Part shown: positions 1 through 64,000 of the stretch, piece after piece
Numbering within the stretch: the stretch's first letter is position 1
How the letters are laid out: every line of letters starts with the position of its first letter
NCBI GenBank assembly: GCA_964387845.1
Contig: CAYLXA010000007.1
Span: 1 to 64,000, forward strand
DNA: 64,000 bases
Direction of reading: 5' to 3'
From: an uncultured bacterium
GTDB lineage: Bacteria > Omnitrophota > Omnitrophia > Omnitrophales > Abzuiibacteriaceae
Notes under the pieces: generated by a model
The model's input: the letters and a program-made list of their open reading frames with translations, nothing else
The model's database searches: none
What the model was told of the DNA's origin: nothing
Made by a program: the position numbers and the translations under genes

Positions 1-946
1 CAAGCATCGTTTGAGTTTGAATTTTCCCTTGCGCATTATAAACGTTGGTAACGAAAGTTTGGTTGCGGGGATTCGTAACCGTTTCAAGTTTGTGTTTGGT
101 GTTGTAGGTAAATGAGGTTGTGAGGCCTTCCAGATACTCTTCGACCGCCGGTGATGTGATGGAGCGAAGGTCATTATTGGAATCGTATGTGTAAGTAACC
201 GTGCGGCCCATAGAATCCGTCACATGGTCAAGCCGGCCTCTTGAGTCATAGAAAAATTCAAAGTAGCGGCCGAGCTGGTCTTCAACTTTCGTGAGCCGAT
301 CATAGAGCGAAACAATGCCTTCGGTTTGATTCACGAAATATTCGGAAGGGCCTGTGAGAGGTAATCTGCCGGCCGGGTCATATGTCAAGGTGAGAAAATT
401 ACCAAACCGGTCTTCAATTTTTGTGGCATTGCCGTCGGCATTGAAGTAGACTTTTTCGCCATGCTTGCGCGTGAGCAAGTAAGTGCCGTTCGGCTGGACC
501 TCAAGCGTGTCATAAAACCCGGCCGGGCCTTGGCCCTGCGCATTGATCGGCTCATCGCGGTTCGTTCCGGTTAAAAAGGCATAAGTCCCGTCCGCCATAC
601 GCCTGATTTTCATATTGTAATTGATATCCCAGCCGTAGCCGAAGGGTGTGTGATAAACGGAATTTGAACGATAAACCCGCTCCAACTTTAAATCAATTCC
701 GCGGCCCGGAAGCATGAGATCAGTGGCATGATAAACAAATTCACCACGGTCAAAGTAGACGGGGTCAAACGGTGTATCGCCGCAGCTTAACGCCGCTCCT
801 TTGCACGGAACTTGCCCGAGATCCGGATCGGACGGCGGCTGGGCCGTAACGCCGCCAGGCACTGTAAAATCATGGGCGTTTACGGAAACCTGGAATTGGC
901 TAAGCATAAAAGCAAAAATTGTGATAAAAGCGATGACTTTTTTCAT
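1..946 (-). CDS. RHS/YD-repeat protein, N-terminal fragment (gene continues beyond window start)
   Basis: I translated the minus strand by hand from the ATG at 946..944 and it stays open to position 1. It begins with a signal peptide (MKKVIAFITIFAFMLSQFQVSVNA). It contains the DLMLPGRGIDLKLERVYRSN motif followed by YD repeats (TYDPAGRL, FYDSRGRLDHVTD, GYGWDINYNMK). The start overlaps the stop of the upstream gene as ATGA. It is missing from the ORF track only because it is truncated by the window edge. Confidence 0.7.
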   Translation of the reverse strand, partial: MKKVIAFITIFAFMLSQFQVSVNAHDFTVPGGVTAQPPSDPDLGQVPCKGAALSCGDTPFDPVYFDRGEFVYHATDLMLPGRGIDLKLERVYRSNSVYHTPFGYGWDINYNMKIRRMADGTYAFLTGTNRDEPINAQGQGPAGFYDTLEVQPNGTYLLTRKHGEKVYFNADGNATKIEDRFGNFLTLTYDPAGRLPLTGPSEYFVNQTEGIVSLYDRLTKVEDQLGRYFEFFYDSRGRLDHVTDSMGRTVTYTYDSNNDLRSITSPAVEEYLEGLTTSFTYNTKHKLETVTNPRNQTFVTNVYNAQGKIQTQTML

Positions 947-3354
947 TGAAATACCGATATGTTGCCCGTCCAGTTTACCGTTGCACCGGAAACAGGGTGC
1001 GTTAGCGTTATAATGGCCCGGTAGCTTCCTTCAATTGATGCGGCTTCGCCTAAATCATTTAAGCCATCCCATGTCAAGGTCTTGCTTCCGGCGCTTTGAA
1101 GTTGATTGTTGACGAGCGTCCGGAAATGATTTCCGTTCGGATCTCGAATCGCAACGGTAACGAGTACTTGTTCATCCAAGGAATATGTTAAAACGCTGGC
1201 TTGTAGTTTGCGCGATAAAATCAGGTAAGCATTGGCCAAAAAGTCAGTCGGCGGCTCAATAGAGCTTCGAAGAATCATCGTGTTCTTACGAAGCGCCTGC
1301 GGTATATCAAAAAAAAGAAAATAAGCGCCCGAATAGGGTAGCCCGTTGGCATATCTTCCATTCCAATAAACCGTATGAGTTCCGGTGGCTCTCCATATCC
1401 TAGTGTTGTCTAAATCCTGAATTTCCCCTGCGCTGTTACGAACTCTGATTAATTGCGTGCCCGGTTTTATGACGGTATAAGAAATTGGTAATTTTTCATT
1501 CTTGTAGGGATTAAAATTGACATTGCCTTGCGTGCTGGCGTTCGAAATGCAAATAAAAGGAGCGGTGCTGAAAGAATCATCCCAGGTTGAGTTGACACCG
1601 CCCGGCACCGTCACGGCCTGAATCGAGAAGAAATAAGCATCATAAGGCAAGAGAGCGCCTTGATTGTTCCTGCCATCCCATATTTCTGTATGCGCACCGG
1701 CAGAACGGAATTGGCCTGAAAACAAAGTCCGAACAAGCGGAGTGATGCCATTGTCTGTAAAAATGCGCACTGTCACATTTGCATCACTCTCCAACGTATA
1801 GTAAATGGAAACCGTTTCGCCCAACTTATGGTCCAGCACTTCCGGTGAGCGCGAAACATCGTGAATTGTGGTAATACCTCCCCCTTCGGACGCAAGATAA
1901 GGAATATAGTCGATTGTGGCAAGAGCAGCGTCGTCCATATGATCCACAATACTTGAATCAATCGATGACTCACTGGTCGTACCCCACCAATTTCTTTCAA
2001 AATTGAGTACACGCGAAGGATTAAGATAATTTCCGACAACCCTAACATTTGTATCAATATTACTATGGATACTGGATTGATGAACTTCTGGATTGGGATC
2101 CGCTCCACCGGCTCTATCGATTTCGATTCCGGTTCTATTTTGGTCAATTTTGATATAGCTTATCACAGGTGAGGAACCATTTTTGATCACCAGGCCGGTA
2201 TACGCTGATGAAATTCTGATGTAAGAAATCTGAGAAGCTGACGACTCGACGCCGATCAACTGAAGACCAGACACATAATAGTTTACGGAATTAGGATTCA
2301 CAGAAAAGAACGTGATAAAATTTGAAGGCGTACCTTGCGCATTTAATACCCCGCTGACTCTGAGTGAGTAATTCGCCTCGACTCTTACCGCGACACCTTC
2401 CTGAATAGTAAGCGTAACGCCTGAATTAACCGTAACGTTATTCGCCCCAATGTAATAAGGGCTTCCGCTCACTGTCCATGTTGTATTTTGTGTAATCGGC
2501 CCGGTCACTGAGGTTCCGATTGGGCTTCCGCCGGCCCCATTCAGAAAAGGAGTGAAATCAATATAAGGCCTAATTTCCTGATCGTAATGATCGAAAATGC
2601 TCTGGCTAATTAAAACGGGGTCCGTTGTGCCCCACCAATTATTTTGGAAACTGACGGATGCGGAAGTGGAAAAACCACCGGTATTATCCACATTGCGAGC
2701 GGCATTGCTATGAATGATGCACTGATTGACGGTAGGCGCAACGAGAGAAGACGTATGCTGCAAAACAAATCCATAATTGTTATTCGAAATAGTTGAATTG
2801 GTGATAACTGGTGCCCCATTTGACATAAAAAAACCCGTGCTGTTGTTTGACACCGTGACTGCAGTTATTGTTGAAAATGAATTATTAATATTGAAAGCTG
2901 TATTATTATTCGTAACTGAAATATTGTTGATATTTGGTGAAGAATTATCAAGCGTAACAGCATTTGACGCATTTCTGACTTGTACATATGAAAGAACTGA
3001 AGAGGATGCTTGCGCGGTTGCAAAACGGATGCCTTGCCAATCCTGAATTCCCGGGCTTGCATTGTTGGAAGAAAATATGATGTTATTCGAAGGATTTCCA
3101 GTTGCATTTAAAATACCGTTTATGCTCAGGGAATAAAAACCTGCAAACTTAACAGAAACCCCCGATTCGATTGTCAGAGTAACATTGGAATTAACCGTCA
3201 CGTTTCCTTGAATGATGTATGGACTCCCAGCTAGTGTCCAAGGTGTGTTGGAAGTAATATTGCCGCCAGGGACAATGGTATCGGCATGTGCGTATTTGAA
3301 GGAGAACGCGAAAAACAGCAAAAATCCGAAAAAGAGTTTTAAGGCGCTCTTCAT
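943..3354 (-). CDS. secreted right-handed beta-helix protein with three C-terminal FlgD-type Ig-like domains
   Basis: It has a signal peptide (MKSALKLFFGFLLFFAFSFKYAHA). Two internally duplicated N/T/S-rich beta-helix modules each end in NNWWGTTD/RNWWGTT...DH.D...Y.P.L. Three C-terminal repeats carry the W(D/N)G motif (HTEIWDGRNNQG, HTVYWNGRYANG, KTLTWDGLNDLG), typical of FlgD Ig-like domains. Confidence 0.55.
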   Translation of the reverse strand: MKSALKLFFGFLLFFAFSFKYAHADTIVPGGNITSNTPWTLAGSPYIIQGNVTVNSNVTLTIESGVSVKFAGFYSLSINGILNATGNPSNNIIFSSNNASPGIQDWQGIRFATAQASSSVLSYVQVRNASNAVTLDNSSPNINNISVTNNNTAFNINNSFSTITAVTVSNNSTGFFMSNGAPVITNSTISNNNYGFVLQHTSSLVAPTVNQCIIHSNAARNVDNTGGFSTSASVSFQNNWWGTTDPVLISQSIFDHYDQEIRPYIDFTPFLNGAGGSPIGTSVTGPITQNTTWTVSGSPYYIGANNVTVNSGVTLTIQEGVAVRVEANYSLRVSGVLNAQGTPSNFITFFSVNPNSVNYYVSGLQLIGVESSASQISYIRISSAYTGLVIKNGSSPVISYIKIDQNRTGIEIDRAGGADPNPEVHQSSIHSNIDTNVRVVGNYLNPSRVLNFERNWWGTTSESSIDSSIVDHMDDAALATIDYIPYLASEGGGITTIHDVSRSPEVLDHKLGETVSIYYTLESDANVTVRIFTDNGITPLVRTLFSGQFRSAGAHTEIWDGRNNQGALLPYDAYFFSIQAVTVPGGVNSTWDDSFSTAPFICISNASTQGNVNFNPYKNEKLPISYTVIKPGTQLIRVRNSAGEIQDLDNTRIWRATGTHTVYWNGRYANGLPYSGAYFLFFDIPQALRKNTMILRSSIEPPTDFLANAYLILSRKLQASVLTYSLDEQVLVTVAIRDPNGNHFRTLVNNQLQSAGSKTLTWDGLNDLGEAASIEGSYRAIITLTHPVSGATVNWTGNISVFQ

Positions 3355-4406
3355 GCGATTACCTTTACTTTCACCGTTTCAACGCCAATATGGTCATCAT
3401 AGCTCATGACGTTCACTGTCAATAAGTGATACCCCTGCGCCCAACTTGACACATCCAGCGTAAACGTAGCCGGCGTCACCGCCTGCTCCTCCTCAAATAG
3501 GAAATTTGAGTCAAAATATACCATGACTTCAAAACGTTTGCGAATTAAGTCTATTTCATCACTTGGATCAATTTGAACCGAAAAGGCCGTTTTCCCCTTT
3601 AAAAGCGGGATTCCTTTTTCGTCTTTTTTGACAGCATCAGAGAAGATAATCTTAAATTTCGGCTCATGACAATTACTGCGGGGGTGTAGATAATGAAAAT
3701 GTCTTCCGGTTTTCACCTCATGATACACAGAGTCGGGCGCAGCGAAGCTCGGTTCAATTTGTTTAACGATAATTGCATTATCGGGAAGTGAAAACGCATT
3801 TAAATTAAGATTCAAATTCGCGTTATTGAGTAAATTCATTTCACCTGACTTGTCTAACCCATCCCACATCAGTTCATGTTTTCCGGCTTCTTTAGCTTGC
3901 CAATCCAGAATTGTTTTAAGTAGTGCTCCTTCCAATATACCAGCTCTCAATCTGACTCGGCCCGCTTGGGGCAGGATGTACTCTATTTTTCCTGACTTTT
4001 TATCTAAAGAGAATTTTGGAAAGCTTAAATCATTCCCGCCGCTTTCAGAGGAAGGATCAAAACGTATGAGCGAGCCATCTTCCGATTTCGCTTCAATTGC
4101 GTAAACCACAACATCCGTTTTTACAGTTTCACCATTCTGCATCTTGCCATCCCAGCTAAAAACTTGCTTGCCCGCCTCCTGCAAGCCGAGCTCGTATTGA
4201 TTAAGTATGTTTCCGCTTTCATCTTTAAACAAAATAGAAAGAAATGCCTTTCCCGAAGTTGCAAAAGATATTACCGCTTTTTCACCTTTTGTAAAATCCA
4301 CTGTCTTTGGATTGACACCGGCTTTATCGATTCGAATCGGCTCGGATGCAAAAGCAGCAGAAATCATTAAGACAAAGAAACCCAGGCAGCCTACGTAAAA
4401 TTTCAT
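3351..4406 (-). CDS. secreted Ig-like (FlgD-type) repeat protein
   Basis: It has a signal peptide (MKFYVGCLGFFVLMISAAFA). WDG motifs (FSWDGKMQNGE, LMWDGLDKSGE) occur in beta-rich repeats. Stop and start overlap the neighbouring genes as ATGA on both sides. Confidence 0.45.
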   Translation of the reverse strand: MKFYVGCLGFFVLMISAAFASEPIRIDKAGVNPKTVDFTKGEKAVISFATSGKAFLSILFKDESGNILNQYELGLQEAGKQVFSWDGKMQNGETVKTDVVVYAIEAKSEDGSLIRFDPSSESGGNDLSFPKFSLDKKSGKIEYILPQAGRVRLRAGILEGALLKTILDWQAKEAGKHELMWDGLDKSGEMNLLNNANLNLNLNAFSLPDNAIIVKQIEPSFAAPDSVYHEVKTGRHFHYLHPRSNCHEPKFKIIFSDAVKKDEKGIPLLKGKTAFSVQIDPSDEIDLIRKRFEVMVYFDSNFLFEEEQAVTPATFTLDVSSWAQGYHLLTVNVMSYDDHIGVETVKVKVIA

Positions 4407-5332
4407 TGCCAGCTTGGCTCCTGAGACGCTGCATTTTCATTTGTAAACAAGCGAGCATTCTGGCCATTTGCATCCATTGTCCAAACCTGAAGCATACCGG
4501 ATCGATCTGAAGTAAACGCGATTTGTGTTCCATCGGATGACCAGCTGGGATACAAATCTGCGCCCCGCCAATCCGTGAGACGAATTGATTTTTGGGTTTC
4601 CAGGTTCATTACAAAAATATCAAAATTTCCCGTTTCATCCGACGCATAAGCAATATGCTTCCCGTCAGGTGAAAATACGGGATGAATCTCAAGCGCTCTG
4701 TTATGAGTCAGTTGGGTTTCTTTCTTTGTGTCTAATTCAAAAAAGTGAATTTCGTGTGTTCCAAATCCTTTACCAGAAACAAAAACAATTTTCTTTCCAT
4801 CCGGAGAAGCGTGCGGTGCATATTCAAGCCCCGACTTTTTGGTGATAAGCTCGGTTTGTTTTCCTTCAAGATCGGAAATCCAAAGGTCGCTTTCGTCGCT
4901 TAAATTCTTATCAAACCTTGAAAATATGATTTTTTCTATAGTGATAAATGACGGGTCCGTTATCCAGCCAATATCATGCAAAATCTGCTTTTCTTCTTTG
5001 GTTTCAACATCAAATAAATAGAGCTCTCGGTTGTTTGATCGGAAGAGCATTTTCTTCCCATCCGGCGACCAAACAGGACCGCGCTTGTCTAAGGGGGAAC
5101 TGGTTAATTGTTGAGGCGGTTTGTCAGCTTTTTTCATCCAAACTTGCCAATATCCATCGGTTGAACGAATATAGGTAATCGCATCATGGGTATGTGGCAC
5201 TTCCTGAACCGCAAAGCAATTAGATGTGAAAAGAATGGATAATGAAATAACGATCAGGGTTGAAGCTATTCTAGGTTTCTGTCTGACTTCATTGATCGTT
5301 GAGGGCATAATTTGATATGCCAAACGGTACAC
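4403..5332 (-). CDS. TolB-like beta-propeller (PD40/WD40-like repeat) periplasmic protein
   Basis: SPDGK repeats: WSPDGKKMLF, SPDGKKIVFVS, SPDGKHIAYASDETGNFDIFVM, SWSSDGTQIAFTSDRSG. There is an N-terminal hydrophobic signal/anchor. The listed start at 5332 is GTG, and the true start may be the internal ATG (MPSTINE...). The stop overlaps the next start as ATGA. Confidence 0.65.
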   Translation of the reverse strand: MYRLAYQIMPSTINEVRQKPRIASTLIVISLSILFTSNCFAVQEVPHTHDAITYIRSTDGYWQVWMKKADKPPQQLTSSPLDKRGPVWSPDGKKMLFRSNNRELYLFDVETKEEKQILHDIGWITDPSFITIEKIIFSRFDKNLSDESDLWISDLEGKQTELITKKSGLEYAPHASPDGKKIVFVSGKGFGTHEIHFFELDTKKETQLTHNRALEIHPVFSPDGKHIAYASDETGNFDIFVMNLETQKSIRLTDWRGADLYPSWSSDGTQIAFTSDRSGMLQVWTMDANGQNARLFTNENAASQEPSWQ

Positions 5333-5651
5333 AACCTTCTACTTTATGTCAATACAAAGGGTAAAAAAATTGACCAATATCTATTCTGGCTAGACATTTA
5401 TCTGGTATCAGGAGATTTTTTGTTAGAAAAGTCTTTAAGAAGTGGGTTCAAAACAAAAATTCAATGTCCTAGCCGATGAGAGATGCTAAATTCTATGGCT
5501 GACAATCGGGTTAGAAGCGACAGATAATTTACCTTCCGAATCCCGCAAGTTTTGATTAAAATACAACTTCATTTCGGGGTGCCCTGACTTTTTCAAAATC
5601 AGGACAACCCCGAATTTTAATGAATATACTTTGGTTGGTTTAAAGGTAATT

Positions 5652-5724
5652 CGGGGTGTAGCTCAGCGGCTAGAGCACTCGCTTTGGGAGCGAGGGGTCG
5701 TGCGTTCAAATCGCACCATCCCGA
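5652..5724 (+). tRNA. tRNA-Pro (anticodon TGG)
   Basis: I folded the cloverleaf by hand. The acceptor is CGGGGTG/CATCCCG (one GU) with discriminator A. The D-arm is GCTC...GAGC. The anticodon stem CTCGC/GCGAG holds the loop TT-TGG-GA. The T-arm is GTGCG-TTCAAAT-CGCAC. No CCA is encoded. Confidence 0.85.
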
Positions 5725-5856
5725 TTCTTTTTTATCTGCGATTTGAACCAGGTTCTCCGCCAAAAATCGCGGCGGATCCGCCAAGCAGTGTGGCGGAAAA
5801 TCCCGCCACCCCGATACTCGGGTATATTGTGTAAACCATGTGCCAGTAAGTTCACC

Positions 5857-7554
5857 TTACGCGTATTGAATTACTTCGGATACGGTTGTAATTCCCTGCT
5901 TCACTTTTTCAATACCGTCTTCAACCAATCGTTTCATCCCCCGCTTAACAGCTTCATCCCGAAATTGGACGAGTGTCATATTGCGTGAGATGCAATCACG
6001 CAAATAATCGTCAATGATCAGGACTTCATGAATGGCGACACGGCCGAAGTAGCCGGTTCCGTTGCACTGTTCACAGCCTTTACCTCTATAGCATGTGACT
6101 CCAGCCAGGGAAATACCAGCCGGAACAGCGGTGGGCAGTTTATCATCCGCTTGTTTGCAATGCTTGCAAATCTGGCGCACGAGCCGCTGGGCAATCACGC
6201 CTTCAAGACTTGACGCAACTAGATAAGCTTCGATTCCCATATCCATCAAACGCGCAACCGCGCCCGGTGCGTCATTCGTATGTAAAGTTGATAAGACCAG
6301 GTGGCCCGTCAAGGCAGAACGAATCGAAATCTCGGCGGTTTCAAGGTCGCGCGTTTCCCCTACCATCATGACGTCAGGGTCATGACGCAGCATGTGCCGC
6401 AAACCCGAGGCAAACGTGAGCCCAATTTTGGGATGTGTCTGCATTTGAACAACACCCGAGATTTGATATTCAATCGGGTCCTCGATCGTGATGATTTTTT
6501 TACCGGCTTCGTTCAATTCCTTCAGGCAGGCATAAAGCGTTGTGGTTTTACCGCTTCCGGTTGGGCCGGTTAAAAGAAAAATACCTGCGTTCTTCTGGAG
6601 CGCTTTTCGAATTTGAGTTAAATGCGTGCTGCTAAAACCAATTTGTTCCAACCCGACCAACCGAGCCGGTGTTAGGATGCGGATCACGATCGCTTCGCCG
6701 AACGTGGTCGGCAGGATCGATACACGTAAATCCAGCTCATCTTTTTCGGATTTGATTTTGATGCGGCCGTCCTGCGGCAAGCGCTTCTCGGAAACATCAA
6801 GATTGGCCATGATTTTGATGCGTGAAATGATATTGGCATGAAATTTTTGAATCGTTTCGGGAACATTCGCATCGACCAAAGCCCCGTCAACACGGTATCG
6901 GATCGTCAAATGATCCGCAAACGGCTCGATATGGATATCGCTTGCCCGCTTTTTCTGCGCGTCAAACAACAGCTGATTCACCAAATTCCGGACAGTGCCC
7001 TCCGCCTGGGAAGCACCGACATCTTCAACATCCGAAGAAGAAGCTGTTACTGTTTCAGCAACCGGTTTCGGCTTTGTTTTCTTCAGGTCATCTCGGACCA
7101 AGTCCTCCAGGACTGAGGCGCCGATACCATAGTATTTTTGGATGGCCTGATCGATCTTTCGGCGTTCGGCCAGAGCAAATTGAATTTCGGCAGTTAAGAT
7201 AGCGCGCAATTCTTCCAAAAGATCATGGCGAAGCGGATCATTGCTCGCTACTAAAATACCCTGATTCTGAATCCGGATTGGAAAGATATGGTAATGCTGC
7301 GCTACTTTAGCGGGAACTCGGTTTAATACTTCTTTTTCAATCGGTGCTGTAGTCGGGTCCAAATAAGGCAGGTTTAATTGATCGGCCAGCACTTCTAAAA
7401 GCATATGTTCTGAAATAAATCCGAGCCTGACCATAATAGCTCCGAGAGACTCCTTTGTTTCGGTCTGGAGCGATAACGCACGGTCAACCTGCTCAAGCGT
7501 AGCAGCGCCGCGCCGGATCAATTCTTCGCCTAAAAAATAATTCTTTCGCTTCAT
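5857..7554 (-). CDS. gspE: type II secretion system ATPase GspE (PilB/GspE family)
   Basis: It has the N-terminal GSPII_E domain. Walker A is LTGPTGSGKTTTL. A C-terminal tetracysteine zinc motif is present (CKHCKQ...CEQCNG). Confidence 0.9.
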   Translation of the reverse strand: MKRKNYFLGEELIRRGAATLEQVDRALSLQTETKESLGAIMVRLGFISEHMLLEVLADQLNLPYLDPTTAPIEKEVLNRVPAKVAQHYHIFPIRIQNQGILVASNDPLRHDLLEELRAILTAEIQFALAERRKIDQAIQKYYGIGASVLEDLVRDDLKKTKPKPVAETVTASSSDVEDVGASQAEGTVRNLVNQLLFDAQKKRASDIHIEPFADHLTIRYRVDGALVDANVPETIQKFHANIISRIKIMANLDVSEKRLPQDGRIKIKSEKDELDLRVSILPTTFGEAIVIRILTPARLVGLEQIGFSSTHLTQIRKALQKNAGIFLLTGPTGSGKTTTLYACLKELNEAGKKIITIEDPIEYQISGVVQMQTHPKIGLTFASGLRHMLRHDPDVMMVGETRDLETAEISIRSALTGHLVLSTLHTNDAPGAVARLMDMGIEAYLVASSLEGVIAQRLVRQICKHCKQADDKLPTAVPAGISLAGVTCYRGKGCEQCNGTGYFGRVAIHEVLIIDDYLRDCISRNMTLVQFRDEAVKRGMKRLVEDGIEKVKQGITTVSEVIQYA

Positions 7555-7573
7555 AATTTAAATACCTTACCTG

Positions 7574-8098
7574 CTATTTTTTAAGGTTTAAGTACACAAT
7601 ACTCATTTCGGCCGAAATAAAACCTGTGCCGGCGGAGCGCGCGCTAATCACGTAACGACTCACGTAAATCGGCTTTTCAAGCGCCGTCAATGCATGTAAA
7701 AACTCCAAAAAGCTTTGGACATTCCCGTCCACCTGCACCAACAATTCTTCCTGCAGGAATTGACCTTTTTTCTGTTCTCCAACCGGCCGGATTTGCCTCA
7801 AAATCAGGCGATGATCCGCAACCAAACTCGGAATCATATCGGCCCACTTTGATCCCGAATTATCTGTGCTAGTGAATGCAGCAAACGCTTCCAGCTCTTG
7901 CTCCCGTCCTTGAAAATCTGCTTTCGATTCAAGCAGTAAGTTTGACTCCGCATATTCACGGGCTTTTTGATTGAGAGCAAAGCTCAACGAACCGAGCCAT
8001 CTGATATTAAGCGCGGTCAAGCCTAAAAGAATAATAATCAACATGAGGGATTTTCGCAAATCGAAAAACTCGATTAATTTCATTAGTCTTTTTTCCAT
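7574..8098 (-). CDS. GspM/PilO-like bitopic inner-membrane assembly protein
   Basis: A single N-terminal TM segment (LMLIIILLGLTAL) is followed by a roughly 120-aa periplasmic domain. It sits between the GspL-like gene and gspE. Confidence 0.45.
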   Translation of the reverse strand: MEKRLMKLIEFFDLRKSLMLIIILLGLTALNIRWLGSLSFALNQKAREYAESNLLLESKADFQGREQELEAFAAFTSTDNSGSKWADMIPSLVADHRLILRQIRPVGEQKKGQFLQEELLVQVDGNVQSFLEFLHALTALEKPIYVSRYVISARSAGTGFISAEMSIVYLNLKK

Positions 8099-8108
8099 AT
8101 TTTCCCCG

Positions 8109-9506
8109 TTAGTCGAAAGATCTCAAACTGCCCCGAACTGCGAATTGAAATTGCAAATCCCGGGAATCCCGGGAGCTCTCCGAATATTGGAGCTCTACTT
8201 TAGAGAACCAGGCAATACCGCCCAGCGCCTTAACATACCGGTCAATCGCGCTTTGCGAAATTGAAATCCCTTTAAGCCGGACACTCTTATCTTCGCTGTT
8301 GTACTCCAACTCGCTCAATTGAATCTCGCTGCCGGCTTGCTCATGAAGCCGAACAAAAACATCGATCGGGCGGATTTTGTCAAGACGAAGCCGGTTCAAA
8401 AACTTAACTTTTCGGGAAATTTCTTTCACCTCCCTGACATCCGGATCTAAAATCGATAACTGCCGGTTAAAATAAGAAATGCCAAGAAGCTCACGGAGCG
8501 GAAAAAATAACGAGAGCAAGAATGCAGACATACAGCCGAATACAACGGCTGATCGTAGCGTTGCCCAGCTTTTCTGCAAACTGGCGGTAAAAATCCTTCC
8601 CTTGATTTCATCGGGCAGCAAGTTAAATTCTTCACATTCTTCATCCGGCGTTTCTGCGGCAGCAGCGAATAAGAAATCCATCGGTAATGGATTTAACTCA
8701 ACTTCCGGAAGCGCGTGAATTGTGTGCCGTGTCACAAGCCAATCGGATTCCGTTTTATAAAGTTCGCCGCCCAAATAAACGGAAAGAGATCGTTCATCGC
8801 CATTCTGATCTAGCAAGTCAAAAATAGGCCGCAAACCCGCATCCGCAGTATGGGCAAGATCCATGAGGTCATAGGAAAAAGTGCGGCTTAGCTGAACGCC
8901 CTGCAAATCATATAAGACGGCTTCACCTTTTCCGCGGAAGCCAAACAAAAATAAGGCGGGAAGATGCCGTGATTTGTCATGAACTTTCCGCAAATATCCC
9001 GATAGTGCGATTGTCGACAGCAGAATCGAATCAGGCATGATACCAAATGACCGGATGATATCGTACTCGTGCGTCACTGCATCTTTTGAAACGCCGAATA
9101 ATAGAACGGCTGTCTGCACAGTTGCGATTTTGGATTCTGATTTAATTGGATGAAAATGGTAAACAATTTCATCAATCGACGACGGAATTTCCCGCGGCAA
9201 GCGAAGCCGGAGCATTTGCTTGATCTCGTTCAAGTTTTTGGAAGGAAACTGGAAATTTTTGATAAAAGCCCGGTCTCTTGAAATAATATGCCGGTACTCC
9301 AGATTTTTGACGCCGGTTTCGGACAACAATAGGTGCATCTCATGCTTGCGTTCTGCGGCGGTTAGCTTCATGTAAGCAAATTCTTTTCTTGCGATACAAC
9401 GGGCACGGCCTCCGGCCGGTATCTGCAGGATGGCAAAATGCAGGACATCGCCTTGGATTAGGCTAACACCCATTACTCTCGAGGATTCTTTCTTAAAAAT
9501 GCCCAT
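8109..9506 (-). CDS. GspL-like assembly protein (PilM-like cytoplasmic domain + TM + PilN-like periplasmic domain)
   Basis: A roughly 300-aa cytoplasmic actin-like region is followed by a TM segment (VVFGCMSAFLLSLFF) and a C-terminal periplasmic domain. It occupies the gspL position between gspK and gspM. Confidence 0.5.
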   Translation of the reverse strand: MGIFKKESSRVMGVSLIQGDVLHFAILQIPAGGRARCIARKEFAYMKLTAAERKHEMHLLLSETGVKNLEYRHIISRDRAFIKNFQFPSKNLNEIKQMLRLRLPREIPSSIDEIVYHFHPIKSESKIATVQTAVLLFGVSKDAVTHEYDIIRSFGIMPDSILLSTIALSGYLRKVHDKSRHLPALFLFGFRGKGEAVLYDLQGVQLSRTFSYDLMDLAHTADAGLRPIFDLLDQNGDERSLSVYLGGELYKTESDWLVTRHTIHALPEVELNPLPMDFLFAAAAETPDEECEEFNLLPDEIKGRIFTASLQKSWATLRSAVVFGCMSAFLLSLFFPLRELLGISYFNRQLSILDPDVREVKEISRKVKFLNRLRLDKIRPIDVFVRLHEQAGSEIQLSELEYNSEDKSVRLKGISISQSAIDRYVKALGGIAWFSKVELQYSESSRDSRDLQFQFAVRGSLRSFD

Positions 9507-9586
9507 AGCGCTCTTTTAACCTGTCATAATCCAACGACTTTTTATCCTTATTTTTTGAGCTTTTTTTCGGAACCCGGTTCCGTATT

Positions 9587-10672
9587 TTACCCCAACGAAC
9601 TTTCCCGCCAATACAATATTTCGTACGGGTATCCGCGCAAAACATTGTTCATAACGTTTTGGATCCCATAGCCGGACCCGCGCGGCTGTTTGATTAAAAT
9701 CGGGAGCCCTGGGCCTATGACCGTCTCGAGTTTCTGTGGAAGCAATTTGCCTGATTTCTGTCGTTCGAGCTTCACCGAAAAATACTGGGAATCCACCGTG
9801 AAAAACCGCAGTGTAAAATTAACAAGCTGCACCATCTGCGGTGAATTGATGAGGCCCAAACGGTTCATGAAAATCTGCGGAGATAGGTCGGCTGCTTGAA
9901 AAGCAAACGGCGGCTGCTCGGCAGATTTCTTTTCATTTTGCCTTCGAATCGCCAGAAGTCTCTGAATAAGGTCTTTTTTCTCTAAATCACCGCCCGGCTG
10001 ACTGGCGATGATTGCTTCAAGGACCCATTCATTGACTGTGTTAATGTTAACTTTCAGAAAAAAATCAGCTATCGACCCGTAAACCGTAAAGTAGGCCTTC
10101 AATGCCTCGTAATCTTCCGGAGTAATATACTGAATGAGCCTGAGCTCGTCTATGGATTCAAATTTCGCCCGTTTATGTTCATGGCCTAAAGTGGCTTTCC
10201 CCTGCAGCGACTGGACCCCACGCCAGGCCATGATACTTCCAACCAAATCATCCTCGTCGGCCTTTAGTTCGACACCCTTCTCTTTCAGTATCTCGAAAAA
10301 GTTTTGAAGAATCTCCGGGGTAACTTTGTTGAGGTTTAATTTACTTTCCTCATCCGAAACGGTCATGGCTATCCTTTTCGATAGCTCAAAATCGTTGTAA
10401 GCACTTGGATGTCCATACCAAGCTTCCAAATCGGAGTCGTTAAGCGGGTCCTCGTCTTCATTAATTAGATAAGATGCCACATTCACCGCTGATAAATATT
10501 CATAAAGACTGGCCGCTTCACGCTCATGCATGGCAGACAATTGGATTTGAATCCGGCTTCTAAAGCCGACGCTTGCGGCCAGCACTGTCAGTACGATTAA
10601 AATCCAAAGCACAAAGATCAAAATGCTCCCTTGTTTGGGTTGAATTTTTCGGCAAAGCGAGTTTTGAATCAT
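9587..10672 (-). CDS. gspK: T2SS minor pseudopilin GspK
   Basis: The N-terminus is GSILIFVLWILIVLTVLAAS (GspK-type). An SKLNLNKVTPEIL motif (KxNxN) is present. Confidence 0.75.
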   Translation of the reverse strand: MIQNSLCRKIQPKQGSILIFVLWILIVLTVLAASVGFRSRIQIQLSAMHEREAASLYEYLSAVNVASYLINEDEDPLNDSDLEAWYGHPSAYNDFELSKRIAMTVSDEESKLNLNKVTPEILQNFFEILKEKGVELKADEDDLVGSIMAWRGVQSLQGKATLGHEHKRAKFESIDELRLIQYITPEDYEALKAYFTVYGSIADFFLKVNINTVNEWVLEAIIASQPGGDLEKKDLIQRLLAIRRQNEKKSAEQPPFAFQAADLSPQIFMNRLGLINSPQMVQLVNFTLRFFTVDSQYFSVKLERQKSGKLLPQKLETVIGPGLPILIKQPRGSGYGIQNVMNNVLRGYPYEILYWRESSLG

Positions 10673-11352
10673 GACGACCCCAAAAGCTGCGTTAAAATCC
10701 CTTGCGGAATTAAAAAATCTAGAGTTTCTTCGGTATTGTTCGTAACTTTTCCTTTGATTGCAAACCGGATTGCCCGCGGAATCCCTTGATAAGGCTTATC
10801 CGAGAGCTCGTTTTTCCAAATAAGGTTACCGTCATGCATTTTGTAAGCAAATTGAAACTTGCAAGCCGAAAGCGGAAGCAAAGGCTCTGATTCCGGATTA
10901 CCGCTATCCGAAAATTTTTTCCTAATCTTCTGCTCTGTCCGGACAATTTGCCCGTCCCGGCATTGGTAACTCACTTGATACAAATCTTCTGTTAACTGAT
11001 CCCGGTCATAGCGCCACAGCCGGGCCGGAAACTCGAGTTTGTCGGATTTTCCTTCAAACGGAACCGGTGCATAAAAAATAGCAGCTCGTAGTTCTTTTCC
11101 CAGCTGCGCGGTTAACATGCTGAGTTCATGGCGGCTTCCCAACTGAGATTCAATGCGTTGGTACGCCACAAATCCCCCTCTAAAAGCACCGTAAGCCGAA
11201 ATAACCACCACCGCAAACAAAGAAAGCGCGATAATCATTTCAATCATCGTAAAACCAAACACGCAGCGGCTTTTGTTATGATTTTTTCTGGTTTCCATAT
11301 TGTGCCATATAGAAAACATCCTGAAAAAAAGATCTCTGTCTTGCATCAACAA
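10669..11352 (-). CDS. prepilin-type minor pseudopilin, GspJ-like
   Basis: It carries the prepilin N-methylation motif GFTMIEMIIALSLFAVVV. It sits at the gspJ position. The start is probably internal to the listed ORF (METRK...). Confidence 0.55.
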   Translation of the reverse strand: MLMQDRDLFFRMFSIWHNMETRKNHNKSRCVFGFTMIEMIIALSLFAVVVISAYGAFRGGFVAYQRIESQLGSRHELSMLTAQLGKELRAAIFYAPVPFEGKSDKLEFPARLWRYDRDQLTEDLYQVSYQCRDGQIVRTEQKIRKKFSDSGNPESEPLLPLSACKFQFAYKMHDGNLIWKNELSDKPYQGIPRAIRFAIKGKVTNNTEETLDFLIPQGILTQLLGSS

Positions 11353-11743
11353 CTTGAAAACTCACTTTGTAAAACTCGACGGTTTTCTTAACCGGGTTCC
11401 TGGGTGGCTGAGGATTTTCCTGCCGCTCTTTTTCATCTTCTTCCTCAGGCGCCAACGGCGTTAGCTTTTCAGCTGAGATACGCGCGGCCAAATTACTTTT
11501 CTCTCCCTCGGCGGAAAATAATTGCAACATTGATGGATCAAACGAAACAGGATCCAAATACCAGCCGAGAAGTTTCTGATCCAGAATTTTATGAACTTCA
11601 TTTGCTTTAATCGACCGGTTCGATACCGAAAGAGATCCGGAAAATACACGAAGCGCTGATACGACGCCGATGGCCAAAATCGTAGTGGCAATCAGCGCTT
11701 CGATCAGAAGCGCGCCTTTAGTGAATCGGGGCCGGTTAAGCAC
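11276..11743 (-). CDS. minor pseudopilin, GspI-like
   Basis: The N-terminus is KGALLIEALIATTILAIGVV, a degenerate prepilin motif with Glu at +5. The size is small. It sits at the gspI position. Confidence 0.5.
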   Translation of the reverse strand: MLNRPRFTKGALLIEALIATTILAIGVVSALRVFSGSLSVSNRSIKANEVHKILDQKLLGWYLDPVSFDPSMLQLFSAEGEKSNLAARISAEKLTPLAPEEEDEKERQENPQPPRNPVKKTVEFYKVSFQVVDARQRSFFQDVFYMAQYGNQKKS

Positions 11744-12245
11744 GGCTCACCTCGACGGTGCCGATCCGGTTCTTAAGCCTGAACAGCATCCGCTCGCGAC
11801 CGGATTCTTTCAGAAGAATCAGCCGGTTTTTGGATGAAGAGCCATCCGGATAAAACAAGATCTCACCACCCCTTTCACTTTCAAGTGATAACGATTCACC
11901 AAGCCGGAAAGACCTGATCAGGCTTGATTTGACGGGTTCAAACCCGCGCCCTTCTTCATTTTGGCGTTTGATATGTAACTGTCTTTTGTCAGAGCTCACT
12001 GCAAGCTGATAGACTAGCCCGTCCTGCAATGCTTTCATTTGCAAAAACCTAAAAACCGTTTCGATGCCTCGCGTGGCATGGTCCAGCTCATTTTGGCGAT
12101 TCGTTTCAACCATCCGGACAGCGCCGAATCCCACCAGGATCACGATTAAGGTCAGCACCACAAGCTGCTCGACCAATGTGAAACCTTTCGGCCGGCGGCT
12201 AGCTTTTGTATGGATATTATTTAATGAAATTTTGCTGCAAGACAT
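11736..12245 (-). CDS. prepilin-type pseudopilin, GspH-like
   Basis: It carries the canonical KGFTLVEQLVVLTLIVILVGFG motif. The C-terminal ILFYPDGSSSKNRLILL is GspH/FimT-like. Confidence 0.6.
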   Translation of the reverse strand: MSCSKISLNNIHTKASRRPKGFTLVEQLVVLTLIVILVGFGAVRMVETNRQNELDHATRGIETVFRFLQMKALQDGLVYQLAVSSDKRQLHIKRQNEEGRGFEPVKSSLIRSFRLGESLSLESERGGEILFYPDGSSSKNRLILLKESGRERMLFRLKNRIGTVEVSRA

Positions 12246-13041
12246 ATTCTTTCCAGCTCTCTTCCATTTCTTCTAAAGTAGAAAAATCCTGCTTAAAACT
12301 TTTGAGCATGGCTTGCTCAAACTCGACGCCGTCCCGCAGAGACCTGCAAAAGTTAATGAAATAAGAAGGATCTCGATTTTCGAGCAAAAACCGGACCATG
12401 CTTTCAGATTGTGAATAAAATAATCCCGCGTCTTCTGTCTTTTTCTCATGCAGAAAATTCATTTGGTTCAAACTTCGTAGCGGAATCGTTTTCCCCTCTT
12501 CGACCGCCTTGGCTACAATGGCTTGATACTGTCTTTTTTCTCCTTCCTCCTGCCACACGGCAAAACCCTCATCCAGCCACCTCGGAATCTGTCCATTCTG
12601 AAACCCGACGAATTCTCTGAAAATCAGGTGCGCCATTTCGTGCGGTAGCACGGACTCCAAAAAGCGGGGTGCATTTTGATAGCTGACAATCGTGCGCCGA
12701 GACGGAATCGAAAACCCGCCCGACCATTCGGGTTGTTTCGAATAAGTTAAGTATGCACTTTGGGAATCATACAAATAGATTTTGCAACGGTTGTCCCACA
12801 GCCAGAAATTTTTCTGAGGCAGCGAACCAAAATAGCGGACAGTTCGGTCGTAACTTTGCTCAGCGTAAAACAAAACCGATTGCGCAAAACCCGAATCCAC
12901 GCCTCGTTGTGCATAGACCAAAAAGTGGGTCCCTTTCAGCTCCCGCCATCCCTCTTCAGCGTAAAGCGTTTTTCCGGAAAAAATGGCGGAAAAGAATAAA
13001 AGAAAGGAAAATGTCAGGGAAAGAGCTCTATTTATATGCAT
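12217..13041 (-). CDS. secreted MA-clan zinc metallopeptidase-like protein (Peptidase_MA_2/DUF1570-like)
   Basis: It has a signal peptide (MHINRALSLTFSFLLFFSAIFSG). An HExxH motif (LPHEMAHLIF) is followed by WLDEGFAVWQEEGE. It is embedded between gspF and gspH. Confidence 0.5.
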   Translation of the reverse strand: MHINRALSLTFSFLLFFSAIFSGKTLYAEEGWRELKGTHFLVYAQRGVDSGFAQSVLFYAEQSYDRTVRYFGSLPQKNFWLWDNRCKIYLYDSQSAYLTYSKQPEWSGGFSIPSRRTIVSYQNAPRFLESVLPHEMAHLIFREFVGFQNGQIPRWLDEGFAVWQEEGEKRQYQAIVAKAVEEGKTIPLRSLNQMNFLHEKKTEDAGLFYSQSESMVRFLLENRDPSYFINFCRSLRDGVEFEQAMLKSFKQDFSTLEEMEESWKEYVLQQNFIK

Positions 13042-13046
13042 AAGGC

Positions 13047-14291
13047 TTATTGGGCCAGCAAATTAATTTCAAATATTGGAAGAAGCAGCGAGAGAACAAT
13101 AAATCCGATGCCTAAACCAATGACCAAAATCAGCACTGGTTCTAACAGCGTCGTACCAAGCCTTAATTTTCGATCTAGCTCACGCTCGTAAAACACAGCG
13201 ATTCTTTCGAAAATTTTATCGAGATTGCCGCTCTCTTCCCCAACCGTCAGGAAACTGGTGACCAGCTCCGGAAACATGCGCGTCTCATCAATTGAGCTGC
13301 TCAGTGTTGAACCTTGCGAAACTTGCATGGCAACTTGTTTAAGCGAAGCTCTAAGGGCAGGATCCATGACAACTTGCTCTGTAATTTTAATGGAATCGAT
13401 CAACGAAACACCGCTTTTAAGCAAGAGCGACCAAGTTCTAGCGAGCGGTACGAAATCCGCCAAGAAGAAAAGAGAATTGAACGTCGGAACTTTTTTAACG
13501 ATACTCGCCACCAACGCCTGCTTCGCCTGCCGGCCCATCCGGTTCCAAGCCAAAATTGCTGCTATTAAAACACCAAGCGCTGCAAACCCGAGCCCATTCG
13601 TGAACAATTGGCTTAACGACAACAAAATGCGGGTCGGTAGCGGCAGCGGATGTTCCCAGGTTTCAAAAAAGACCATCAACTTAGGAATAATGAAGGTCAT
13701 AATCAGGATCACGGTGACAACACCAAAAAGCATGACAAAAAGCGGATACGCAAGTGCTTGTGTGATTTTTGCACGCAGTTCAGCTTCGGCTTCAAACGAT
13801 TTCGAAAGTTCGGCAAATACAACATCCAATTTACCGCTTGCCTCACCTGCTTGGACAGCGCCTGAAACGGTCGGCGGGAAAATATTGGGGAAATTAGCAA
13901 CCGCCTCCGAAAGCTTGATTCCGCTCTGAATATCGGCCGCCATATGATCCAAAGCAGCGGTTAGTGTCGGATGGCGGACTTGTTTCTTAACCAACTGCAG
14001 ACTCTTTAAGAGCGGAAATCCGGAGACCAGCAAAAGCGACAGATGATCAAAAATATTGGCAAGGTCGCGTGCCGAAACTTTCTTGCCTGTTTTCCATTCA
14101 AAACGTTTTGCTTTAAACAAGGAAGGTGCTTTTTGGGGCGCAGACTTTTTAGTATCGGCTTGGATTGAAAGCGGGAAAAAACCCTGAGAAGTTAATTTCT
14201 GGTAAACAGCAGCTTCGGATTCTGCCTCAAGCGTCCCCCTAACAACTTCTCCTCGGCTGTTTTTAGCTTCGAACTGGTATCTTTGAATCAT
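13047..14291 (-). CDS. gspF: type II secretion system inner-membrane platform protein GspF
   Basis: It has the duplicated GspF domain architecture and three TM segments. The N-terminus MIQRYQFEAKNSRGEVVRGTLEAESE is typical. Confidence 0.9.
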   Translation of the reverse strand: MIQRYQFEAKNSRGEVVRGTLEAESEAAVYQKLTSQGFFPLSIQADTKKSAPQKAPSLFKAKRFEWKTGKKVSARDLANIFDHLSLLLVSGFPLLKSLQLVKKQVRHPTLTAALDHMAADIQSGIKLSEAVANFPNIFPPTVSGAVQAGEASGKLDVVFAELSKSFEAEAELRAKITQALAYPLFVMLFGVVTVILIMTFIIPKLMVFFETWEHPLPLPTRILLSLSQLFTNGLGFAALGVLIAAILAWNRMGRQAKQALVASIVKKVPTFNSLFFLADFVPLARTWSLLLKSGVSLIDSIKITEQVVMDPALRASLKQVAMQVSQGSTLSSSIDETRMFPELVTSFLTVGEESGNLDKIFERIAVFYERELDRKLRLGTTLLEPVLILVIGLGIGFIVLSLLLPIFEINLLAQ

Positions 14292-14300
14292 TGAAACCGC

Positions 14301-16478
14301 TTAGCTGACTTCAAACTTGAGATCAAGCAGCTCTTGATCCGAATCCATGTCCTTTGAAAATGGCGGAAAAGGTGAAAGCGATTTGACTGCTTCCGTAATA
14401 ATGCGCACCTCATGCTCGGATAAGCCGGTATCGCTGGCTACATAACTCAATTCAACAGCACCGCTTTTATCCACAATCAAAAAGAGTTCAAACTTTGCGG
14501 TCAATTTCTGAAACTCAGGCCTTTGGTTCAATACTTCGGCGATTGCCGCGTGTATCATCCCCCGATAGTATTCTCTTGCACGATGAGACGCCGGCAAAAT
14601 CTCGCCTCCTTGGGGCGTTAATTCCATGTAATCATTGACGCTACCCCGGTTCGGCAAAGACGCTATCGAAGAGTTTCGTGGGGCAATCATAAGCGGCTTT
14701 TCTTTGACGGGAGATTCCCAATAGGGTTCATCATTTAGGCGAAACGGCCCATGAGAAGTAGTGGATTGTGCCTTCAGAAAATCATAGCCGCCGACCTTGT
14801 CAAAATCGACCCATTCGCCCTGCTTATCTAAATATCGCTGCCGCTCCATGGAATCCGACTTCCCGTCGACGATGCGCGGCGTCAGAAACACCACAAGCTC
14901 CGTCTTATTAAAATCATTCGATTCTGTCCGGAATGCAGCGCCCACCCATGGAATATCACCCAAAAACGGAATCTTCTTCCTGGTTTTTCCGTGGCGGTCT
15001 TGCATTAGCCCGCCGATCACAACCGTGGCTCCATCCCGCGCAACCACAGTCGTTTCAAGTGTTTGGGTCGTCACAACCGGAACAACCGTACGGACAAAAG
15101 TCGCATCACTGCCTGATGCTGCGCCCTGCAATTGGAGCGGGTCGCCTGCCGTACTGACTTCGGGTTTCACTTTTAATACAACCGAGCGGTCTTCTGAGAT
15201 CGTGGGAACAACTGAAAGTGTGACGCCAACGTCGATAAACTGAACCTGGTCAGCAGTGGTCGACGTCGATTGGCTCTGGGAAACCGTTTGCGAAACAAAC
15301 GGCTGCCGGGTTGCAACTGCGAGCTTGGCTTCCTCATTATTCAAAACCAATAAACGCGGGCTCGATAAAATATTCGTCTTTCCGATATTTTGCAAAATAC
15401 TGATGACACTCTGAAAACTTGTCGGGTCGTTTTCACCGCCTTCTTCGCCGATGGTGAATGTACTTAAACTGCCGCCGCCAAGCGTCGATGACGGAGCTGA
15501 TACGGAAAAATTCGGCGCCGCATTAAACATTTTGGCATCGCCGAGCCTGCTTGCAACATAATTCCAATTCACACCGAACCTGTAAGCATCGAAAAGCTGG
15601 ACTTCAACCACCTTTGCATCAATCAAGACTTGAAGGGGCCGCACATCAAAAGCTTTTATGATTTTTGCAACCTGATCAACGTTTTCCTTGCGGTCGGTGA
15701 TAGAAACCTGATTAGTTCGTTTATCGATTTTAAGAAGCCCAGTGGTTGCAGTCAAAAAATCCTTTAATTGAGTTTCCAGATCGGCAACTTTAGCAAACTG
15801 AAGCGTAAAAACTTTGGTGACGAGCGGCTCATCAAAAGAGTTCACGGCCTCTTCAATTTCATCCAGAACTTCGGGCATATCCGTCACGATCACCGTGCTG
15901 GTTCGCTCATCCAGCGCGATCCGGCCGGATGTGCTTTTCATGGTTTGCAGCACGGTATTCATGGCTTGAGGATTGGCATATTTGAACTTAAAAGTCCGCG
16001 TTTCCCTTTCATCGCGAAATGGTTTTCCGAATTTTGATTCGTATTCCTTGTTACCCATCACGGTAATAATGCCGTCCTTTTCTTCATAAGCAAGCCCGAG
16101 CGTTTGAACCACAGTATCCAATGCCTTTCGGACTTCAACATCTTGAAGATACAGCGTGACGTCGCCCTTTACATCGCGCCCGGCAACAATATTAAGCCCG
16201 CTCCGCTTTGACAAAATTTTCAAAACATCTAAGACATTCACGCCTTTAAGTTCCAGCGTGATGGTTGAGGAGGTTATTCCGCGCGAAGTTGCACCAGAAG
16301 CTGTATAGTCAACCGGCGGCTGTGAGAAATTAGAAAAGGTTTCTTCCGAATCTGAATAAGAAGGAGGGCTGTTGGGATCTTGGGCAATCGCGAACGGAAT
16401 CGCCGGTAAACCGCTTAACATAAGACCAACGCTTAAGAAAAAAGCGAGCATGCGTGATTTCATTTTAGGTCTCCTCAA
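14301..16478 (-). CDS. gspD: T2SS secretin GspD with C-terminal extension (TonB_C-like?)
   Basis: Signal peptide, N0/N1/N2 domains (LKGVNVLDVLKILSKRSGLNIVAG) and a secretin core (VVIGGLMQDR...IPFLGDIPWVGAAFR...ELVVFLTPRIV) are present. A roughly 190-aa extra C-terminal tail follows. Confidence 0.9.
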   Translation of the reverse strand: MRRPKMKSRMLAFFLSVGLMLSGLPAIPFAIAQDPNSPPSYSDSEETFSNFSQPPVDYTASGATSRGITSSTITLELKGVNVLDVLKILSKRSGLNIVAGRDVKGDVTLYLQDVEVRKALDTVVQTLGLAYEEKDGIITVMGNKEYESKFGKPFRDERETRTFKFKYANPQAMNTVLQTMKSTSGRIALDERTSTVIVTDMPEVLDEIEEAVNSFDEPLVTKVFTLQFAKVADLETQLKDFLTATTGLLKIDKRTNQVSITDRKENVDQVAKIIKAFDVRPLQVLIDAKVVEVQLFDAYRFGVNWNYVASRLGDAKMFNAAPNFSVSAPSSTLGGGSLSTFTIGEEGGENDPTSFQSVISILQNIGKTNILSSPRLLVLNNEEAKLAVATRQPFVSQTVSQSQSTSTTADQVQFIDVGVTLSVVPTISEDRSVVLKVKPEVSTAGDPLQLQGAASGSDATFVRTVVPVVTTQTLETTVVARDGATVVIGGLMQDRHGKTRKKIPFLGDIPWVGAAFRTESNDFNKTELVVFLTPRIVDGKSDSMERQRYLDKQGEWVDFDKVGGYDFLKAQSTTSHGPFRLNDEPYWESPVKEKPLMIAPRNSSIASLPNRGSVNDYMELTPQGGEILPASHRAREYYRGMIHAAIAEVLNQRPEFQKLTAKFELFLIVDKSGAVELSYVASDTGLSEHEVRIITEAVKSLSPFPPFSKDMDSDQELLDLKFEVS

Positions 16479-16995
16479 TCAAAATTTCTTTTTCATCTCC
16501 GGCACACCTGATGATAACACTGTGGTTTTGGATCAATTGGATTGAAACGCCTTCAAGATCGTTTCCGGCTGTTACAAAATGAGTCTGGCGCGTGCGCTTA
16601 TTCACAAAGATTGCTTCATTTTGGCCGCCTTGAACAATTCCTGATAAGGAAAAAGTTTGGCCAAAATCATCACAAGGGCTTTTACTAACCACCGTTTCCT
16701 GTTTCGCGGTACCGAAAATAGGATGAGCATCGATAATTTGGCTGTAAACATCTATCGGCTGCAGCTCCGGCAAATCCCGCAAACCCATGACCTCTTGCTC
16801 CGGATGCATGCTGCCAAGTTTTTGAAAATAAAAAGGGCTTGAAAGCATCGCAAAAATTAGATAACCAAATACCACAAGCGCCGCCAGAAAAAATAAGAAT
16901 GAAGCCCGATCCTGCCACAAGCCTTTTCCGACAACCGGCCGGATCACATACTTTAAGATCGGATTAGACTTCATTTCGTCCATAATTATCGACAT
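16465..16995 (-). CDS. GspC/PilP-like secretin-interacting protein
   Basis: An N-terminal TM segment (FLFFLAALVVFGYLIFAML) is followed by a C-terminal beta domain (FSLSGIVQGGQNEAIFVNKRTRQTHFVTAGNDLEGVSIQLI) resembling the GspC HR/PilP fold. It overlaps the secretin start. Confidence 0.45.
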   Translation of the reverse strand: MSIIMDEMKSNPILKYVIRPVVGKGLWQDRASFLFFLAALVVFGYLIFAMLSSPFYFQKLGSMHPEQEVMGLRDLPELQPIDVYSQIIDAHPIFGTAKQETVVSKSPCDDFGQTFSLSGIVQGGQNEAIFVNKRTRQTHFVTAGNDLEGVSIQLIQNHSVIIRCAGDEKEILIEET

Positions 16996-17068
16996 TTACC
17001 TGTTAAGCCATTACAAGTTTTATCAGTCAAAGTATCCTGTATTTCTTACTATTTTTCCAGATAAAACT

Positions 17069-18148
17069 TCAAAAAATTGACCTCTCCTTATAGATGCTCA
17101 CCAAAAGACCGATAGCCACAAAAGTTGCAACCAATGAAGAACCTCCATAACTCAGAAGCGGGAGTGTGATGCCGGTAATGGGCGCAATGCCAATCGTCAT
17201 CCCAAGATTGATAAAAATCTGAAAAAACAGCATGGCCGTAATTCCAGCCGCCAACAGTTGCGCTCCGCGATCCGTAGTTCGCTCCATAATTTGAACGGCA
17301 TAAGTAATTAAAGCACCATACAAAAGAATAAGCAAAAGCGACCCTAAAAATCCAAACTCTTCACCCACCACACAAAAAATAAAGTCAGTGTGATGCTCCG
17401 GTACAAAATCAAGTTGGGTCTGTGTTCCCTGCAACCATCCTTTCCCGACAAGTCCACCCGAACCTACTGCAATTTTAGACTGCATGGCCGTATAACCCGA
17501 GCCCAACGGATCAATATTTGGATTCACGAAGACAGTTAAGCGTTTCTGTTGATAAGGTTTCAGCATGTGCCACAAGAAAGGCGCGCTGATCAGCACAACG
17601 CTAAACACAGCTGCCAGATAACGGAATTTGATGCCCCAAATGACTAAAATAGCGAGGGTAGCGGCAATAAAAACCATAGACGTGCCCAAATCCGGCTGTT
17701 TCAGAATCAAAACAAACGGAAGCGCGACAATTGCGGCAGCCATCAGCAGACTTCGTTTTTGTCCATGCCACCGGTCTCGATAGAGTAAAAAATGGGAAAG
17801 TGCAAGAATGGTCGTGATTTTGCTGAATTCAGAGGGCTGCAAGACAAACGGCCCTATTTGAAACCAGCGCTGAGCTCCCAAACGCTCATGGCCGAATATC
17901 AAAACCGACAGCAGCAGACAAATCGAAATTCCGTACAATAAATAAGACGCGTTCAAAAATGTGCGGTATCCAAACATGATGACGAGCAGCATGGCCGCCA
18001 AAGAAAAAGAAATCCACACCAATTGTTTGACAATAAAATGATCTGTGCCACGAAAAGTTGCGCTATAAATAAACAAAACGCTGCTTAAAGCAATGCCTAA
18101 GGCTAAAAAAATAATCGGCCAATGAACGTCCTTAAAATATCGGATCAC
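17069..18148 (-). CDS. rodA: rod shape-determining protein RodA (SEDS family)
   Basis: It is a multi-TM FtsW/RodA family protein (PDLGTSMVFIAATLAILVIWGIKFRY). It lies adjacent to mrdA. Confidence 0.9.
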   Translation of the reverse strand: MIRYFKDVHWPIIFLALGIALSSVLFIYSATFRGTDHFIVKQLVWISFSLAAMLLVIMFGYRTFLNASYLLYGISICLLLSVLIFGHERLGAQRWFQIGPFVLQPSEFSKITTILALSHFLLYRDRWHGQKRSLLMAAAIVALPFVLILKQPDLGTSMVFIAATLAILVIWGIKFRYLAAVFSVVLISAPFLWHMLKPYQQKRLTVFVNPNIDPLGSGYTAMQSKIAVGSGGLVGKGWLQGTQTQLDFVPEHHTDFIFCVVGEEFGFLGSLLLILLYGALITYAVQIMERTTDRGAQLLAAGITAMLFFQIFINLGMTIGIAPITGITLPLLSYGGSSLVATFVAIGLLVSIYKERSIF

Positions 18149-18157
18149 AAACTCACC

Positions 18158-19921
18158 TTAAATCGTTACCGGCGGCAAAATCGGTTTGATAAATTCTTCC
18201 TGCGTCGCATAAAGTTCATGCCATGCCATCACAATTTTTTTCGCCAGTGACGCGGCCACCAAACCGCCGGAGCCGCCATGCTCAACGACGATCACAAGCG
18301 CAACCTGCGGCTTTTCGTACGGAAAAAAGCCGGCAAACCAGGCGTGCGAAAGCCTCGGTGGCGCTTGGGCTGTTCCGGTTTTAGCGGCCAGCCTCATGAA
18401 GTCAACGCGCGCCAGCTGCCCGGTGCCGTATTTTGATTCCGTCACTTTAAGCATGCCTTGCCGGATCGTTTTCAAAGTAGATACTTTAATCGGAATCGAT
18501 TCCAAATCTTCCGCCGGCGCATCCTGCTTGAGCAGCGTCGGTTTCACAATTTTACCGTCATTTGCGATAATAGACACTAACCTGAGAATTTGAAGTGGGG
18601 TTGTTTGTACATAACCCTGCCCGATTGCGAAAGTAATCGTTTCGCCTTCGTACCAATGCTGGCCGGGCTTGCTTTCTTTCCATTCGGCAGAAGGAATAAA
18701 ACCGTCAGAAGCCGGAATCTCAAGCTCTAACGGCTCTCCCAATCCAAGCAGATGCGAATATTTCGAAAGCGACTTCTCTCCGACAATCCGGCCAAGATTA
18801 TAAAAATAAACATTGCAGGAACGTTCAAGCGCGCCGAACAAATTAACACTGCCGTGGCCCAGAGCATCCCAGCATTTAAATCTCCTGGATCTTGCAGAGA
18901 GCCGGTAGTAACCCGGACAATTAAAAGTAGAATTCGGCGTGATTTTTCCCGTCTCAAGACCGGCGGCGGCCGTCACAAGCTTAAAGACCGAGCCGGGCGG
19001 GTATGCACTCATCACAGAACGGTTAATCAACGGCCGCCTTGAATTTTTCATTAACCTCACGCGGTCTCGATCGCGGCCCGGCTCGACAAACACATTCGGA
19101 TCATAACCCGGATTGCTGAGCATCGTCAGCATTTCCCCGGTCTGTAAATCCATCATCAGTACTGCGCCGGTCTTTTCCCCGAAAATCGGCAAGATTTTGG
19201 ACCCCAACTCAAGGTCAAGCGATAATTGAACATCCGAACCCGGTACCGGTTTTTTTTCGCTCAAAACACTCAATTGCTCGCCGCGGGCATTAACTTCGAT
19301 TTGTTTGCCGCCATCCTCACCTCTTAACATGGCGTCAAAACTTTTTTCGATTCCGATGCGGCCGATATCAGAATTAATCGCATATACATCCCGGTCAGCA
19401 TTCCGGTATTCAGTATCCGTAATTTTCCCGATGTAACCGATGACATGCGAGCTAATTTCATAAGCCGGATAATGGCGAACGCCTTGGACATCGATAAACA
19501 CGCCGGATAGAAGCGGGCTTTTTTCTTCTATTTGAATGGCGAGGTCTTTTCCGATATCTTTCTTGAGAATGACAGGTGTCAATGATTTCGAACGAACGGA
19601 AGATAATTGTTTCCGGATTTCGGATACGGGCAGATTAAGAAACTTACTCAAAACGGGCAAATCCTTTGGATCAAAATCTTCCGGAATAATCGAAACGTTA
19701 TAGGAAGTACGGCTCGTGGCAAACGGTTTTCCGTTCCGGTCCAAAATTTGGCCGCGCGGCGCCATGGTGCGGACAAGCCGGATACGGTTATGCTCACTTA
19801 CCCGGCGGTAATGACCGGTCCGGATCACTTGAATTTGAAACAGGCACACCAAAAGCAAAAACAGAAGCGTGTAAGCGGTAAATTTAAACAATTGGATTCT
19901 TTGCGTAATTGATTTCAGCAT
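18158..19921 (-). CDS. mrdA: penicillin-binding protein 2 (peptidoglycan D,D-transpeptidase MrdA)
   Basis: An N-terminal TM anchor and PBP dimerisation domain are present. The transpeptidase active-site motif is SVFK. Confidence 0.9.
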   Translation of the reverse strand: MLKSITQRIQLFKFTAYTLLFLLLVCLFQIQVIRTGHYRRVSEHNRIRLVRTMAPRGQILDRNGKPFATSRTSYNVSIIPEDFDPKDLPVLSKFLNLPVSEIRKQLSSVRSKSLTPVILKKDIGKDLAIQIEEKSPLLSGVFIDVQGVRHYPAYEISSHVIGYIGKITDTEYRNADRDVYAINSDIGRIGIEKSFDAMLRGEDGGKQIEVNARGEQLSVLSEKKPVPGSDVQLSLDLELGSKILPIFGEKTGAVLMMDLQTGEMLTMLSNPGYDPNVFVEPGRDRDRVRLMKNSRRPLINRSVMSAYPPGSVFKLVTAAAGLETGKITPNSTFNCPGYYRLSARSRRFKCWDALGHGSVNLFGALERSCNVYFYNLGRIVGEKSLSKYSHLLGLGEPLELEIPASDGFIPSAEWKESKPGQHWYEGETITFAIGQGYVQTTPLQILRLVSIIANDGKIVKPTLLKQDAPAEDLESIPIKVSTLKTIRQGMLKVTESKYGTGQLARVDFMRLAAKTGTAQAPPRLSHAWFAGFFPYEKPQVALVIVVEHGGSGGLVAASLAKKIVMAWHELYATQEEFIKPILPPVTI

Positions 19922-19936
19922 GAATGATGCTCTTGA

Positions 19937-20473
19937 TTAAAAAAGTTCATATTGTTTCGCCGGATCCAATCCAAAAAGCCGCCTTAACATAGGGAAAATA
20001 GCAACGGCTATCGCAGCCGTATAGATCGAGATCGACAAAACCTTTGGAAAAGCAGAGACAGCTTGGCTTGCTCCGCTATCTGCCATCATTAAAAGCACTG
20101 GAATAGCCAGTGCCGTAACCGAAAATAAGAAAACACCCAATAACGTGACAAAATAATCTCCGCGATTAAATTCCATTACCGCATACTGGAGCAGCAACGA
20201 ACTGCATACAAGCGACACAGTTTCTAAACCAAAAAAAGAATGACTTAAAAAATCGCGGCACAGCCCCAGGAAAAAGCCCATCCATACCACTTCCCGGTAA
20301 TCAATAGCAAACGCATAAAATGCGATCAAGAGCAAGATGAGATCCGGCGAGACCCCTTCAATCGAAATGGCCGGCACGAAAGCCATTTGCAGCCAAATCA
20401 CAAGGCCCGAGATCAGTAACGTCTTTCGCCGGAACGATTTCATTTCACAGGCCTCGCCTTCCGGTCTACGCAC
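19937..20473 (-). CDS. mreD: rod shape-determining protein MreD
   Basis: It is a small polytopic membrane protein immediately downstream of mreC. Confidence 0.6.
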   Translation of the reverse strand: MRRPEGEACEMKSFRRKTLLISGLVIWLQMAFVPAISIEGVSPDLILLLIAFYAFAIDYREVVWMGFFLGLCRDFLSHSFFGLETVSLVCSSLLLQYAVMEFNRGDYFVTLLGVFLFSVTALAIPVLLMMADSGASQAVSAFPKVLSISIYTAAIAVAIFPMLRRLFGLDPAKQYELF

Positions 20474-21246
20474 AAAACTTCTTCTAACTTCGAAAAATCG
20501 GTGATAGGTTTCACGACCGCATAGAGCCCTAAACGGTTCTGGTCTTCACCGATCTGCACAACGCTTCCAATCGGAATCCCCTTCGGATAAATTCCGCCAA
20601 GCCCGGATGTCACAACGGTTTGCCCGACCTGGATTTGTGCGTGAAGATCAATGTAAGTCATTTTGAGAAGCGGCGTGCCGTCACCTTCCACCAGCCCGAC
20701 ATCTCGGGTTTCTTGAATTAAAGCGCCTGCTTTTGATTCGCTGTCGATCAGCAAAATCACATTTGCTGCATGCGGCGTCACCTCAACAACTTTACCCATC
20801 AAACCTTCGCCGGCCAGCACCGGCATTTCTTCGTAAATTCCGTCTTTTGCCCCTTTATTGATGGTGATGTAATAAGACCAATGCGAGATATCGTGAGCAA
20901 TAACCTGAGCGGAAATAGTTTTGAAAGCATTTTCGCTTTGAAATTTAAGCAGGCGGCGCAATCTTTCATTTTCAAGCCGGGCTTCCTTTAAATCTGACAT
21001 CTGAAGCTTGAGCGACTCAATCGCTTCCCGAAGTTCTTCGTTTTCAGCCTGCGCTTTTAATGCTTCTTTGAGAAAACGCCACTTAGAACGGACGAAATCA
21101 CCTGTTTGATGAGCAGCATTCAGGAAAGGTTGCGTAACAGAGGTAGAAAGTTGGCGGCCAAATTCAACGCCTTGCGGAAAATATGCGCCGAGAAAAAAGG
21201 GGACTAAAATCAGGGATAGGACCAAAACAGCTTGCTTTAAACGCAC
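20440..21246 (-). CDS. mreC: rod shape-determining protein MreC
   Basis: It has an N-terminal TM segment and coiled coil, then a C-terminal beta-barrel domain. It lies between mreB and mreD. Confidence 0.85.
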   Translation of the reverse strand: MRLKQAVLVLSLILVPFFLGAYFPQGVEFGRQLSTSVTQPFLNAAHQTGDFVRSKWRFLKEALKAQAENEELREAIESLKLQMSDLKEARLENERLRRLLKFQSENAFKTISAQVIAHDISHWSYYITINKGAKDGIYEEMPVLAGEGLMGKVVEVTPHAANVILLIDSESKAGALIQETRDVGLVEGDGTPLLKMTYIDLHAQIQVGQTVVTSGLGGIYPKGIPIGSVVQIGEDQNRLGLYAVVKPITDFSKLEEVLCVDRKARPVK

Positions 21247-21271
21247 CGAATCCCCCTACCGCTAGAGAGTA

Positions 21272-22360
<1,089 letters not shown>

Positions 22361-22420
22361 TCAATAAGTAGTGCAATTTAGGGAGTATAACGGACGCGCA
22401 ATTATCTGTCAACGAAAGAC

Positions 22421-23716
22421 TTACATCACAGACAGCGACGATAAATCCTTAAAAAAACCGGGATAAGAAGTATTCACACATTCCACATCATCAACCTCAA
22501 TCCCCTTTTCTGATCGAAGCCCCGCAATAATAAAACTCATTGCGGTCCTGTGATCCGCAAAACTGACAATCCTGCCTCCTTGAATTGCTTTCATCCCCTC
22601 AATCACGCAGCCGTCCTCAAGCTCTTTCGCAGAACCGCCGACTGCGTTAATGCCTTCCGCCATTGATTTAATACGGTCAGTTTCTTTAACCCGCAGCTCA
22701 CGCGCTCCCCTGATTTCACTCGTGCCTTCCGCAAACATGCAGGCAACCATTAGAATCGGAAGTTCGTCAATCAGCCGCGGCACGATTTCTTCGCTGATTT
22801 TGACGGCCCGCAGCTTGGAACTTTGAACGCGAATTTCGCCGGCGGGATCTTTGTGATCGTTTGTGATTTTAAATTCGATATTGGCGCCCATTTTTCTCAA
22901 AACTTCCAGAATTCCGATCCGTGTCGGATTCAAGCCTACGTTTTGAACGGTCAGGTCAGAATTTGGAAGAATGCAGGCCGCAACAATAAAAAAAGCAGCC
23001 GAAGAAATATCGCCCGGAATCATCATGGTAACCGGGTTAAGGCTTTTAATTTTTTTCACGGAAATAAGATTTCCTTTGATTTGAATCGGAACGCCGAAAG
23101 ACTGAAACATTTTTTCCGTATGGTCCCGCGAAAGATTTGGTTCTTCGACAATCGTTTCACTTTCCGCATAAAGACCCGCAAGCAAAAGAGCGGATTTCAC
23201 CTGCGCACTCGCGGGCACATTCAAATGCCGGATGGATTTTAATCGTCCGCCGCGAACGGTAAGCGGCGCAAAATTTGCATCGTCACGGCCTGAAATCTGT
23301 GCGCCCATTTTTCGTAATGGATCTGTGACACGCTTCATCGGCCTTGAGGAAAGCGACGGATCACCCGTTAAAACAGCTTCAAAATTTTGCCCTGCAAGAA
23401 TTCCCAAAAACAAACGCATGCTTGTACCCGAATTCCCGAGGTAAAGTTCTCCCGATGGTTTTGTGAGGCCGTACAGACCCTTCCCTTCGACAGACACATT
23501 TTCTTGCTGCCTAATAATGGAAATCCCCATTTTTTGAAAAGCACCTATCGTGGCAAGACAGTCTTCGGCAGCCAAAAAATTTGCGAAGTGACTTTGTCCG
23601 CTTGCAAGCGACGCAAGCATTACAGCCCGGTGGGAAATGGATTTATCGCCCGGCGGGTTCAATGTTCCCTGGATGCTTGACGCGGGTTTTGAGAAGAATG
23701 ATTTCATGCGAACCAA
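22421..23716 (-). CDS. aroA: 3-phosphoshikimate 1-carboxyvinyltransferase (EPSP synthase)
   Basis: The N-terminal motif is LNPPGDKSISHRAVMLASLA. Confidence 0.9.
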   Translation of the reverse strand: MVRMKSFFSKPASSIQGTLNPPGDKSISHRAVMLASLASGQSHFANFLAAEDCLATIGAFQKMGISIIRQQENVSVEGKGLYGLTKPSGELYLGNSGTSMRLFLGILAGQNFEAVLTGDPSLSSRPMKRVTDPLRKMGAQISGRDDANFAPLTVRGGRLKSIRHLNVPASAQVKSALLLAGLYAESETIVEEPNLSRDHTEKMFQSFGVPIQIKGNLISVKKIKSLNPVTMMIPGDISSAAFFIVAACILPNSDLTVQNVGLNPTRIGILEVLRKMGANIEFKITNDHKDPAGEIRVQSSKLRAVKISEEIVPRLIDELPILMVACMFAEGTSEIRGARELRVKETDRIKSMAEGINAVGGSAKELEDGCVIEGMKAIQGGRIVSFADHRTAMSFIIAGLRSEKGIEVDDVECVNTSYPGFFKDLSSLSVM

Positions 23717-23962
23717 TTACCGGCGGCGGATCCATACGCCGAGCGTTTCAAGCTCGGATAAAATTTCAGACTGTTTGGCATTCAACTTGGCTTGATTGTC
23801 TTGAACAGCCCGGATTCTTTTTTCAATCGATGCCAAACGCGCTTCCACTTTTGTTTCGGCGAGCCGAACCTCATTACTTTCTTCATGTTCGCTGGGAGCA
23901 GCCATCAAAATCGGCATCGCTGCAAGCGCAATCACGACAAATAAGAAGCTGATACGTTTCAT
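23717..23962 (-). CDS. small secreted coiled-coil protein (paralogue 1)
   Basis: A signal peptide precedes a roughly 50-aa heptad-repeat region. The C-terminus ILSELETLGVWIRRR is shared with the neighbouring paralogue. Confidence 0.4.
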   Translation of the reverse strand: MKRISFLFVVIALAAMPILMAAPSEHEESNEVRLAETKVEARLASIEKRIRAVQDNQAKLNAKQSEILSELETLGVWIRRR

Positions 23963-23978
23963 GACATCGCTTTTTTTA

Positions 23979-24218
23979 TTAGTTCCGGTGCGCCCATACT
24001 TTGAGTGTTTTGATTTTTTCTAGAATGACGTCTTGCTCCGCTTGCGCGGTTTTCTGTAAATTCTCGATTTGCTGCAGTTTAGTTTCTGCTTGCTTGAGCC
24101 GTGCATCCAAATTCTTCACATCTGAAAAACCGGCTGCCGGAAAATAAAAGAGGGCGGAAATAAAAATAGAAAATGCGATACCGTAAGAAATGTAGGCTGG
24201 ATTTTTATTAACCATCAT
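23979..24218 (-). CDS. small secreted coiled-coil protein (paralogue 2)
   Basis: The C-terminal QKTAQAEQDVILEKIKTLKVWAHRN aligns with QAKLNAKQSEILSELETLGVWIRRR of the adjacent gene. Confidence 0.4.
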   Translation of the reverse strand: MMVNKNPAYISYGIAFSIFISALFYFPAAGFSDVKNLDARLKQAETKLQQIENLQKTAQAEQDVILEKIKTLKVWAHRN

Positions 24219-24374
24219 TGGAAAGCCCGATCAAGCCGGAGTTAGTGACCAATATATTTCCAGAGCTCTATACCCTGAAGCACCGCGATAGCAGACACAG
24301 CCAACAAAGCAAAAGCCAAAACCACGTTCGTCAACACACTTCCACGGCACGTGCGATCATGCTTGCTATTCAAA

Positions 24375-25205
24375 TCAAGTACGCGTAACAAGGTTTCCCT
24401 CTTTGAGCAGCAAACGGTTTCCGACCACGTCCGTAATTTTGGCGGCGGAATAATCATCGTAGAGTTTTTCAACTTGAACCTTAACGACTTTTTCCCCATT
24501 TTCCGTTATCAGGAAAGAGTCGCCGATCTGAAGCCCTTGTTTAGAGCCCATGTTGATAATAACAAAATTAAACTTTTGGTTGACTAAAAGAACGCGGCCT
24601 GCCTGCAATGATTCGGAAACAACTTGACTGAGATTGGTTTCAAGCTGAAACGCTGAATTTGCAGGATCTCCGGAAGATCTGCTCGGCGCAAGCTCCATTA
24701 CCTTAGACTGATCCGCTGTTTCAACCGTGATGGTATCGGACGATGCCGGCGAAAAACTACTGACATCCCAAGAAGACGCGCCTCCCGCGCCCTGCATTTC
24801 TTTTAAACGTTCTTCAAACTTATTTAATGTCTCTTCCAGCTCGCGGTTTCTATCTTCCGTCATCTGAACGGCCTTTTTCAGCTCTTTCATTTCACCCGTT
24901 TGTGAATCCAACGTCTTTTGAGATTCCGCCAATTCGCGACGCGCATCATCCGCATCAGCACGCGCCTCGTTAAGGTCACTTACAGCATCTCTGTATTTAG
25001 CATCCAAATCATCGGCGCGAGCTTGGAGTTGCTGTTTGTCGGCCTCGAGAGTTCCAATCTGGTTTTCAAGCTCTACATTGATTTGCTCCAGCTGAATCCG
25101 CTTGGCTTTTTCATTTTCACGGACAGAAAAGAGGACAACGGTAAGCGCAAAAGCAACTAAACTAAGAAGGAATAACAACACGATGCTGAATTTTGTAAAT
25201 TTCAT
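24375..25205 (-). CDS. membrane-anchored coiled-coil protein with C-terminal beta domain
   Basis: An N-terminal TM segment (FSIVLLFLLSLVAFALTVVLF) is followed by a long coiled coil. The C-terminal region is LLVNQKFNFVIINMGSKQGLQIGDSFLI...VKVQVEKLYDDYSAAKI. Confidence 0.4.
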   Translation of the reverse strand: MKFTKFSIVLLFLLSLVAFALTVVLFSVRENEKAKRIQLEQINVELENQIGTLEADKQQLQARADDLDAKYRDAVSDLNEARADADDARRELAESQKTLDSQTGEMKELKKAVQMTEDRNRELEETLNKFEERLKEMQGAGGASSWDVSSFSPASSDTITVETADQSKVMELAPSRSSGDPANSAFQLETNLSQVVSESLQAGRVLLVNQKFNFVIINMGSKQGLQIGDSFLITENGEKVVKVQVEKLYDDYSAAKITDVVGNRLLLKEGNLVTRT

Positions 25206-25263
25206 AAGTCCGCTTTAAGTTTGGTTTATGATATCAAGGGTTTTGTGATTTGAAAAGAAGCTT

Positions 25264-25719
25264 TTATTCTTTCTTTAAAAGCCCCTGCAATTCTTTCATA
25301 AATTGATTGATGTCTTTAAATTGGCGATAGACAGAGGCAAACCGAACATAAGCAACCTGGTCCAACTTTGCCATTTTATCCATCACAAATTCACCGATCA
25401 CGTACGACGGTACTTCTTTTTCATATTTTTCCTCGAGCATCCGTTCAAGCTCTGTCACAATTTGGTCCTGAGCTTCCGTGGAAACCGGCCGTTTCTCAAA
25501 CGCACGGTGAATGCCTGAAACTACTTTTTTACGGTCGTACAATTCTCTTCTTTGATCTTTCTTAATTACAAAAAGCGGAACCTGTTCGATTTGTTCGTAT
25601 GTCGTATACCGGCGATTGCACTGTGTACACTCGCGGCGGCGGCGGATGAGAAGCCCGTCGTTGGTGGCGCGAGAATCGATTACTTTATCATCTTCGTGTT
25701 TGCAGTAAGGGCAGCGCAT
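25264..25719 (-). CDS. nrdR: transcriptional repressor NrdR
   Basis: It has the zinc ribbon MRCPYCKHEDDKVIDSRATNDGLLIRRRRECTQCNRRYTT followed by an ATP-cone. Confidence 0.9.
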   Translation of the reverse strand: MRCPYCKHEDDKVIDSRATNDGLLIRRRRECTQCNRRYTTYEQIEQVPLFVIKKDQRRELYDRKKVVSGIHRAFEKRPVSTEAQDQIVTELERMLEEKYEKEVPSYVIGEFVMDKMAKLDQVAYVRFASVYRQFKDINQFMKELQGLLKKE

Positions 25720-25730
25720 AAAATGTTTGC

Positions 25731-26999
25731 CTAATCAAATAATCCCGGATAAAGCGGAAATCGCTCGGTCAAATCCTGCACAACATTCCGGACGGCGTTC
25801 AAATTGTTTTCATCTTTGGGTGCGGCGAGGGCTCGATCAATACACTTCGCAATCTCGGCCATTTCCGCTTCTTTCATGCCGCGCGTCGTAACCGCCGGTG
25901 TTCCGAGGCGGATACCCGATGCGTTAAACGCTGTTTCTTTATCAAACGGGATCATATTTTTGTTCGCCGTAATTCTCACTTCATCGAGGAGATGCTGAAC
26001 TTCCTTGCCCGTAAACCCTTTTGACTTCACATCGACAAGCATCAAATGAGTATCCGTTCCGCCCGAAACGATTCGGAATCCGTTAGCCGCCAAGGTAGAA
26101 GCAAGTTTTTTGGCATTCAACGCAATTTGGCGCTGATATTCTTTGAATTCCTCAGAAAGCGCTTCCTTAAACGCAACGGCTTTTGCGGCAATGATGTGCA
26201 TGAGCGGGCCGCCCTGCACGCCCGGAAACACGGCAGAATCAATCGCTTTGGCGTGCTGTGCCCTTGATAAAATCATCCCGCTTCTGGGGCCGCGAAGGGT
26301 TTTATGGGTCGTTGTCGTTACGATATCGGCATACGGAACCGGATTGGGATGAACTCCCGCTACAACGAGCCCCGCAAAGTGCGCCATGTCGACCATCAAG
26401 AGAGCGCCGACTTGGTCGGCAATCATGCGGCCTCGTTTAAAATCAATTGTTCGCGGATAAGCCGAACCACCGAGTAAAATCAGTTTGGGTTTATGAGTTT
26501 TGGCGAGGGTTTCTAATTCATCATAATCAATCTGTTCTGTTTTTGGGCTTACGCCATAGGGAATAATTTCGAAATATTTTCCCGAAAAATTCATTTTGTG
26601 GCCGTGCGTTAAATGCCCGCCGTGCGCCAAATTCATTGCCAAAATTTTGTCGCCGGGATTTAAAAGCGCCATAAACACGGCGATATTGGCGCTCGTACCC
26701 GAATGCGGCTGAACGTTGGCATGCTCGGCACCAAAGAGCTGCTTCGCGCGGTCGATGGCAAGCTGTTCAATAACGTCGACGTGCTCGCAGCCGCCGTACC
26801 AACGCTTGCCGGGATAACCTTCCGCATATTTGTTCGTCAAAATGGAGCCCTGCGCTTCGAGAACTGCGGTTGAGACAAAATTTTCGCTGGCGATCAACTC
26901 GAGATTGTCGTTTTGGCGTTTCCATTCGCGCTTAATAGCTTCAAAAACCTCCGGATCAGTTTCGCGCAGCAGGCTCACCGCTTGTTCACTCTTTCGCAT
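25731..26999 (-). CDS. glyA: serine hydroxymethyltransferase
   Basis: It is an SHMT throughout. I chose the start at the internal ATG 26999 (MRKSEQAV...) with an AGAAAGGGA RBS. This removes the overlap with rpiB. Confidence 0.9.
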
Positions 27000-27012
27000 G
27001 AAATTCCCTTTC

Positions 27013-27465
27013 TTAATGTTTTTGTTCATAAGTTGATATTTTCCCGACTCGTTTTTCATGGCGTCCACCTTCAAATGGCGTGTCTAACCAGACAGTTGTA
27101 ATTTTTTTTGCCAAATCGGCGGAAATAACGGCTGCACCGAGCGCCAAGACATTGGCATCATTGTGCTGCCTGGAAGCTTTTGCAGATTCTAAATCGTGGC
27201 AAAGCGCCGCTCGAATTCCTTTTACTTTGTTGGCTGAGATCGACATACCGATGCCGGAATTACAAATCACGATACCGCGGTCGGCCTGCCCTTTTGCTAC
27301 CGCTTCCGCAGCTTTAATCGCAAAATCGGGATAATCGACAGAGTCTTCGGATTGCGCGCCAAAGTCCAGGACCTCATAACCGTTTTTTTTCAGTTCATCG
27401 CTCAGGATCTTCTTGAGCGGAACGCCGCGATGATCCGCGCCGATTGAAATCTTCCCCTTGCTCAT
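27013..27465 (-). CDS. rpiB: ribose-5-phosphate isomerase B
   Basis: The N-terminal motif is [17 protein letters not shown]. The start ATG at 27465 overlaps the upstream stop as ATGA. Confidence 0.85.
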
Positions 27466-28517
27466 TCCGCAACCTCTTTCCAATGCTGCATGATTTTTTC
27501 TTTGATCATCCGGTAAGTTTTTTCATAAACCTGAATACTCATGCCAACCGGATCCTCGATTTGCAAATTAAAAATTTTCGCTTTTGTGTCCGGGCAAAGC
27601 TCGCGTAAATATTGCGCATGCTCATCATTCATTGCAAAAATAATGTCGGCTTCCATGACTTCATCTCGCCGAACCGCATGCGACTTAAAATTGTCCACGC
27701 TCACTTCATCATTGCGCAAAACCAAAAGCGTTTCGGAGCTGGCCGCTCCGCCTTCGCGCGCCATGGTTCCGCTTGAAGTCACTTCAATTTGTTTATCGAG
27801 CCCGCGCTTTTTCAGCTCTGCCCTGATCCAAGCTTCCGCCATCGGCGAGCGACAGGTATTGCCCGTGCATACAATTAAAATTCTCTTACGCGGAATTTCG
27901 TTTTTCATAATTTGATCAATCGCTTTCTCAACCTCGCTTGCGAGTGCGCCGCGCCGTTCGATTTTAGGCGGCGAGACCGTTAAATTCACAACGGTCGAAT
28001 CTTCCGAATATGCCGTTTTGCCGCCGTCGATAATAATATCAATCTGCCCGCCCAGATCCTCCGCAACATTATCCGCTGATTTGGGCGACGGCTTTCCGCT
28101 TAAATTGGCACTCGTCGCCAAAAACGGCTCTCCGCATGCATTGATGAGCGCCGTAGCAATGGCATTCTTCGGAAACCGGATCCCGATTTTTTGCTCCTGG
28201 TCATTCCAAACCACGAAAGTAACGGGGCCCGGTAAAAATTTATTTTTCAAAAAACGAAATGCGGGCGACACTTTCACGCCCAACTTTTCAAATGCACTGA
28301 AATCGCCGATGTGATACGCCATCGGCTTTGCCCCGTCACGCCCCTTGAGCGTATAAATCCGCTCAATCGTCTGAGTCTGGCTCATTCCGGCGCCGATGCC
28401 ATAAACGGTTTCAGTCGGAAACGCCACGATTTTTCCGCTTGTCACGGCCGCTGCCAACTGCTTAATCTGCTCCGGATCAGGCCTCGACGAATTGAGCTTG
28501 ACGACGGTCGTTTTCAT
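27462..28517 (-). CDS. L-threonylcarbamoyladenylate synthase (YrdC/Sua5 domain) fused to a low-molecular-weight protein phosphatase domain
   Basis: The N-terminal YrdC motif is KIVAFPTETVYGIGAG. The C-terminal LMW-PTP P-loop is ILIVCTGNTCRSPMAE, with the general acid IEDPVG. Confidence 0.75.
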   Translation of the reverse strand: MKTTVVKLNSSRPDPEQIKQLAAAVTSGKIVAFPTETVYGIGAGMSQTQTIERIYTLKGRDGAKPMAYHIGDFSAFEKLGVKVSPAFRFLKNKFLPGPVTFVVWNDQEQKIGIRFPKNAIATALINACGEPFLATSANLSGKPSPKSADNVAEDLGGQIDIIIDGGKTAYSEDSTVVNLTVSPPKIERRGALASEVEKAIDQIMKNEIPRKRILIVCTGNTCRSPMAEAWIRAELKKRGLDKQIEVTSSGTMAREGGAASSETLLVLRNDEVSVDNFKSHAVRRDEVMEADIIFAMNDEHAQYLRELCPDTKAKIFNLQIEDPVGMSIQVYEKTYRMIKEKIMQHWKEVAE

Positions 28518-29026
28518 TAATGCTTACTTGCGTGCAAAGCCTTGTTCTTTTCTTGGATCTTTTTTACAAGCGATTGTTTATGCTCGAGCAATTTTTGCTC
28601 GAGACTCGAATCACTCAATGCTAAAATTTGAACCGCCAAATATCCGGCGTTCTGCGCACCTGCTTTTCCGATCGCAACGGTTGCGACAGGCACCGTGGCG
28701 GGCATTTGAACCGTCGCTAAAAGTGAATCGAGGCCTTTTAAGGGCGATGAATCGATCGGAATACCGATCACAGGCAATGTTGTATTGGCCGCAATAGCGC
28801 CCGCCAAATGCGCGGCGCTGCCTGCGCCAGCCACAAAAATTTTAATCCCGCGCCCCTTTGCCGATTTAACATGTTCATGAACCAACTCCGGAGTTCGGTG
28901 AGCGGACAAAACGTTCATTTCATAACCAACTCCAAAGCTCTCCAAAACTTTGCCGGTTTCATTCATGACATCCAGATCCGAATCGCTGCCCATTAAAATC
29001 GAAATTTTCACATTGTTCGCTGTCAT
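28517..29026 (-). CDS. purE: N5-carboxyaminoimidazole ribonucleotide mutase
   Basis: PurE motifs are present: ISILMGSDSDL, FVAGAGSAAHLAG. Confidence 0.9.
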   Translation of the reverse strand: MTANNVKISILMGSDSDLDVMNETGKVLESFGVGYEMNVLSAHRTPELVHEHVKSAKGRGIKIFVAGAGSAAHLAGAIAANTTLPVIGIPIDSSPLKGLDSLLATVQMPATVPVATVAIGKAGAQNAGYLAVQILALSDSSLEQKLLEHKQSLVKKIQEKNKALHASKH

Positions 29027-29057
29027 AATTCCCTCGCTTTAATTTTATTGAAAACGC

Positions 29058-30359
29058 TTATTTTGAATTTGCGTACGAATCTCTTGCCCGTAAAAGCGCG
29101 CGCTTGCCGATATCAAAACGGTAAAAAGCACCATCAAACGAAATGGTTTTTAGAACGTCGTAAGCTTTTTCGTATGCCTCTTTGAGCGATGCGCCCAAAG
29201 CAGAAACATTCAGCACACGCCCGCCGGAAGTCACGACTTTACCTTCTTCGTTTTTAGATGTTCCGGCATGAAAAACACATACATCCTGTGCCTGCGCGAC
29301 ATTTTGAAGGCCTGAAATCGGAAAACCGGTTTCATAAGAGCCCGGATAACCGCGCGAGGCGATCACAACGGATAAACAAGCCTGCGAATCCCACTCCAAC
29401 TCCGTTGTTTCCAATTTACCTTTTGCGATTTGGTGAAAGACGGCCAGCAAATCTGTTTTAAGACGAGGCAAGACCGCTTGCGTCTCGGGGTCGCCGAAAC
29501 GGACGTTGTATTCCAGTACCTTGGGTCCGCTTTCCGTCATCATGATGCCGATGTAAAGAAGCCCGCGATAAGAAACACCTCGCTCACTCAATTTTCGAAT
29601 GATCGGAAGGCCCGTTAATTTTACGATTTCCTTCAATTGCTGGTCGTTTACGAACGGTGCCGGCGAATAAGCGCCCATGCCGCCCGTGTTAGGTCCGTGA
29701 TCATTGTCGTGTGCGCGTTTATGATCTTGTGAGCTCGCGAGCGGAATAATCTGCTGGCCGTCCGTTAGCGCCAGAACCGAAAGCTCCTCGCCGACCAAAC
29801 ACTTTTCGATCAAAATCCGCGCGCCGGCTTCGCCAAAAATTTTGGCGGTCATCATTTGCGTAATTGCTTCAACTGCTTCTTCGCAAGTGGTTGCCACCAC
29901 AACACCTTTTCCGGCCGCCAGGCCATCGGCTTTGATCACAAACGGCGGCTCACCATTAATGACAAACTCTTTGGCTTTCGCGGCATCGCTGAAAATTTCG
30001 AAATCCGCCGTCGGAATACCGGCTTCTTTCATCATCTGCTTTGAGAAAATTTTACTGCCTTCCAGCTGTGCGGCTTCTTTCGACGGGCCAAATACCAAGA
30101 GCCCTTCCGATTGAAAACGGTCCGCAATGCCCTTCACGAGCGGCGCTTCAGGGCCGACAACGGTCAGATCGATTTTTTCTTTCTTGGCAAGATCAAGCAG
30201 CGCCTCAACGTCATCGGCTTTGATATTAACGCATTCGCCGATTTCGGACATGCCGGCATTGCCGGGTGCAATCCACAGCTTTTCGAGAAGAGAGCTTTGC
30301 GCAATCTTCCACGCTAGCGCGTGTTCGCGGCCGCCGGAGCCGATTAAAAGAACTTTCAT
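29058..30359 (-). CDS. purD: phosphoribosylamine--glycine ligase
   Basis: The N-terminus is MKVLLIGSGGREHALAWK. An ATP-grasp domain is present. Confidence 0.9.
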   Translation of the reverse strand: MKVLLIGSGGREHALAWKIAQSSLLEKLWIAPGNAGMSEIGECVNIKADDVEALLDLAKKEKIDLTVVGPEAPLVKGIADRFQSEGLLVFGPSKEAAQLEGSKIFSKQMMKEAGIPTADFEIFSDAAKAKEFVINGEPPFVIKADGLAAGKGVVVATTCEEAVEAITQMMTAKIFGEAGARILIEKCLVGEELSVLALTDGQQIIPLASSQDHKRAHDNDHGPNTGGMGAYSPAPFVNDQQLKEIVKLTGLPIIRKLSERGVSYRGLLYIGIMMTESGPKVLEYNVRFGDPETQAVLPRLKTDLLAVFHQIAKGKLETTELEWDSQACLSVVIASRGYPGSYETGFPISGLQNVAQAQDVCVFHAGTSKNEEGKVVTSGGRVLNVSALGASLKEAYEKAYDVLKTISFDGAFYRFDIGKRALLRARDSYANSK

Positions 30360-31381
30360 GAAATCTTAACTCCCTTGCCTTTCACAACTTCTCCAATCTC
30401 ATAAGCTTTAATCTTGAAACGCTTCATCGTTTGAATTGCAAGTGCTGCATCTTTTTTCGAAACCACTGCCACCATACCGATGCCCATATTAAAAGTCCGG
30501 AACATCTCACGAAGCCCCAAATGGGCACGCTCCATGACATCCCAAAAAATCTCGGGTGTCGGGATGCGGTTTCCGTCAACTTGAATCCCCAAATGATCCG
30601 GCACGACGCGCGGAATGTTGTCATAAAAACCGCCGCCTGTGATATGGGCGAGCGATTTGACTTTCACTTTTTCGAGAAGCGCCAAAACGGGCTTCACATA
30701 AATAACCGTCGGAGCCAGAATCTTTTTTCCGATCGGGCCGGCAAGTTCAGACTTGGAATACACTTTCCGGATCAAAGAAAAACCGTTGCTGTGAAATCCA
30801 GAAGATGCAAAACCGATCACGGCATCCCCTGCTTTGACTGAACGGCCGTCAATCACTTTGGATTTATCCACCAGACCAACCGCAAAACCGGCAAGATCAT
30901 ATTGATCGCCGTTATAAAATCCCGGCATTTCGGCTGTTTCACCGCCTACAAGCGCGCATCCGGCCTGTTTGCAGCCGTCCGCAATTCCTTTAATCACCGC
31001 CCGGGAAATCTCCAAGTTTAATTTTCCGGTCGCGTAGTAGTCCAAAAACACAACCGGCCGCGCACCGCAAGTCACCAGGTCATTGACGCACATCGCCACC
31101 AAATCAATGCCGACCGTGTCGTGCCTTCCGGTGAGTTCCGCAATTTCCAATTTCGTTCCGACCCCGTCCGTCGAGGTCACCATCAAAGGATGCTTCAGAT
31201 TGTATTTTTTGATATCAAAGAGCGCCGAAAAACCGCCGATGCCGCCCACCACGCCGGGCACATTGGTCGCACGCGCCATTTTTTTAATGCTCGTGACCAG
31301 ATGCTCGGCTTTATCGATGTCTACGCCGGCCTTTTGATACGTCACTGCGGCCGTCATGAACTCGCGTGCCTCACAGCCCAC
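30356..31381 (-). CDS. purM: phosphoribosylformylglycinamidine cyclo-ligase (AIR synthetase)
   Basis: It belongs to the PurM family (VGIDLVAMCVNDL). Confidence 0.9.
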   Translation of the reverse strand: MGCEAREFMTAAVTYQKAGVDIDKAEHLVTSIKKMARATNVPGVVGGIGGFSALFDIKKYNLKHPLMVTSTDGVGTKLEIAELTGRHDTVGIDLVAMCVNDLVTCGARPVVFLDYYATGKLNLEISRAVIKGIADGCKQAGCALVGGETAEMPGFYNGDQYDLAGFAVGLVDKSKVIDGRSVKAGDAVIGFASSGFHSNGFSLIRKVYSKSELAGPIGKKILAPTVIYVKPVLALLEKVKVKSLAHITGGGFYDNIPRVVPDHLGIQVDGNRIPTPEIFWDVMERAHLGLREMFRTFNMGIGMVAVVSKKDAALAIQTMKRFKIKAYEIGEVVKGKGVKIS

Positions 31382-32784
31382 TTACGTTCAAGCTTAAACT
31401 TGTCTAATTCATCGTAAATTTTAGTCGGATATTTTCCGGAAAAGCACGCGGTGCAATAATTTTCTTTTGGTTTTGCCGTCACACCTTCAAGTAATCCTTT
31501 CTCGCTCAAATATCCCAAACTGTCGACACCCAAATAGGCTTTGATTTCTTCCATCGAGTTCGTGGCCGCGATTAATTCCTTTTTTGAAGGAAAATCGATG
31601 CCGTAAAAGCACGGCGATACATGCGGCGGGCAGCTGATCCGCATGTGAACTTCTTTGGCACCTGCGCGGCGGAGCAAAATCACGCGCGATTTAGACGTGT
31701 TGCCGCGCACAATCGAATCGTCCACGCAAATGACGCGCTTGCCTTCAATCACTTCGCGGATCGGATTGAGCTTCACCTTCACGGCGAACGTGCGCGCTTC
31801 CTGTGTCGGATTGATGAATGTCCGGCCGATGTAGTGGTTGCGCGTAAAGCCATGTGCAAGCGGAATGCCGGATTCTTGAGAATATCCCATCGCCGCAAAA
31901 TTTCCGGAATCGGGCACTGGAATCACGATGTCGGCATCGACCGGATGTTCTTTTGCCAAAATTCTGCCGAGCTTTTCACGCACGAGCCCGACATTTTCAC
32001 CAAAGACACGCGAATCGGGACGCGCAAAATAAACATGCTCGAAAATACAATGCGCCATTTTATGCTTTTGATTCTTGAATGGAAAATGGCTTCGTAAGCC
32101 CTTCTGATCAATAAACAAAACCTCGCCCGGTTCAATTTCGCGGACGAGCTCTGCTTGAATCAAGTCAAGCGCACAAGTCTCAGATGCTACCACATACGAA
32201 CCGTTTACTTTTCCCAAACAGAGCGGCCTGAATCCGTGCGGATCCCGGAACGCTACCAGCATGTCATCAAACAACATCGTGCAGGAATAAGCACCTTCGA
32301 CGCGCGAAATGGCGCCCAGCACACATTCTTCTTTCGTTTGGTATTCAGGCTTCGCCATCAGGTGAATAAAAATTTCGGAATCCATCGTGCTGCCGAAAAT
32401 CGCACCATACGCTTCCAGCTCATCGCGCAAAATCTGCGCGTTCACCAAATTACCGTTGTGCGCAATCGCCACTTGGCCGCGCGAAAAATCGACCATATAA
32501 GGTTGCGCATTCTGAACATTATTGGAACCGGTGGTCGAATACCGCACATGGCCGATGGCGATATTGCCCGGCAATGAATTCAGGGTCGATCGGTTGAACA
32601 CTTCGCCGACAAGGCCCAGGTTTTTATAGAGGTTGATTTGCTTGCCATCATGAACTGCAATGCCGGCACTTTCCTCGCCCCGGTGCTGAAGCGCAAAAAG
32701 CCCCAGATAGGCCAGCTCGGATGCCTGTTCGTGACCGTAAATTCCGACTATCCCGCAATACTCCTTAACGCCCTCGTCGCCCAT
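31354..32784 (-). CDS. purF: amidophosphoribosyltransferase
   Basis: An N-terminal CGIVG Ntn-glutaminase precedes a PRT domain. Confidence 0.9.
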   Translation of the reverse strand: MGDEGVKEYCGIVGIYGHEQASELAYLGLFALQHRGEESAGIAVHDGKQINLYKNLGLVGEVFNRSTLNSLPGNIAIGHVRYSTTGSNNVQNAQPYMVDFSRGQVAIAHNGNLVNAQILRDELEAYGAIFGSTMDSEIFIHLMAKPEYQTKEECVLGAISRVEGAYSCTMLFDDMLVAFRDPHGFRPLCLGKVNGSYVVASETCALDLIQAELVREIEPGEVLFIDQKGLRSHFPFKNQKHKMAHCIFEHVYFARPDSRVFGENVGLVREKLGRILAKEHPVDADIVIPVPDSGNFAAMGYSQESGIPLAHGFTRNHYIGRTFINPTQEARTFAVKVKLNPIREVIEGKRVICVDDSIVRGNTSKSRVILLRRAGAKEVHMRISCPPHVSPCFYGIDFPSKKELIAATNSMEEIKAYLGVDSLGYLSEKGLLEGVTAKPKENYCTACFSGKYPTKIYDELDKFKLERKWAVRHASS

Positions 32785-35018
32785 TAGTTTTTCATTCTCC
32801 TTGGAATTGCGTTTCGATAAGTCTTTTCAATTTCTTCGGATGACAATTTTAACCGCTTCCCTACAACCAGATCTTTTTTCGTCACACTGCCGATTTTTTG
32901 GCACGGCACACCGGCTTTTTTGGCGGCCGCTTCGAGTTTTTTCTCATTTTTTGGGTTGAGACTCACAATGGCGCGCGTCTGTGTTTCACCGAAAAACGCG
33001 GCATCTTCACGAATTCCTTGGGCCCAATCCAAATTCGTAATTTTTGCACCGAGCGGATGATTGATTGTTCCGAGCAAACATTCGGCGATTGCAACGGCAA
33101 AACCGCCGTCAGACAAATCGTGCGCCGAGCTCAAAATTTTCTTTGCGCTTAGATCGAGCATCAGTGCGCAAAGCGCTTTCTCTTTCTCGAATGAAATCTC
33201 AGGCGGCGTTCCTTTCCGTAAACCATGAACCGTCAGCAGATATTGCGATCCGCCCAGCTCTTCTTTGGTTTCGCCCAAAAGGTAAATGCTGTCGCCGGGA
33301 TTTTGAAAGAACGACGGGATCCGGCATTCAATGTCATCCAAGAGCCCAACCATGCTCACGGTCGGCGTCGGATAAATGGCACCCTTCGGGCTTTCATTAT
33401 AGAAGCTCACATTGCCGCCCGTGACCGGCGTCTCGAGCGCGCGGCACGCGGCAGACATCCCTTCGACGGCTTTTCTGAATTGCCAGAAAATCTCGGGCTT
33501 CATCGGATTGCCAAAATTGAGGCAGTTGGAAATCGCAAGCGGCCGGGCGCCTGAACAATAAACATTACGCGCAGATTCGCATACTGCGATTTTGCCGCCT
33601 TCAAAAGGATCCAGATACACATAAAGCCCGTTGCAATCCGTCGAAACGGCAATGGCTTTGTCCGTTCCCTTCACGCGCACGAGCGCCGCATCGTGGCCCG
33701 GCAGAAAAACCGTGTTGGTCTGAACCATGTGGTCATATTGCTGGAAAATCCATTTTTTAGACGCAATCGTCGGCGAATCGAGCAATCTCAGAAGCGTTTC
33801 GTTAAAATTCTTCGGAATTTTGATTTCGCCCAGATCCAGCCGCTGGGCCTCATCTAAATATTTCGGACGCGACATTTCGCGTTGGTAAAGCGGCGCATCA
33901 TCCGTGAGAGATTTCACCGGAATTTCAGCGGCAAGTTCCCCGTTGTCATAAATTTTCATCATCGAGCCGGTCGCCACTTCGCCGATTTTCTCGGCGTGCA
34001 GGTCCCACTTCTCAAGAATATCTTGAACGACTTTTTCTTTTCCTTTTTTCGCAATCACAAGCATGCGTTCCTGGGATTCCGAAATCATAAGCTCATAAGG
34101 AACCATACCCTCTTCGCGGCGCGGCACTTTTGCAAGATCCACCGCGATACCGGCATTGCCGCGTGAAGCGGTTTCGCAAACCGAACACGTGAGCCCTGCT
34201 GCGCCCATATCCTGCATCCCTACAAGCGCGCCGGATTTAACAAGCTCGAGGCATGCTTCGAGCAAAAGTTTTTCCATAAAGGGGTCGCCCACTTGAACGG
34301 CCGGCCGGTCTTCCATCGATTCATCCGTGAGTTCACGGGATGCGAAAGATGCGCCTCCGAGCCCATCGCGGCCGGTTGCGGCTCCGACGTAAAACACAGA
34401 ATTGCCGACGCCCGAAGCGGCGCCTTTCGTCAGTGCTGATTTTTCAATCACGCCGAGACAAAAAACATTCACGAGAGGGTTGCCTTCATAGAAATCATCA
34501 AAGTAAATCTCGCCGCCCACCGTCGGAATGCCGATGCAATTTCCGTAATGTGCGACACCGGCCACAACGCCTCGCAGGAGCCGCTTGTTACGTTCTTCAT
34601 CGAGACTGCCAAAGCGAAGTGAATTCATCAGCATGATGGGATAAGCGCCCATTGTAAAAATATCTCTGATGATGCCGCCAACGCCTGTCGCGGCCCCCTG
34701 GAAGGGTTCTACGGCTGAGGGATGATTGTGGCTTTCGATTTTAAAGACAATCGCCAGGCCGTTTCCGATATCCACACAGCCCGCGTTTTCTTCGCCGGCT
34801 TTGACGAGTAAATTCTTACCTTCCGTTGGAAACAACTTCAAAACGGGACGTGAATTTTTATAGGAGCAGTGCTCGCTCCACATCGCCGAGAAAATCCCGA
34901 GTTCTGTGATGTTCGGTCGGCGGCCCAAAATGTCGCAAATACGCGCGTACTCGCCCTGCGTCAGGCCGTGCGCCTTGATCACATTCTCTGTAATTTCAGA
35001 AGCGTCGAGTACTTTCAT
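32784..35018 (-). CDS. purL: phosphoribosylformylglycinamidine synthase subunit PurL
   Basis: It is a 744-aa FGAM synthase II protein with duplicated PurM-like domains. Confidence 0.9.
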   Translation of the reverse strand: MKVLDASEITENVIKAHGLTQGEYARICDILGRRPNITELGIFSAMWSEHCSYKNSRPVLKLFPTEGKNLLVKAGEENAGCVDIGNGLAIVFKIESHNHPSAVEPFQGAATGVGGIIRDIFTMGAYPIMLMNSLRFGSLDEERNKRLLRGVVAGVAHYGNCIGIPTVGGEIYFDDFYEGNPLVNVFCLGVIEKSALTKGAASGVGNSVFYVGAATGRDGLGGASFASRELTDESMEDRPAVQVGDPFMEKLLLEACLELVKSGALVGMQDMGAAGLTCSVCETASRGNAGIAVDLAKVPRREEGMVPYELMISESQERMLVIAKKGKEKVVQDILEKWDLHAEKIGEVATGSMMKIYDNGELAAEIPVKSLTDDAPLYQREMSRPKYLDEAQRLDLGEIKIPKNFNETLLRLLDSPTIASKKWIFQQYDHMVQTNTVFLPGHDAALVRVKGTDKAIAVSTDCNGLYVYLDPFEGGKIAVCESARNVYCSGARPLAISNCLNFGNPMKPEIFWQFRKAVEGMSAACRALETPVTGGNVSFYNESPKGAIYPTPTVSMVGLLDDIECRIPSFFQNPGDSIYLLGETKEELGGSQYLLTVHGLRKGTPPEISFEKEKALCALMLDLSAKKILSSAHDLSDGGFAVAIAECLLGTINHPLGAKITNLDWAQGIREDAAFFGETQTRAIVSLNPKNEKKLEAAAKKAGVPCQKIGSVTKKDLVVGKRLKLSSEEIEKTYRNAIPRRMKN

Positions 35019-35019
35019 C

Positions 35020-35712
35020 TTAATTGAGTGAGGTTAAAAGACTTTTCCAAATTCCGTATCCGTCATGCGAACCCAAAAGATTTTCGCTTGCACGCTCCGG
35101 ATGCGGCATCATGCCCATCACATTGCCGGTTTCATTCATAATCCCGGCGATTGAATCCACCGAGCCGTTCGGATTCGATGTGTCATTCACCTGGCCGGAT
35201 TCGGACGCATAACGAAACACAATACGTCCGTTATCCTGAAGCTCTTTGAGCGTATCGGTATCGCAATAGTAATTGCCTTCGCCGTGCGCAATCGGAATAT
35301 CGAGAAGCTGACTTTTTTTGAGCTGGTTCGTGAAAATGGTTTTCGGATTTTCGGTCCGGATAAAGACATTCTTGCAAATAAATTGAAGCGAACGATTGCG
35401 GAGCATCGCGCCCGGCAGCAGGCCGGATTCCAGGAGCATTTGAAAACCGTTGCAGATTCCGATCACGCTGCGCTTTTCAGCTGCGTGCTTCTTGATAGCG
35501 GTAAAAATCGGCGAAAAGCGTGCGATGGCGCCGGTTCGCAAATAATCGCCGTAGCTGAATCCGCCGGGCAAAACGACCAAATCCAATTTGGGGAGTGCGG
35601 TTTCTTTATGCCAAACAAACCGGACTTGCGCGCCGGCAATTTCCTTTAAAGCGTAGGCACAGTCCTTGTCGCAATTGGAACCCGGAAATACGACAACCGC
35701 CGCCTTGATCAC
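35020..35712 (-). CDS. purQ: phosphoribosylformylglycinamidine synthase glutaminase subunit PurQ
   Basis: It is a class I glutamine amidotransferase (ICNGFQML, MPHPER). Confidence 0.9.
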   Translation of the reverse strand: MIKAAVVVFPGSNCDKDCAYALKEIAGAQVRFVWHKETALPKLDLVVLPGGFSYGDYLRTGAIARFSPIFTAIKKHAAEKRSVIGICNGFQMLLESGLLPGAMLRNRSLQFICKNVFIRTENPKTIFTNQLKKSQLLDIPIAHGEGNYYCDTDTLKELQDNGRIVFRYASESGQVNDTSNPNGSVDSIAGIMNETGNVMGMMPHPERASENLLGSHDGYGIWKSLLTSLN

Positions 35713-36017
35713 TTTTTGGATTCTCCCACATCAAACCTGTATTGTTCAATCACGGTATTGGCCAAAAGCTCATCGCACATTTTGGCGACTTGCGCTTTCG
35801 CATCAGCAAGATCTTTGGCCTTGATTTGGACTTCAAAATATTTTCCGACCCTCACCGCGCCCACCTGCTTGAAATTGAGCGAGTGCAAGGAATGTAAAAT
35901 CACTTTTCCCTGCGGATCAAGCACGGATTTTTTCAAAGTCACATAAACTTTTGCTTCAAATGCTTTTCCGGAACTTGCTTTCACCGTTTTTTTGCTTTTC
36001 ATCGTCATAGTTGCCAT
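35709..36017 (-). CDS. purS: phosphoribosylformylglycinamidine synthase subunit PurS
   Basis: A small protein carrying VYVTLKKSVLDPQG sits between purC and purQ. Confidence 0.7.
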   Translation of the reverse strand: MATMTMKSKKTVKASSGKAFEAKVYVTLKKSVLDPQGKVILHSLHSLNFKQVGAVRVGKYFEVQIKAKDLADAKAQVAKMCDELLANTVIEQYRFDVGESKK

Positions 36018-36028
36018 GTTCGTCCCGA

Positions 36029-36934
36029 TTAACTCAATGACTTGCCCGTTAAACGCTTGTACACGTCGCGATACGCTTCGCTTGTCTTTTCAACGATATC
36101 ATCCGGCAATGTGGGGGCCGGCGGTTTTTGATTCCATTTAATATCGAGAAGATAATTGCGGACAATTTGCTTGTCGTAGCTTGGCTGATCGTGTCCTTCC
36201 TGATAGGTATCTTTCGGCCAAAAGCGCGAGCTGTCGGGCGTCAGGACCTCGTCGATCAAAATGAGTTTGCCGTCTAGAATTCCAAATTCGAATTTCGTAT
36301 CGGCAATCAAAATTCCTTTTGTCGCGGCAAATTCGCGCCCTTTTAAATAAATTTGAATCGACAGATCGCGTGCTTTCTCGGCAATTTCTTTTCCGACAAT
36401 ATCCACGGCGCGTTTGAAATCGATATTTTCATCATGGCCCACCGTTGCTTTCGTGGCCGGCGTGAAAATAGGCTCTTCTAACTTCGCGCATTGCTTGAGA
36501 TTTTTGGGAAGCGTGTGGCCGCAGACTTGCCCTGTCTTTTGATAATCCTTCCAGCCGGATCCGGTCACATAGCCGCGCACTACACATTCAATCGCAAGCG
36601 GCTTGGCGCGCTTAACAAGCATCGTGCGCCCCTTAAGTTCCGGGCCGTGTTTTTCAATGATCTCTTTCGGAAGTACTTCTTTGTAGCAAGGGCCCAAGTG
36701 ATTAGGTACGAGATCTTTAAAATAATCGAACCAAAAACGGGAAATTTGGTTAAGAACCTGCCCTTTAAACGGAATCGGGTTCGGGAGCACAACATCGAAC
36801 GCGCTCAAGCGATCCGTCGTAATCAATAGAAGTTGATCGTCGCCCACCGCGTAAATGTCGCGCACTTTGCCGCGCGCGACCAACGGAAGCGGAAGTTTGG
36901 TTTCTTTTACCGGAACTGATTTATCGGTCATCAT
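36029..36934 (-). CDS. purC: phosphoribosylaminoimidazole-succinocarboxamide synthase
   Basis: It belongs to the SAICAR synthetase family (LLYRGKVRDIY-like, GKVRDIYAVGDDQLL). Confidence 0.9.
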   Translation of the reverse strand: MMTDKSVPVKETKLPLPLVARGKVRDIYAVGDDQLLLITTDRLSAFDVVLPNPIPFKGQVLNQISRFWFDYFKDLVPNHLGPCYKEVLPKEIIEKHGPELKGRTMLVKRAKPLAIECVVRGYVTGSGWKDYQKTGQVCGHTLPKNLKQCAKLEEPIFTPATKATVGHDENIDFKRAVDIVGKEIAEKARDLSIQIYLKGREFAATKGILIADTKFEFGILDGKLILIDEVLTPDSSRFWPKDTYQEGHDQPSYDKQIVRNYLLDIKWNQKPPAPTLPDDIVEKTSEAYRDVYKRLTGKSLS

Positions 36935-36947
36935 GGCTTTCTCCCCT

Positions 36948-38258
36948 TTAAATGCCTACCCGTTTAAAAATATCGTTTACATGTTTGGTATGGTAATTGT
37001 AATTAAATACCGCATCAATTTCTTTGTCGTTTAAGAATTTTCGGACACGGCTGTCGCGCTTGGCAACTTCTTTCATTTGCGCGCGCTTGTTTTCCCAAAC
37101 TTCTTTGGCACAATCCTGGATAATTTTATAAGCCACTTCACGCGTCGAGCCTTTCTCGATCAGGCGAAGCAAGAGGCCTTGCGAAAACACCATGCCGCGG
37201 CTGTGCTCCAAAGTTGCGGCCATGTTCTCCGGATAAACCGCAAGCCCGTCCACCACACGAATCGCAAGATTGAGCATATAGTCCAACAGGATCGTGCTGT
37301 CAGGGAAAATCACGCGCTCGACGGATGAATGCGTAATATCCCGCTCATGCCACAATGCAATATTTTCAACTGCTGCATGCGCATTGCCGCGCAAAATCCG
37401 CGCCAAACCGGCGATCCGTTCGCACGTGATGGGATTCCGTTTGTGCGGCATTGCGGACGACCCTTTTTGCCCCTTTGCAAATGCTTCTTCAACTTCCCTA
37501 ACTTCGGTTTTCTGCAGATGCCTGACTTCCGTCGCGAGTTTCTCGAGCGATGCACCGATAATCGAAATCGTGGTCAAATATTCCGCGTGGCGGTCGCGCT
37601 GAACAACTTGTGTTGAGATGGGATCCGGTTTTAGGCCCAATGCTTTACAAACAAACACTTCCACTTTCGGCGGAACGTTGGCAAAGGTGCCCACCGCACC
37701 TGAAATTTTGCCGTACTCGACATTTTCCATCGCGCGCTCAAAACGTTCGAGATTGCGGCTGAATTCCGCATAAAAAAGCGCCATCTTGAGGCCGAAAGTA
37801 ACCGGCTCGGCATGAATTCCGTGGCTCCTGCCGACCATAACGGTGAATTTATGTTCGCGCGCCCTCTTCTTCAGTGAAACCAAAAGGCGTTTCAAATCTT
37901 CGAGTAAGATCTTGGACGCGTCTTTGATTTGAAGCGCAAGCGCTGTGTCGAGAATGTCTGATGAGGTCAATCCGAAATGAACATAGCGGCCTGCCGGGCC
38001 AACGTTTTCCGCAAGATTCGTTAGAAATGCAATGACATCATGCTGGACGACCGCTTCGATTTCGTGGATTCGTTTTACGTTGAATTTTGCACGCTTTTTA
38101 ACCTGCGGCGGAATATTTTTCGGGATATAACCGTACTTCGCCAGCGCGTCTAACGCGGCCAACTCAACTTCCAACCATTTTTGAAGCTTATTTTCCTCGC
38201 TCCAAATTTGTCCCATTGCGGGACGTGTGTAGCGCTCAATCATGTGTTTGTCTGTCAT
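36948..38258 (-). CDS. purB: adenylosuccinate lyase
   Basis: It belongs to the fumarate lyase family (GSSAMPHKRNP). Confidence 0.9.
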   Translation of the reverse strand: MTDKHMIERYTRPAMGQIWSEENKLQKWLEVELAALDALAKYGYIPKNIPPQVKKRAKFNVKRIHEIEAVVQHDVIAFLTNLAENVGPAGRYVHFGLTSSDILDTALALQIKDASKILLEDLKRLLVSLKKRAREHKFTVMVGRSHGIHAEPVTFGLKMALFYAEFSRNLERFERAMENVEYGKISGAVGTFANVPPKVEVFVCKALGLKPDPISTQVVQRDRHAEYLTTISIIGASLEKLATEVRHLQKTEVREVEEAFAKGQKGSSAMPHKRNPITCERIAGLARILRGNAHAAVENIALWHERDITHSSVERVIFPDSTILLDYMLNLAIRVVDGLAVYPENMAATLEHSRGMVFSQGLLLRLIEKGSTREVAYKIIQDCAKEVWENKRAQMKEVAKRDSRVRKFLNDKEIDAVFNYNYHTKHVNDIFKRVGI

Positions 38259-38340
38259 CCTGAGGCAAAGCCGAAGGATCTAAATCTTAGATTCTTCGCT
38301 GCGCTCAGAGTGACGGTAAAAATACAATTATAAAATCAGA

Positions 38341-38907
38341 TTAATCTTTTTCAATCACTGCGCAAGCAATCCGCGCACCCGCATTTCCGACGGGATCCGT
38401 TACGTGGTCGTCCGCATTTTCATGAATAATAAATGCGGTGCCCGCTTCGCCAAATAGAGAATTGTCACCTTCGGTAAGGGTCACACCCGAAACCACGATT
38501 TCCGAATCAACGGTACCGTCCGCTTCAACCGTCAAATTTTGCATGTCGCCCGCGTGATGCCCTTCGGGATTTTCAAGGCCATGCTGCTTGCCTGCCGGAT
38601 TGAAGTGAGAACCTGCTGAAGTAAAATCCGGCCCTTCGCACTTGCCGGCTTCATGAATATGAAAGCCATGAAGCCCGGGCGGTAAATTAGAAGCTTCGAT
38701 TGAAACAATGACGCCGTCCGCATCTTCGCTCAAAAGGGCTCTGCCGATTTTTTCACCGGCAGCGTTGACAAAATCAGCATGAGCAGAAAGAGCTTTCTCC
38801 TCTTCCATTTTTAATTCGTCGGCAAATAAATTTTGTGCGGAAAATACGACAACAGAAAAGCTGAACATGAGGACTGTTAGAAATTTCACGATTTTCTCCC
38901 TTTTCAT
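38341..38907 (-). CDS. sodC: Cu/Zn superoxide dismutase
   Basis: A signal peptide is present. The motif is [24 protein letters not shown]. Confidence 0.9.
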
Positions 38908-38913
38908 TAAAAG

Positions 38914-38988
38914 TAGCGCTAACGAGATTTGAACTCGTGTCTTCAGAATGAGAATCTGACGTCCTAGGCCGGCCTAGACGATAGCGCC
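38914..38988 (-). tRNA. tRNA-Glu (anticodon CTC)
   Basis: I folded the minus-strand cloverleaf by hand. The acceptor is GGCGCTA/TAGCGCT. The D-arm is TCGTCTAGGCCGGCCTAGGACG. The anticodon stem TCAGA/TCTGA holds the loop TT-CTC-AT. The T-arm is ACGAG-TTCAAAT-CTCGT. Confidence 0.7.
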
Positions 38989-39192
38989 GTGCGACGCCTT
39001 TTATATTAAAAAACAGCTAAAAACAATCAAAGAAAAAGAAAATTCCCTCTATGGTCATAACCTATTGCACTGCAATATGTTTTGGATAGAGATTTTGAGA
39101 AGTGAAACAGGCGTAATATACAAGATATAGTGGTTATCGTCAATCTAAATCGAGTTGCTTGTGGTTTTAGAAGAAAAATAAGGAGAACAAGC

Positions 39193-39429
39193 TTAGCGGA
39201 TTTTCAGGTCTTTCACATCCCTATCAATCCGGTTCAATTTATCATCCAGCCGATCCAGCCGGCGATTCAAAATTTGCAAATCCCGCTGAATTTCGTAAAG
39301 TGCGCGTTTCATATCAGATGTTTCTTGCGCAATTAAGGTTTCTTTCGAATCCGGGCCCATTTCTGCTGATACAAAATGCGGGCTCACAAAAACTGCCAGT
39401 AACACGGCTGCCAGAATTATTTTTTTCAT
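39193..39429 (-). CDS. small secreted coiled-coil protein
   Basis: A signal peptide (MKKIILAAVLLAVFVSPHFVSA) precedes a heptad-repeat region (LQILNRRLDRLDDKLNRIDRDVKDLK). Confidence 0.4.
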   Translation of the reverse strand: MKKIILAAVLLAVFVSPHFVSAEMGPDSKETLIAQETSDMKRALYEIQRDLQILNRRLDRLDDKLNRIDRDVKDLKIR

Positions 39430-39442
39430 ATCTCTTCTCCTT

Positions 39443-40329
39443 TCACGCTCTCGGATGAAACTGATGATGAACCGATTTTAACCGATCCTTCGAGACGTGT
39501 GTATAAATTTGTGTAGTAGAAATATCCGCATGGCCCAACAGCTCCTGCACAACCCGCAAATCCGCACCGCCTTCCAATAAATGTGTCGCAAAAGAATGGC
39601 GAAACGTGTGCGGCGTAATTTTCTTGGAAATACGCGCAAGCTTTGCGTATTTTTTTACAATTGCCCAAATCGCTTGCCGAGTCATCTTCGCTTTCTGGCC
39701 CTTTCCGAGAAATAACGGTTCTCCGCCGGTGGATTTTTTATCCTCCAGGACTTTGAGATAAAATTGAATGGCTTCTTTCGCTTTGCTCCCGAGCGGCACA
39801 ATGCGCTCCTTGCCGCCTTTGCCGAAACATTTCAGAAATCCGGATTCTAAATTGACATCCTGCCGCTTCAGATTTGAAAGTTCGGAAACGCGCACACCCG
39901 AACTGTACAAAAACTCCAAAATCGCTTGGTCGCGCTTGCCTTCCTCCGTCCGGAGATTGGGTGCCTTTAAAATCGAATCCACTTCTTTTTGCGTAAGATA
40001 AGTCGGAAGCCGCTTCCAAAGACGCGGAAGCGTCAAAACATCCGTCACATCGGTTTTGATTCGTTTCTCGCGAGCTAAAAACCGGTGCAGCACTTTGATA
40101 GAAACTAAAAAACGCGCAATCGAAGATGCCTGGATTCCGGCGCCTTTCTCAGAAAATAAAAATTTGGTGATATGGTCGCGCGTGACTTGATTAAAATTGG
40201 AGATTTTTTGCTTCTTGAGAAACGCGGCGTACTTTTTGAGGTCGCGCGAATACGCGAGAATGCTATTTTCCGCGAGGCCGCGCTCTACGGAAAGATACTC
40301 TACGAATAACTGGATTTCGTCTTCGAGCA

Positions 40330-40330
<1 letters not shown>
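39443..40330 (-). CDS. xerD: tyrosine site-specific recombinase XerD/XerC
   Basis: The catalytic region is RHSFATHLLEGGADLRVVQELLGHADISTTQIYTHV. There are no flanking phage genes. Confidence 0.85.
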
Positions 40331-42345
<2,015 letters not shown>

Positions 42346-42403
42346 TTATCTTATCGCTTCAGAAGCAAATAAACAACCGGGACTTCGAAGTGTGCGGAAG
42401 GCG

Positions 42404-43777
42404 TCAGTCGAATTTGTTAATGCCGATCGTGCGGTGAAAGAGAGAGCCGAGGTAGGAGTTACCATTTAGATTCATATCCGTGACAACCACTTGATTGATG
42501 CGGCGCTTTTCGTCTTTGATCGGGTCGGAGCCAATGCGCTCGGCCCAAGTAGAATGGATGATGTAAATTTGCCCGTTTTCCTCGCCCAAGTAGAGCATCA
42601 TGTGTTTCGGCATCTTAAAAAGTGTGATGGCCGGCACGGCACGCTCGCGGACTCTTGCGGCCTTAACTTCCAGTTTTTCGAAGGGTTCAAAATGGCCTAG
42701 CTGCGTTCCAACTCGTACCTGCTGATGGGAGTCTCTCGGAAGCGCCATACCCATACTGCGAAATACGTCAAACGTAAATCCTGAACAGTCGCGCCCGTTG
42801 TACTGCCCGCCCCATCCGTAACGCTCGCCCAACAACTTAAATGCTTGATTGAGAATGTTGCGCTGGGTAAACGGCGGAAAACCAACGCTCACATCGGCGC
42901 CACGTTTTACATAGTGCTTTTTGAGCAATACTTTGCCGCCTTCTCCGCGGTAAGGCATCCAGATAACAAAAGCAGTGTCGGTTCTACTAATTAAAGGGAG
43001 TATAGTGCCCATTGTAACTTTCTGGGCGCGTGATTGAAACTCCGGATCGTTGTAAATCCAAATGCTTTCACCGGTCACGGAAAGAAACGATTTGGATTTC
43101 ACTTTCTCCCGCAATGCTTCGCGGCTTTCAAAAAGCGCAATATTTTTGGACTCGACCCAGCCGCGCACATAATCGGTTTGCATGTAATACCATTTACCGT
43201 CCGAAGTCGTATGCAGAATCGCAACCGGTGTCCAGAGCTTGATCAAAGTAAATTGCAGCATGTCAAACTCCACATCACCCTTCTCTTCCAGCATCTTCAC
43301 CATCGTCGGAAGCGCCCGGACTGACGTTGCCCGTGTGGCAACACCCCATTTCAAACTGATTTTATCCGGCACTTGGTCAAATTGAATGTTCGGCTTTATG
43401 TTTTCATCAAAGTAACTTTTCTTAATGTATTTGTCATCAACACCAAAAAGTTTCCGGTTGGAAACCGTTTCATATTCCGTCTCTAATAGCTTCCGGATTT
43501 GCGAACCGCGCGGCGCTGTCCATTTGAGCGTATCAACCTGATCCGGAATCATCAACCGGATTTCATCGTTAAATTTTTCAAGCTGCTCGGGTGTTTTGAG
43601 AACTTTGTCAGGGTTCGGCAACTTCCGGATCCAATAATCGGCCGACTGCATAGCGGGCGTAGCACTGGTTAAAAGCATCGGCCCTTTCGGAAGCGGCGGC
43701 AGGGTTTCGTCCTGGGCAAACGCAACTGAGGCGGCTAGTAAAATAAAGATGGGGCTCAATAAGAATTTATTTTTCAT
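42404..43777 (-). CDS. secreted NlpC/P60 (C40) family peptidase with N-terminal SH3-like region
   Basis: A signal peptide is present. The C-terminal catalytic region is YGWGGQYNGRDCSGFTFDVF...IIHST. Confidence 0.75.
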   Translation of the reverse strand: MKNKFLLSPIFILLAASVAFAQDETLPPLPKGPMLLTSATPAMQSADYWIRKLPNPDKVLKTPEQLEKFNDEIRLMIPDQVDTLKWTAPRGSQIRKLLETEYETVSNRKLFGVDDKYIKKSYFDENIKPNIQFDQVPDKISLKWGVATRATSVRALPTMVKMLEEKGDVEFDMLQFTLIKLWTPVAILHTTSDGKWYYMQTDYVRGWVESKNIALFESREALREKVKSKSFLSVTGESIWIYNDPEFQSRAQKVTMGTILPLISRTDTAFVIWMPYRGEGGKVLLKKHYVKRGADVSVGFPPFTQRNILNQAFKLLGERYGWGGQYNGRDCSGFTFDVFRSMGMALPRDSHQQVRVGTQLGHFEPFEKLEVKAARVRERAVPAITLFKMPKHMMLYLGEENGQIYIIHSTWAERIGSDPIKDEKRRINQVVVTDMNLNGNSYLGSLFHRTIGINKFD

Positions 43778-43833
43778 GATGTCAAAAGCGTCCCTTATAT
43801 GTCGGCCAAACTGCGGGTTTGCTTAACAAAATC

Positions 43834-44382
43834 TCATGCTTTTCCGAGCTTGATGAGCTGTTTCGGCGTCATGAGCCATTCCAGCGCTGCGCAGCTGTCA
43901 TCCATCAGCATTTCAGTATGCAATTTGGCGAGACTCCCCTTTTTGAATTCAACCGAAACAAACTCTTTGCCGGATATCAGCTTTGCAGTCAAGCGGCTCA
44001 TGAACGGCTCGTGGCCGACCAGCAAAATATCTTCCAAATCGGAATGATAATTTTCAAGTTCGCGGATCAATTTGCTTGGTTCGGCCTCCACTTTTAAAAA
44101 ATTGGAAAGCTGAAGCTTCTTTTTGAGATTCAAAATGTCGGCCACGATTTCGGCTGTCTCGCGGGCGCGGACGTACGGGCTTGATAAAATGAGGTCGAAG
44201 GATAATTTGAGCGCTTTCATGCCTTTGGCGGCTTTCTTCATATCCTGAACGCCATCCTCCGTCAAAGGCCTTTCATCATCGCTGGCGTAGCGGTGGAGGT
44301 TTTTATCTTCCGCTTTTCCGTGCCTCAATAAGTAGAGATTCATGATAAACTGCATTATACAAAAAGAGGGCCGGAATGACAA
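43834..44382 (-). CDS. SixA-like phosphohistidine phosphatase (histidine phosphatase superfamily)
   Basis: The LYLLRHGKAE RHG motif is present. The true start is probably the internal ATG near 44343 (MNLYLLRHG). Confidence 0.65.
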   Translation of the reverse strand: MSFRPSFCIMQFIMNLYLLRHGKAEDKNLHRYASDDERPLTEDGVQDMKKAAKGMKALKLSFDLILSSPYVRARETAEIVADILNLKKKLQLSNFLKVEAEPSKLIRELENYHSDLEDILLVGHEPFMSRLTAKLISGKEFVSVEFKKGSLAKLHTEMLMDDSCAALEWLMTPKQLIKLGKA

Positions 44383-45008
44383 AGCGAGACTTTCGCGAAA
44401 TTGAATTCAAGTGGTCTGTAAAATCTGCAAAAGAATTTGCTATTTTCCTTCATCATGCCAAAAAAATGGGTATCCGAATCGGTCCTGCGAAAAAAATTTC
44501 GATCGTGGATACGTATTTGGATACCCGAAACGGAATGTTTGCAAAATCCGGCATCAAAACCAGAATCCGGCGCGCCAATCAAAAATGGGAGCTGACGCAA
44601 AAGCGTATGAGCAAGCTCCGAAGAGGCCTGGCGAGACGTCAGGAAAAAACAATACGTTTGCCAAATTTTGATTCGGTGATTCAAACCATTCAATATGCTT
44701 CCAAAGAATTCCTTCAGGAATTTTTATGCGGAAAGCATGCCTGCGTGCTTTTCACAATCCGCAATCAACGGATTGCGAGAAAGTTGAAAATAACCCGAAA
44801 GACATCGGCCGAACTCTGCTTTGATCAAACCGTGATAAAACGCGGAAAAAAATCCGTTGTTTTGAAAGAAATCGAACTCGAATTTTTAAAAGGAAGGTTT
44901 TCGGAATTTAAGAAATTTATTTCGGCAATCACCCACTCATCAAGCCTCAAGCCCGCCAAAATTTCCAAAGTTGCGACTGCGCTCAAAACTTTCGGGCTTA
45001 AAACATAA
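44376..45008 (+). CDS. CYTH-domain (triphosphate tunnel metalloenzyme) protein
   Basis: An N-terminal EIEFK motif and a later EIELEF motif are typical of CYTH/CyaB-ThTPase domains. Confidence 0.6.
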   Translation: MTKRDFREIEFKWSVKSAKEFAIFLHHAKKMGIRIGPAKKISIVDTYLDTRNGMFAKSGIKTRIRRANQKWELTQKRMSKLRRGLARRQEKTIRLPNFDSVIQTIQYASKEFLQEFLCGKHACVLFTIRNQRIARKLKITRKTSAELCFDQTVIKRGKKSVVLKEIELEFLKGRFSEFKKFISAITHSSSLKPAKISKVATALKTFGLKT

Positions 45009-45010
45009 CC

Positions 45011-45706
45011 TTACTGCGGCGGAGGAGTCTCGGAAGGTTTTTCGGACTCTTCTTCAGATGAGGGCGCGGATATTTTTGGATCGAATTTTTCCCGTGGTTT
45101 TGCAAACTCTTTCTCAATAATCGCTTTATCGCCAAACCTCATCATGCCCGCCACCAGAGGCCCCGGAAAAGATTGTTTTAACTTATTGCAGGTTTTTGCA
45201 ATGAAATTATAATTTCTCACTTTCGCTTCCAATCTCTCTTCGCACGAATCCAAAGTCGTCCTTGCTACAATGTATTCATGTTTTCTCATTAAATAAGGAT
45301 ATTTGTCGGTGGCCTTTACAAGACGTGTAATAACATTGCCAAATTCAGCCTGGGCAGTTTGAAATTTACCTGTCTTGCCCGGATTAATGTAAAGTTCAGC
45401 CGAAGCTTGAAGCTGCTCAACCTGTAAAGCGATTCGATTGGCTTGAACCATCAAACCCTGATCTTCCTTCTCTTTTTCGTGAGATCCGAAAAGCGAAAAG
45501 ATGGTCGCAATAATTCCCAGGCGCTCCCTGCAGGAAGTGCACAATTCCCTCCAGCCGGTAGTCGCACGGGCATCAGCACTCACCATTTTTGCAAGCACAA
45601 TACAGAATAAAATCGCAAAAATGATATTGGCGCCAACGACCAGGACCAAAAACCCTATGAGCAACTGAATGCCCATTTCGCCTATTGAGCCGGACATTTT
45701 CAGCAT
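45011..45706 (-). CDS. LemA family membrane protein
   Basis: An N-terminal TM segment precedes the LemA C-terminal signature VRNYNFIAKTCNKLKQSFPGPLVAGMMRFGDKAIIEKEF. Confidence 0.6.
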   Translation of the reverse strand: MLKMSGSIGEMGIQLLIGFLVLVVGANIIFAILFCIVLAKMVSADARATTGWRELCTSCRERLGIIATIFSLFGSHEKEKEDQGLMVQANRIALQVEQLQASAELYINPGKTGKFQTAQAEFGNVITRLVKATDKYPYLMRKHEYIVARTTLDSCEERLEAKVRNYNFIAKTCNKLKQSFPGPLVAGMMRFGDKAIIEKEFAKPREKFDPKISAPSSEEESEKPSETPPPQ

Positions 45707-45795
45707 TTTTTAGCGACCTTGGTTGATTGAAATAAGGTGTTCTACAGATAAAGCTTGGTATGGTAATTACGTCGGCTGGATGGATTTCTTGACTT

Positions 45796-45984
45796 TTAAT
45801 CCTGCCGGTCAACTGAAAATGCGACCAGCTCTTCATCTTCAAATTGCGCGGAGATTTGGATGGGCTGGCAGCAAACCGTGCAATCCTGAACAAAAGATTG
45901 CTTCCCGCCGCCTGTTATATCCAAAATAACGCTGTTTAATTGACCGCAGTAAGGGCACTCAAACTCGCAATCCTGCTCAATCAT
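45796..45984 (-). CDS. small CPxCG zinc-ribbon protein
   Basis: Two cysteine motifs are present: CPYCGQ...CTVCCQ. It lies immediately upstream of ppk1. Confidence 0.4.
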   Translation of the reverse strand: MIEQDCEFECPYCGQLNSVILDITGGGKQSFVQDCTVCCQPIQISAQFEDEELVAFSVDRQD

Positions 45985-45993
45985 AGCCGGAGT

Positions 45994-48057
45994 TTACTTG
46001 GGCTTTTGAGGCTTTAATTCGCGTGGCGGAGCTTGCAAGGAAGCTTCCTCGCGGTCAAGGATGCGTTTGCACAAAAATTCCTGGGCGCGGAATTTTTTTC
46101 TTGAATCCGTTTCGACTTTCTGATAATTCCCGTCCGGCAAAAGCTTCCAAGATTTCACGTTGTCCTTAAAATAAATATCCAAAAGCTGAGTTAGTTCTTT
46201 TTTAATTTCCTTGCTTTCGATCGGAAACATGATTTCGACCCGGCGGTCCAGGTTGCGCGGCATCCAATCGGCGCTCGCCAAATAAACCTCATCCTCGCCG
46301 CCATTCTGAAAGTAGAAAATTCTCGCATGCTCGAGAAACATATCTACCAAACTAGTAACTTCAATGTTGTCGCTCAATCCCTGAACGCCCGGTTTTAAGC
46401 AGCAAATGCCGCGCACATTCAACTTGATTTTAACGCCGGCTTTAGACGCGCGGTACAAAGCTTCGATCACTATCGGATCCACAAGCGAGTTCATTTTGGC
46501 CATAATCAGGCCCGGTTTTTCGGTGCTTGAGCGCATGGATTCACGCGTAATCAGCCGGAGAAGTTTGCGCTTGAGCGTAAACGGCGCGACATCGATTTTG
46601 TTCCAACTGGCCGGCTCCGAAAATCCCGTGATCATATTGAAAAACGCAGACAAGTCACCTGCGATACCCTCGTCACATGTAAAGAGACCGACGTCGGAAT
46701 AAAGCCGTGCGGTTTTCTCATTGTAATTACCGGTTGATAAATGCGCGTAGCGCTTAATTCCTTCCGGCTCACGCCTGATGACAAGACATGCTTTGGCGTG
46801 CGTCTTGAGGCCGCGAACACCGTACAACACGTTGGCGCCTGCGATTTCAAGGCGTTTTGCCCATTCAATATTCCTCTCTTCATCAAAGCGGGCTTTGAGC
46901 TCAACGAGTGCTGTCACCTGCTTGCCGTTTTCCGCTGCGCGCTCCAGCGCACGCATGACGGCCGAATCTTTACCTGCTCGATAAAGTGTTTGCTTAATCG
47001 CAAGCACATCCGGATCGGCAGAAGCCGCATTGATAAATTGCAGAAACGCATCAAAAGATTCATAAGGATGCTGAACACAAACATCCTTTTGTTTGATCAA
47101 TTCCCAGATATCGTCGACGTTCGCAAATTCAACTGATGCGCGAGGCCCCCATTCCGGCTGTTTAAACTCATCAAATCCGGGCCGAAAAGCAATTTGTGAA
47201 ATGGTTTTCAAATCAAACCAGCTTTCGACCGGGCAAATCACCTCATCCGAAAATTCAAGCCGGGTCTTCAAAAATTGCGTGAGTACGGCCGAAGCCGCAA
47301 GCTCGGCGCGGACAATATCGCCGTGACGGCGCGCCCGCAATGCCTCACTCATCACCTGCGCAAAGTCATCATCTCTGTCTTCGTCAATATTAAATTCAGC
47401 GCCGCGCGTCAGACGCATCAAACCCTGATCGATGATTTCGTAGCCGGTAAAAAGTTCGCTCGCAAAAAGCGAAACCACATCTTCCAGCAATACAAATGAG
47501 AACCCCGCGCTCTGCGGTAGCGAAATCATGCGCGGAAGATTGCGCGGAATTTCAATGGCGGCAAACTCTTGCTTAACAGCTCCCGGTTTTAAGAGTGAAA
47601 CCACCATATAAAGCGCCAGATTTCCAAGCGTCGGTGTTCTTTCATTTTCGGAAATAGCGATCGGCGTCAGAACCGGAAACAATTCCTTCTCGAAAAAGTG
47701 GCGGATGTAACTTAGTTGAAACTCATTCAGTGCCTGCTTTTTAATGCGGGAAATCCCTGCTTTTTCAAGTTCCGGGATCAATGTCTTAAGAAAATAATCG
47801 TTCTGAACCTGAATCAGCTGATGCGCTTTAGCGCGAACCTGGCGGGCTTCTTCAGACCCGCTTTTGAGGCCCGCAACCCGTACCATGAAAAATTCGTCGA
47901 AATTTGAACTCACAATTCCGATAAATTTTAACCGCTCCAAAAGCGGATTGGCGGCGTCCATTGCTTCCGCTAAAACCCGTTCATTAAACTGAAGCCACGA
48001 AATTTCGCGGTTAAGCAGGCGATCCTGAATATCTTTGTTGATTTCTGAAGTCGGCAT
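45994..48057 (-). CDS. ppk: polyphosphate kinase 1
   Basis: The PPK1 N-terminus is ISWLQFNERVLAEA. PLD-like C-terminal domains are present. The listed start at 48078 is TTG, and I prefer the ATG at 48057 (MPTSEINKD). Confidence 0.9.
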   Translation of the reverse strand: MPTSEINKDIQDRLLNREISWLQFNERVLAEAMDAANPLLERLKFIGIVSSNFDEFFMVRVAGLKSGSEEARQVRAKAHQLIQVQNDYFLKTLIPELEKAGISRIKKQALNEFQLSYIRHFFEKELFPVLTPIAISENERTPTLGNLALYMVVSLLKPGAVKQEFAAIEIPRNLPRMISLPQSAGFSFVLLEDVVSLFASELFTGYEIIDQGLMRLTRGAEFNIDEDRDDDFAQVMSEALRARRHGDIVRAELAASAVLTQFLKTRLEFSDEVICPVESWFDLKTISQIAFRPGFDEFKQPEWGPRASVEFANVDDIWELIKQKDVCVQHPYESFDAFLQFINAASADPDVLAIKQTLYRAGKDSAVMRALERAAENGKQVTALVELKARFDEERNIEWAKRLEIAGANVLYGVRGLKTHAKACLVIRREPEGIKRYAHLSTGNYNEKTARLYSDVGLFTCDEGIAGDLSAFFNMITGFSEPASWNKIDVAPFTLKRKLLRLITRESMRSSTEKPGLIMAKMNSLVDPIVIEALYRASKAGVKIKLNVRGICCLKPGVQGLSDNIEVTSLVDMFLEHARIFYFQNGGEDEVYLASADWMPRNLDRRVEIMFPIESKEIKKELTQLLDIYFKDNVKSWKLLPDGNYQKVETDSRKKFRAQEFLCKRILDREEASLQAPPRELKPQKPK

Positions 48058-48068
48058 CTTGATAATCT

Positions 48069-48135
48069 CAAATTTCAAAATTCAAATATCAAAATCAGAC
48101 TTTTTAAATTTTGATATTTGAAATTTGAATTTTAT
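48069..48135. repeat. AT-rich palindromic intergenic repeat, copy A
   Basis: The stem arms are TTCAAATATCAAAAT and ATTTTGATATTTGAA (15 bp, perfect) around the loop CAGACTTTTTAA, with imperfect outer arms. It fills the ppx-ppk1 intergenic space. Confidence 0.6.
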
Positions 48136-49694
48136 GTTTTTGGCGGTTGACCTTGTTTCAATAAAATCGGCCGGCCGAAAATGTCGGAAAACATGCTGCC
48201 TTTTTTGGATAATCCGTCACGCTCGAGCGTCACATCGCCGATTTCTTCAGGAACCCATAAAACAAACGAATCTTTCTTGGACTCAAGTTCAAACGTACGG
48301 ATTTTTTGCTGATGACTCCGGTCTAATGAATCGGCCACCCGTAAAATAGCCGCAAGTTTTGAAACGGTGGCCCGGTCTTGCTTGGTCAGTGACATGTAGG
48401 CCACATGATCCGGCTGAGGAGACGCGCGGCGGTGATAACGCACAATATTTGAGACAAGATCTTTATCGCTTTTTCGAAGCCCGAAAATTTCGGCGGCATC
48501 GACTAAGTAACTGGAATGTTTATGGTGGCTTGTGGCCGCAATAAACATGCCGATATCGTGCAAAATAGCGGAGACCTCAAGTATCAGCCGGTCACGCGTT
48601 CCGAGCCCGTGCTCCTCTTTCAGCAAATCAAATAATTTAACCGACAAACTGGCGACATGCAGCGAATGGGATTCGTCATATTGATATTTTTTTGCCAAAT
48701 GCTTTGCCGAGTTAATGACCTGCTTTGACAAATCAGTTCTTTTATAGCCCGAAAGCAACTGGGAAAGTTCGATCAAAAGGCCGTCCCGGATACTGACCGC
48801 AGGCACCACAATCTTCTCCGCTTTCGTTTCATTCGCAAAATTAGCATAAATCAAGAGAGACGGATAAAGCGTTTCTGCTTCTACATAAGGAATGCCGTAT
48901 TTATCCACAATTTCTTCGGGGGTTAATTTTGAAAGGCTTGTTACAAATTTCTGGAAATCCTTGTTATCAATAATTGAAAAATCTTCCGCAGGTTTTTCAA
49001 TCAGCTGTTTGGCGGCAAAACGAATGTCGCCGCCTAAAGCAATAAACGTATCAATTTCACCCAGATTATATTCACGGCCCGCATAAACCGCGATTCCGTG
49101 AATGCTGCGCTTTAAAACGCGCTGCATCACTTCCGGTTCGGTCTTGCCTGCAATCGCCTGCTCGGGAAGCCGCACGGACCCGATCGAAAGCATCCGGGTC
49201 AATTCGACAACGCCTTTATTTAAAATAATCATTTCCGTACTTCCGGATCCTACTTCAATCACCAGACAATTCTTTTTACCAAAATCAAATTTATCCTGGA
49301 AGACACGCTCAATCGCAATCAGCACAAGCCGGTTTTCCTCCGCGCCTTCCACGACTTCCACATCAATTCCGGTTTGGACAAACACGCGGTCGACGAAATT
49401 ATCGCGGTTAGAAGCTTCTCGGACAGCGCTCGTCGCAATGGCATGAATATTTTTAATGTTGTAGCCGTCAATAACGGTCTTAAAATTCTTGAGAATTTCG
49501 ATACCGTCACGCATCACGCTGTTGCTGATTCTTCCGGAGGTAAACACATCTTTGCCGAAGGCGACGGGTTTTTGAAGATTCTCAAGATAATGAATTTCAG
49601 ACTTTCCTCCCACTTCGGCAACCGCCATGCGGATTCCGCTCGTTCCGATATCAATCACCGCAACCGGTTGTTTGACCGCTGTCTCCGCAGACAT
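48132..49694 (-). CDS. ppx: exopolyphosphatase/guanosine pentaphosphate phosphohydrolase (Ppx/GppA) with C-terminal HD domain
   Basis: The N-terminal actin-like VAVIDIGTSGIRMAV and a C-terminal HD motif (ILHDIG) are present. The start is taken at ATG 49694 (MSAETAV), 1 nt after the upstream stop. Confidence 0.85.
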   Translation of the reverse strand: MSAETAVKQPVAVIDIGTSGIRMAVAEVGGKSEIHYLENLQKPVAFGKDVFTSGRISNSVMRDGIEILKNFKTVIDGYNIKNIHAIATSAVREASNRDNFVDRVFVQTGIDVEVVEGAEENRLVLIAIERVFQDKFDFGKKNCLVIEVGSGSTEMIILNKGVVELTRMLSIGSVRLPEQAIAGKTEPEVMQRVLKRSIHGIAVYAGREYNLGEIDTFIALGGDIRFAAKQLIEKPAEDFSIIDNKDFQKFVTSLSKLTPEEIVDKYGIPYVEAETLYPSLLIYANFANETKAEKIVVPAVSIRDGLLIELSQLLSGYKRTDLSKQVINSAKHLAKKYQYDESHSLHVASLSVKLFDLLKEEHGLGTRDRLILEVSAILHDIGMFIAATSHHKHSSYLVDAAEIFGLRKSDKDLVSNIVRYHRRASPQPDHVAYMSLTKQDRATVSKLAAILRVADSLDRSHQQKIRTFELESKKDSFVLWVPEEIGDVTLERDGLSKKGSMFSDIFGRPILLKQGQPPKT

Positions 49695-49695
49695 T

Positions 49696-50703
49696 TTAAT
49701 CCCTCTTCTTTTCCTGGTAGTGATCCCACGCCAGTTTGGCAGCGCCCAAAATAATCGCGTCATCTTTGAGCTGTGCCGGCACAACCGCAACGTATTTGGC
49801 GATCGACTGCATGGCATGCTGCCGCATTGATTCGCGCGCTTCGTTCACTACAATACGTGACATCGCTTCTACCAACCCTCCGCCCAAGACAATCATCTCG
49901 GGATTGAGGATATTGACCACATTCGCCATCGCAATACCGAGGATGCGCGACTTTCGGATCATCAGGTCTTTGATTTTTTGATCCCCGGCATCAATCGCAC
50001 GTTTCAATGCGCCGCTTTTAATGTCTTTGATGTCCGTCCCGGACATTTTGTATAGTTTCGGAGCCTGTTGCTTCGCTGCCAAGAGCGCTGCTTCTGAAGC
50101 AATCGCCAAGCGGCCCGCCAATGCCTCCAGACAACCGCGCTTGCCGCATCCGCACATCGGGCCCAGTGGATCCACCAAAATATGCCCGATTTCGCCTGCA
50201 GCGCCAGTAAATCCGCGATACAACGCGCCATTTAATATGAGAGCGCCGCCGATGCCGGTTCCCGGAAAAATACCGACCACATGCTTATGGCCTTTGGCGG
50301 CGCCGAAAACAAGTTCTCCATAGAGGCCTGCATTGACGTCATTTTCGAGGACAACCGGTACTTTAAAGATTTTGGATATTTTTTTTGCAAGCGGATATTG
50401 CTTCAGAAAACGAACATTTGGCGATTCAATCACAACACCGCGATCATCAATAATGCCCGGGCAGCCGATGCCGATGGCTTTCAGATTCTTAAGATCGACG
50501 TCCGATTCATCGGTAACTTGATAAATACTTTCTGCGATATCATCAATAAAATTTTTCCCGCCTTTAGACACTTCGGTTTTCATTTTTGTGGAAGCCAAAA
50601 CGCGGAAATGATCATTCATTAAAGCGGTCAGCATCTTGGTGCCGCCCAAATCAATGCCGACAATATATTTTTTCTTTTTCTTATTTTTTTTCTTTTTTGC
50701 CAT
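49696..50703 (-). CDS. ROK-family glucokinase (candidate polyphosphate glucokinase)
   Basis: The ROK motifs are IVGIDLGGTKM and the zinc site CGCGKRGCLEA. A Lys-rich N-terminus is present. It sits directly upstream of ppx/ppk1. Confidence 0.7.
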   Translation of the reverse strand: MAKKKKNKKKKKYIVGIDLGGTKMLTALMNDHFRVLASTKMKTEVSKGGKNFIDDIAESIYQVTDESDVDLKNLKAIGIGCPGIIDDRGVVIESPNVRFLKQYPLAKKISKIFKVPVVLENDVNAGLYGELVFGAAKGHKHVVGIFPGTGIGGALILNGALYRGFTGAAGEIGHILVDPLGPMCGCGKRGCLEALAGRLAIASEAALLAAKQQAPKLYKMSGTDIKDIKSGALKRAIDAGDQKIKDLMIRKSRILGIAMANVVNILNPEMIVLGGGLVEAMSRIVVNEARESMRQHAMQSIAKYVAVVPAQLKDDAIILGAAKLAWDHYQEKKRD

Positions 50704-50705
50704 CG

Positions 50706-51650
50706 CTAATTCCTTGACACTGCAAGCTCGGGAAAGTTAAGTTTTTGCCAGCCGGTCCCCTGATGACCAAAGCTGAAAAGCTCCGGGTGAAAAATCTCTG
50801 CCAAAATTTCAAATGATTCCAAAAGCCTCGGGCCGGGCCGGTTAAAATATTGATTACCGTCCGCCAAAAACACCTTTCTTTCGCGCACCGCTTTTAACTG
50901 GTTCCAACCGGGCTGCGCAAAAAGCGGTTCTAATTCGGTTTTGGTCCGGGCCATATCAAATCCGCACGGCACAATCATGATCACATCCGGATCTGCTTCT
51001 TTTAACTTTTCCCACTCAAGCCAGGGAGAATGTTTTCCGGCTTCGCCAAATAAATTATCAGCACCGGCTGCTTCCACGAGTTCCGGAACCCAATTACCGG
51101 ACGTCATTAAAGGATCGATCCATTCCAAAAGCACGGTACGCGGACGGTTATTTGCTTGGTGCGCTTTTTTGGCAATGGCTGCCATTTGATTTTCCATATC
51201 CCGGACAAGTTTTTCGCCATTTTGTTTCACACCAAGCTCGCCGGCAATTTTCAAAATATCCGAGAAAACATCTGAAAGTGAATTGGGTTTGAACGAAATG
51301 ATTCTTGCCTTAGATCCCATCATTTCACAAACTGCTTGTTCTACATCCTTCAAACTTACCGCACAAACCTCGCACTGATCCTGAGTCAGGATAAAATCGG
51401 GCGCCAGAGATTTAAGTTTTGCAGAATCGATCTCATAGATAGAGATCGCATTGTGCGCGAGCGATTTGACCGCCCGGTCGATCTCGGAGCTTTTGGCATA
51501 AATATCAATCTTGGGCTTGCTGAGCTGCGGAAGTTCTTTAACGGATCCGGGGAAATCACACTCATGCGAGCGGCCGATTAATTGATCTCGGAGCCCAAGT
51601 GCGCAAATAATTTCTGTTGCGCTCGACAGCAGAGATACAATTTTCGGCAT
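50706..51650 (-). CDS. cobalamin-binding protein, BtuF/TroA-like periplasmic-binding fold
   Basis: The N-terminus is PKIVSLLSSATEIICALGL, the class III SBP family. No obvious signal peptide is present. Confidence 0.55.
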   Translation of the reverse strand: MPKIVSLLSSATEIICALGLRDQLIGRSHECDFPGSVKELPQLSKPKIDIYAKSSEIDRAVKSLAHNAISIYEIDSAKLKSLAPDFILTQDQCEVCAVSLKDVEQAVCEMMGSKARIISFKPNSLSDVFSDILKIAGELGVKQNGEKLVRDMENQMAAIAKKAHQANNRPRTVLLEWIDPLMTSGNWVPELVEAAGADNLFGEAGKHSPWLEWEKLKEADPDVIMIVPCGFDMARTKTELEPLFAQPGWNQLKAVRERKVFLADGNQYFNRPGPRLLESFEILAEIFHPELFSFGHQGTGWQKLNFPELAVSRN

Positions 51651-51679
51651 AAAACACCTTCTGTCGCATTGAACACCCT

Positions 51680-52210
51680 TTAATTGATCGCGACAATGCG
51701 AGAATCGCGCAACGCAGGATTGATACGCTCAAACGACCAACTCAACCCAAAAAGAACAACGGTAAACAGCATATCGCCGGCTAAAGTATTTCTGAAAAAC
51801 GGGAGCGCCATGGCGAAACATTCCACAAGCCCAGCCATAGTCTTAGGATACAACGTGTCAATGAGCCATACGCCGAAATTAGTAATCATAAAAAACATGA
51901 CGGAACTTGCAAGCGCCGCAATCAAAATATTGCCGGCGCTTTTCTTTTGCCGAAGCCAAAACCCGATGCCAATCACCAAAGCCAGGCAGCCATAAGTCGC
52001 GATTACTTGACTATGAAAACCAATTACCAGATCGCTTAACAAGAGCGCGCCGAAAGTGACCAGAAAAGCAGCACGTTTATCGGAAAACTGTGCACCGCCA
52101 AAAAGCGCCATCGCCACAACGGGCGTTAAGTTCGGTGGATGAGGAATCAGCCGTGAAGCAGCTGCGGATAAGGTTAACGCAAGCAGCATCCAAAATCTGG
52201 GTTTTAACAT
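51680..52210 (-). CDS. polytopic membrane protein (putative ECF-type S-component-like)
   Basis: It has five to six TM helices. LIPHPPNLTPVVAMALFGG is conserved. Confidence 0.3.
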   Translation of the reverse strand: MLKPRFWMLLALTLSAAASRLIPHPPNLTPVVAMALFGGAQFSDKRAAFLVTFGALLLSDLVIGFHSQVIATYGCLALVIGIGFWLRQKKSAGNILIAALASSVMFFMITNFGVWLIDTLYPKTMAGLVECFAMALPFFRNTLAGDMLFTVVLFGLSWSFERINPALRDSRIVAIN

Positions 52211-52293
52211 TCAGTGTCTCCTTTTCGTCAATGACGAGTTATACAATAAACTTAATTATCGTTCTGATATGTAAAATCTTGGTAAGAAAAAAC

Positions 52294-54069
52294 TTAACCA
52301 AAACGCTTTTGCGTTGAGGTAAGTTCGTCGCGAATTTTTTTCGGTAAACGGCTGCCAATCCTATCAAAATGTTCGAGCTGGCTCTTAAGCTCTTCGGCCC
52401 ATTCTGCTTTATCGACCTTGAGAAGCGCTTCCATCGTTTCCTTAGAAAGATTCAAGCCTTCCAAATTAAGCGCGTCCGGAGTCGGCACATTTCCGATCGG
52501 CGTTTCCACTGCCTTTCCTTTTCCTTGGCAACGCTCTAAAATCCAGTTAATGACGCGCAAGTTTTCGCCGAATCCCGGCCACATAAATTTGCCATTTTGA
52601 TCAACCCGGAACCAGTTTACGTGGAAAATTTTGGGCGCATTCTTGATTTTCTTGCCCATATTGACCCAATGCTGAATGTAATCTCCAACGTGATAACCCA
52701 TAAATGGAAGCATTGCCATCGGATCACGGCGGACAACACCGACTGCCGATGTTGCAGCAGCAGTTGTTTCAGAGGCCATGGTGGCACCGATGTAAGTTCC
52801 GTGATTCCAGTTTTTGGATTCATATACAAGCGGCGCTACTTTCGCGCGGCGGCCGCCGAAAATAATCGCGCTCAGAGGAACGCCCTTCGGATTTTGCCAC
52901 TCGGGCGAAATGCACGGACATTGCGCGGCAGGCGCTGCAAAACGGCTGTTCGGATGCGCAGCTTTGTCTTTTGAAGCCGGCGTCCAGTGCTCGCCTTTCC
53001 AATTAATACCTTCTGCGGGAGCGGGCTCGTCGCTTCCTTCCCACCAAAGTGTTTTATCTTTTTTCACAAGCACGTTGGTGTAAACCGTGTTTTTCTGAAT
53101 GGTCGCAAGCGCGTTCGGATTGGATTTGGAATTGGTTCCCGGCACAACACCAAAAAATCCGGCTTCCGGATTAATCGCCCAGAGGCGTCCGTCTTCGCCG
53201 ATGCTGAGCCATGCGATATCGTCACCGACCGTCCAAACTTTGTAGCCTTGTTTACGCAACGCTTCAGGCGCGATCATCATCGCGAGGTTTGTCTTGCCGC
53301 ATTGACTTGGGAAAGCCGCCGCGATGTAATGAATTTCACCTTTTGGATTTTGAATGCCGGTAATCAGCATATGTTCCGCCATCCAACCCTGGGTTTTACC
53401 CAAATAGCTGCCAATCCTGAGTGCCAAACACTTTTTGCCGAGAAGCGCGTTTCCGCCGTATGCGGAACCGACGGACCAAATCGTGTTGTCTTCCGGAAAA
53501 TGCGCAATGAAGCGGCGATTGATGTTGAGGTCAGCCTTACTGTGCAAACAGCGCGTAAATTCCGGAGAATTGCCGAGATGTTTCCAAGCGGCCTCGCCCA
53601 TACGGGTCATGATGCCCATACTGAGCGTGACATACAAACTATCAGTTAATTGAATGCCGACTTTACTGAATTTGGAACCGGCAGGACCCATAATGAAAGG
53701 CACTACGTACATCGTACGGCCCTTCATGGAACCTTTGAAAATACCGGATAATTTTTCGTAAGCTTCTTTGGGTGCCATCCAATTATTCGTCGGGCCTGCG
53801 TCTTCTTTATTTTGTGTACAGATGAAAGTGAGATGTTCGGTGCGGGCAACATCATTGACGTCGGAGCGATGATGATAGCAACCGGGGAGTTTTTTCTGAT
53901 CCAGCTCTTCTAATTCACCTGTTTTGAGGCATTGGCCAATCAGTTCCTTTTTTTCCTGTTCGGAACCATCGCAAAAGTGAATATGATCCGGTTGACAGAG
54001 CTTAGTCATCTCGTCAATCCATTGAAGCGCCGCTTTATTAGAGGTAAGGGTCGTTTCCAGTGTCATCAT
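52294..54069 (-). CDS. pckG: phosphoenolpyruvate carboxykinase (GTP)
   Basis: It matches the GTP-PEPCK family over its full 591 aa. Confidence 0.95.
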   Translation of the reverse strand: MMTLETTLTSNKAALQWIDEMTKLCQPDHIHFCDGSEQEKKELIGQCLKTGELEELDQKKLPGCYHHRSDVNDVARTEHLTFICTQNKEDAGPTNNWMAPKEAYEKLSGIFKGSMKGRTMYVVPFIMGPAGSKFSKVGIQLTDSLYVTLSMGIMTRMGEAAWKHLGNSPEFTRCLHSKADLNINRRFIAHFPEDNTIWSVGSAYGGNALLGKKCLALRIGSYLGKTQGWMAEHMLITGIQNPKGEIHYIAAAFPSQCGKTNLAMMIAPEALRKQGYKVWTVGDDIAWLSIGEDGRLWAINPEAGFFGVVPGTNSKSNPNALATIQKNTVYTNVLVKKDKTLWWEGSDEPAPAEGINWKGEHWTPASKDKAAHPNSRFAAPAAQCPCISPEWQNPKGVPLSAIIFGGRRAKVAPLVYESKNWNHGTYIGATMASETTAAATSAVGVVRRDPMAMLPFMGYHVGDYIQHWVNMGKKIKNAPKIFHVNWFRVDQNGKFMWPGFGENLRVINWILERCQGKGKAVETPIGNVPTPDALNLEGLNLSKETMEALLKVDKAEWAEELKSQLEHFDRIGSRLPKKIRDELTSTQKRFG

Positions 54070-54167
54070 GGCTATTCTTAAAAATCAGATAATATAGATT
54101 ACTTTTTTCGTCAACTTGCAGGCTTTTAGTCTATAAAACTGCGTGAATTTTGTCAAACTGAGAATGG

Positions 54168-54716
54168 CTATCGCCACTTAATGGAGCAACCCATGGAGGG
54201 GACTTGATTTGCAGGAATTGGCTTACCATCAACGAGGCAGTCTATGGCCTCTTTCAACTCCTGTTTCTTCACCTTGGATTCTTCTTTCCAATTGTCATCC
54301 AAGCGGCCGTGATAGACGAGTTCGTGATTAACGTCAAACAGATAAAGGTCGGGGGTGCACTGTGCCTGGAATTTCTTGGCAATTCCCTGCGTTTCATCAA
54401 CCAAATACGGAAATTGCAAATCCCATGCCTCGATATTGTCCCTCATTTTCTCAGGCGCATCTTCCGGATAACCCGGATGAATATTGGGATTAATCGCAAC
54501 CGTGTTCACATCCATTTCTTTGGCGTATTTCGCAAGCTTGATCAAGCGCGGCCAGATTGCCTGTGCGTAAGGACAATGGTTGCACGTAAAAACCACAAGC
54601 AACCCTTTCCTGCCCATGAGCTGCCGGCCCGAAAAATGTTCACCGTATGGATCCGGCAGGTCAAATGCCGGCATTTTGTTTCCGAGCGGAAGTTTTAAAG
54701 ATTCGACGAGTGCCAT
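54168..54716 (-). CDS. thioredoxin-fold protein
   Basis: A CNHCPYAQA (CxxC) motif lies in a redoxin-like fold. Confidence 0.55.
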   Translation of the reverse strand: MALVESLKLPLGNKMPAFDLPDPYGEHFSGRQLMGRKGLLVVFTCNHCPYAQAIWPRLIKLAKYAKEMDVNTVAINPNIHPGYPEDAPEKMRDNIEAWDLQFPYLVDETQGIAKKFQAQCTPDLYLFDVNHELVYHGRLDDNWKEESKVKKQELKEAIDCLVDGKPIPANQVPSMGCSIKWR

Positions 54717-54720
54717 AATT

Positions 54721-54792
54721 TTAATATCAAAATCTAAATTTCAAATATCAAAACATCTTTTGAATTTTGATATTTGATATTTGAATTTATGT
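54721..54792. repeat. AT-rich palindromic intergenic repeat, copy B
   Basis: It contains AAATTTCAAATATCAAAA ... TTTTGATATTTGATATTTGAATTTATG. It occupies the entire 82-bp intergenic gap. Confidence 0.6.
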
Positions 54793-54798
54793 TGCTGG

Positions 54799-56679
54799 TT
54801 ATTGAGGTTTGTCGGTGAAACTTTCTTTCAAGTTATTATAAATTTGCCTGGCTTTTTGATTGTTCGGATCCAAGCTCATCACAGTTTCGAGCGATTTTCT
54901 GGCATCCACATAAAGCCCCTGCGCCAAATATGCGACCGCTAAATTTAAATGTGCTTCCGGGTCATTCCAGTTTTGATTAAGTGCAAACTGAAGCTCCATC
55001 TGAGCCGCATCAAAACGCCGGGCCCGATTATAAAGCATTCCCAGATTCTTGTGAAGCTGCGCTTCCTGCTTAGGCGTCTTTGCGTACTGTAATCCTTCAC
55101 GAAATACGCCGTCCGCCATCGGATACCTTTCCAACTGCGTTAAGCAAACACCGAGAATTCCGTAAATGTCCGGATCATCTTTCTTGCTCCTCAATAGACC
55201 GGCATACTCTTGAGCGCATTGCTCCCAAAGTCCCAATTGATAATAAGATTCGCCGAGCCGCTTGTGGCATTCAATGGTCGGATTGATCTTGCAGGCATTT
55301 TCAAATCCGTCAATCGCGTCTTTTTGCCGCCCGGTTTTTAAATAAAGATTTCCAAGCCGTATGAAAATTTCTGACGGCTGATCAGCATTCATTTCATTGA
55401 TCTCGCCGCGTACGGTTTGACTGGGAGCTGCTTGAAGCGCAAGCGATAGAAAATCGTAGGCTTTCTGATAATTGCCGAGATGAAAGTAAGACCATCCTAA
55501 ATTGCTTAATACTTTCGGATTCCTGTTTTGGATGCGCAGAGCTTCCGTCAATAATTTTGCGGCTTCGTCGTATTTTGCGCGCCTCATCTGAACAGCCGCC
55601 ATATTGATTTTCGCATCGTAATTTTTCGGATCCAAGACAAGCGCACGATTCCATGCGTAAAATGCCGGTTCATAATTTTCCTTGTTAAAATGAGAGATGC
55701 CAAGCCAGTTTAAGGCGTCGGCTTTCATCGGATTTTGGCTGGCGACGGTAAAAAGATCCACGGCGGTACCGAGCTCCTGAATAGCTTCCTCATATTTGCC
55801 CAATTTTGCATATAAAATTCCCAAATCAAGCCGCGCTTGGGGATTTTGAGGATTTAATTTAATCGCCGCCTGCCAGGCCTTGACGGCTTCGTCGGTTTTG
55901 CCGAGTTTGATTTCGAAAACACCAAGCCAATAATAAAAATCGAACGATTGTTCGGTTTGGACTAACTTTTTATAAGCCGACAGCAACTGCCCTGCATATC
56001 CTTGTTCGATAAATTCCGTTCCCTTTTTAAAATCAACTTCCCGGACAAGCCGTATAATTTCGCGGTTCACCGGGTCAAACGCCGTCGGCGTCTGCCGATC
56101 CGCGACAGGATACATCATCGAGCGAGAATCTTTGGTGTGGATGGCACCGAAAAGATGGCCGAGTTCGTGCGCGAGCACAGTTTCCTCCTGGACTTTAAGC
56201 AAAGGCTGCGCCGGATAGCGCATGATGAGGTAGCCGGAAAAGGGCCTCGCGCGCCCAATCACATCGAGGTCGCGAAGGCTCGTTAAATTCTGATAGGACC
56301 GGAGCCGCGTGAGGCCGATGACAATATCAACCTGCGCTTTCTCAAGCGGAAAGCTATTTCTCAAATCTTCGATCAAGTAGCCGGAATCATCGATGTCGCC
56401 TCCGAGCTTCCATTCCCAAACCACCACCGGCACAAAGCGAATTTGAAATTCACGTTCAAAAATTTGGGATGCATAGGCAAGCCGCTCTTTGAATTTTTCT
56501 TTCCAGGCAGTATCCGCGCGGATATCCTGTGTTGCGGCAATGCCGACTCTGAGCTCACGCAAAGTATCCGCATTCGCCGGATAACTCGCTAATAAAATCA
56601 AAAAGAGAAAAGACGGGAAAAATTTTCTAAGAAATGAGACGTGGTTTTGGGTTTGAGGGATAATTGGACATTCCGGCAT
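54799..56679 (-). CDS. secreted metzincin-type zinc metalloprotease domain fused to C-terminal TPR repeats
   Basis: The zinc-binding motif HELGHLFGAIH (HExxHxxGxxH) is followed by a Met-turn (SMMYP). At least eight TPR-like repeats are present. Confidence 0.6.
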   Translation of the reverse strand: MPECPIIPQTQNHVSFLRKFFPSFLFLILLASYPANADTLRELRVGIAATQDIRADTAWKEKFKERLAYASQIFEREFQIRFVPVVVWEWKLGGDIDDSGYLIEDLRNSFPLEKAQVDIVIGLTRLRSYQNLTSLRDLDVIGRARPFSGYLIMRYPAQPLLKVQEETVLAHELGHLFGAIHTKDSRSMMYPVADRQTPTAFDPVNREIIRLVREVDFKKGTEFIEQGYAGQLLSAYKKLVQTEQSFDFYYWLGVFEIKLGKTDEAVKAWQAAIKLNPQNPQARLDLGILYAKLGKYEEAIQELGTAVDLFTVASQNPMKADALNWLGISHFNKENYEPAFYAWNRALVLDPKNYDAKINMAAVQMRRAKYDEAAKLLTEALRIQNRNPKVLSNLGWSYFHLGNYQKAYDFLSLALQAAPSQTVRGEINEMNADQPSEIFIRLGNLYLKTGRQKDAIDGFENACKINPTIECHKRLGESYYQLGLWEQCAQEYAGLLRSKKDDPDIYGILGVCLTQLERYPMADGVFREGLQYAKTPKQEAQLHKNLGMLYNRARRFDAAQMELQFALNQNWNDPEAHLNLAVAYLAQGLYVDARKSLETVMSLDPNNQKARQIYNNLKESFTDKPQ

Positions 56680-58562
56680 TAGCTTGACTTGATGATTCCG
56701 TCTTCCAGCCAGCTGTAGTGGCCATCCAACACATTCATCGCGACTTTGTAGCCCATTTTATCGTCACTTTTAATCAAACCGTGGAACTGACGCTTGATGC
56801 GGCGTTCGGCTTCCCGTGAGAGCATGTTCGCCAGGTCGAGCGGGCTGCGGTCTGTCGGGTTTTTGGCGTAAAGCGCCGCCGCACGTGAGCAGCTGGTTGC
56901 AATTCCAAAGAGATCGCAGCCGATGTTGACAATCCGGAATAAAATCCGCTGTTTTTTCTCGAGTCCCGCTTGATGCTTGACCATCACATGAAAAAGCGAG
57001 CGGGCCAGTTTTCGTGAAGTCCGGTCAACAAAATCAAAATGTTTCCTGAGTTCGCCGGGCACAGGCCCCTTCAGTGACGCACGCTTCCAAAAAAACCACA
57101 GCTGCGGATACCAAACTACGTAAAAAAGTCCGGCTTTAATCGTAATCAGAATTTTATCTTTCAAACTGGTCTTTGGGTTCATGAGCGGCAGGATAAATTT
57201 TAAATGCTGGTCCATCGCTTCGCGCGCGATAAAAAGGCGCATGATTTCGCTTGTGCCTTCAATAATCAAATTAATGCGCACATCGCGCATCGCACGTTCG
57301 ACGGGAATTCCGGCTTCACCGCGTTTGCGGAGCGACTCGGCCGTTTCGTAGCCGCGGCCGCCGCGGATTTGGACCGTATCATCCACCACCCGCCAGCCAC
57401 CTTCCGTACAGAACAGTTTCGCCATCGCCGCTTCCAGCCGGATGTCGCTCTTTTTCTGATCCGCCATGTGCGAACTGAGCAGCATCACACTTTCAATCGC
57501 AAACGTGGTGGCCGCCATGGACGCCAATTTATAAGCAATGGCGTCGTGCTTTCCGATGACAGATCCCCACTGCTCGCGCTCATTGGCCCAATGCCGCGAA
57601 ACGTTCAAACACCATTTCGAAACACCGCTCATGGCAGCCGGTAAAGTCAGGCGGCCGGTATTAAGCGTCATCAAAGCAAGCTTTAATCCTTGCCCAATCC
57701 CCCACAAAATATTTTCCTTCGGGACTTTAACATTATTGAATCTCAACAAGCCGTTTTGAATCCCGTGAAGGCCCATGAAACTGCACCGGTGGATCACTTC
57801 AAAGCCAGGCATACTGGTTTCAACGATAAATGCAGTTATCTTCTTCTTTTCTTTTCCGTTAACCATCACCGGCGTCTGCGCCATCACAATCAAAATATCG
57901 GCTGCCGTGCCGTTCGTGCACCAAAGTTTTTCGCCGTTCAGCACATAATATTCACCGCCTTCAACAGGCGTCGCGGTTGTTTTCATTTTGGCCGGATCAG
58001 ATCCGACATCGGGTTCCGTGAGTGCAAACGCAGAAACAGCGCCCTGGGCAAATCGCGGTAAATATTTTTTCTTCTGCTCTTCCGTTCCGAATAGCATGAG
58101 CGGCTGCGGAACGCCGATTGATTGATGAGCGGAAAGCCACACGGTCGTGGATCCGCAATAACTGGAGATGAGCTGCATTGCGCGGTTGTAATTGAGCTGT
58201 GAAAGCCCGAGGCCGCCGTATTCCTTTGGAACTTTCATCGCAAAACAGCCCAACTTGGCAAGGCCTTCCAAAACTTTCTTCGGAATTTCGCCGGTTTTAT
58301 CGACGGCGTCAGGATCTAAATTTTCACGCAGGAATACTTCAAGCTCTTGGCAAAACCGGTCGCCTACTTTGCGGTCTTCCGGGCTTTGCTCGGGAAACGG
58401 GAAAATCATGTCCCAACAGCATTTGCCCGCAAAAAGCTGCGCCAGGAAACTGGGCTGTTTCCACTCTTTTTCGCGGGATTCTTCCGCAACTTCAAGCGCC
58501 TGTTTCTTGCTTTCGTCGATCCCTTTAACATATTCCATGTTGGTTCCCCGGAATTGATGCAA
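56679..58562 (-). CDS. acyl-CoA dehydrogenase, FadE-like, with C-terminal extension domain
   Basis: The ACAD N, middle and C domains are present. A roughly 180-aa C-terminal extension follows. Confidence 0.8.
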   Translation of the reverse strand: MHQFRGTNMEYVKGIDESKKQALEVAEESREKEWKQPSFLAQLFAGKCCWDMIFPFPEQSPEDRKVGDRFCQELEVFLRENLDPDAVDKTGEIPKKVLEGLAKLGCFAMKVPKEYGGLGLSQLNYNRAMQLISSYCGSTTVWLSAHQSIGVPQPLMLFGTEEQKKKYLPRFAQGAVSAFALTEPDVGSDPAKMKTTATPVEGGEYYVLNGEKLWCTNGTAADILIVMAQTPVMVNGKEKKKITAFIVETSMPGFEVIHRCSFMGLHGIQNGLLRFNNVKVPKENILWGIGQGLKLALMTLNTGRLTLPAAMSGVSKWCLNVSRHWANEREQWGSVIGKHDAIAYKLASMAATTFAIESVMLLSSHMADQKKSDIRLEAAMAKLFCTEGGWRVVDDTVQIRGGRGYETAESLRKRGEAGIPVERAMRDVRINLIIEGTSEIMRLFIAREAMDQHLKFILPLMNPKTSLKDKILITIKAGLFYVVWYPQLWFFWKRASLKGPVPGELRKHFDFVDRTSRKLARSLFHVMVKHQAGLEKKQRILFRIVNIGCDLFGIATSCSRAAALYAKNPTDRSPLDLANMLSREAERRIKRQFHGLIKSDDKMGYKVAMNVLDGHYSWLEDGIIKSS

Positions 58563-58641
58563 AAGTTAGATTTAACGAGCCATTAAAAGTCTAGATGATA
58601 TATCGACAGAATGGAAGAGTTGAGTGAGCTATTTTTAGGGG

Positions 58642-59148
58642 TCAAAACGGCGATGCGGCGACCAGGGCCGCCTGAATATAAACCAGCTGAATCCACACCG
58701 GAACCGCGCTTGGATCCGATACGCTCCGCTCGCCAGTGACTTTGGTCACGCCGATGGCAATCCAGACAAAACCCGTTAAACGCTTAAAGAAATTTTGAAA
58801 AACCGGTTCCGCGACTGCATCATTCGGAATTTGGAGCAATACCCCAACCAGCACAAGCCCGAGCCAAACCGCGCCGCTCGGCCATCTGGAAAGTTTGCGG
58901 ATATTGACGAAAAAAGCCTGGGCAGCGCAAATCATAAGGACGATACCCATCGCCAAAAAAGAAACGTGGCCGCGCCTTAAAAATGGTTCCAGACAAAACA
59001 AGCCGAATAAAAATGCAAACAAAGGCCATAAGAAAAGGGATTTCGGAATCAAAGAAGACGATTTTGCTTCAAGCAATGCAAAAGTAGCCATCGCGATGAG
59101 AAGCCCTGCCGCAACCCAGTGACTGATGATCGGAATATAGGGATTCAT
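58642..59148 (-). CDS. polytopic membrane protein, unknown function
   Basis: It has four to five hydrophobic helices. Confidence 0.3.
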   Translation of the reverse strand: MNPYIPIISHWVAAGLLIAMATFALLEAKSSSLIPKSLFLWPLFAFLFGLFCLEPFLRRGHVSFLAMGIVLMICAAQAFFVNIRKLSRWPSGAVWLGLVLVGVLLQIPNDAVAEPVFQNFFKRLTGFVWIAIGVTKVTGERSVSDPSAVPVWIQLVYIQAALVAASPF

Positions 59149-59210
59149 TCTGGTTTAAATGACGGCTCAAATTTGGCGATTCTTTAACTCAATAGAGTAT
59201 AATAAAACCC

Positions 59211-59335
59211 AATTTCAAATATCAAAATCTAAAACAAATTCTAAATTTAAATGTTTCAATAGCCGTTTTGAAATTCAATATTTAGTAATTTGAAATTGTT
59301 TGGATATTTGAAATTTGACATTTGAATTTAAATAT
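59211..59335. repeat. AT-rich palindromic intergenic repeat, copy C (extended)
   Basis: The left end AATTTCAAATATCAAAATCTAAA and the right end GATATTTGAAATTTGACATTTGAATTTAAATATG match copies A and B. It lies in the divergent promoter region upstream of the Rieske gene. Confidence 0.55.
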
Positions 59336-59341
59336 GAGGAG
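59336..59341 (+). promoter_or_regulatory. Shine-Dalgarno AGGAGG for Rieske gene
   Basis: AGGAGG sits 5 nt upstream of the ATG at 59347. Confidence 0.6.
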
Positions 59342-59346
59342 GACTC

Positions 59347-59652
59347 ATGGGAAATTTCACAAAAGCAGCATCGGCAAAAGATATTCAAGACGGTGCTGGA
59401 GTCGCTGTAGAAGTCGGCGGAAAATCAATTGCTGTTTTTAATTGCGGCGGACAATTCTACGCCATCGATAATACTTGCAAACATCGCGGCGGCCCGCTTG
59501 GGGAAGGCAGTTTGGACGGCAATGTGGTCACCTGCCCCTGGCACGGCTGGCAATTTGATATTACAAACGGAAATTGTGTCACCAACCCTGCCGGTAAAGT
59601 GGAGTCTTATCCTGTCAAAGTCGAAGGCAGCGATATTTTAGTTGAGATTTAG
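59347..59652 (+). CDS. Rieske [2Fe-2S] domain protein (NirD-like small subunit / Rieske ferredoxin)
   Basis: The cluster ligands are CKHRGGPL ... CPWHGWQF (CxH...CxxH). Confidence 0.8.
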   Translation: MGNFTKAASAKDIQDGAGVAVEVGGKSIAVFNCGGQFYAIDNTCKHRGGPLGEGSLDGNVVTCPWHGWQFDITNGNCVTNPAGKVESYPVKVEGSDILVEI

Positions 59653-59664
59653 AAAAAACTTGTT

Positions 59665-60210
59665 TTATTGAACTGTCTGCTCCGTAAACGCGAGCATGCG
59701 GTCGGCCTTCTCGATCTCGCGGCGGCACTCTTCAATTTCTTCCTGGGCTTTTAGCGATTGGCGTGCGAACTTCCGGTGTTCCTCAAGCGCCTCCGCTTCA
59801 ACCGCGCGCGCCGCTCTCAATTTTTCGTGGAGATCTAAAATAATATCAGCATCACGCTCATTACTGCGTTCCATGCGGCTCTGCTCGATAAAAAGCTGCC
59901 AGGCTTCCTGCTTGCGCTGTTCGTAAACTATTCTTGAATCCTCAACCCGGCTGCTTAATTTCTTGATTTTGGCATTTAATGTTTCTATTTTATTTTCACA
60001 AAAACGCTTCATCTGTTTTGCCGACAAAATTCCCGGGCCGGATTCTATTTTGCTGCCTTTCTGATCTTTCTTGAAAATGCTTTTAATTCGATGCGCAATC
60101 GACTCCTGCTTCTCGCCTGCATTCGCCGCAAAAATAATTTGCCGGCCGGGTAAACATAGTAAAACAAAAAGAAGAATTCGAATGAAGAGCTGCGCCAACC
60201 GAAGAGACAT
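59665..60210 (-). CDS. secreted coiled-coil protein
   Basis: It has a signal/anchor segment followed by an E/K/R-rich coiled coil. Confidence 0.35.
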   Translation of the reverse strand: MSLRLAQLFIRILLFVLLCLPGRQIIFAANAGEKQESIAHRIKSIFKKDQKGSKIESGPGILSAKQMKRFCENKIETLNAKIKKLSSRVEDSRIVYEQRKQEAWQLFIEQSRMERSNERDADIILDLHEKLRAARAVEAEALEEHRKFARQSLKAQEEIEECRREIEKADRMLAFTEQTVQ

Positions 60211-60212
60211 GA

Positions 60213-60617
60213 TTACAAGCTTTCCGAAAGTTTAATGATTTCGCCGCGAACCTGATCATTCATGGGCATCACAGACAATCTGGACATGCGGACAAGCTCC
60301 CAATTTTTCATCTTAGAATTTTGCTTGATTGCCTGCAATGAAACCGGCTGCTTCAACATTTTGTTAACCGCAATATCAATAACGGCTAGCTTGGTGTTTT
60401 TCTGATCCGGATAAGAATCGCTCACGGCTTTTGCGATTCCGACAATCGATTTTTCATCGCCGGAGTGATAGATAAAAATTTCATCTCCCTTTTGGATGGA
60501 GCGTAAATGCTTCAAGGCGAGATTATTTGCAACACCGTCCCAGGTCGTTTGCCGGTCTTTCACAAGATCCTGCCAGGAATAAGTCTCGGGATCCGATTTA
60601 AAAAGCCAGCTGCTCAT
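60213..60617 (-). CDS. EVE (PUA-like) domain protein
   Basis: The motifs are MSSWLFKSDPETYSWQDL ... WDGVANNLALKHLR. The start is taken at ATG 60617, with an ATGA overlap with the upstream stop. Confidence 0.7.
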   Translation of the reverse strand: MSSWLFKSDPETYSWQDLVKDRQTTWDGVANNLALKHLRSIQKGDEIFIYHSGDEKSIVGIAKAVSDSYPDQKNTKLAVIDIAVNKMLKQPVSLQAIKQNSKMKNWELVRMSRLSVMPMNDQVRGEIIKLSESL

Positions 60618-61066
60618 GGCTTTTCTTTTTGTGCCGCCTTTGGAGTGATGCGCGGAAGGATTTCGGTAGGTTCGGCGACCGCTTCTTCCCATTTCAAAAG
60701 CCGGTCGCCTTTAAAATAAAGGCGGTAAGTTTCCTTGCCCGTATCGCTCGGCGGAAAGAAAAACGCAGCACCCAAACTTCCGATGATTCCGACTGTCCGG
60801 TCAAGCGACTTTAGAAAGCGGTCATATTGGCCTTTGTATGGAAAAAGGCGGTAATCCCAAACTTCCGTGATTTTCGAATTCGGGTCTTCTGATTCGTAAT
60901 AAAGTTCGTAGGATTTACCCAGAGCCTTTAACACATCTTGCTTGGTAGAATCTTCCGGGAGGCTGTCGATTTTCCGGCTTGTTGAAACACAGCCTGCTAA
61001 AACCGAAACGCACAACACAAAACTCAAGATTCGAAATGTTGGATGCATGAGTTGCATGATAATCAA
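60614..61066 (-). CDS. lipoprotein, unknown function
   Basis: The lipobox is LAGC, after a hydrophobic signal. Confidence 0.4.
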   Translation of the reverse strand: MIIMQLMHPTFRILSFVLCVSVLAGCVSTSRKIDSLPEDSTKQDVLKALGKSYELYYESEDPNSKITEVWDYRLFPYKGQYDRFLKSLDRTVGIIGSLGAAFFFPPSDTGKETYRLYFKGDRLLKWEEAVAEPTEILPRITPKAAQKEKP

Positions 61067-61092
61067 TCCCAGCTTGAATGTCCAGAATCAGC

Positions 61093-62412
61093 TTACAGCA
61101 AAGTTCCGCGCAAAAGAAGTGCCGCAACGCTAAAGTAAATAACAATGCCGAAAACGTCTACCAGCGTCGCCACAAACGGCGCGGATGCGCTTGCGGGATC
61201 AAAATTGAGCCGTCTTAATATAAAAGGAAGCATGGAACCGACGACGGTTCCCCACATTACAACACCGATCAGGCTGATTGAAACGACAGATGCGATCAAA
61301 AGGTATTGCTCACCATAGACATGAAAAATCGCTTCCCAGGCAACGATTCTGATGAATCCAATCACCGCTAAAAGAGCACCGAGGCCGAGGCCCATGCCGA
61401 ATTCACGGTAAATAATGCGCCACCAATCTTTCAAATGAACTTCGCCGAGCGCCATCGCGCGGATGATCAAAGTTGTGGCCTGTGAGCCTGAATTTCCACC
61501 GCTTGAAATAATGAGCGGAACAAACAGCATTAAAATCACAGCTTTCGCAATCTCCGCTTCATAATGCGCCATGACACTCGCCGTCAACATTTCGCCCACA
61601 AATAAAATCGCAAGCCAAACCGAACGTTTTTTGAGCATCGTAAAGAAATTGATTTGCAGGTACGGCTTTTGCAGCGCTTCCATACCGCCCAACTTTTGGA
61701 TATCTTCGGTGGCTTCGGTCTGAACGGCATGCAGCACGTCATCGGCGGTGATAATGCCTTTGATCCTGCTCTCTTTATCCACCACCGGCAGTGCCAGAAA
61801 TTTATATTGCGCAAAAAGGCGGCCCACATGTTCCCGGTCTTCTTCTTCCGAAACAGTCACCATGTCTGCCTTCATGATCTCGGAAACCTTTTTGTCATGA
61901 GGTGCCCGGAAAAGATCATGAAAAGAGATAACGCCCAAAAGATGCTGTGCATCGTCACACACAAAAACGTAATAAATACCTTCCGGGCGTTCCTGGGCTT
62001 GCAGTCTGAGATAACGGATCGCTTCATCGACTGTGACTTCCGGCCGGATGCGGGCAAACCGGGGGTTCATGAGGCCGCCCGCAACATCGTGTTTATAGGA
62101 AAGTAAGGCTTTCACTTCCGTTTGCGTCCGTTCGTCTAAAAGCTCGAGCAGCATCATGTTCATCGGCTCGGGCGCTTCTTGAATCAGGTCCGCGGCATCA
62201 TCCGGTGGCAGAAGACGCATCCAAAGCCTTCGTTCACCTTCTTTTAAATCCATGATAATAGCCATTCGAGCTCGGACTGAAAGTGTGAGGAAAAATTCTT
62301 GCGCTGATTCACGATCTAGCATACAGAATGCTTCTGTGCGTTCGTCACGCGAAAGCACATCCCACATTTGCCGGATTTCTTCAAGTGTCAGCAGATCTTC
62401 AGCAGTCGCCAT
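61093..62412 (-). CDS. mgtE: magnesium transporter MgtE
   Basis: An N domain, tandem CBS domains and a five-TM MgtE domain are present. Confidence 0.9.
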   Translation of the reverse strand: MATAEDLLTLEEIRQMWDVLSRDERTEAFCMLDRESAQEFFLTLSVRARMAIIMDLKEGERRLWMRLLPPDDAADLIQEAPEPMNMMLLELLDERTQTEVKALLSYKHDVAGGLMNPRFARIRPEVTVDEAIRYLRLQAQERPEGIYYVFVCDDAQHLLGVISFHDLFRAPHDKKVSEIMKADMVTVSEEEDREHVGRLFAQYKFLALPVVDKESRIKGIITADDVLHAVQTEATEDIQKLGGMEALQKPYLQINFFTMLKKRSVWLAILFVGEMLTASVMAHYEAEIAKAVILMLFVPLIISSGGNSGSQATTLIIRAMALGEVHLKDWWRIIYREFGMGLGLGALLAVIGFIRIVAWEAIFHVYGEQYLLIASVVSISLIGVVMWGTVVGSMLPFILRRLNFDPASASAPFVATLVDVFGIVIYFSVAALLLRGTLL

Positions 62413-62467
62413 TAATATTCCAATCCTTCTAATTTGCCGTAAATTCTACGGTAGATCGGTATCTTCA

Positions 62468-63568
62468 TCAACGGATTTTCACAACCGCTTGTCCAAGTGC
62501 CGGATTTTCAATTAAGTTCTCGTAATGAAAAAAAGCACAGCCGCGGCCGCCTGCGGCGTGGCACAATTCCGTCTGCCTGGCAAAATCTTGCGGAACATTC
62601 AGAAGTTCATAAGCACCGATTCCGATATTAACCTTCCTGAAATCTGTAACGCGCAAGCGCGCATCCTCGATTTGCTTGCGGAACGCCTCCGGCTCGCGCT
62701 TGTAACTCATGATCGTCACAAAATCAATGAGCCCGCTTTCAATCCAATGCGGCCAATCCTGGAAAGCTTCATGATACGCGCGAATATAAGACATGCAACC
62801 TGTTGTGGATACTTGAATGCCCGGACGGATGGAGCGGGCTTTTTGAATTAATTCCGTAAGCAATTCCGTTACTTGTGTGCGCTTCCAGTTTTGCCAAGTC
62901 TCGCTTTTCTCCTCAATCACTTGAATGCCCGTTGCCTTCTTGAACCGTTCAACATTAACTTTTGTAAATCCATAATGCGGATTTTGATCCGGATAGCGGA
63001 TGTAATCAAATTGAATTCCGTCTAAAGCCGGATAAGTTTGAACTATCTCACCCACGATTTTCACAAGCTCTTCCCTGACTCTAGGATCGCCGGGTTCTAG
63101 AAAATATTGGTTATCGATTTTGTAATCTTGAATGGTTCTTTTGTCCTGAAGATTTTTTGTCAAGACGTCGGGGCCGTATTTCTGAAGAAGCGGCGCATTT
63201 TCATTAGCACTCAGGCTGAGCAGATTCAGCCAAGCATGGACTTCGATTCCTTTTTGATGCGCTTTTTGAATCAAAAGCCGGAACGGATCTTCGCCGACAT
63301 TTTTGAAGGCTTGATGATAGAGAGCGGAATCTGCCGCTTCGAACGGAAAATAGGATTTACCCGCACGGTAGATCTGGACAAAGAGAGTTTTGATTTGTTT
63401 TTGCTCGGCAAATTCAACCAATTCGGTGATTTCCCGGGCATCGGAAAGCGGAAAAGGATCTTGGATCATGGATATAAATAAGCTGCGCTCAACTGATAAT
63501 TCTGATTTTACGTCAGTGGGAAATATAGAGAGCAAGCATACCAGAATCAGCAATATCCCTTTTTTCAT
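62468..63568 (-). CDS. secreted glycoside hydrolase-like protein (GHL10/DUF187, YngK-like)
   Basis: It has a signal peptide and a TIM-barrel-like family pattern (TLFVQIYRAG..., VHAWLNLLS). Confidence 0.5.
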   Translation of the reverse strand: MKKGILLILVCLLSIFPTDVKSELSVERSLFISMIQDPFPLSDAREITELVEFAEQKQIKTLFVQIYRAGKSYFPFEAADSALYHQAFKNVGEDPFRLLIQKAHQKGIEVHAWLNLLSLSANENAPLLQKYGPDVLTKNLQDKRTIQDYKIDNQYFLEPGDPRVREELVKIVGEIVQTYPALDGIQFDYIRYPDQNPHYGFTKVNVERFKKATGIQVIEEKSETWQNWKRTQVTELLTELIQKARSIRPGIQVSTTGCMSYIRAYHEAFQDWPHWIESGLIDFVTIMSYKREPEAFRKQIEDARLRVTDFRKVNIGIGAYELLNVPQDFARQTELCHAAGGRGCAFFHYENLIENPALGQAVVKIR

Positions 63569-63578
63569 AGTAATCTAA

Positions 63579-64000
63579 TTATCGGATGGATTTTACGTCT
63601 CTGTAACGGAAGCAATCCGTTAAATGGTCGTTCACCATTCCCGCCGCTTGCATGTAAGCGTAGCAAATGGTAGAGCCCACGAAGGTAAAGCCGCGCTTTT
63701 TGAGGTCAATGCTCATCGCGTCGGATTCTTTGGTTTTGGCAGGAACTTGCTTGAAGGATTTCCAGCGGTTTTGCAGTGTTTTGTAATTCGTAAAGCGCCA
63801 GATATATTTATCAAAAGAACCGAATTCTTTTTGGACTTCTAGAAATGCTTTGGCATTTTTAACAGAGCCCCAGATTTTCAGCCGGTTGCGGATGATTCCT
63901 TCGTTTTTCATCAAAGCTTGAAGCTTTTGATTCTTAAATTTCGCAATGGCTTGAGGATTGAAATTGCTAAACGCTTTCCTGAAATTCTCGCGCTTGTGCA
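63579..64000 (-). CDS. tag: DNA-3-methyladenine glycosylase I (partial, N-terminus beyond window end)
   Basis: IIRNRLKIWGSVKNAKAFL...KKRGFTFVGSTICYAYMQAAGMVNDH is Tag-like. The reading frame stays open upstream of 63914 to the window edge. Confidence 0.8.
   Translation of the reverse strand, partial: HKRENFRKAFSNFNPQAIAKFKNQKLQALMKNEGIIRNRLKIWGSVKNAKAFLEVQKEFGSFDKYIWRFTNYKTLQNRWKSFKQVPAKTKESDAMSIDLKKRGFTFVGSTICYAYMQAAGMVNDHLTDCFRYRDVKSIR

Follow-up and report, generated by a model that had tools for sequence, protein, structure and literature searches.

Is this locus a type II secretion system (T2SS), and how could it work without genes for the major pseudopilin GspG and the prepilin peptidase GspO? 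The original prediction for this stretch of Omnitrophota DNA (64 kb, hereafter the window) described a compact T2SS cluster with a non-canonical gene order, lacking both genes and carrying an extra embedded one.

An eleven-gene operon between rodA and tRNA-Pro

By reading the minus strand from 16995 to 5857, we found an operon of 11 overlapping or tightly packed ORFs, all of which could be identified from ORF, domain and profile evidence. Their order, C-D-F-peptidase-H-I-J-K-L-M-E, is the one first described, and both predicted flanks, tRNA-Pro and the mre/mrd cell-shape block, were confirmed by ARAGORN and domain matches, respectively. The features are the following:

17069–18148, minus strand: rodA, last gene of the mreBCD-mrdA-rodA block and upstream boundary of the cluster (PF01098, E = 1.7e-99)
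16465–16995, minus strand: gspC-like gene; 176 aa, N-terminal TM helix and C-terminal HR-type domain
14301–16478, minus strand: secretin; 725 aa, STN/N0, two Secretin_N domains, secretin core and C-terminal extension
13047–14291, minus strand: gspF, inner-membrane platform protein; 414 aa (PF00482, E = 1.5e-56)
12217–13041, minus strand: Sec-exported gluzincin metallopeptidase; 274 aa, HEMAH followed by WLDEG
11736–12245, minus strand: gspH-like minor pseudopilin; 169 aa, KG/FTLVE, N_methyl domain
11276–11743, minus strand: gspI/PilV-like minor pseudopilin; 155 aa, KG/ALLIE prepilin motif, weak PilV/ComGE matches
10669–11352, minus strand: gspJ-like minor pseudopilin; ORF of 227 aa (216 aa by the gene caller, L001), FG/FTMIE
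9587–10672, minus strand: gspK, tip pseudopilin; 361 aa, no Glu at +5, DEESKLNLN motif
8109–9506, minus strand: GspL-equivalent (PilM-PilN fusion); 465 aa, cytoplasmic PilM-like part, TM helix and periplasmic PilN domain
7574–8098, minus strand: GspM/PilO-like bitopic protein; 174 aa, one N-terminal TM helix
5857–7554, minus strand: assembly ATPase (gspE); 565 aa, N-terminal MshEN domain, T2SSE core, tetracysteine motif
5651–5725, plus strand: tRNA-Pro(TGG), downstream boundary of the cluster (ARAGORN)

Domain searches place rodA/mrdA/mreDCB upstream of the cluster, with a gap of 73 bp between rodA and gspC. The terminator signal at this junction is not above background, and the rodA block may be co-transcribed with the gspC-led cluster; rodA also adjoins the cluster in L002, L003/L004/L006 and L007. 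On the downstream side, a secreted RHS operon had been proposed. However, the products of the three genes found there (943–5332) have signal peptides, and their domains are FlgD_ig, beta-helix and TolB-like PD40; a motif search returned no RHS/YD motif anywhere in the window. Since there is no adjacent RHS operon, the suggestion that its products are substrates of the machine has no basis. This downstream neighbourhood is not kept in relatives.

The gene order is typical of the lineage

The order had been read as an oddity of this locus. Instead, at least six independent assemblies of Omnitrophota (loci L002, L003/L004/L006, L007, L008, L009, L010 and L086) share the identical 11-gene order with every component kept, and identities range over 52–90% for E, 45–80% for D, 41–81% for F, 40–73% for the peptidase and 35–74% for K. 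C-D-F-peptidase-H-I-J-K-L-M-E is thus a conserved Omnitrophota architecture, a lineage-typical variant and not an anomaly. Such recurrence, at these GspK identities, excludes an assembly artefact. It also speaks against a decaying, non-functional remnant that would have lost the essential gspG and gspO. Two genes mandatory in T2SS models are indeed missing from both operon and window, but all 11 ORFs are intact and tightly coupled, order and sequence persist down to a GspK identity of about 35%, and the Walker A, tetracysteine, HExxH+E and prepilin motifs are all retained, which makes decay extremely improbable.

gspG and the prepilin peptidase are probably encoded elsewhere

The absence of gspG and gspO from the window was borne out by prepilin motif, tblastn and A24 motif searches. 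Only three prepilin motifs exist in all six reading frames, none belonging to a gspG, and those predicted on H, I and J are all present. When 65 Omnitrophota GspG proteins were compared with the window, every match fell at the N-terminus of H, apart from one chance match inside an ORF that we read from its translation as rpiB-like. Authentic E. coli GspO, GspG and PpdD gave no tblastn match at E ≤ 1 in the 64 kb. Likewise, the window contains neither an A24 motif nor a second Walker-A ATPase of the gspE family, and its polytopic membrane proteins include no counterpart of an A24 peptidase. In about 85 loci searched with authentic E. coli GspO or with a PilD seed, no prepilin peptidase was found. 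Some gene labels in related loci relied on seed sequences that were later compared with the authentic E. coli proteins, giving 212.6 bits for GspG and 98 bits for GspO.

Pfam T2SSG matches the G proteins of sister loci at about 100 bits; these proteins share the pattern ...YELDNG.YP...DPWG...GxDG....DDI.NW with E. coli GspG and are named “type II secretion system major pseudopilin GspG” by PGAP. Their gene lies between peptidase/F and H in 48 of 59 loci (L011, L012 and type-B loci), upstream of gspC in L086, after gspE in L016 and after gspM in L093. Moreover, assembly GCA_001804285.1 carries a window-type locus without gspG (L009, contig MHFR01000068) together with an orphan gspG among housekeeping genes (contig MHFR01000019), and two MAGs pair a window-like locus with a second, G-bearing one (L010 with L073, L012 with L052); L010 itself has no gspG while L012 retains its own. 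Since gspG positions vary and an orphan copy exists, its absence from the cluster seems best accounted for by positional plasticity and by a copy encoded elsewhere in the genome, as judged from these relatives.

Alternatively, GspG might have been dispensed with, the 169-aa GspH-like protein forming the major filament subunit. Its gene directly follows the peptidase, in the slot taken by G in type-B loci, its G/FTLVE motif with Glu5 is canonical, and 64 kb contain no G at all. However, its best family match is GspH (TIGR01708, E = 1.7e-8), it has no T2SSG domain, and in L011 and L012, which have a separate G adjoining H, its orthologue is H and not G. The canonical gspG kept as an orphan in GCA_001804285.1, which has a window-type locus, and the G upstream of C in L086 also argue against this idea, which we consider very unlikely.

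A mosaic of T2SS and type IVa pilus parts

The T2SS character is clearest in the pseudopilins and GspC. The gspI-like gene keeps its position in relatives, and the gspJ product matches PF11612 T2SSJ (E = 5e-6) and N_methyl (E = 7e-6). GspK matches NF037980 (E = 1.9e-24, under cut-off), and its KxNxN motif, already noted in the original prediction, lies in a DEESKLNLN stretch that is invariant or nearly so across 15 homologues. The AF2 model of GspK (pLDDT 82.5) has significant PDB matches only to GspK 3ci0_K (1.7e-10) and XcpX (9a1f_T and 5vtm_X). Although the GspC-like protein, with its single TM helix, matches Pfam T2SSC weakly (E = 0.026), a profile of 15 orthologues matches the GspC HR domain of 3oss_C (E = 2.6e-6). 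The platform protein likewise favours GspF, both against models (TIGR02120 GspF, 313.9 bits, versus 239 for HofC and 237 for PilC) and against E. coli proteins (GspF 149 bits, HofC 124 bits).

By contrast, the motor and alignment components resemble those of a type IVa pilus (T4aP) no less than those of a T2SS. The ATPase (PF00437, E = 1.2e-129; PF05157, E = 3e-19) scores almost equally on the GspE and PilB models (562.9 and 561.4 bits) and reaches 51 bits, for a cut-off of 38, on an MshE-type c-di-GMP motif model. The “L” protein crosses the membrane once, near residue 315, and carries PF05137 PilN at residues 387–458; its 29-orthologue profile matches PilM 3jc8_M (E = 1.8e-33) and PilN (E = 5e-5) but no GspL structure; still, PilM and PilN are fused in it, as in GspL. 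A 13-orthologue profile of “M” matches Myxococcus PilO (E = 5e-5), and the relative L093 has T2SSM/PilO Pfam matches in this position. The secretin (PF00263, E = 1.8e-46; PF03958, E = 6e-25), whose C-terminal extension of about 188 aa ends in a TonB_C-like domain, scores 279 bits on the GspD model and 262 on PilQ, both under their cut-offs, as are all T2SS equivalog models at this locus. The machine is a mosaic, with T2SS-type pseudopilins and GspC next to a T4aP-like ATPase, PilM-PilN fusion and PilO-like protein.

Could it rather be a true T4aP for attachment to host or prey, in which a GspG-like protein from elsewhere would build a surface pilus? In a survey of the phylum, TXSScan “type-4a pilus” clusters were found in nearly all Omnitrophota, often adjoining a non-respiratory F-type ATPase (Seymour et al. 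2023, PMC10066038), and such an F-type ATPase gene lies beside the E-F-x-J-K-L-M-G cluster of L093. In addition to the L and M matches, the best solved relatives of the ATPase over its full length are PilB/PilF (PilB 446 bits versus 373 for GspE), its MshEN N-terminus is of the PilB/MshE type, and the secretin is slightly closer to PilQ and HofQ (125 bits for PilQ in the PDB, 114 for GspD). Yet the ATPase core prefers E. coli GspE (351 bits) to HofB (302 bits), a Pfam search found no AMIN domain in the secretin, and searches for PilT found none in the window, where a PilT seed matches gspE alone, or in about 85 loci. Together with the T2SSG-family, not PilA-type, major subunits of sister loci, the T2SS-specific GspK fold, the GspC HR domain and the GspL-like fusion, these data render a dedicated attachment pilus unlikely.

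A conserved zinc metallopeptidase within the operon

The embedded gene, originally described as extra, encodes a gluzincin (PF13485 Peptidase_MA_2, E = 3.9e-20) with a signal-peptide-like N-terminus and neither lipobox nor membrane anchor. Residues H134, E135, H138 and E158 do not vary among 49 homologues, the zinc ligands included. Its AF2 model (pLDDT 91.7) is closest to the peptidase domains of M9 collagenases (E = 4e-8); collagenases and M1 aminopeptidases are its nearest solved folds, and known peptidoglycan hydrolases are not among them. At least 32 of 59 loci (34 counting two over-extended ORFs) have the gene between F and G/H, and they include deeply diverged types whose GspK proteins are only about 25–30% identical. 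Conservation of the peptidase exceeds that of the pseudopilins, L, M and C. Sequence comparison therefore identifies it as a conserved accessory component of these T2SS-like loci and not as an insertion. Its paralogues form a 70-member sister clade that contains no T2SS-linked member, two of them lying between murG and murC in dcw clusters.

T2SS operons sometimes carry a cargo gene, such as pulA with pul or sslE/yghJ with the E. coli T2SS-beta. Hence, the peptidase might be the dedicated secreted substrate of the machine, a protease aiding a predatory or parasitic cell. Its Sec signal without anchor and its similarity to secreted bacterial collagenases fit this idea, as do the predatory or parasitic lifestyles proposed for Omnitrophota (PMC10066038). 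However, the gene is set inside the core operon at the gspF/pseudopilin junction, with overlapping or near-abutting ORFs, its slot and sequence are conserved to a degree unusual for cargo, and the paralogues in dcw clusters suggest a cell-envelope function, not one directed at prey. A cargo role is therefore plausible but less likely; judging from gene neighbourhood only, we favour cell-envelope or peptidoglycan-associated proteolysis serving machine assembly as the most likely function.

Proposed machine

By analogy with the established T2SS/T4P model, a hexameric ATPase of the PilB/GspE type, possibly tuned by c-di-GMP via its MshEN domain, would drive the GspF platform. The PilM-PilN fusion and the PilO/GspM-like protein would form the inner-membrane assembly platform, which the GspC HR domain would couple to the outer-membrane secretin, while a GspH-I-J-K tip complex would prime the (pseudo)pilus. 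Both missing parts, GspG and the prepilin peptidase, would come from elsewhere in the genome. The gspG gene changes position freely among these loci, and prepilin peptidases are commonly shared between systems (PMC6668835). The gluzincin would act as a periplasmic or secreted zinc protease. Protein secretion and a surface pilus both fit as the output, and sequence alone cannot tell them apart. Together, our data suggest that this locus is probably the form that a T2SS-class type IV filament machine takes in Omnitrophota, encoded in one compact operon.

An eleven-gene T2SS-like cluster lies between tRNA-Pro and the mre/mrd genes

The cluster consists of 11 ORFs on the minus strand, from 16995 to 5857, with junctions that either overlap or span at most 80 bp. 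Family scans identified the products listed below and therefore confirmed the gene order read from the sequence in the original prediction (C-D-F-peptidase-H-I-J-K-L-M-E). The predicted flanks, tRNA-Pro on one side and the mre/mrd genes (rodA, mrdA, mreD, mreC and mreB) on the other, were also found in place.

Products of the cluster, from gspC to gspE, and neighbouring features
16995 to 5857, minus strand, 11 genes:
GspC-like protein, 176 aa, bitopic
Secretin (GspD position), 725 aa, PF00263 (E 1.8e-46)
GspF, PF00482 in two stretches (E 1.5e-56)
Peptidase_MA_2 protein, 274 aa, signal peptide, HEMAH...WLDEG
Three class III signal peptide proteins (H, I and J positions), KG/FTLVE, KG/ALLIE and FG/FTMIE
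GspK-like protein, 361 aa, NF037980 (E 1.9e-24)
"L" protein (GspL position), 465 aa, weak PilM-like N-terminus (E 0.0018), one TM helix, PilN domain
"M" protein (GspM position), 174 aa, bitopic
T2SSE ATPase, 565 aa, MshEN N-terminal domain
Neighbours:
5651-5725, plus strand, tRNA-Pro, boundary on one side
17069-22333, same strand as gspC and directly upstream of it, mreB-mreC-mreD-mrdA-rodA block, other boundary (rodA-gspC gap of 73 bp)
943-5332, minus strand, three successive signal-peptide proteins with TolB-like PD40 repeats (309 aa), FlgD_ig (351 aa) and beta-helix plus FlgD_ig (803 aa)

A promoter and terminator scan returned counts no different from those of shuffled sequence, and the operon boundaries therefore cannot be read from it; rodA and the cluster may share one transcript. 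Downstream, a secreted RHS operon had been predicted. Instead, the genes at 943-5332 encode the FlgD_ig, beta-helix and TolB-like PD40 proteins, and no YD motif occurs in the window. These are possible surface or secreted proteins that are not kept beside the cluster in relatives, where the downstream neighbours differ (a rhodanese gene in L002, Fic or transposase genes in L003 and L004; handles in L denote related loci from other assemblies). The remaining scanned part of the window carries housekeeping genes, for example for purine synthesis, glyA and nrdR. We also noticed at 54799-56679 (minus strand) a gene for a 626-aa signal-peptide protein with an N-terminal metzincin-like domain (weak Reprolysin_5 and Peptidase_M10 matches) and many TPR repeats, which could be a further exported protease.

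The gene arrangement is a stable feature of an Omnitrophota lineage

By scanning one genome per species, we obtained 221 stretches and kept 80 loci, overwhelmingly from Omnitrophota MAGs, whose ORFs were labelled by the window proteins and by reference seeds validated against authentic E. coli proteins. GspK homologues are scarce and the named ones come from Candidatus Omnitrophica; the peptidase homologues belong to Omnitrophota in nearly all cases. The identical 11-gene order was found in L002, L003/L004/L006, L007, L008, L009 and L010, with GspK identity ranging from 74% to 35%, and also in L086. Across these window-type loci, every component is conserved (identities of 52-90% for E, 45-80% for D, 41-81% for F and 40-73% for the peptidase). 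The commonest architecture of the wider family is E-F-(peptidase)-G-(pilin)-J-K-L-(M)-(C-D), and a third one is C-D-F-x-J-K-L-M-E. The arrangement is a stable lineage feature, neither an artefact nor a remnant. What the original prediction had singled out as anomalies (the order, the absence of gspG and gspO, the extra gene) is indeed present, but as conserved traits of a family nearly confined to Omnitrophota and not as oddities of this locus.

The mre-mrdA-rodA block also precedes gspC, on the same strand, in relatives whose GspK identity is as low as about 41% (L002:1-3518; L003/L004:1-3132). More precisely, mreD-mrdA-rodA lies upstream of the cluster in L002-L007, an HTH_17 gene intervening in L003/L004, and the link is missing from L009 and L086. 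As a separate observation, gspE and a 220-aa gene are followed in L086 by a very large ORF (L086:17888-20786) of at least 2094 aa, running off the locus, whose cadherin, PKD, He_PIG, Big_9 and CarboxypepD_reg domains suggest that it may encode an adhesin or a cargo protein.

gspG shifts within the locus or leaves it

The absence of gspG and gspO held throughout the 64 kb in motif, tblastn and membrane-protein checks. Only three prepilin motifs were found in all six frames of the window, and tblastn with 65 GspG proteins from related loci returned the N-terminus of the H gene and one chance match. This lone marginal match (27082-27456) lies inside another ORF, presumably RpiB-like as read from its translation, and no gspG remnant was seen either beside tRNA-Pro or elsewhere in the window. 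Authentic E. coli GspG, PpdD and GspO and a PilD seed gave no tblastn match at E<=1 in the window either, which also lacks an A24 motif, a second ATPase of the GspE/PilB family and any suitable polytopic membrane protein. A 168-aa five-TM protein (58642-59148, minus strand), considered as a minimal prepilin peptidase, was discarded since it has no Pfam match and no A24 motif. Also, no prepilin peptidase was found near about 85 related loci, in agreement with the known sharing of this enzyme, which is often common to several systems (Denise et al. 2019, PMC6668835). Given this frequent sharing, we expect the prepilin peptidase to be encoded elsewhere in the genome.

In the related loci, the G proteins are textbook GspG: they match PF08334 at about 100 bits, are named major pseudopilin GspG by PGAP and carry the pattern YELDNG.YP...DPWG...GxDG....DDI.NW, also present in E. 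coli GspG. In 48 of 59 loci the gene comes directly behind F or behind the peptidase; it lies upstream of gspC in L086, otherwise exactly in the order of the window, after gspE in L016 and after gspM in L093. The 169-aa pilin of the window, for which the GspH model is the best match, is the orthologue of H in L011 and L012, two loci where G and H adjoin, and we therefore conclude that G left the operon in the clade of the window. The most telling case is GCA_001804285.1, where the window-type locus L009 (contig MHFR01000068) is devoid of G while an orphan canonical gspG (135 aa) sits on contig MHFR01000019 with dxs, NAD kinase, gltX and HIT genes as neighbours. Moreover, two MAGs combine a window-like locus with a second, G-bearing one, namely L010 (without gspG) with L073, and L012 (which kept its own gspG) with L052. 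For the organism of the window itself, look-ups with the window proteins yielded only short Logan contigs of SRR15237813, or nothing, and a GspG candidate (P0200) that shared their source pattern was rejected because it came from a different sample. Judging from the relatives, gspG and gspO would be supplied from elsewhere in its genome. The missing major pseudopilin is hence a family trait, gspG shifting within the locus or leaving it, rather than a puzzle. Such mobility matters for automatic system callers that require mandatory genes to be co-localised.

Pseudopilins and GspC are of T2SS type

The GspJ-position protein matches T2SSJ (E 5e-6), and H, I and J carry Glu5, which K lacks. The AlphaFold model of GspK (pLDDT 82.5) has significant PDB matches only to 3ci0_K, which is ETEC GspK, and to 9a1f_T and 5vtm_X, which are XcpX, the P. 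aeruginosa GspK homologue (E 1.7e-10 to 1.2e-8). In addition, the GspK motif DEESKLNLN recognised in the original prediction proved to be invariant, or nearly so, across 15 homologues. By using a profile of 15 orthologues, we found that the GspC-like protein matches the HR domain of 3oss_C, from the ETEC GspC-GspD complex (E 2.6e-6), whereas its single sequence reaches T2SSC at only E 0.026. This HR-domain protein is TM-anchored and its match is GspC; no second GspC domain (PDZ or coiled-coil) was seen in its 176 aa. The locus comprises the minor pseudopilins GspH, GspI and GspJ with their GspK cap, and a GspC with a predicted secretin-contacting HR domain.

Motor, platform and secretin show mixed affinities

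For the inner-membrane platform protein, GspF is the best model (313.9 bits, under its cut-off of 424) ahead of HofC (239) and PilC (237), and the comparison with E. coli proteins gave 149 for GspF and 124 for HofC, so that the platform is a GspF. The ATPase is less clear-cut, with 562.9 bits for TIGR02533 (GspE, cut-off 630) and 561.4 for TIGR02538 (PilB), both below cut-off. Against E. coli proteins, its core favours GspE (351 bits) over HofB (302), whereas its best full-length PDB matches (residues 8-563) are PilB/PilF, with 446 bits versus 373 for GspE. That PilB and PilF are its best solved relatives is due to the MshEN N-terminus. With PF05157 at residues 60-145, the protein has the GSPII/MshEN N-terminal domain(s) of the PilB-type extension ATPases of T4aP motors. 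Moreover, its first 59 residues pass the NCBI MshE-type c-di-GMP motif model (51 bits, cut-off 38), which locates the following feature:

7378-7533, minus strand, tandem MshEN c-di-GMP motifs (ATPase residues 8-59)

Wang et al. (2016, PMC5013675) define this module by two 24-residue motifs lying five residues apart. The ATPase shows two motifs of this length and spacing and retains most Leu, Gly and Gln positions, but the leading Arg of both motifs is substituted (F7 and S36). Binding of c-di-GMP by this N-terminus is best described as plausible. Separately, in many type-B loci, in which gspG follows F or the peptidase and precedes the next pseudopilin gene (L037, L059, L060, L068 and L079), the ATPase is far longer (about 715-790 aa). 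Upstream of this long ATPase lies a separate ORF of about 150 aa matching the MshEN N-terminal domain only (also at L093:195-635), which resembles a c-di-GMP receptor encoded on its own.

The "L" and "M" proteins have the architecture of GspL and GspM, that is, a cytoplasmic actin-like domain fused through one TM helix to a periplasmic domain, with a small bitopic partner encoded next, but their sequences match PilM/PilN and PilO structures and not GspL/GspM. The "L" profile (29 orthologues) matches PilM over its N-terminal two thirds (E 1.8e-33) and PilN at its C-terminus (E 5e-5), with no match to GspL structures, and the "M" profile matches Myxococcus PilO (E 5e-5).

The secretin reached 279 bits with the GspD model (cut-off 351) versus 262 with PilQ; among PDB structures it scored 125 for PilQ and 114 for GspD, and among E. 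coli proteins 121 for HofQ and 95 for GspD. No AMIN domain was reported by a Pfam scan of it. We also observed a C-terminal extension of about 188 aa beyond the ELVVFLTPRIV end of the secretin domain:

14304-14867, minus strand, secretin C-terminal extension (residues ~538-725)

This extension is kept in window-type loci (188-229 aa), but most other Omnitrophota secretins have only a short one or none. Over roughly the final 90 residues it matches TonB C-terminal domains (profile versus PDB 5lw8/6sly, E ~4e-4), and a conserved DFDKVGGYDF...PYWE motif precedes this TonB_C-like domain.

The "T2SS" label of the original prediction is thus well founded for the pseudopilin/GspC module, with GspG in the family, GspH, GspJ, GspK by both sequence and fold, and the HR domain, while the motor scores are split between GspE and PilB. 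The T2SS side is strengthened by the GspF score (313.9 versus about 238 bits) and by the PilM-PilN fusion; against it, GspG is absent from the operon and the 64 kb window, albeit present in sister loci, and no A24 prepilin peptidase (GspO/PilD) was found in the window or near the ~85 related loci. A T4aP is favoured by "L" and "M", which resemble PilM/PilN/PilO, and by a secretin that is tied or leans towards PilQ/HofQ, the near-tied ATPase scores deciding for neither; in the E. coli Gsp/Hof comparison, E and F favour Gsp and D favours HofQ. The remaining T4aP hallmarks were not recovered: a PilA-type major pilin and PilT are missing from the window (where the PilT seed matches gspE alone), the related loci gave no PilT match and have major subunits of T2SSG type, and there are no separate PilM, PilN and PilO (PilM-PilN is one 465-aa protein), no PilP lipoprotein and no AMIN-bearing PilQ. 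We file the locus as a putative type IV filament machine of the T2SS class whose motor parts are T4aP-like. Its output may be either protein secretion or a surface pilus.

The embedded peptidase is a conserved gluzincin with paralogues in dcw clusters

The original prediction was right that a further gene lies within the cluster, between gspF and gspH. It is not an insertion, however, since a homologue occupies the interval between gspF and gspG/H across locus types, in at least 32 of the 59 loci with this interval covered (34 when counting two over-extended ORFs), and the position is maintained between locus types sharing only ~25-30% GspK identity. All homologues have a hydrophobic N-terminus and HExxH...EG, and H134, E135, H138 and E158 are invariant among 49 sequences. 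The protein matches PF13485 with 72.9 bits (cut-off 32.4). Its structural model (pLDDT 91.7) is closest in fold to the M9 collagenase peptidase domain and then to M1 enzymes (Foldseek E 4e-8 to 1e-5, TM ~0.55-0.63). With HExxH, a downstream Glu and a two-subdomain thermolysin-like fold, it is a gluzincin of clan MA(E) and a predicted zinc enzyme. It shares with the M9 domain and the M1 aminopeptidases the zinc ligands and the two-subdomain fold, but identity is only 12-17%, its ~245 mature residues lack activator, PKD and collagen-binding modules, and its family occurs in the context of T2SS-like loci and dcw clusters.

By clustering 156 family members, we obtained three T2SS-linked groups and a 70-member group without any T2SS-linked member. 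Independent look-ups placed two members of the latter in dcw clusters that are otherwise standard, with murG on one side and murC on the other:

L087:10001-10768 and L088:6001-6786, dcw-cluster peptidase paralogues (~35-37% identity to the embedded peptidase)

With copies in both T2SS-like operons and dcw clusters, a Sec-exported protease is thus hard-wired into both, and in the clade of the window the T2SS-like operon also lies behind elongasome genes. Most simply, it would be a periplasmic protease directed at the cell envelope. For its putative role, we tentatively prefer peptidoglycan remodelling or assembly; that it would be a cargo of the machine ranks next and appears rather doubtful. 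Searches for Peptidase_MA_2 and PF13485 retrieved no literature linking this gluzincin with T2SS-like or dcw loci. Extending the preferred role in peptidoglycan remodelling, these ~260-residue exported gluzincins, mainly from Omnitrophota, might form a new accessory family of trans-envelope machines, one paralogue lying between gspF and the pseudopilin genes and another between murG and murC, as a dedicated envelope-remodelling protease that lets the secretion/pilus machine and the divisome pass or reshape the wall. We regard this broader proposal as speculative and unlikely. Elsewhere, wall remodelling is carried out by specialised lytic transglycosylases or GspAB.

Comparison with published systems

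The locus shares with canonical T2SSs (E. coli Gsp, Klebsiella Pul, Vibrio Eps and Pseudomonas Xcp) the secretin, GspF, the GspC HR domain, the GspH/I/J/K tip with the GspK fold, a platform protein fused like GspL, a T2SSG-type GspG as major subunit of the family and the lack of a nearby PilT. It differs from them by its order (C-D-F-pep-H-I-J-K-L-M-E versus C-D-E-F-G-H-I-J-K-L-M-O in E. coli K-12), by gspG and gspO lying outside the operon, by an ATPase with a PilB/MshE-type MshEN N-terminus, by "L" and "M" being PilM/PilN/PilO-like in sequence, by all equivalog HMM scores being below cut-off, and by the embedded gluzincin and the TonB_C-like C-terminal domain of the secretin. Conversely, among solved structures the ATPase, "L", "M" and the secretin are matched best by T4aP machines (Myxococcus PilB/M/N/O/Q, Thermus PilF, Geobacter PilB), with which the locus also shares MshEN in the ATPase, but here there is no PilA-type pilin or PilT, PilM is fused to PilN, the place of the PilP lipoprotein is taken by a GspC HR protein, the tip pseudopilin is of GspK type and the secretin has no AMIN domain.

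Within the phylum, Seymour et al. (2023, PMC10066038) describe TXSScan "type-4a pili" in nearly all Omnitrophota, with an adjoining non-respiratory F-type ATPase. Among our loci, L093 has an ATP-synt_ab (F-type ATPase alpha/beta) gene (L093:1-192) immediately upstream of an E-F-x-J-K-L-M-G cluster, as in that description, and it is therefore probably this locus family that has been published as T4aP. A crude motif scan found an F-type ATPase candidate in only 1 of 80 loci, a low yield due in part to short flanks. The searched text of that study does not describe GspG/GspK-type pseudopilins, the embedded peptidase or the gspG-less mre-rodA variant. Another T2SS-like locus of Omnitrophota, lying upstream of giant genes (West-Roberts et al. 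2023, bioRxiv 10.1101/2023.11.21.568195), likewise contains homologues of gspD/E/F together with small genes for class III signal peptide proteins. That locus differs in having rcpC (Tad-type) and a Rotamase_2 PPIase and in adjoining giant genes, and its description does not mention GspK, GspG or an MA peptidase; the window holds no giant gene, its longest ORF being 803 aa.

T2SSs derive from T4aP, and chimeric cases have been described (Denise et al. 2019, PMC6668835). The chlamydial T2SS and the Cytophaga "T2SS", the latter grouping with T4aP, resemble the present locus by their mixed component affinities, but Omnitrophota are not mentioned there (0 occurrences) and no peptidase accessory is described. 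Since T2SSs are thought to derive from T4aP, mosaic loci such as these would be useful for dating and dissecting the transition. The family, which currently goes under the T4aP label in the Omnitrophota literature, combines T2SS-type pseudopilins and GspC with T4aP-type motor and alignment proteins. It is no categorically new kind of system, and its interest comes mainly from this mosaic and from the gluzincin with a dcw paralogue. If the wall-remodelling proposal were true, then together with the position behind mreBCD-mrdA-rodA and the TonB_C-like domain of the secretin it would suggest that a T2SS/T4P-intermediate machine is coupled unusually closely to cell-wall synthesis. The operon gluzincin and its dcw paralogue offer a concrete and testable starting point for finding a new accessory function in a phylum that is uncultivated and possibly predatory.

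Follow-up and report, generated by a model that had tools for sequence, protein, structure and literature searches.

A Peptidase_MA_2 zinc peptidase gene held between gspF and gspH in an Omnitrophota T2SS-like cluster, with paralogues in the dcw cluster

The stretch of DNA analysed here (the window) spans 64,000 nt, positions 1-64,000 of contig CAYLXA010000007.1 in assembly GCA_964387845.1, from an uncultured member of the Omnitrophota (Abzuiibacteriaceae). On its minus strand lies a T2SS-like cluster that contains a gene for a Peptidase_MA_2 gluzincin, called PepMA below. The relevant features are listed by descending coordinate, those internal to PepMA directly after the gene itself.

17069..23716, minus strand: murA-mreB-mreC-mreD-PBP2-rodA (elongasome), assigned from translations; EPSP_synthase/MurA E 8e-123
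16465..16995, minus strand: 176-aa ORF in the GspC/PilP position; no family match, upstream of the secretin in related loci too
14301..16478, minus strand: secretin (GspD); Secretin E 1.8e-46, Secretin_N
13047..14291, minus strand: GspF platform protein, immediately upstream of PepMA; T2SSF E 1.5e-56, TIGR02120 E 1.9e-93
12217..13041, minus strand: Peptidase_MA_2 gluzincin gene PepMA; ATG start, 274 aa
12958..13041, minus strand: predicted Sec signal peptide, residues 1-28, from sequence; cleavage after LYA placed by inspection only
12628..12642, minus strand: HEMAH, zinc-binding and catalytic motif (H134, E135, H138), residues 134-138, from sequence
12559..12579, minus strand: WLDEGFA, residues 155-161, from sequence
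12568..12570, minus strand: E158, predicted third zinc ligand (HExxH-x19-E), invariant in alignments
12415..12417, minus strand: Y209, invariant Tyr in alignments, candidate transition-state stabiliser
11736..12245, minus strand: GspH-like minor pseudopilin; N_methyl motif with canonical GFTLVE, TIGR01708 E 1.7e-8, below the curated cut-off
11276..11743, minus strand: pseudopilin in the GspI position; weak PilV/ComGE N-terminal matches, position conserved in related loci
10669..11352, minus strand: GspJ-like pseudopilin; T2SSJ E 5.2e-6, N_methyl
9587..10672, minus strand: GspK-like minor pseudopilin; NF037980 E 1.9e-24, below the cut-off, T2SSK_1st
8109..9506, minus strand: PilM/PilN-type assembly protein in the GspL position; PilN E 5.8e-5, weak PilM match
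7574..8098, minus strand: 174-aa ORF in the GspM/PilO position; no family match, position conserved in L005, L089 and L090
5857..7554, minus strand: GspE/PilB-type ATPase with an N-terminal MshEN c-di-GMP-binding domain; TIGR02533 E 5.4e-169, NF053729

The gene order is GspC-position ORF, GspD, GspF, PepMA, GspH-I-J-K, GspL- and GspM-position ORFs and GspE, and the whole cluster directly follows murA-mreBCD-pbp2-rodA on the same strand, a supercluster of elongasome and secretion genes that is kept in two related loci (L089 and L090). Only 5 nt separate the GspF stop codon from the PepMA ATG, and the longest ORF of the GspH-like gene overlaps PepMA by 29 nt. The first-pass annotation had described a 274-aa ORF lying between gspF and gspH with this same overlap, and both the ORF and its location are borne out, GspH being the best match of the downstream prepilin-type protein. 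A single ATPase gene and no PilT-like gene were found in the cluster, and no A24 prepilin peptidase gene within the window. Downstream of GspE the window encodes PD40 and FlgD_ig proteins, and two related loci (L005 and L092) encode an adhesin-like protein of >2000 aa there. That everything from mreB through gspE might form a single operon is an idea drawn from spacing, a single good -35/-10 match (22412-22384) and a single terminator-like hairpin (5783-5770); promoter and terminator scans of the window did not rise above shuffled background.

PepMA matches the Pfam model Peptidase_MA_2 (PF13485) over residues 87-267 with an E-value of 3.9e-20 and 72.9 bits against a cut-off of 32.4, far above chance. 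This was its sole Pfam match: the scan returned no Peptidase_M1, Peptidase_M9 or A24, no wall-hydrolase domain (SLT, glucosaminidase, M23, NlpC/P60 or amidase) and no wall-binding module, and none of the Gsp, Pil or Com models in Pfam and NCBIfam matched. The earlier label 'Peptidase_MA_2/DUF1570-like' is therefore right in its first half, while DUF1570 was not recovered by the Pfam scan at E<=0.01. Both motifs reported at first pass, HEMAH and the downstream WLDEGFA, are in place, and H134, E135, H138, E158 and Y209 are invariant in alignments of 40 and 112 family sequences, with HExxH kept in 87 of 87 sequences derived from the loci described below. Further residues (H39, Y64, W80, W82 and W106, besides Y209) are invariant in the 112-sequence alignment of the Omnitrophota subfamily. 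E158 aligns with the glutamate of WLNEGFA in M1 aminopeptidase N and sits on helix 154-163 of the structure model; Y209 presumably has a catalytic role, as gluzincin enzymology would suggest. Because the whole catalytic residue set is invariant, we rule out a pseudo-enzyme.

The structure model shows a thermolysin-like fold of two subdomains in a single domain of ~245 aa. The closest solved structures are peptidase domains of M9 collagenases (Grimontia hollisae 7wss; ColT 4ar8; ColG 2y3u), at 13-18% sequence identity in structural alignments, and the secreted M30 endopeptidase lugdulysin is also among the nearest folds; sequence matches in the PDB are confined to the HExxH..E stretch, at E ~0.04. 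PepMA consists of one N-terminal hydrophobic segment and, after it, a soluble domain. Its predicted signal peptide, noted at first pass and here read as Sec type, is MHINRALSLTFSFLLFFSAIFSGKTLYA with EE after the cleavage site; K/R precede the hydrophobic core and there is no lipobox Cys. An N-terminal hydrophobic segment recurs in 107 of 112 family members, of which only 2 are lipobox-like. Judged from sequence, the ORF is a real gene for a predicted exported, single-domain zinc peptidase of ~245 mature residues, with peptide-bond hydrolysis as its predicted activity. The broader first-pass view of an exported MA-clan HExxH peptidase-like protein inside a T2SS-like operon is supported by the Peptidase_MA_2 match and by the neighbouring genes.

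A word-indexed search recovered 173 homologues of PepMA. Among 1.84 billion representatives, its subfamily accounts for 353 representative clusters at E<=1e-30, and the broad PF13485 family for 12,844 representatives at E<=1e-3. PepMA shares with PF13485 the HExxH and the downstream Glu and scores above the curated cut-off, and its subfamily forms a tight Omnitrophota group inside that family, set apart by the extra invariant residues. Relatives already carry the NCBI name 'peptidase MA family metallohydrolase'. Ten longer relatives yielded an AhpC/TSA (thioredoxin-like) fusion and an ABC-2 membrane-domain match only, and no wall-binding module. Literature searches found no functional study of PF13485, Peptidase_MA_2, 'peptidase MA family' or DUF1570. 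The Omnitrophota papers searched leave the gene unmentioned, the word 'peptidase' does not occur in PMC10066038, and the supplements of a metaproteome paper that includes V. archaeovorus gave no match.

The order GspF-PepMA-GspH is kept in 8 of 8 distinct related loci, down to ~40% identity. Of the two outcomes that the first-pass annotation named as refuting, loss of HExxH in homologues and absence of the gene from syntenic T2SS loci, neither is seen. Loci of this type are the window (with L091), L090, L089, L087, L092, L005/L006 and L007; L089 and L090 were reached from the GspF side, with no reference to the peptidase, by searching with the GspF protein and then inspecting gene context in four cases. 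A metagenome scan with three close GspF sequences gave 2 loci, one of them already known, and is no unbiased sample. Identities of the window proteins to L090, L089, L087, L007 and L005 are 73, 51, 45, 40 and 43% for PepMA, 80, 55, 47, 46 and 45% for GspD, 81, 56, 41, 49 and 41% for GspF and 69, 45, 31, 30 and 27% for GspH. PepMA is conserved about as well as the secretin and the platform protein and far better than the pseudopilins, and in the lineage of the window it belongs invariably to the T2SS-like cluster.

The family extends well beyond this cluster type. In 32 other Omnitrophota clusters (T2SS/T4aP-like) a member lies between GspF and GspG. The GspF-PepMA junction survives the rearrangements by which the two cluster types came to differ in the placement of GspE, GspD and GspG. 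At 43 loci a paralogue sits in the dcw cluster as murG-PepMA-murC, with gaps of <= ~200 bp, and two MAGs carry a pilus-cluster copy together with a dcw copy (JBAZKL01, L038 and L084; CAIRWO01, L068 and L063). Some ATPase/pilus superclusters have a family member at their head, and these copies are dcw-like in sequence, which suggests that the two kinds are interchangeable in function. Altogether, only two kinds of operon account for 79 of the 87 classified sequences (the window and 86 retrieved loci), and the junctions concerned are precise and conserved deeply. Elsewhere, copies in L062, L042 and L093 stand amid unrelated housekeeping genes, such neighbours being serS/dnaX/recR or 2-oxoacid dehydrogenase genes, and in at least one ATPase/T4aP-like cluster of the Omnitrophota (L095) no PepMA gene lies within 8 kb; a link to one or other machine is thus frequent and not obligatory. 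The dcw paralogues and the other arrangements argue against a cargo specific to the T2SS and toward a general role in the envelope or cell wall, and the recurrence of the family in both secretion/pilus and cell-division/cell-wall operons hints at a cell-envelope function that has not been described.

Our preferred reading, to which we give a probability of only about 0.35, is that PepMA is a periplasmic peptidase that remodels the envelope or cell wall for the installation of these machines and is not itself secreted cargo. After Sec export, PepMA would act in the periplasm rather than outside the cell, as an accessory factor for installing envelope-spanning machines where wall is being synthesised. 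It may cut peptide bonds in the wall layer, either in the peptide stems and cross-links of peptidoglycan or in proteins tethered to the wall, and such cleavage could open or clear space for the T2SS-like apparatus, the dcw paralogue doing equivalent work at the divisome. By analogy with its family, the chemistry would use a zinc-activated water, with Glu135 as general base and Tyr209 stabilising the intermediate.

Several observations favour a function at the wall: the dcw paralogues, the presence of both copies in one MAG, the dcw-like copies at the head of superclusters, the position of the window cluster directly after the elongasome genes (as in L089 and L090), and a conservation of PepMA that tracks the core components GspD and GspF. 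Others tell against it. We know of no gluzincin that cleaves peptidoglycan, and the enzymes with the nearest folds (M9, M30 and M1) all have ordinary L-peptides or proteins as substrates. No family member has a peptidoglycan-binding domain, a classical NlpC/P60+SH3b endopeptidase is encoded elsewhere in the genome, and both L095 and the few copies among housekeeping genes lack the expected linkage. All that is proposed about the substrate is drawn from gene neighbourhood. It is more doubtful, and we put it forward as speculation, that in PepMA a T2SS/T4aP-type machine has, for the first time, a wall-opening enzyme dedicated to it, and that this enzyme founds a new class of gluzincins able to cleave peptides of peptidoglycan or proteins tethered to the wall, with paralogues in a secretion/pilus operon and, as a phylum-specific division gene, in the dcw cluster.

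The first-pass annotation had offered as candidate roles a dedicated substrate, a protease maturing pseudopilins or substrates, and a quality-control factor. Among the alternatives, the one that survives best, although we think it unlikely, also keeps PepMA in the periplasm and directs it at components of the T2SS/T4aP-like apparatus themselves. It might trim or degrade pseudopilins, for length control or for disassembly without a retraction ATPase, process bitopic proteins of the GspC/L/M type, or clear misassembled secretin, and the dcw paralogue would act likewise on bitopic divisome proteins (FtsQ/L/B-type). BepA and YcaL, which are periplasmic quality-control metalloproteases, offer an analogue for such a role. 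The gene directly follows GspF and precedes the first (pseudo)pilin gene, tightly packed or overlapping, in both the F-PepMA-H and the F-PepMA-G arrangement; its conservation is similar to that of core components, its nearest folds are true protein and peptide endopeptidases, and the single ATPase and missing PilT-like gene of the window cluster would suit disassembly of this kind. Two different sets of substrates would be required, however, to explain the dcw copies, an interchangeable function of the kind suggested by the dcw-like copies heading pilus superclusters fits poorly with such specificity, and L095 does without a linked copy.

As a rule, cargo genes are found at cluster edges and evolve fast. 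PepMA is instead embedded between gspF and gspH with an overlap and is as conserved as GspD and GspF, which makes it improbable that it is a dedicated cargo, one that reaches the periplasm by export and leaves it through the T2SS-like system to act outside the cell, for example on surface proteins of the prey or host of putatively predatory or epibiotic nanobacteria, in the manner of SslE/YghJ. Such a cargo would agree with the predicted Sec signal peptide and apparent lack of a membrane anchor, with closest folds that are secreted endopeptidases (M9 collagenases, M30 lugdulysin), with the precedent of SslE, which is secreted by a dedicated T2SS (PMC5012682, PMC3707838), and with the proposal that Omnitrophota are predators or symbionts (PMC10066038). 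Yet the 43 dcw loci are hard to account for in this way, and better cargo candidates are encoded downstream of GspE, namely the PD40/FlgD_ig proteins of the window and the large adhesin-like proteins of L005 and L092.

We give similarly poor odds to a general periplasmic housekeeping peptidase that has no specific tie to secretion or division and has merely come to rest in envelope operons whose expression is high and constitutive, in small, operon-dense genomes. The variety of contexts (after GspF, at the head of superclusters, in dcw, beside serS/dnaX/recR or 2-oxoacid dehydrogenase genes) would be expected of such an enzyme, and the pilus cluster without PepMA and the uninformative domain fusions agree with it, but the concentration of sequences at precise junctions in two kinds of operon is far from random lodging, and the GspF-PepMA junction outlasts the rearrangement of its neighbours. 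A replacement for the prepilin peptidase is rejected, since the K/R before the hydrophobic core place the catalytic domain in the periplasm and leader cleavage takes place at the cytoplasmic face.

T2SS and T4aP machines are wider than natural peptidoglycan pores, and the way they get across the wall is recognised as an open problem (PMC5285504). T4aP systems are reported to have no dedicated peptidoglycan hydrolase, and Pseudomonas installs its T4aP at division sites (PMC5285504). Unlike T3SS, T4SS and flagella, the T2SS and T4aP have no known dedicated wall-remodelling enzyme, and PepMA, with its secretin-level conservation inside its cluster type and its sister copy in dcw, offers a concrete gene to clone as a possible link between machine installation and wall synthesis in a large uncultured phylum. 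Should its substrate prove to be a protein, PepMA would still be a new accessory component of the type IV filament superfamily and a first point of entry to function in the uncharacterised Peptidase_MA_2 family. Two undescribed features of the Omnitrophota also emerge, a phylum-typical extra dcw gene and the elongasome-T2SS supercluster.

Compared with known systems, PepMA has the conserved presence and position of a canonical T2SS component and no Gsp homology. The only peptidase in canonical T2SS/T4P gene sets is GspO/PilD (A24), and in the pilB-pilC-pilD order of Pseudomonas the gene after the platform protein likewise encodes a peptidase. PilD, however, is a polytopic aspartic protease at the cytoplasmic face, whereas PepMA is by prediction a soluble, exported zinc enzyme, which would put the prepilin cleavage site out of its reach. 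We reject an M9 collagenase, given the missing Peptidase_M9 match, the low identity and the single ~245-aa domain; M9 collagenases have an activator domain and collagen-binding/PKD modules, and PepMA is a bare domain without these. An M1 aminopeptidase (APN, LTA4H, ERAP) is rejected as well, there being no Peptidase_M1 match and no GxMEN: PepMA has WSGGF ~25 residues before HExxH in its place and lacks the N- and C-terminal M1 domains.

The first-pass premise that no peptidase other than GspO belongs in a T2SS operon was too strong, as the E. coli T2SS-beta cluster is reportedly encoded together with the metalloprotease SslE/YghJ. SslE is very large and its gene lies at the edge of the T2SS cluster. 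It is an M60-like lipoprotein (PMC4014459, PMC5012682), and the likeness to PepMA is that of a zinc metallopeptidase gene linked to a T2SS cluster (PMC5012682, PMC3707838). PepMA differs in its 274 aa, its place inside the operon and its dcw paralogues, has neither an M60-like domain nor a lipoprotein signal, and lacks a lipobox, whereas SslE is the cargo of its system. The loci described in 2023 (PMC10066038) are the same as our GspE-GspF-PepMA-GspG clusters and PepMA-headed ATPase clusters; the window cluster differs from them in having the secretin first and GspE last, no adjacent ATPase, and a fusion to the elongasome operon. Like VirB1, EtgA and FlgJ, PepMA is encoded in a machine operon, is predicted to be exported and may act on the wall. 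These three are dedicated peptidoglycan hydrolases of other envelope-spanning machines. Machine-dedicated hydrolases of this sort belong to the lytic transglycosylases, muramidases or M23 peptidases, and PepMA to the gluzincins.

An active-looking, predicted exported zinc endopeptidase, PepMA, is a stable and tightly packed member of the T2SS-like operon in the window, and in Omnitrophota members of its family recur in envelope operons of two kinds. The first-pass annotation had described the gene from sequence, and its observation is confirmed: the ATG-initiated reading frame at 12217..13041 (minus strand) encodes 274 aa, with HEMAH at residues 134-138 (nt 12628-12642) and WLDEGFA at residues 155-161 (nt 12559-12579). 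Of the family label proposed there, "Peptidase_MA_2/DUF1570-like", the first part stands, as the Pfam profile Peptidase_MA_2 (PF13485) covers residues 87-267 (E 3.9e-20, 72.9 bits, cut-off 32.4), whereas DUF1570 gave no match to PepMA in the Pfam scan; the sole NCBIfam match, flagellinolysin, is weak. The signal peptide noted earlier is also predicted here, the N-terminus (MHINRALSLTFSFLLFFSAIFSGKTLYA|EE) being Sec-like and without a lipobox. A hydrophobic N-terminal segment is found in 107 of 112 relatives, and a lipobox-like motif in 2 of the 112. As had been reported, the gene lies between gspF and a GspH-like gene, overlapping the longest reading frame of the latter by 29 nt. Only 5 nt separate the stop codon of GspF (T2SSF, E 1.5e-56; TIGR02120, E 1.9e-93) from the PepMA ATG, and the downstream gene is prepilin-type, with GspH as its best match but under the curated cut-off.

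Genes around PepMA in the window in order of transcription (murA, then elongasome genes, then the T2SS-like cluster)
22421-23716, minus: murA
17069-22333, minus: mreB, mreC, mreD, PBP2, rodA
16465-16995, minus: 176-aa ORF in the GspC/PilP position
14301-16478, minus: secretin (GspD)
13047-14291, minus: GspF
12217-13041, minus: PepMA peptidase
11736-12245, minus: GspH-like
11276-11743, minus: pseudopilin in the GspI position
10669-11352, minus: GspJ-like
9587-10672, minus: GspK-like
8109-9506, minus: PilM/PilN-type protein in the GspL position
7574-8098, minus: 174-aa ORF in the GspM position
5857-7554, minus: GspE with N-terminal MshEN c-di-GMP-binding domain

On the T2SS-like side, rodA is followed after 73 bp by the next ORF on the same strand; promoter and terminator scans of the window gave no signal above background. 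Neither a GspG-type major pseudopilin nor an A24 prepilin peptidase is encoded anywhere in the 64-kb window; in the related loci L005/L006 a T2SSG gene (L005 5601-6008) precedes the GspC-position ORF and GspD. The Pfam Secretin domain stops at residue 538 of 725 in the window secretin, leaving a C-terminal tail of ~185 aa (14301-14860, minus) without a family match. The MshEN domain on the window ATPase, a PilZ domain joined to the ATPase in a related cluster (L095), and GGDEF response regulators adjoining the peptidase in L085 and L096 suggest c-di-GMP control.

We fetched 86 loci encoding PepMA relatives, added the window to make 87 sequences, and sorted all of these by tblastn with the window Gsp and Mre proteins and the Mur/Fts proteins of L001, a locus with a division/cell-wall (dcw) cluster. 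HExxH is kept in 87/87 of the locus-derived sequences, and four arrangements of the gene were found.

Arrangements of PepMA genes
Type A (window type): GspC-position ORF, GspD, GspF, PepMA, GspH-I-J-K, L- and M-position ORFs, GspE
Type B (32 loci): GspE-GspF-PepMA-GspG...GspK-PilMN
Type C (dcw; 43 loci): ...ftsW-murG-PepMA-murC-murB-ddl-ftsQ-ftsA
Type D (L085, L096; probably L048): PepMA, GGDEF response regulator, F-type ATPase, GspE, GspF, GspG

The GspF-PepMA gap is at most 300 bp in 25/32 type B loci, and in the 43 type C loci gaps around PepMA reach at most ~200 bp, with frequent overlaps. B and C copies occur together in two MAGs, JBAZKL01 (L038, L084) and CAIRWO01 (L068, L063). The gene lies outside these arrangements in L062 (between serS and dnaX-recR), L042 and L093. 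Inserts of 1.5-9 kb separate GspF from PepMA in four B-type clusters (L038, L012, L014, L034), the one in L038 (6875-9961) encoding a 1028-aa PAS histidine kinase. F-type ATPase genes adjoin the pilus clusters of L085, L095 and L096; L085 (2981-5299) encodes a b/delta/alpha fusion subunit of 772 aa, and L096 has an epsilon-like gene between GspE and GspF. In the dcw clusters of L001 (14667-16692) and L003 (14898-18539), ftsQ-ftsA is followed by unrelated genes (Ala_racemase_N-family or trehalose synthesis), and ftsZ is not adjacent. L062 also encodes a 990-aa, intein-interrupted RtcB RNA ligase (4252-7224).

A search with the window GspF was chosen as unbiased by the peptidase. Its orthologue series is clear from 100% to 43% identity and then falls to 38% or less, and ten GspF matches come from contigs equal in length to those of peptidase matches, which suggests that the two genes share contigs. 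Two orthologues whose contigs were missing from the peptidase matches, P0134 (56% identity, L089) and P0123 (81%, L090), are both directly followed by a PF13485 gene. The whole murA-mreBCD-PBP2-rodA-T2SS supercluster is kept in these two loci, whereas L005 and L092 lack it. Of two Omnitrophota GspFs at greater distance, one belongs to L096, which is type D, and the other to L095, where no peptidase lies within 8 kb. Because PepMA is kept in 8/8 distinct window-type loci (L089, L090, L005/L006, L007, L087, L091, L092) and L095 has no linked copy, the gene is fixed in the cluster type of the window and frequent but dispensable in cis in ATPase/T4aP-type clusters. Neither an unconserved HExxH nor a syntenic T2SS locus missing the gene, the two outcomes that the first-pass annotation set against its reading, was found.

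Identity (%) of window proteins to counterparts in L090 / L089 / L087 / L007 / L005
PepMA: 73 / 51 / 45 / 40 / 43
GspD: 80 / 55 / 47 / 46 / 45
GspF: 81 / 56 / 41 / 49 / 41
GspH: 69 / 45 / 31 / 30 / 27
GspL-position protein: 75 / 35 / 24 / 21 / 27

By these identities across five related loci, PepMA evolves as a core component and not as a pilin or typical effector. B and C copies form separate groups in a neighbour-joining tree. In profile cross-scoring type A copies are about equidistant from both (the window protein reaches 248 bits with the B profile and 265 with the C profile), and D copies are clearly C-like (for example L085, 231 and 279). One kind of protein is therefore placed either in dcw or beside a pilus cluster, which suggests that its biochemical job is shared.

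A word-indexed search returned 173 homologues of ~255-315 aa, all with PF13485, whose named source organisms are nearly always Omnitrophota/Omnitrophica; the tight family comprises 353 clusters at E<=1e-30 among 1.84 billion representative proteins. Residues H134, E135, H138, E158 and Y209, and likewise H39, Y64, W80, W82 and W106, are invariant in two alignments, one of 40 and one of 112 sequences. AlphaFold2 gives a confident model (pLDDT 91.6, pTM 0.85), with a mixed sheet N-terminally and a helical lower half, and a Foldseek comparison agrees. The match to solved structures in sequence is confined to the HExxH..WLxEG stretch (aminopeptidase N, E ~0.04). PepMA is thus predicted to be a minimal, catalytically intact gluzincin. 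It resembles the catalytic domains of M9 and M1 in fold and motif, and membership of either family was rejected because the defining features of both failed. The single clear soluble-domain fusion seen in the family, P0303 (409 aa, C-terminal AhpC/TSA-redoxin, thioredoxin-like domain), and P0377, with an ABC-2 membrane-domain match, are fusions or gene-calling artefacts. The window also encodes an NlpC/P60 and SH3b protein of the classical peptidoglycan endopeptidase type (42404-43777, minus) and a protein of 626 aa in which an N-terminal part resembling metzincins (Reprolysin_5/Peptidase_M10 matches) is followed by many TPR repeats (54799-56679, minus).

PepMA would act in the periplasm. What the installation of T2SS/T4aP machines would have in common with the divisome (dcw) and with the elongasome, whose genes lie directly upstream in the window, is that the wall layer is crossed or enlarged. 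A dedicated peptidoglycan hydrolase is explicitly reported to be missing from T4aP systems, which Pseudomonas installs at division sites (PMC5285504). For these reasons we favour, from gene neighbourhood and with a probability of roughly one in three, a peptidase that remodels the wall layer, with peptidoglycan peptides or wall-tethered proteins as its substrates. Our confidence is modest because we know of no peptidoglycan-cutting gluzincin, wall-binding domain fusions were not found among 10 longer members of the PepMA family, and not every cluster has to contain the gene.

A protease directed at the machine itself, for processing or quality control, is a less probable reading. That PepMA is a secreted cargo of the T2SS-like system seems unlikely, given its internal position in the operon, its slow evolution, its paralogues in dcw and the better candidates downstream of GspE: a PD40 beta-propeller protein and two FlgD_ig proteins (351 and 803 aa) in the window (943-5332, minus) and, at the same position in L005 (17888-20786) and L092 (17785-20822), an adhesin-like Cadherin/Big_9/He_PIG/CarboxypepD_reg protein of >2000 aa, all plausibly cargo or surface proteins. 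We give equally little weight to a general housekeeping protease that happens to be lodged in envelope operons.

As a putative remodeller of the wall layer, a role proposed from gene neighbourhood alone, PepMA offers a concrete candidate, inexpensive to test, for the question of how such machines get across the wall. The 2023 Omnitrophota paper (PMC10066038) makes no mention of a peptidase, a preprint of 2026 that covers complete Omnitrophota genomes mentions neither the PepMA gene nor dcw, and our literature search found no functional paper on PF13485. New here are a gluzincin built into a type IV filament or T2SS-like system and an additional dcw gene typical of the phylum. Among T2SS-linked metalloproteases the nearest precedent is SslE/YghJ, encoded with the E. 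coli T2SS-beta cluster, which differs from PepMA in family, lipidation and role, as well as in size and position.

What the first reader, a model, noticed from the sequence alone, without database searches (positions are those of the whole stretch)
14301..16478. Secretin GspD with a C-terminal TonB_C/TolA_C-like domain
After the canonical secretin core (…ELVVFLTPRIV) the protein continues for about 190 aa. The last 90 aa or so (YYRGMIHAAIAEVLNQRPEFQKLTAKFELFLIVDKSGAVELSYVASDTGLSEHEVRIITEAVKSLSPFPPF) fit the TonB C-terminal pattern (Y..A…G.V.V.F.I…G.V…V..SSG…LD.AA..AV….F.P). A TonB_C-like module on an outer-membrane secretin is unusual. The known STN/TonB-related domain of secretins is N-terminal. 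It could dock the secretin to peptidoglycan or to an inner-membrane partner in place of a pilotin S-domain.
Basis: inference. Interest (0 to 1): 0.6.

Follow-up and report, generated by a model that had tools for sequence, protein, structure and literature searches.

The report
Secretin with a TolA/TonB-type tail
An outer-membrane secretion pore from an uncultured Omnitrophota bacterium really does end in a small docking domain of the TolA/TonB type, normally found on inner-membrane proteins; a whole clade of related pores keeps it, but no paper found here describes it and its partner is unknown.

Summary
The ORF at 14301-16478 (minus strand, 725 aa) is a secretin: signal peptide, N0/STN-like domain, Secretin_N domains and a secretin core ending at residue 537. 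A 188-aa tail follows.

The window's own tail matches no Pfam, NCBIfam or PDB sequence. Its homologues do:
- 52 of the 119 full-length best secretin relatives, nearly all Omnitrophota where a source names the organism, carry the same terminal domain.
- Several of those domains exceed Pfam's cut-offs for TonB_2 or TonB_C.
- 24 of 39 hit NCBIfam tonB_Cterm.
- A profile of the family finds TonB C-terminal domains in the PDB (E about 1e-4).

The tail has three parts. First come 50 conserved residues in the S-domain position, present in all Omnitrophota secretins. Then comes a variable linker (29-172 aa across the clade). The last ~95 aa are the TolA/TonB-like domain. So the domain is an addition, not an S-domain replacement.

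On a core tree the tailed secretins cluster, which suggests one gain and a few losses. The fusion is not an artefact.

The function is inferred: a passive periplasmic docking arm, not an energy transducer. I rate it a new variant of a known kind, of moderate interest.

The parts
14301..16478 (-). Secretin gene. It is 725 aa from the TTG at 16478, or 720 aa from the ATG at 16463 as in the public protein P0002. The stop codon is 14301-14303.
   Evidence: ORF list. Pfam Secretin 158 bits, Secretin_N 88 bits. 100% match to P0002.
16383..16478 (-). Signal peptide, residues 1-32, with a ...PFAIA|QDP cleavage-type site. There is no cysteine, so this is not a lipoprotein secretin.
   Evidence: Read directly from the translation. 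No signal-peptide predictor was run.
16059..16253 (-). N0/STN-like domain, residues 76-140. Both hits are below the Pfam cut-offs.
   Evidence: PF07660 STN at 21.2 bits (cut-off 28.4). PF21305 N0 at 15.4 bits (cut-off 27).
14865..15395 (-). Secretin core (beta-barrel and gate region), residues 362-538.
   Evidence: PF00263, E 1.8e-46, profile positions 2-169 of 169.
14715..14867 (-). Conserved proximal tail segment, residues 538-588, in the position of a secretin S-domain. Motif: E..(R/K)Y(L/F)D..G.L.DF(D/N).VGGYDF.KA...SQGPFR.DD.PYWE.
   Evidence: Present in tailed and short-tailed Omnitrophota secretins alike. E8, G26, G27 and P48 of the tail are nearly invariant. AlphaFold confidence is only 54-73 as a monomer. 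The S-domain equivalence is inferred from position.
14592..14714 (-). Linker, residues 589-629. Across orthologues its length and sequence vary: 29-172 aa from the PYW motif to the HMM domain start, median 71, and rich in P/E/K/Q/S/T/A.
   Evidence: Linker statistics. Lowest pLDDT in the model. Least conserved region of the protein.
14304..14591 (-). TolA/TonB-type C-terminal domain, residues 630-725. Topology: helix, two strands, helix, terminal strand. It carries a PFPPF(P/S) motif and ends at the protein's C-terminus.
16465..16995 (-). GspC-like gene (176 aa). It lies directly upstream of the secretin in all six related loci whose genes were listed.
   Evidence: Weak PF11356 T2SSC hit. A small ORF sits in the same position in L005, L006, L008, L009 and L010 and in L007; only the L006 one has a recorded weak T2SSC hit.
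5857..14291 (-). Rest of the T2SS-like operon, in order: gspF, a Peptidase_MA_2 gene, pseudopilin-like genes (H/I/J/K type), a 465-aa ORF with a PilN domain (GspL/M position), a 174-aa ORF in the PilO/GspM position with no family match, and gspE with an MshEN domain.
   Evidence: Pfam scans. Same order in L005 and L008.

Best explanation
The gene encodes the outer-membrane secretin of an Omnitrophota type II-secretion-like machine. An ancestor of one large clade of these secretins gained a TolA/TonB-type C-terminal domain.

In solved secretin structures (established knowledge) the C-terminus lies on the periplasmic side, against the outside of the barrel just below the outer membrane. Every subunit of the ring should therefore hang one small alpha-beta-beta-alpha-beta domain into the periplasm on a flexible tether. 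The tether is 41 aa here by the model, or 50 aa from the PYW motif to the HMM domain start; by that second measure it is 29-172 aa in relatives.

This is the reverse topology of TonB and TolA. Those proteins are anchored in the inner membrane and reach outwards.

Most likely mechanism (inferred): the domain works as TolA and TonB C-terminal domains do, binding a short extended peptide of a partner by adding it as a strand to the edge of its sheet. That would tie the secretin ring to a partner near the outer membrane or associated with the cell wall, helping placement, assembly or anchoring of the pore.

It cannot transduce energy as TonB does. The protein has no inner-membrane anchor to couple to ExbB/ExbD or TolQ/TolR.

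Shown: the domain's existence, fold class, homology, conservation and position. Inferred: periplasmic location, binding mode and role. The partner is unknown.
For: Real and conserved:
- The domain HMM hits 52 of the 119 full-length best homologues, always at the extreme C-terminus.
- It hits the secretin ORFs of L001, L002, L005 and L007-L010, and no other ORF in those loci or in the window.
- Tailed secretins cluster on a core-only NJ tree, with 6 parsimony steps, some of which involve fragments.
- Against close relatives the domain is 77-81% identical, the linker 51-70% and the core about 90%.

Homology:
- 19 of 36 tails hit Pfam TonB_2 and 12 of 36 hit TonB_C.
- Of 10 domains scanned, four exceed the TonB_2 cut-off (29.9, 24.4, 23.9 and 23.3 bits against 22). 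One of those four also exceeds the TonB_C cut-off (26.5 against 24.6). Profile coverage is nearly full length.
- NCBIfam: tonB_Cterm in 24 of 39, AgmX/PglI tail in 19 of 39, tolA_full in 8 of 39.
- The family profile against the PDB finds H. pylori TonB C-terminal domain at E 9e-5 to 2e-4, and 13 of the 17 listed matches are TonB.

Fold:
- The alignment-based AlphaFold model has pLDDT 84-94 over tail residues 90-188.
- Foldseek's top matches are HasB, TonB and TolA C-terminal domains, with target TM-score up to 0.66.
- Even the single-sequence model gave the same families.

Flexible tether: linker length and composition and low pLDDT.

Precedent: the TonB-like protein ExeB/GspB binds the periplasmic domains of the secretin ExeD and is needed for its assembly (PMC4098917).
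Against: - The window's own copy gives no direct hit in Pfam, NCBIfam or PDB sequences. Its assignment rests on transitive homology and on a predicted structure.
- Foldseek E-values are modest (1e-3 to 5e-2).
- No partner was identified. The only gene always next to the secretin is the gspC-like gene, which also accompanies secretins without the tail.
- No TonB-box-like motif could be shown.
- The periplasmic location and the strand-addition mechanism were not tested.
Confidence: 0.6

Rival explanations
1. Cell-wall anchor. The domain binds peptidoglycan directly and fixes the secretin ring to the sacculus. It would then do the job that AMIN domains do in PilQ, or that separate proteins (GspA/ExeA, TsaP, FimV) do for other secretins.
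For: - The short tether of 29-50 aa in many members keeps the domain near the outer membrane, where the wall lies.
- In this subclade the operon lies directly after mreBCD-PBP2-rodA.
- From memory, not checked here: one report (Kaserer et al. 2008) that the TonB C-terminal domain binds peptidoglycan.
- Peptidoglycan-dependent secretin assembly is established for ExeAB (PMC4098917).
Against: - No known peptidoglycan-binding family (LysM, SPOR, AMIN, OmpA_C, PG_binding) matched.
- The well-documented activity of this fold is protein-peptide docking.
- The elongasome synteny is absent from other tailed lineages (L009, L010).
Confidence: 0.2
2. Built-in GspB/ExeB-like assembly factor. The TonB-like domain binds the N0/STN domain, or the N-terminal extension, of its own or a neighbouring subunit. 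This would mirror TonB binding to receptors that carry the related STN domain, and would promote or stabilise ring assembly without a separate pilotin or GspAB.
For: - N0 is structurally related to the signalling domain of a TonB-dependent receptor, and ExeB (39% similar to TonB) binds the ExeD periplasmic domains (PMC4098917).
- Fusion of two domain types that interact in trans elsewhere is a classic hint of interaction.
- Tailed secretins have a somewhat longer segment before N0 (median 59.5 against 45.5 aa).
Against: - Geometry, from established secretin structures: N0 lies far below the barrel, while the shortest linkers are 29-50 aa.
- No motif before N0 specific to tailed secretins could be demonstrated.
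- The N0/STN hits of the window protein are themselves below cut-off.
Confidence: 0.12
3. Artefact. A frameshift, misassembly or read-through fused the secretin to a downstream TonB or TolA gene.
For: None found. One apparent stand-alone copy (P0128) first suggested separate genes.
Against: - The reading frame is continuous.
- The same architecture occurs in 52 orthologues from NCBI, JGI, ENA and Logan assemblies, at 40-83% identity to the window protein.
- P0128 is the end of a secretin gene interrupted by a run of N in the scaffold.
- No TonB-like gene lies next to the short-tailed secretin in L006, the one such locus examined.
Confidence: 0.01
4. Chance resemblance. The tail is an unrelated small alpha/beta domain that only looks like TonB_C.
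For: - There is no direct profile hit for the window copy.
- The fold is small and simple, and Foldseek E-values are weak.
Against: - Family members pass curated cut-offs of two Pfam families over nearly the full profile length.
- They also hit three TonB/TolA-type NCBIfam models.
- 13 of the 17 PDB sequence matches listed for the domain profile are TonB.
Confidence: 0.04

Closest known systems
TolA domain III and the TonB C-terminal domain (Pfam TonB_2 PF13103, TonB_C PF03544, TolA PF06519; PDB 4g7x, 2x9a, 1tol, 5lw8)
   Same: - Detectable sequence homology at family level.
- Sits at the extreme C-terminus after a flexible spacer that is often rich in Pro, Glu and Lys.
- Proline-rich motif after helix 2.
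   Different: - It is attached to an outer-membrane beta-barrel protein, not to an inner-membrane helix, so the topology is reversed.
- It cannot couple to ExbBD or TolQR.
- The window copy is too diverged for a direct Pfam hit.
- The family has its own PFPxFP and terminal ELxDLxF signatures.
GspB/ExeB, the 'TonB-like' secretin assembly factor of Aeromonas and Vibrio T2SS
   Same: A TonB-related periplasmic module functionally tied to a T2SS secretin. ExeB binds the periplasmic domains of ExeD and is required for secretin assembly (PMC4098917).
   Different: - ExeB is a separate inner-membrane protein that works with the peptidoglycan-binding ATPase ExeA.
- Here the module is fused to the secretin's C-terminus.
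- No gspA or gspB gene lies in the operon.
Secretin S-domain with pilotin (GspS/AspS type)
   Same: A C-terminal extension after the secretin core, on the periplasmic side, that serves targeting and assembly.
   Different: - The S-domain position is taken by a separate conserved 50-aa segment shared by all Omnitrophota secretins.
- The TolA/TonB-like domain is an extra module beyond it.
- No pilotin gene was seen in the operon.
Cell-wall-binding modules of secretin complexes (PilQ AMIN domains, TsaP LysM, FimV)
   Same: Accessory modules that tie a secretin ring to the cell envelope.
   Different: - Different folds.
- AMIN domains are N-terminal.
- None of these families matched here.
Myxococcus AgmX/PglI (GltJ/GltG) TonB-like C-terminal domain, NCBIfam NF033768
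   Same: 19 of 39 family members hit this model. It is another case of a TonB-type domain recruited to an envelope-spanning machine that is not a nutrient importer.
   Different: From memory, not checked here: those proteins are inner-membrane anchored, like TonB, and belong to the gliding motor.

Membership tests
Secretin (PF00263) | C-terminal secretin core domain above Pfam's gathering score | tested here: met
   158.3 bits against 27.5, profile positions 2-169 of 169.
Secretin (PF00263) | N-terminal ring-forming domains (Secretin_N/N1-N3 type) and an N0/STN domain | tested here: met
   Secretin_N at 87.6 bits in two stretches. The STN and N0 hits are only sub-threshold.
T2SS secretin GspD (NCBIfam TIGR02517 equivalog) | Score above the equivalog cut-off | tested here: not met
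   279.4 bits against a cut-off of 351.35. PilQ scores 262.3 against 284.35. The T2SS-like assignment rests on the operon: gspC-, F-, H/I/J/K-, L/M- and E-like genes.
TonB/TolA C-terminal domain (PF03544, PF13103, PF06519) | Profile match above the gathering score | tested here: inconclusive
   The window copy gives no hit even at E 10. Among 10 homologous domains scanned, four pass TonB_2 and one of those also passes TonB_C. 19 of 36 and 12 of 36 tails match at E below 0.1. Membership of the window copy is transitive, through its family alignment.
TonB/TolA C-terminal domain (PF03544, PF13103, PF06519) | Three-stranded antiparallel sheet packed against two helices (alpha-beta-beta-alpha-beta) | tested here: met
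   [not shown]
TonB/TolA C-terminal domain (PF03544, PF13103, PF06519) | Binds partner peptides (TonB box, TolB N-terminus) by strand addition | not testable with these tools
   No complex prediction was available and no partner is known.
TonB or TolA proteins (energy transducers) | N-terminal inner-membrane helix that couples to ExbB/ExbD or TolQ/TolR | tested here: not met
   The N-terminus is a cleavable signal peptide followed by secretin domains. The protein is not a TonB or TolA; it only carries their C-terminal domain.
TonB or TolA proteins (energy transducers) | Extended spacer between the anchor and the C-terminal domain | tested here: met
   Variable linker of 29-172 aa, with 40-70% P/E/K/Q/S/T/A. 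In the window it is 50 aa with 12% Pro.
Secretin S-domain | Short segment directly after the core that binds a pilotin or the neighbouring subunit | not testable with these tools
   A conserved 50-aa segment sits in that position. Its fold confidence is low as a monomer. No pilotin was identified.

The most novel reading that the evidence does not exclude
The fusion is a 'Rosetta stone'. It would show that TonB-type C-terminal domains and secretins are natural partners. On this reading the outer-membrane-anchored domain replaces the separate GspAB or pilotin systems by docking each subunit to the N0/STN region or to a wall-associated partner through strand addition. That gives a self-assembling, self-anchoring secretin in a phylum of ultra-small, host-dependent bacteria. 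It would also give direct support to the long-standing ExeB-N0 'TonB-like' hypothesis.
Probability: 0.15. Interest if true: 0.7.

Novelty: new variant of a known kind. Interest (0 to 1): 0.5.

Why it matters
How secretins are targeted, assembled and fixed in the envelope differs between systems: pilotins, GspAB, AMIN domains, lipidated secretins. A secretin clade with a TolA/TonB-type domain on a flexible periplasmic arm adds a further solution.

It also shows this domain working in reverse topology, anchored in the outer membrane and with no motor attached. That separates the domain's docking role from energy transduction.

Omnitrophota T2SS-like loci have been linked to giant surface proteins and a predatory or parasitic lifestyle (bioRxiv 10.1101/2023.11.21.568195). 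The feature therefore belongs to a machine of current interest.

Practically, public annotation calls these proteins only 'secretin N-terminal domain-containing protein'. The domain is missed in most members, including this one.

Tried and rejected
- Direct searches with the window's 189-aa tail or its last 94 aa found no TonB match in Pfam, NCBIfam or PDB sequences.
- The word-indexed search with the tail found one 108-aa fragment. The exhaustive phmmer search found 7 clusters: fragments or full secretins of the same family, plus one spurious repeat protein, P0125.
- The word-indexed search with the domain profile returned only 4 fragments. It gives no view of distribution beyond this family.
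- The search for related loci with the tail alignment failed because no stretch was conserved enough. With the full protein it gave only 4 loci. The exact look-up of P0002 found no contig on record.
- An apparent stand-alone copy, P0128, turned out to be a secretin gene broken by a scaffold gap.
- I considered the PD40 beta-propeller gene downstream of gspE (4403-5332) as a TolB-like partner. I rejected it because it is absent from the orthologous locus L005.
- I looked for a partner gene that co-occurs with the tail. Only the gspC-like gene is constant, and it also accompanies tail-less secretins.
- I looked for a tail-specific motif in the N-terminal segment before N0. A post-hoc pattern matched 10 of 52 tailed against 0 of 68 short-tailed secretins. 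An unbiased aromatic-residue count showed no difference (Fisher p = 1). I treat this as unsupported.
- The first AlphaFold run, without an alignment, gave a poor model (pLDDT 56). Its fold search is used only as weak corroboration.
- Literature searches found no description of the fusion.
Full report
**1. What is at the coordinates**

The window holds an uninterrupted ORF at 14301..16478 on the minus strand, 725 aa from a TTG start. A public protein identical over 720 aa (P0002) starts at the ATG five codons further in.

Pfam finds a Secretin core at residues 362-538 (158 bits), Secretin_N (88 bits, two stretches) and sub-threshold STN/N0 hits at 76-140. NCBIfam scores it nearest GspD (279 bits) and PilQ (262 bits), but below both cut-offs.

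The N-terminus reads as a signal peptide without a lipobox cysteine. The finding did not state the strand.

**2. Surroundings**

The gene sits in a T2SS-like operon, all on the minus strand:
- a GspC-like gene (16465-16995)
- the secretin
- gspF (13047-14291)
- a Peptidase_MA_2 gene (12217-13041)
- four pilin-like genes with N_methyl, T2SSJ or T2SSK signatures
- a 465-aa ORF with a PilN domain (8109-9506) and a 174-aa ORF with no family match (7574-8098), in the GspL/M positions
- gspE with an MshEN domain (5857-7554)

Directly upstream on the same strand are mreB, mreC, mreD, PBP2 and rodA. The remaining genes scanned, up to about 40 kb, are housekeeping genes such as purine synthesis.

Where a source names the organism, nearly all the best homologues are Candidatus Omnitrophota/Omnitrophica; one is labelled Verrucomicrobiae.

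**3. Does the tail match TonB or TolA directly? No.**

The window's 189-aa tail, and its last 94 aa alone, give no TonB-type hit in Pfam, NCBIfam or PDB sequences, even at permissive thresholds. By eye the pattern fits only partly. The Tyr and the Gly of 'DKSG' are there, but the 'G.V.V.F' glycine is Ala and there is no 'SSG'.

**4. The tail is a conserved family feature**

Among the 120 best full-length homologues, 53 are at least 680 aa long, with 160-300 aa after the core. The others have 50-98 aa.

An HMM of the last ~95 aa hits 52 of the 119 full-length homologues, always at the extreme C-terminus. It also hits the secretin ORFs of loci L001, L002, L005 and L007-L010. It hits no other ORF in those loci or in the window.

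One apparently stand-alone copy is a secretin gene broken by a scaffold gap.

On a neighbour-joining tree built from the core only, the tailed proteins group together. There are six parsimony changes, and several of those involve truncated entries. This points to one gain and a few losses.

Against close relatives the domain is 77-81% identical. The linker is 51-70% and the core about 90%. A frameshift or assembly artefact is excluded.

**5. The family is homologous to TonB/TolA C-terminal domains**

- Scanning members one by one, 19 of 36 tails match Pfam TonB_2 and 12 of 36 match TonB_C at E below 0.1.
- Of ten domains examined in detail, four exceed the TonB_2 gathering score (29.9, 24.4, 23.9 and 23.3 bits against 22). 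One of those four also exceeds the TonB_C score (26.5 against 24.6). The matches cover almost the whole profile.
- In NCBIfam, 24 of 39 hit tonB_Cterm, 19 hit the AgmX/PglI TonB-like tail and 8 hit tolA_full.
- A profile of the family searched against all PDB sequences puts the H. pylori TonB C-terminal domain first (E 9e-5 to 2e-4). Thirteen of the 17 listed matches are TonB.

**6. Predicted structure**

With a 30-sequence alignment, AlphaFold gives pLDDT 84-94 for tail residues 90-188. The topology is helix (93-115), strand (124-133), strand (138-145), helix (151-164), strand (178-187).

Foldseek gives HasB, TonB and TolA C-terminal domains at the top, with probability 0.96-1.0 and target TM-score up to 0.66. 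A low-confidence model made without an alignment pointed the same way.

The domain looks slightly closer to TolA/TonB_2 than to classical TonB_C.

**7. Anatomy of the tail**

The first ~50 residues (538-588) carry a conserved motif: E..KYLD..G.L.DFD.VGGYDF.KA...SQGPFR.DD.PYWE. This motif is found in all Omnitrophota secretins examined, including those with short tails. It occupies the S-domain position.

A linker follows. Measured from the PYW motif to the HMM domain start it is 29-172 aa (median 71, 50 here). It is variable and enriched in P/E/K/Q/S/T/A, and it is modelled with low confidence. On the model's boundaries the window's linker is residues 589-629 (41 aa), because the first helix of the domain begins at residue 630.

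The TolA/TonB-like domain (630-725) comes last. So the domain was added beyond the S-domain position and does not replace it.

**8. Context across relatives**

The window's gene order, including the mreBCD-PBP2-rodA genes upstream and the Peptidase_MA_2 gene, recurs in L005 (80% identical secretin) and L008 (54%).

Another tailed lineage has the secretin in a T2SS-like operon beside a 1891-aa surface-type protein (L009). Another has only the small upstream ORF plus the secretin (L010).

A short-tailed secretin operon has no separate TonB-like gene nearby (L006). The only constant neighbour is the GspC-like gene, and it is not specific to tailed secretins.

No partner can be named from context.

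**9. Mechanism**

Shown: a real, conserved TolA/TonB-type domain at the C-terminus of a secretin, on a variable tether.

From established secretin structures, the C-terminus lies on the periplasmic side against the outside of the barrel. The domain should therefore hang into the periplasm close to the outer membrane, one per subunit.

From established knowledge of TonB and TolA, this fold binds short extended peptides by strand addition. The TonB box and the TolB N-terminus are the known examples.

My best explanation is a passive docking arm that ties the secretin ring to a partner near the outer membrane or the wall, aiding placement, assembly or anchoring. It cannot be an energy transducer, because the inner-membrane anchor that couples TonB and TolA to their motors is absent.

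The closest functional precedent is ExeB/GspB. It is a TonB-like inner-membrane protein that binds the periplasmic domains of the secretin ExeD and is required for its assembly. The authors proposed a TonB-receptor-like contact with the N0 domain (PMC4098917).

The main rivals:
- Direct peptidoglycan binding remains open.
- Binding in cis to N0 is less likely for the short linkers.
- Artefact and chance resemblance are both effectively excluded.

**10. Novelty**

Searches of the open literature found no description of a secretin with a TonB/TolA-type C-terminal domain.

Two Omnitrophota preprints mention T2SS-like loci, and one mentions isolated 'TonB C-terminal domain' flanking genes. Neither makes the connection.

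Automatic annotation has noticed it only sporadically. One JGI product name combines GspD and TonB, and one protein has a faint precomputed TonB_2 hit.

I could not survey domain-architecture databases, so occurrence outside Omnitrophota is untested. The one Elusimicrobiota and one gammaproteobacterial relative fetched lack the domain.

**Verdict:** a new variant of a known kind, of moderate interest.

Noticed in passing
window 16465-22333 (minus strand); L005 4088-12172; L008 3825-12262: The T2SS-like operon follows directly after the cell-elongation genes mreB-mreC-mreD-PBP2-rodA on the same strand. Only 73 bp separate rodA from the gspC-like gene. The same arrangement is kept in two relatives whose secretins are 80% and 54% identical. 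It is absent from other tailed lineages (L009, L010).
   Followed up: partly
window 12217-13041 (minus strand): A Peptidase_MA_2 (HExxH metalloprotease) gene with a signal peptide lies inside the operon, between gspF and the pilin-like genes. L006 and L009 have the major pseudopilin gene gspG in that place. No clear gspG was found in the window's operon.
   Followed up: partly
window 5857-7554 (minus strand): The secretion ATPase GspE carries an N-terminal MshEN domain, a known c-di-GMP-binding module. This suggests second-messenger control of the machine. The same is seen in L005, L006, L008 and L009.
   Followed up: no
window 943-5332 (minus strand): Three secreted-looking proteins lie downstream of gspE: a PD40 (TolB-like) beta-propeller of 309 aa, and two proteins with FlgD Ig-like domains (351 and 803 aa). 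They may be cargo. This gene set is not conserved in L005.
   Followed up: partly
window 16463-16478: The longest ORF starts at a TTG that overlaps the stop of the upstream gspC-like gene. The public protein P0002 starts at the ATG five codons downstream, which is the more likely start.
   Followed up: partly
window 14715-14867 (residues 538-588): A strongly conserved motif follows the secretin core in every Omnitrophota secretin examined, with or without the TonB-like domain: E..KYLD..G.L.DFD.VGGYDF.KA...SQGPFR.DD.PYWE. It matches no known family and may be a clade-specific S-domain.
   Followed up: partly
P0027 (702 aa) and L007 3581-5099: One long-tailed orthologue (P0027) lacks the terminal domain and ends in unrelated sequence, possibly through a frameshift. 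The L007 secretin gene is interrupted by a run of N, which creates a false 81-aa 'stand-alone' domain protein (P0128) in the public gene calls.
   Followed up: partly
window 39443-40330 (minus strand): This is a tyrosine recombinase of the XerC/D type (Phage_integrase plus the SAM-like N domain) among housekeeping genes. It is probably the chromosomal dimer-resolution enzyme rather than a mobile element.
   Followed up: no

Follow-up and report, generated by a model that had tools for sequence, protein, structure and literature searches.

In the 64,000-nucleotide stretch of DNA analysed here (the window), which belongs to an Omnitrophota MAG, three intergenic spacers within 11.3 kb hold AT-rich palindromes that resemble one another. 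An earlier note had proposed that they could be REP/MITE-like elements, a terminator or insulator family, or operator sites, and the question is which of these readings the locus supports. Three copies, referred to as c1, c2 and c3, were found at the places given by the note, joined by an exactly shared 14-mer and by complementary arms, and the neighbouring genes it had named (ppx/ppk1, TPR-metzincin/redoxin and membrane/Rieske) were confirmed by Pfam.

Size, folding and composition of the elements

None of the copies was assigned a strand. Copy c1 (48064-48133) is 70 nt long, with 26-nt arms that are 92% complementary; its left arm (48068-48095) is made of the four heptads TCAAATT, TCAAAAT, TCAAATA and TCAAAAT and is followed by the loop (48096-48107) and the right arm (48108-48133). 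Copy c2 (54720-54791) is 72 nt long, with 24-nt arms that are 88% complementary; its left arm (54723-54754), loop (about 54755-54762) and right arm (54763-54789) are arranged in the same order. A graph branch falls within the right arm of c2 (54760-54787). Copy c3 was found as a long form of 132 nt (59204-59335), in which more self-complementary heptads (59229-59297) lie between an outer left arm (59211-59228) and an outer right arm (59298-59337). Like MITEs, the elements are small, non-coding and present in three copies at unrelated spacers, and they carry terminal inverted repeats (the arms of c1 and c2; outer plus nested arms in c3).

The long AT-rich hairpin that the earlier note had expected from the arms was borne out by RNA folding, which gave -22.4 kcal/mol for c1, -17.2 kcal/mol for c2 and -31.4 kcal/mol for c3 (z-scores -5.8, -3.0 and -3.5, respectively; c1 on the minus strand, c3 on the plus strand). 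The sense strand folded better than the antisense strand by 3-4 kcal/mol in c1 and c3, and the antisense strand folded slightly better in c2. The GC content of the elements (0.18-0.25) is far from that of the whole window (0.47) and of the other spacers in it (0.30-0.53), so that their composition is foreign to the locus.

Heptad architecture and probable common descent

Each arm was found to be a tandem array of 3-7 heptads of the form TCAAAWW, or WWTTTGA on the opposite side, a periodicity that had been missed in the earlier reading. The tandem repeats finder TRF reported period-7 arrays of 4.0-4.9 copies per arm (4.0 copies in c1, together with a period-14 array of 2.0 copies; 4.3 and 4.4 copies in c2; 4.9 copies in c3), values that reach the at least four contiguous heptads of an omega-type operator array, and the lag-7 autocorrelation of the elements was 0.49-0.62 versus about 0.35. 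Arm lengths differ by whole heptads, from 3-4 in c1 and c2 to about 7 in c3.

The 14-mer TTCAAATATCAAAA occurs exactly four times (in both arms of c1, in c2 and in c3), compared with an expectation of 0.01, and is absent elsewhere in the window. It is this 14-mer that represents the perfect common core: the 15-bp core previously described as perfect in all three copies is intact in c1 and c3 and carries one mismatch per arm in c2. When up to two mismatches were allowed, the 15-mer gave 10 matches in the window, all within the elements, where 0.86 would be expected. The di-heptad pattern TCAAAWWTCAAAWW, with at most one mismatch, gave 14 matches, 13 of them in the elements (2.9 expected), and a profile built from the six arms recovered just those six arms in the window.

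Part of the similarity between copies is explained by the heptad periodicity itself, and a register shift of 7 nt still leaves 65-76% identity between copies. All six arms align without gaps, and five of them end on the loop side in the same pair of heptads, TCAAATA-TCAAAAT, the sixth having diverged (TCCAAAC); in four of the six, this end is preceded by a heptad ending in AATT (TCAAATT, CTAAATT or CCCAATT). In addition, c1 can be aligned with c2 across both the arms and the loop. The gap-free alignment of six arms, the same ordered end heptads and the alignable loops of c1 and c2 suggest that the copies are related by descent and not by composition alone. Compared with c1 and c2, c3 is variable in the centre and constant at the ends, and the same pattern was seen between two copies in the metagenome contig L023.

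Gene context and likely transcription

Copy c1 lies between two genes on the minus strand, ppx (Ppx/GppA with an HD domain; 48132-49694; a gene call of 520 aa in L001) directly upstream and ppk1 (45994-48057; PP_kinase N, middle, C1 and C2 domains in Pfam) directly downstream. It fills the 74-nt spacer from the ppx stop codon (48132-48134) to the ppk1 ATG (48057). Copy c2 is also located between minus-strand genes, inside the 82-nt spacer from the stop codon (54799-54801) of the upstream TPR-metzincin gene (54799-56679) to the ATG (54716) of the downstream gene for an AhpC/TSA-Redoxin-like protein (54168-54716), both identified by Pfam. The view that the copies fill their spacers almost exactly thus holds for c1 and fails for c3, which takes up just 132 of the 198 nt between the ATG (59148, minus strand) of a 168-aa membrane protein gene (58642-59148) and the ATG (59347, plus strand) of a divergent gene for a Rieske [2Fe-2S] protein (59347-59652). 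A Pfam search with the 168-aa protein gave no match. A GGAGG Shine-Dalgarno sequence stands between c3 and the Rieske ATG.

The TATAAT at 59198-59203 on the plus strand, 7 nt upstream of the start of c3, is the probable -10 element of the Rieske promoter. The motif is kept across four genomes, as GTATAAT in three and GTATACT in the fourth, and the homology of the four genomes begins at it. With the promoter so placed, the Rieske mRNA would begin with c3. A scanned promoter toward the membrane gene, TTGATA-18-TATACT, was set aside because position 6 is variable in that direction and GTATAAT toward the Rieske gene reads better. A leaderless promoter common to c1 and c2 (TTGATA-17-GA(G/T)ATT-6-ATG) was likewise not adopted, as its -10 is weak, look-alike elements do not generally show it, and the relatives lack a promoter at these sites. 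Similarly, the missing Shine-Dalgarno sequences could not be taken as a sign of a special mechanism, since even a loose one is present in just 19 of the 56 genes of the window. A replication origin, parS site or DnaA-box cluster was dismissed in view of the monotonic GC skew, the dispersed sites and the lack of par and dnaA genes.

The copy count covers 68.5 kb of the source genome, including 4.5 kb of new sequence past the window from L134; a 5.2-kb Logan contig, L133, matches 943-3354 and spans the window start plus about 200 nt past it, and look-ups of P0001 and of the gene at the window end (62468-63568) gave no record. No transposase, RAYT or integrase gene was found in the window, and no Y1-transposase in the 68.5 kb covered. 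Ribbon-helix-helix and helix-turn-helix genes were absent from the flanks of all copies, and no regulator gene was located nearby.

Orthologous sites in relatives

The three sites were compared with those of relatives having 78-89% protein identity to the source, and the element was absent from the orthologous position at all three. The ppx-ppk1 spacer has 74 nt in the source, 57 nt in the 88% relative (L131) and 8 nt in the 84% relative (L129), with the ppx stop codon at an identical position in all three; the 57-nt spacer is AT-rich and non-palindromic and holds three TTTAAAT units. At the c2 site, the spacer of 82 nt corresponds to 19 nt in L135, 8 nt in L138 and 5 nt in L140; that of L135 contains AAAACTT twice, forming a 7-bp mini-palindrome. 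The Rieske/membrane spacer measures 198 nt in the source versus 86 nt in L142 and 82 nt in L140, with conserved flanks. The six-arm profile found no copy in about 99 kb of sequence from relatives (about 85 kb non-redundant).

The absence of the element from the same sites in close relatives points to a recent gain of REP/MITE-like type rather than to a conserved regulatory site; as judged from the aligned spacers, the elements were gained after the split from relatives of 84-89% protein identity. In a comparison by eye between the element flanks and the empty sites, TA and TAA were seen at the element ends, as expected in AT-rich DNA, and the empty sites are too diverged to display a scar. Neither a target-site duplication nor a sharp terminal boundary could be defined over the three copies.

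Palindromes occur at the c3 site repeatedly: the 84% relative carries another one there, unrelated, nested and GC-richer, which starts 9 nt after the same TATAAT motif and whose inner palindrome was found again at another site in the 89% relative. In a 5' leader of the 84% relative, other heptads make up an AT-rich palindrome, with a TTGCCA-18-TGTATAAT promoter on one side and an ATG on the other. That two unrelated palindromes share one 5'-UTR position might mean that a stem-loop is selected there, as opposed to selfish spread.

Similar elements in other genomes and known systems

A two-arm pattern was searched in 185,579 reference genomes and in JGI metagenomes, collections that do not include the source, and gave 16 scattered matches and 111 matches, respectively; viral contigs gave none. 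Rfam contained no match at the elements, either at the gathering score or at E up to 5, and no description of such elements in Omnitrophota was found in the literature. Look-alikes turned up in a Candidatus Jorgensenbacteria contig, a Deltaproteobacteria UBA6106 MAG and a Phycisphaerales MAG, and several unassigned contigs each contained 3-4 copies. Outward extension of the palindrome (ungapped test) was supported in just 14 of 100 pattern matches, and a crude count of gene contexts gave 16 tandem, 8 divergent and 3 doubtful convergent cases; a class extending across phyla therefore stays anecdotal. It is an unlikely, if broader, proposal that tandem-heptad AT-rich palindromes are a widespread intergenic punctuation of uncultivated bacteria in which Shine-Dalgarno sequences are seldom used; an enzyme that reads heptads, or a new superfamily of MITEs, would install them between cistrons and at the 5' ends of mRNAs, where they would set the fate of the mRNA.

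Among known systems, the Correia elements of Neisseria (CREE/NEMIS) and the ERIC/IRU elements of enterobacteria resemble c1-c3 in being intergenic palindromic repeats of about 70-150 bp that are co-transcribed with their neighbours, form long mRNA hairpins, are optional between related genomes and lie near gene starts or ends. CREE have 26-bp terminal inverted repeats, a TA target duplication and an IHF site, none of which could be demonstrated for c1-c3. CREE have been described as able to create promoters and bind RNase III (PMC2649163). The arms studied here differ in consisting of tandem heptads; their AT content is far above that of the genome, and their sequence does not resemble CREE. 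REP/BIME sequences, which are mobilised by RAYT (TnpA-REP), are likewise dispersed extragenic palindromes between co-directional genes, with similar proposed roles in mRNA stabilisation, and occur in hundreds of copies with a RAYT gene. REPs have been described as 20-40 nt long and tagged with GTAG or CGTC, their stems being G+C-rich (PMC3733652). In contrast, the present elements are 70-132 nt long, A+T-rich and untagged, no GTAG or CGTC being found in or beside the arms, and their window is without RAYT.

The cyanobacterial STRR sequences are intergenic and also have a 7-nt unit, but they form long direct arrays of identical heptamers and not inverted pairs, in another taxon and with other sequences. 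The heptad of the omega (ParB) protein of plasmid pSM19035 is WATCACW, and its arrays share with c1-c3 the contiguous 7-bp units, direct and inverted, several per site and at gene starts. It has been reported that these repeats occur in mixed orientation and that at least four contiguous ones are required for full activity (PMC9499535). The omega arrays belong, however, to a plasmid system with the binding protein encoded adjacently and with another heptad, whereas here the genes are chromosomal core genes, no such protein gene is nearby and the sites are not conserved. AT-rich palindromes of organelles, such as the 'palindromic microsatellite repeats' of Fusarium, those of Volvox and the double-hairpin elements of Allomyces, are intergenic, and differences between sister species have been read as mobility (PMC7218506). 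They are comparable to c1-c3 in being built of short repeats, restricted to intergenic DNA and optional, but they reside in eukaryotic organelles and have no sequence relation.

Origin of the elements and alternative explanations

With somewhat more confidence than doubt, we regard the three elements as a lineage-specific family of small non-coding palindromic repeats (of the class of REP, MITE, ERIC and Correia) that have been copied between intergenic sites and are transcribed, with side effects likelier than a dedicated regulatory role. The REP/MITE-like option is the best supported of those raised earlier, by the empty orthologous sites, the in-register homology including the c1 and c2 loops, and the deviant GC content. 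Each copy would be an inverted pair of short tandem arrays of the AT-rich heptad TCAAAWW; the copies would descend from one another through copying between intergenic sites, and heptad addition may lengthen the arms. The elements would persist where they are tolerated, in stop-to-start gaps (c1, c2) or a 5' leader (c3), and all three are probably transcribed within mRNAs, as suggested by the gene layout for c1 and c2 and by the conserved TATAAT for c3. In RNA they would form long A/U-rich stem-loops of 13-22 or more bp beside a start codon. The likeliest effect would be incidental, a change in the stability, processing or translation of neighbouring cistrons, comparable to that caused by intercistronic hairpins and by stem-loops at mRNA 5' ends.

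The stem-loops might instead be the selected feature, as 5'-terminal or intercistronic stabilisers or RNase III/E sites that are kept because they tune how strongly ppk1, the redoxin and the Rieske gene are expressed, with spread being secondary. The predicted placing of the c3 hairpin right at the start of the Rieske mRNA, the unrelated palindrome after the same motif in the 84% relative, the heptad palindrome between promoter and ATG in L129 and the better sense folds of c1 and c3 all agree with this, and binding of CREE by RNase III, with cleavage or protection, offers a precedent (PMC2649163). Nevertheless, an empty site suffices in two of the three closest relatives, c2 folds slightly better in antisense, three copies are too few for compensatory changes to be counted and the transcription start is placed by inference, so we consider it rather improbable. 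Operator arrays, read by a cooperative 7-bp-repeat protein like the omega/ParB ribbon-helix-helix protein and serving a small regulon of ppk1, redoxin, Rieske and membrane genes, would account for the inverted arrays of 3-4 or more contiguous heptads per arm, for the likeness to the pSM19035 parS/operator sites, which are also heptad repeats with at least four contiguous units for full activity (PMC9499535), for the start codon directly downstream of every copy and for the overlap of c3 with the promoter region. We hold this to be quite improbable: the empty sites in relatives argue against a conserved operator as well as against a needed terminator, two of these sites are intra-operon spacers of 5-19 nt without room for a promoter, the functions downstream are unrelated, and no gene for a DNA-binding protein is near. 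Moreover, a protein that reads heptads has no need of a fixed order of degenerate heptad positions or of similar c1 and c2 loops, and both are conserved; the WWTCAAA found here differs from the omega heptad.

The copies could also have grown in place, AT-rich spacers being expanded by heptad slippage and made symmetric by hairpin-templated correction, with the likeness arising from convergence or occasional gene conversion instead of transposition. Such growth would fit the short heptad-like spacers of relatives at the same sites (AAAACTT in L135, TTTAAAT in L131), the whole-heptad differences in arm length and the period-7 arrays of TRF. It is nonetheless very unlikely in view of the ordered heptads, the exact 14-mer common to three loci and the alignable c1 and c2 loops; relatives have other heptads at these sites, and independent growth would not yield one sequence thrice in a single genome. 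Intrinsic termination in both directions, or insulation, by elements whose 5' arm is A-rich and whose 3' arm is U-rich would agree with the strong hairpin with a U-rich 3' arm on both strands and with the functionally unrelated genes separated by c2. The combination of a G+C-rich stem, a U-run and a position at the 3' end of a transcription unit was not found, however: the stems are A/T-rich with 8-12-nt loops, and the terminator scan flagged none of the copies. Since c3 lies between two gene starts with nothing to terminate, the ppx-ppk1 pair split by c1 is 8 nt apart in a relative, and no hairpin is present in relatives where c1 and c2 would stand, termination or insulation is highly improbable.

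Significance for the lineage

If the reading as a lineage-specific repeat family holds, the elements would be a fresh case of small palindromic repeats colonising the sparse non-coding bases of a compact genome, in a phylum without a cultured model. The sister genomes would provide a natural experiment, with the same operon junctions and 5' leader present with and without a long hairpin, so that the effect of the hairpin on operon expression could be tested. In practical terms, the elements would break short-read assemblies of the lineage, and annotation of them as terminators or regulatory sites should be avoided.

Structure and kinship of the three element copies

The presence of three palindromic copies between genes, as claimed in the earlier note, was confirmed by composition, motif counts, arm complementarity and folding. 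The copies c1 (48064-48133), c2 (54720-54791) and c3 (59204-59335) are low-GC palindromes, with a GC content of 0.18-0.25 vs 0.47 for the window. When the 15-mer taken there as the core was searched with at most 2 mismatches, 10 matches were obtained in the window (expected 0.86), 10/10 of them within c1-c3. A perfect core does exist in all three copies, but its length is 14 nt rather than 15: the 14-mer TTCAAATATCAAAA (expected 0.01) is exact in c1, c2 and c3, and in c1 it occurs on both arms. The arms of c1 measure 26 nt (92% complementary) and those of c2 24 nt (88% complementary), and c3 has the same outer arms enclosing an additional self-complementary core. Each copy was folded as had been proposed, and all form hairpins: the sense-strand RNA of c1, c2 and c3 gave -22.4, -17.2 and -31.4 kcal/mol, respectively (z-scores -3.0 to -5.8), with similar values for DNA folding.

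The gene names assigned earlier were upheld by Pfam, the order being ppx, c1 and ppk1 at one site and the TPR-metzincin gene, c2 and an AhpC/TSA-redoxin-like gene at another, and c3 lies between the divergent genes of a 168-aa membrane protein and a Rieske protein. The remaining window is chromosomal core, including type II secretion/pilus genes, mreBCD-pbp2-rodA, the pur operon, nrdR and ligA. In the neighbourhood of c1-c3, neither a transposase or RAYT gene nor one for a small DNA-binding protein was found. Acyl-CoA dehydrogenase and membrane-protein homologues with 54-74% identity are labelled Candidatus Omnitrophica, which identifies the source as a MAG of the Omnitrophota. The minus strand carries 54/56 called genes, and the cumulative GC skew falls steadily across the window. 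Since a Shine-Dalgarno motif, even a loose one, precedes only 19/56 starts, Shine-Dalgarno pairing seems to play a minor part in this organism.

A feature missed by the earlier note is that each arm consists of a 7-nt unit (heptad) repeated in tandem, TCAAAWW in left arms and WWTTTGA in right arms. For four of the arms, TRF reported 4.0-4.9 copies at period 7, and for the c1 left arm additionally period 14 x 2.0. The lag-7 autocorrelation of the arms was 0.49-0.62 vs ~0.35 in shuffles, and a di-heptad pattern had 14 matches, 13 of which were inside elements. A register shift by 7 nt still retained 65-76% identity between copies, thus their likeness is partly due to periodicity. All six arms can be aligned without gaps and share an identical heptad order at their loop-ward ends (...TCAAATA-TCAAAAT, diverged in the c3 right arm to TCCAAAC), preceded in 4/6 arms by an ...AATT heptad (TCAAATT, CTAAATT or CCCAATT); the c1 and c2 loops, which are not palindromic, can be aligned as well. 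The gap-free arms, the common heptad order and the alignable loops mark c1-c3 as related through descent or copying rather than as three separate motif runs. With a six-arm profile, no further element was found in the window or in the 4.5 kb beyond it.

Two Logan contigs of run SRR15237813 overlapping the source DNA (L001 and L134) both end in c2, where they share exactly 28 nt of the right arm (54760-54787). This indicates an assembly-graph branch there, the cause being either a further copy in another place or a population polymorphic in heptad number. Furthermore, the 12 nt separating c2 from the TPR stop codon (54790-54801, minus strand CCAGCAACATAA) resemble the ppx 3' end abutting c1 (48132-48146, CCGCCAAAAACATAA), a ppx sequence that relatives show to be ancestral. 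The resemblance may reflect a flank carried along in c1-to-c2 copying, or chance.

The same sites in relatives

Syntenic DNA of relatives (78-89% identity) was obtained through protein look-ups. At the c1 site, the position of the ppx stop codon is identical in all genomes compared, and the spacer between it and the ppk1 ATG is 74 nt in the source, 57 nt in an 88% relative (AT-rich, non-palindromic, -6 kcal/mol) and 8 nt in an 84% relative. The c2-site spacer is 82 nt in the source vs 19, 8 and 5 nt in three relatives, and the divergent c3-site spacer is 198 nt vs 86 nt in one relative and 82 nt in another. The flanks of the c3 site are conserved among genomes, and alignment picks up homology exactly where the element ends. 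The six-arm profile found no family copy in ~99 kb of DNA from relatives (~85 kb non-redundant). All three sites are without the element in relatives; c1-c3 were gained in the source lineage. Arm length increases in steps of one heptad, with 3-4 heptads in c1 and c2 and about 7 in c3, and the spacers of relatives include heptad-like mini-spacers, which suggests that slippage contributes to arm growth.

The Rieske promoter and leader at the c3 site

The motif at which four-genome homology resumes, read toward the Rieske gene, is GTATAAT in all but one genome, which has GTATACT. Because the final position differs among the genomes (T, G, A, G) in the direction of the membrane gene, the motif is best read as the putative -10 of the Rieske promoter (59198-59203, plus strand). 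The element starts 7 nt downstream of this -10, so the whole of c3 would make up the initial 130 nt of the Rieske mRNA and put the hairpin at the 5' terminus. The Rieske start region (59334-59349) is itself a small palindrome, ATGAG-GAGGA-CTCAT(G), in which the upstream AUGAG pairs with the start-codon AU and the three preceding bases and most of GGAGG lies in the loop. Directly 5' of the 168-aa membrane gene, four genomes share an almost unchanged block of ~40 nt, TTAAAGAATCRCYAARTTTGAGCCGTCATTTA (59149-59190 of the window, minus strand; L142 5482-5519 and L140 2485-2521 in relatives with empty spacers; L138 9961-10000 in the 84% relative), in a spacer that otherwise varies. This block may be a leader, a regulatory site or a small ORF.

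Other palindromes in relatives and other lineages

The 84% relative carries a different palindrome at the c3 position (L138 9851-9933), 9 nt after the motif, which is GC-richer and nested (-38.9 kcal/mol, z -4.1). Its inner palindrome (9880-9903), GAAGCAATC-N6-GATTGCTTC, is nested there inside GTCATTGCGA...TCGCAATGAC and recurs in relatives at L135 2-25 and L142 6115-6138, with none in the window. It lies in the Rieske 5' leader in the 84% relative and in the spacer between the membrane and acyl-CoA dehydrogenase genes in the 89% relative. Logan contigs break within this palindrome. The 84% relative also has, in L129 (16249-16324), an AT-rich palindrome of other heptads (AAAGTTA/TAACTTT), whose 34-nt arms are 79% complementary. 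It is flanked by a good promoter, TTGCCA-18-TGTATAAT, on one side and a histidine-phosphatase ATG on the other, and it matches c1-c3 in type but not in sequence. The clade therefore holds several unrelated small-palindrome families, gained and lost at spacers and 5' leaders.

Pattern scans seeded with the source elements' own motif returned AT-rich heptad palindromes in GC-richer contigs of other lineages, some with several: four in 6.6 kb of L023 (139-283, 2735-2822, 4173-4299 and 5768-5897), two of which are alike apart from a self-complementary loop insert; three in 11.5 kb of L028 (3891-4031, 10195-10381 and 11293-11495); two in L105 of Candidatus Jorgensenbacteria (1687-1825 and 3263-3422); and one each in a Deltaproteobacteria UBA6106 MAG (L011 4134-4267) and a Phycisphaerales MAG (L017 7486-7580). 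These look-alikes are mostly between co-directional genes, abutting start codons, and many have a TCAAATATCAAAA core flanked by a CCTAAAC/GTTTAGG-type heptad. Because the scan was seeded with the elements' own motif and a strict palindrome-extension test supported only a minority of its matches, a cross-phylum class of heptad palindromes is a lead and not a finding.

Interpretation of the element family

Three readings had been offered in the earlier note, of which a REP/MITE-like element is the best: c1-c3 are best read as a lineage-specific palindromic repeat, tolerated in spacers and transcribed, with three copies counted in the window plus 4.5 kb. It has been reported that contiguous 7-bp repeats in mixed orientation are read by a protein in the pSM19035 omega/ParB system (PMC9499535), which makes reading c1-c3 as operator sites possible in principle. 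However, the c1-c3 sites are not conserved in relatives, where two of the three are operon junctions of 5-19 nt, the three downstream genes are functionally unrelated and no regulator gene is near, which makes a conserved operator unlikely. A terminator family is likewise unlikely, as c3 is placed between two gene starts, c1 separates two genes that adjoin each other elsewhere, the stems are rich in A/T and 0 of c1-c3 were flagged in a terminator scan.

As a REP/MITE-like repeat, the family belongs to a known type, the small palindromic intergenic repeats, here with arms made of heptad arrays. Its nearest structural parallel is the optional palindromic microsatellite-like repeats of fungal and algal organelles (PMC7218506), and its nearest functional parallel is the Correia elements of Neisseria, described as co-transcribed and able to make promoters and bind RNase III (PMC2649163). 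The elements form a real, well-defined repeat family that was recently gained. Their transcription would probably place a long A/U hairpin beside a start codon, between cistrons in the case of c1 and c2 and at the 5' end in that of c3, and the elements are probably neutral or mildly modulatory.
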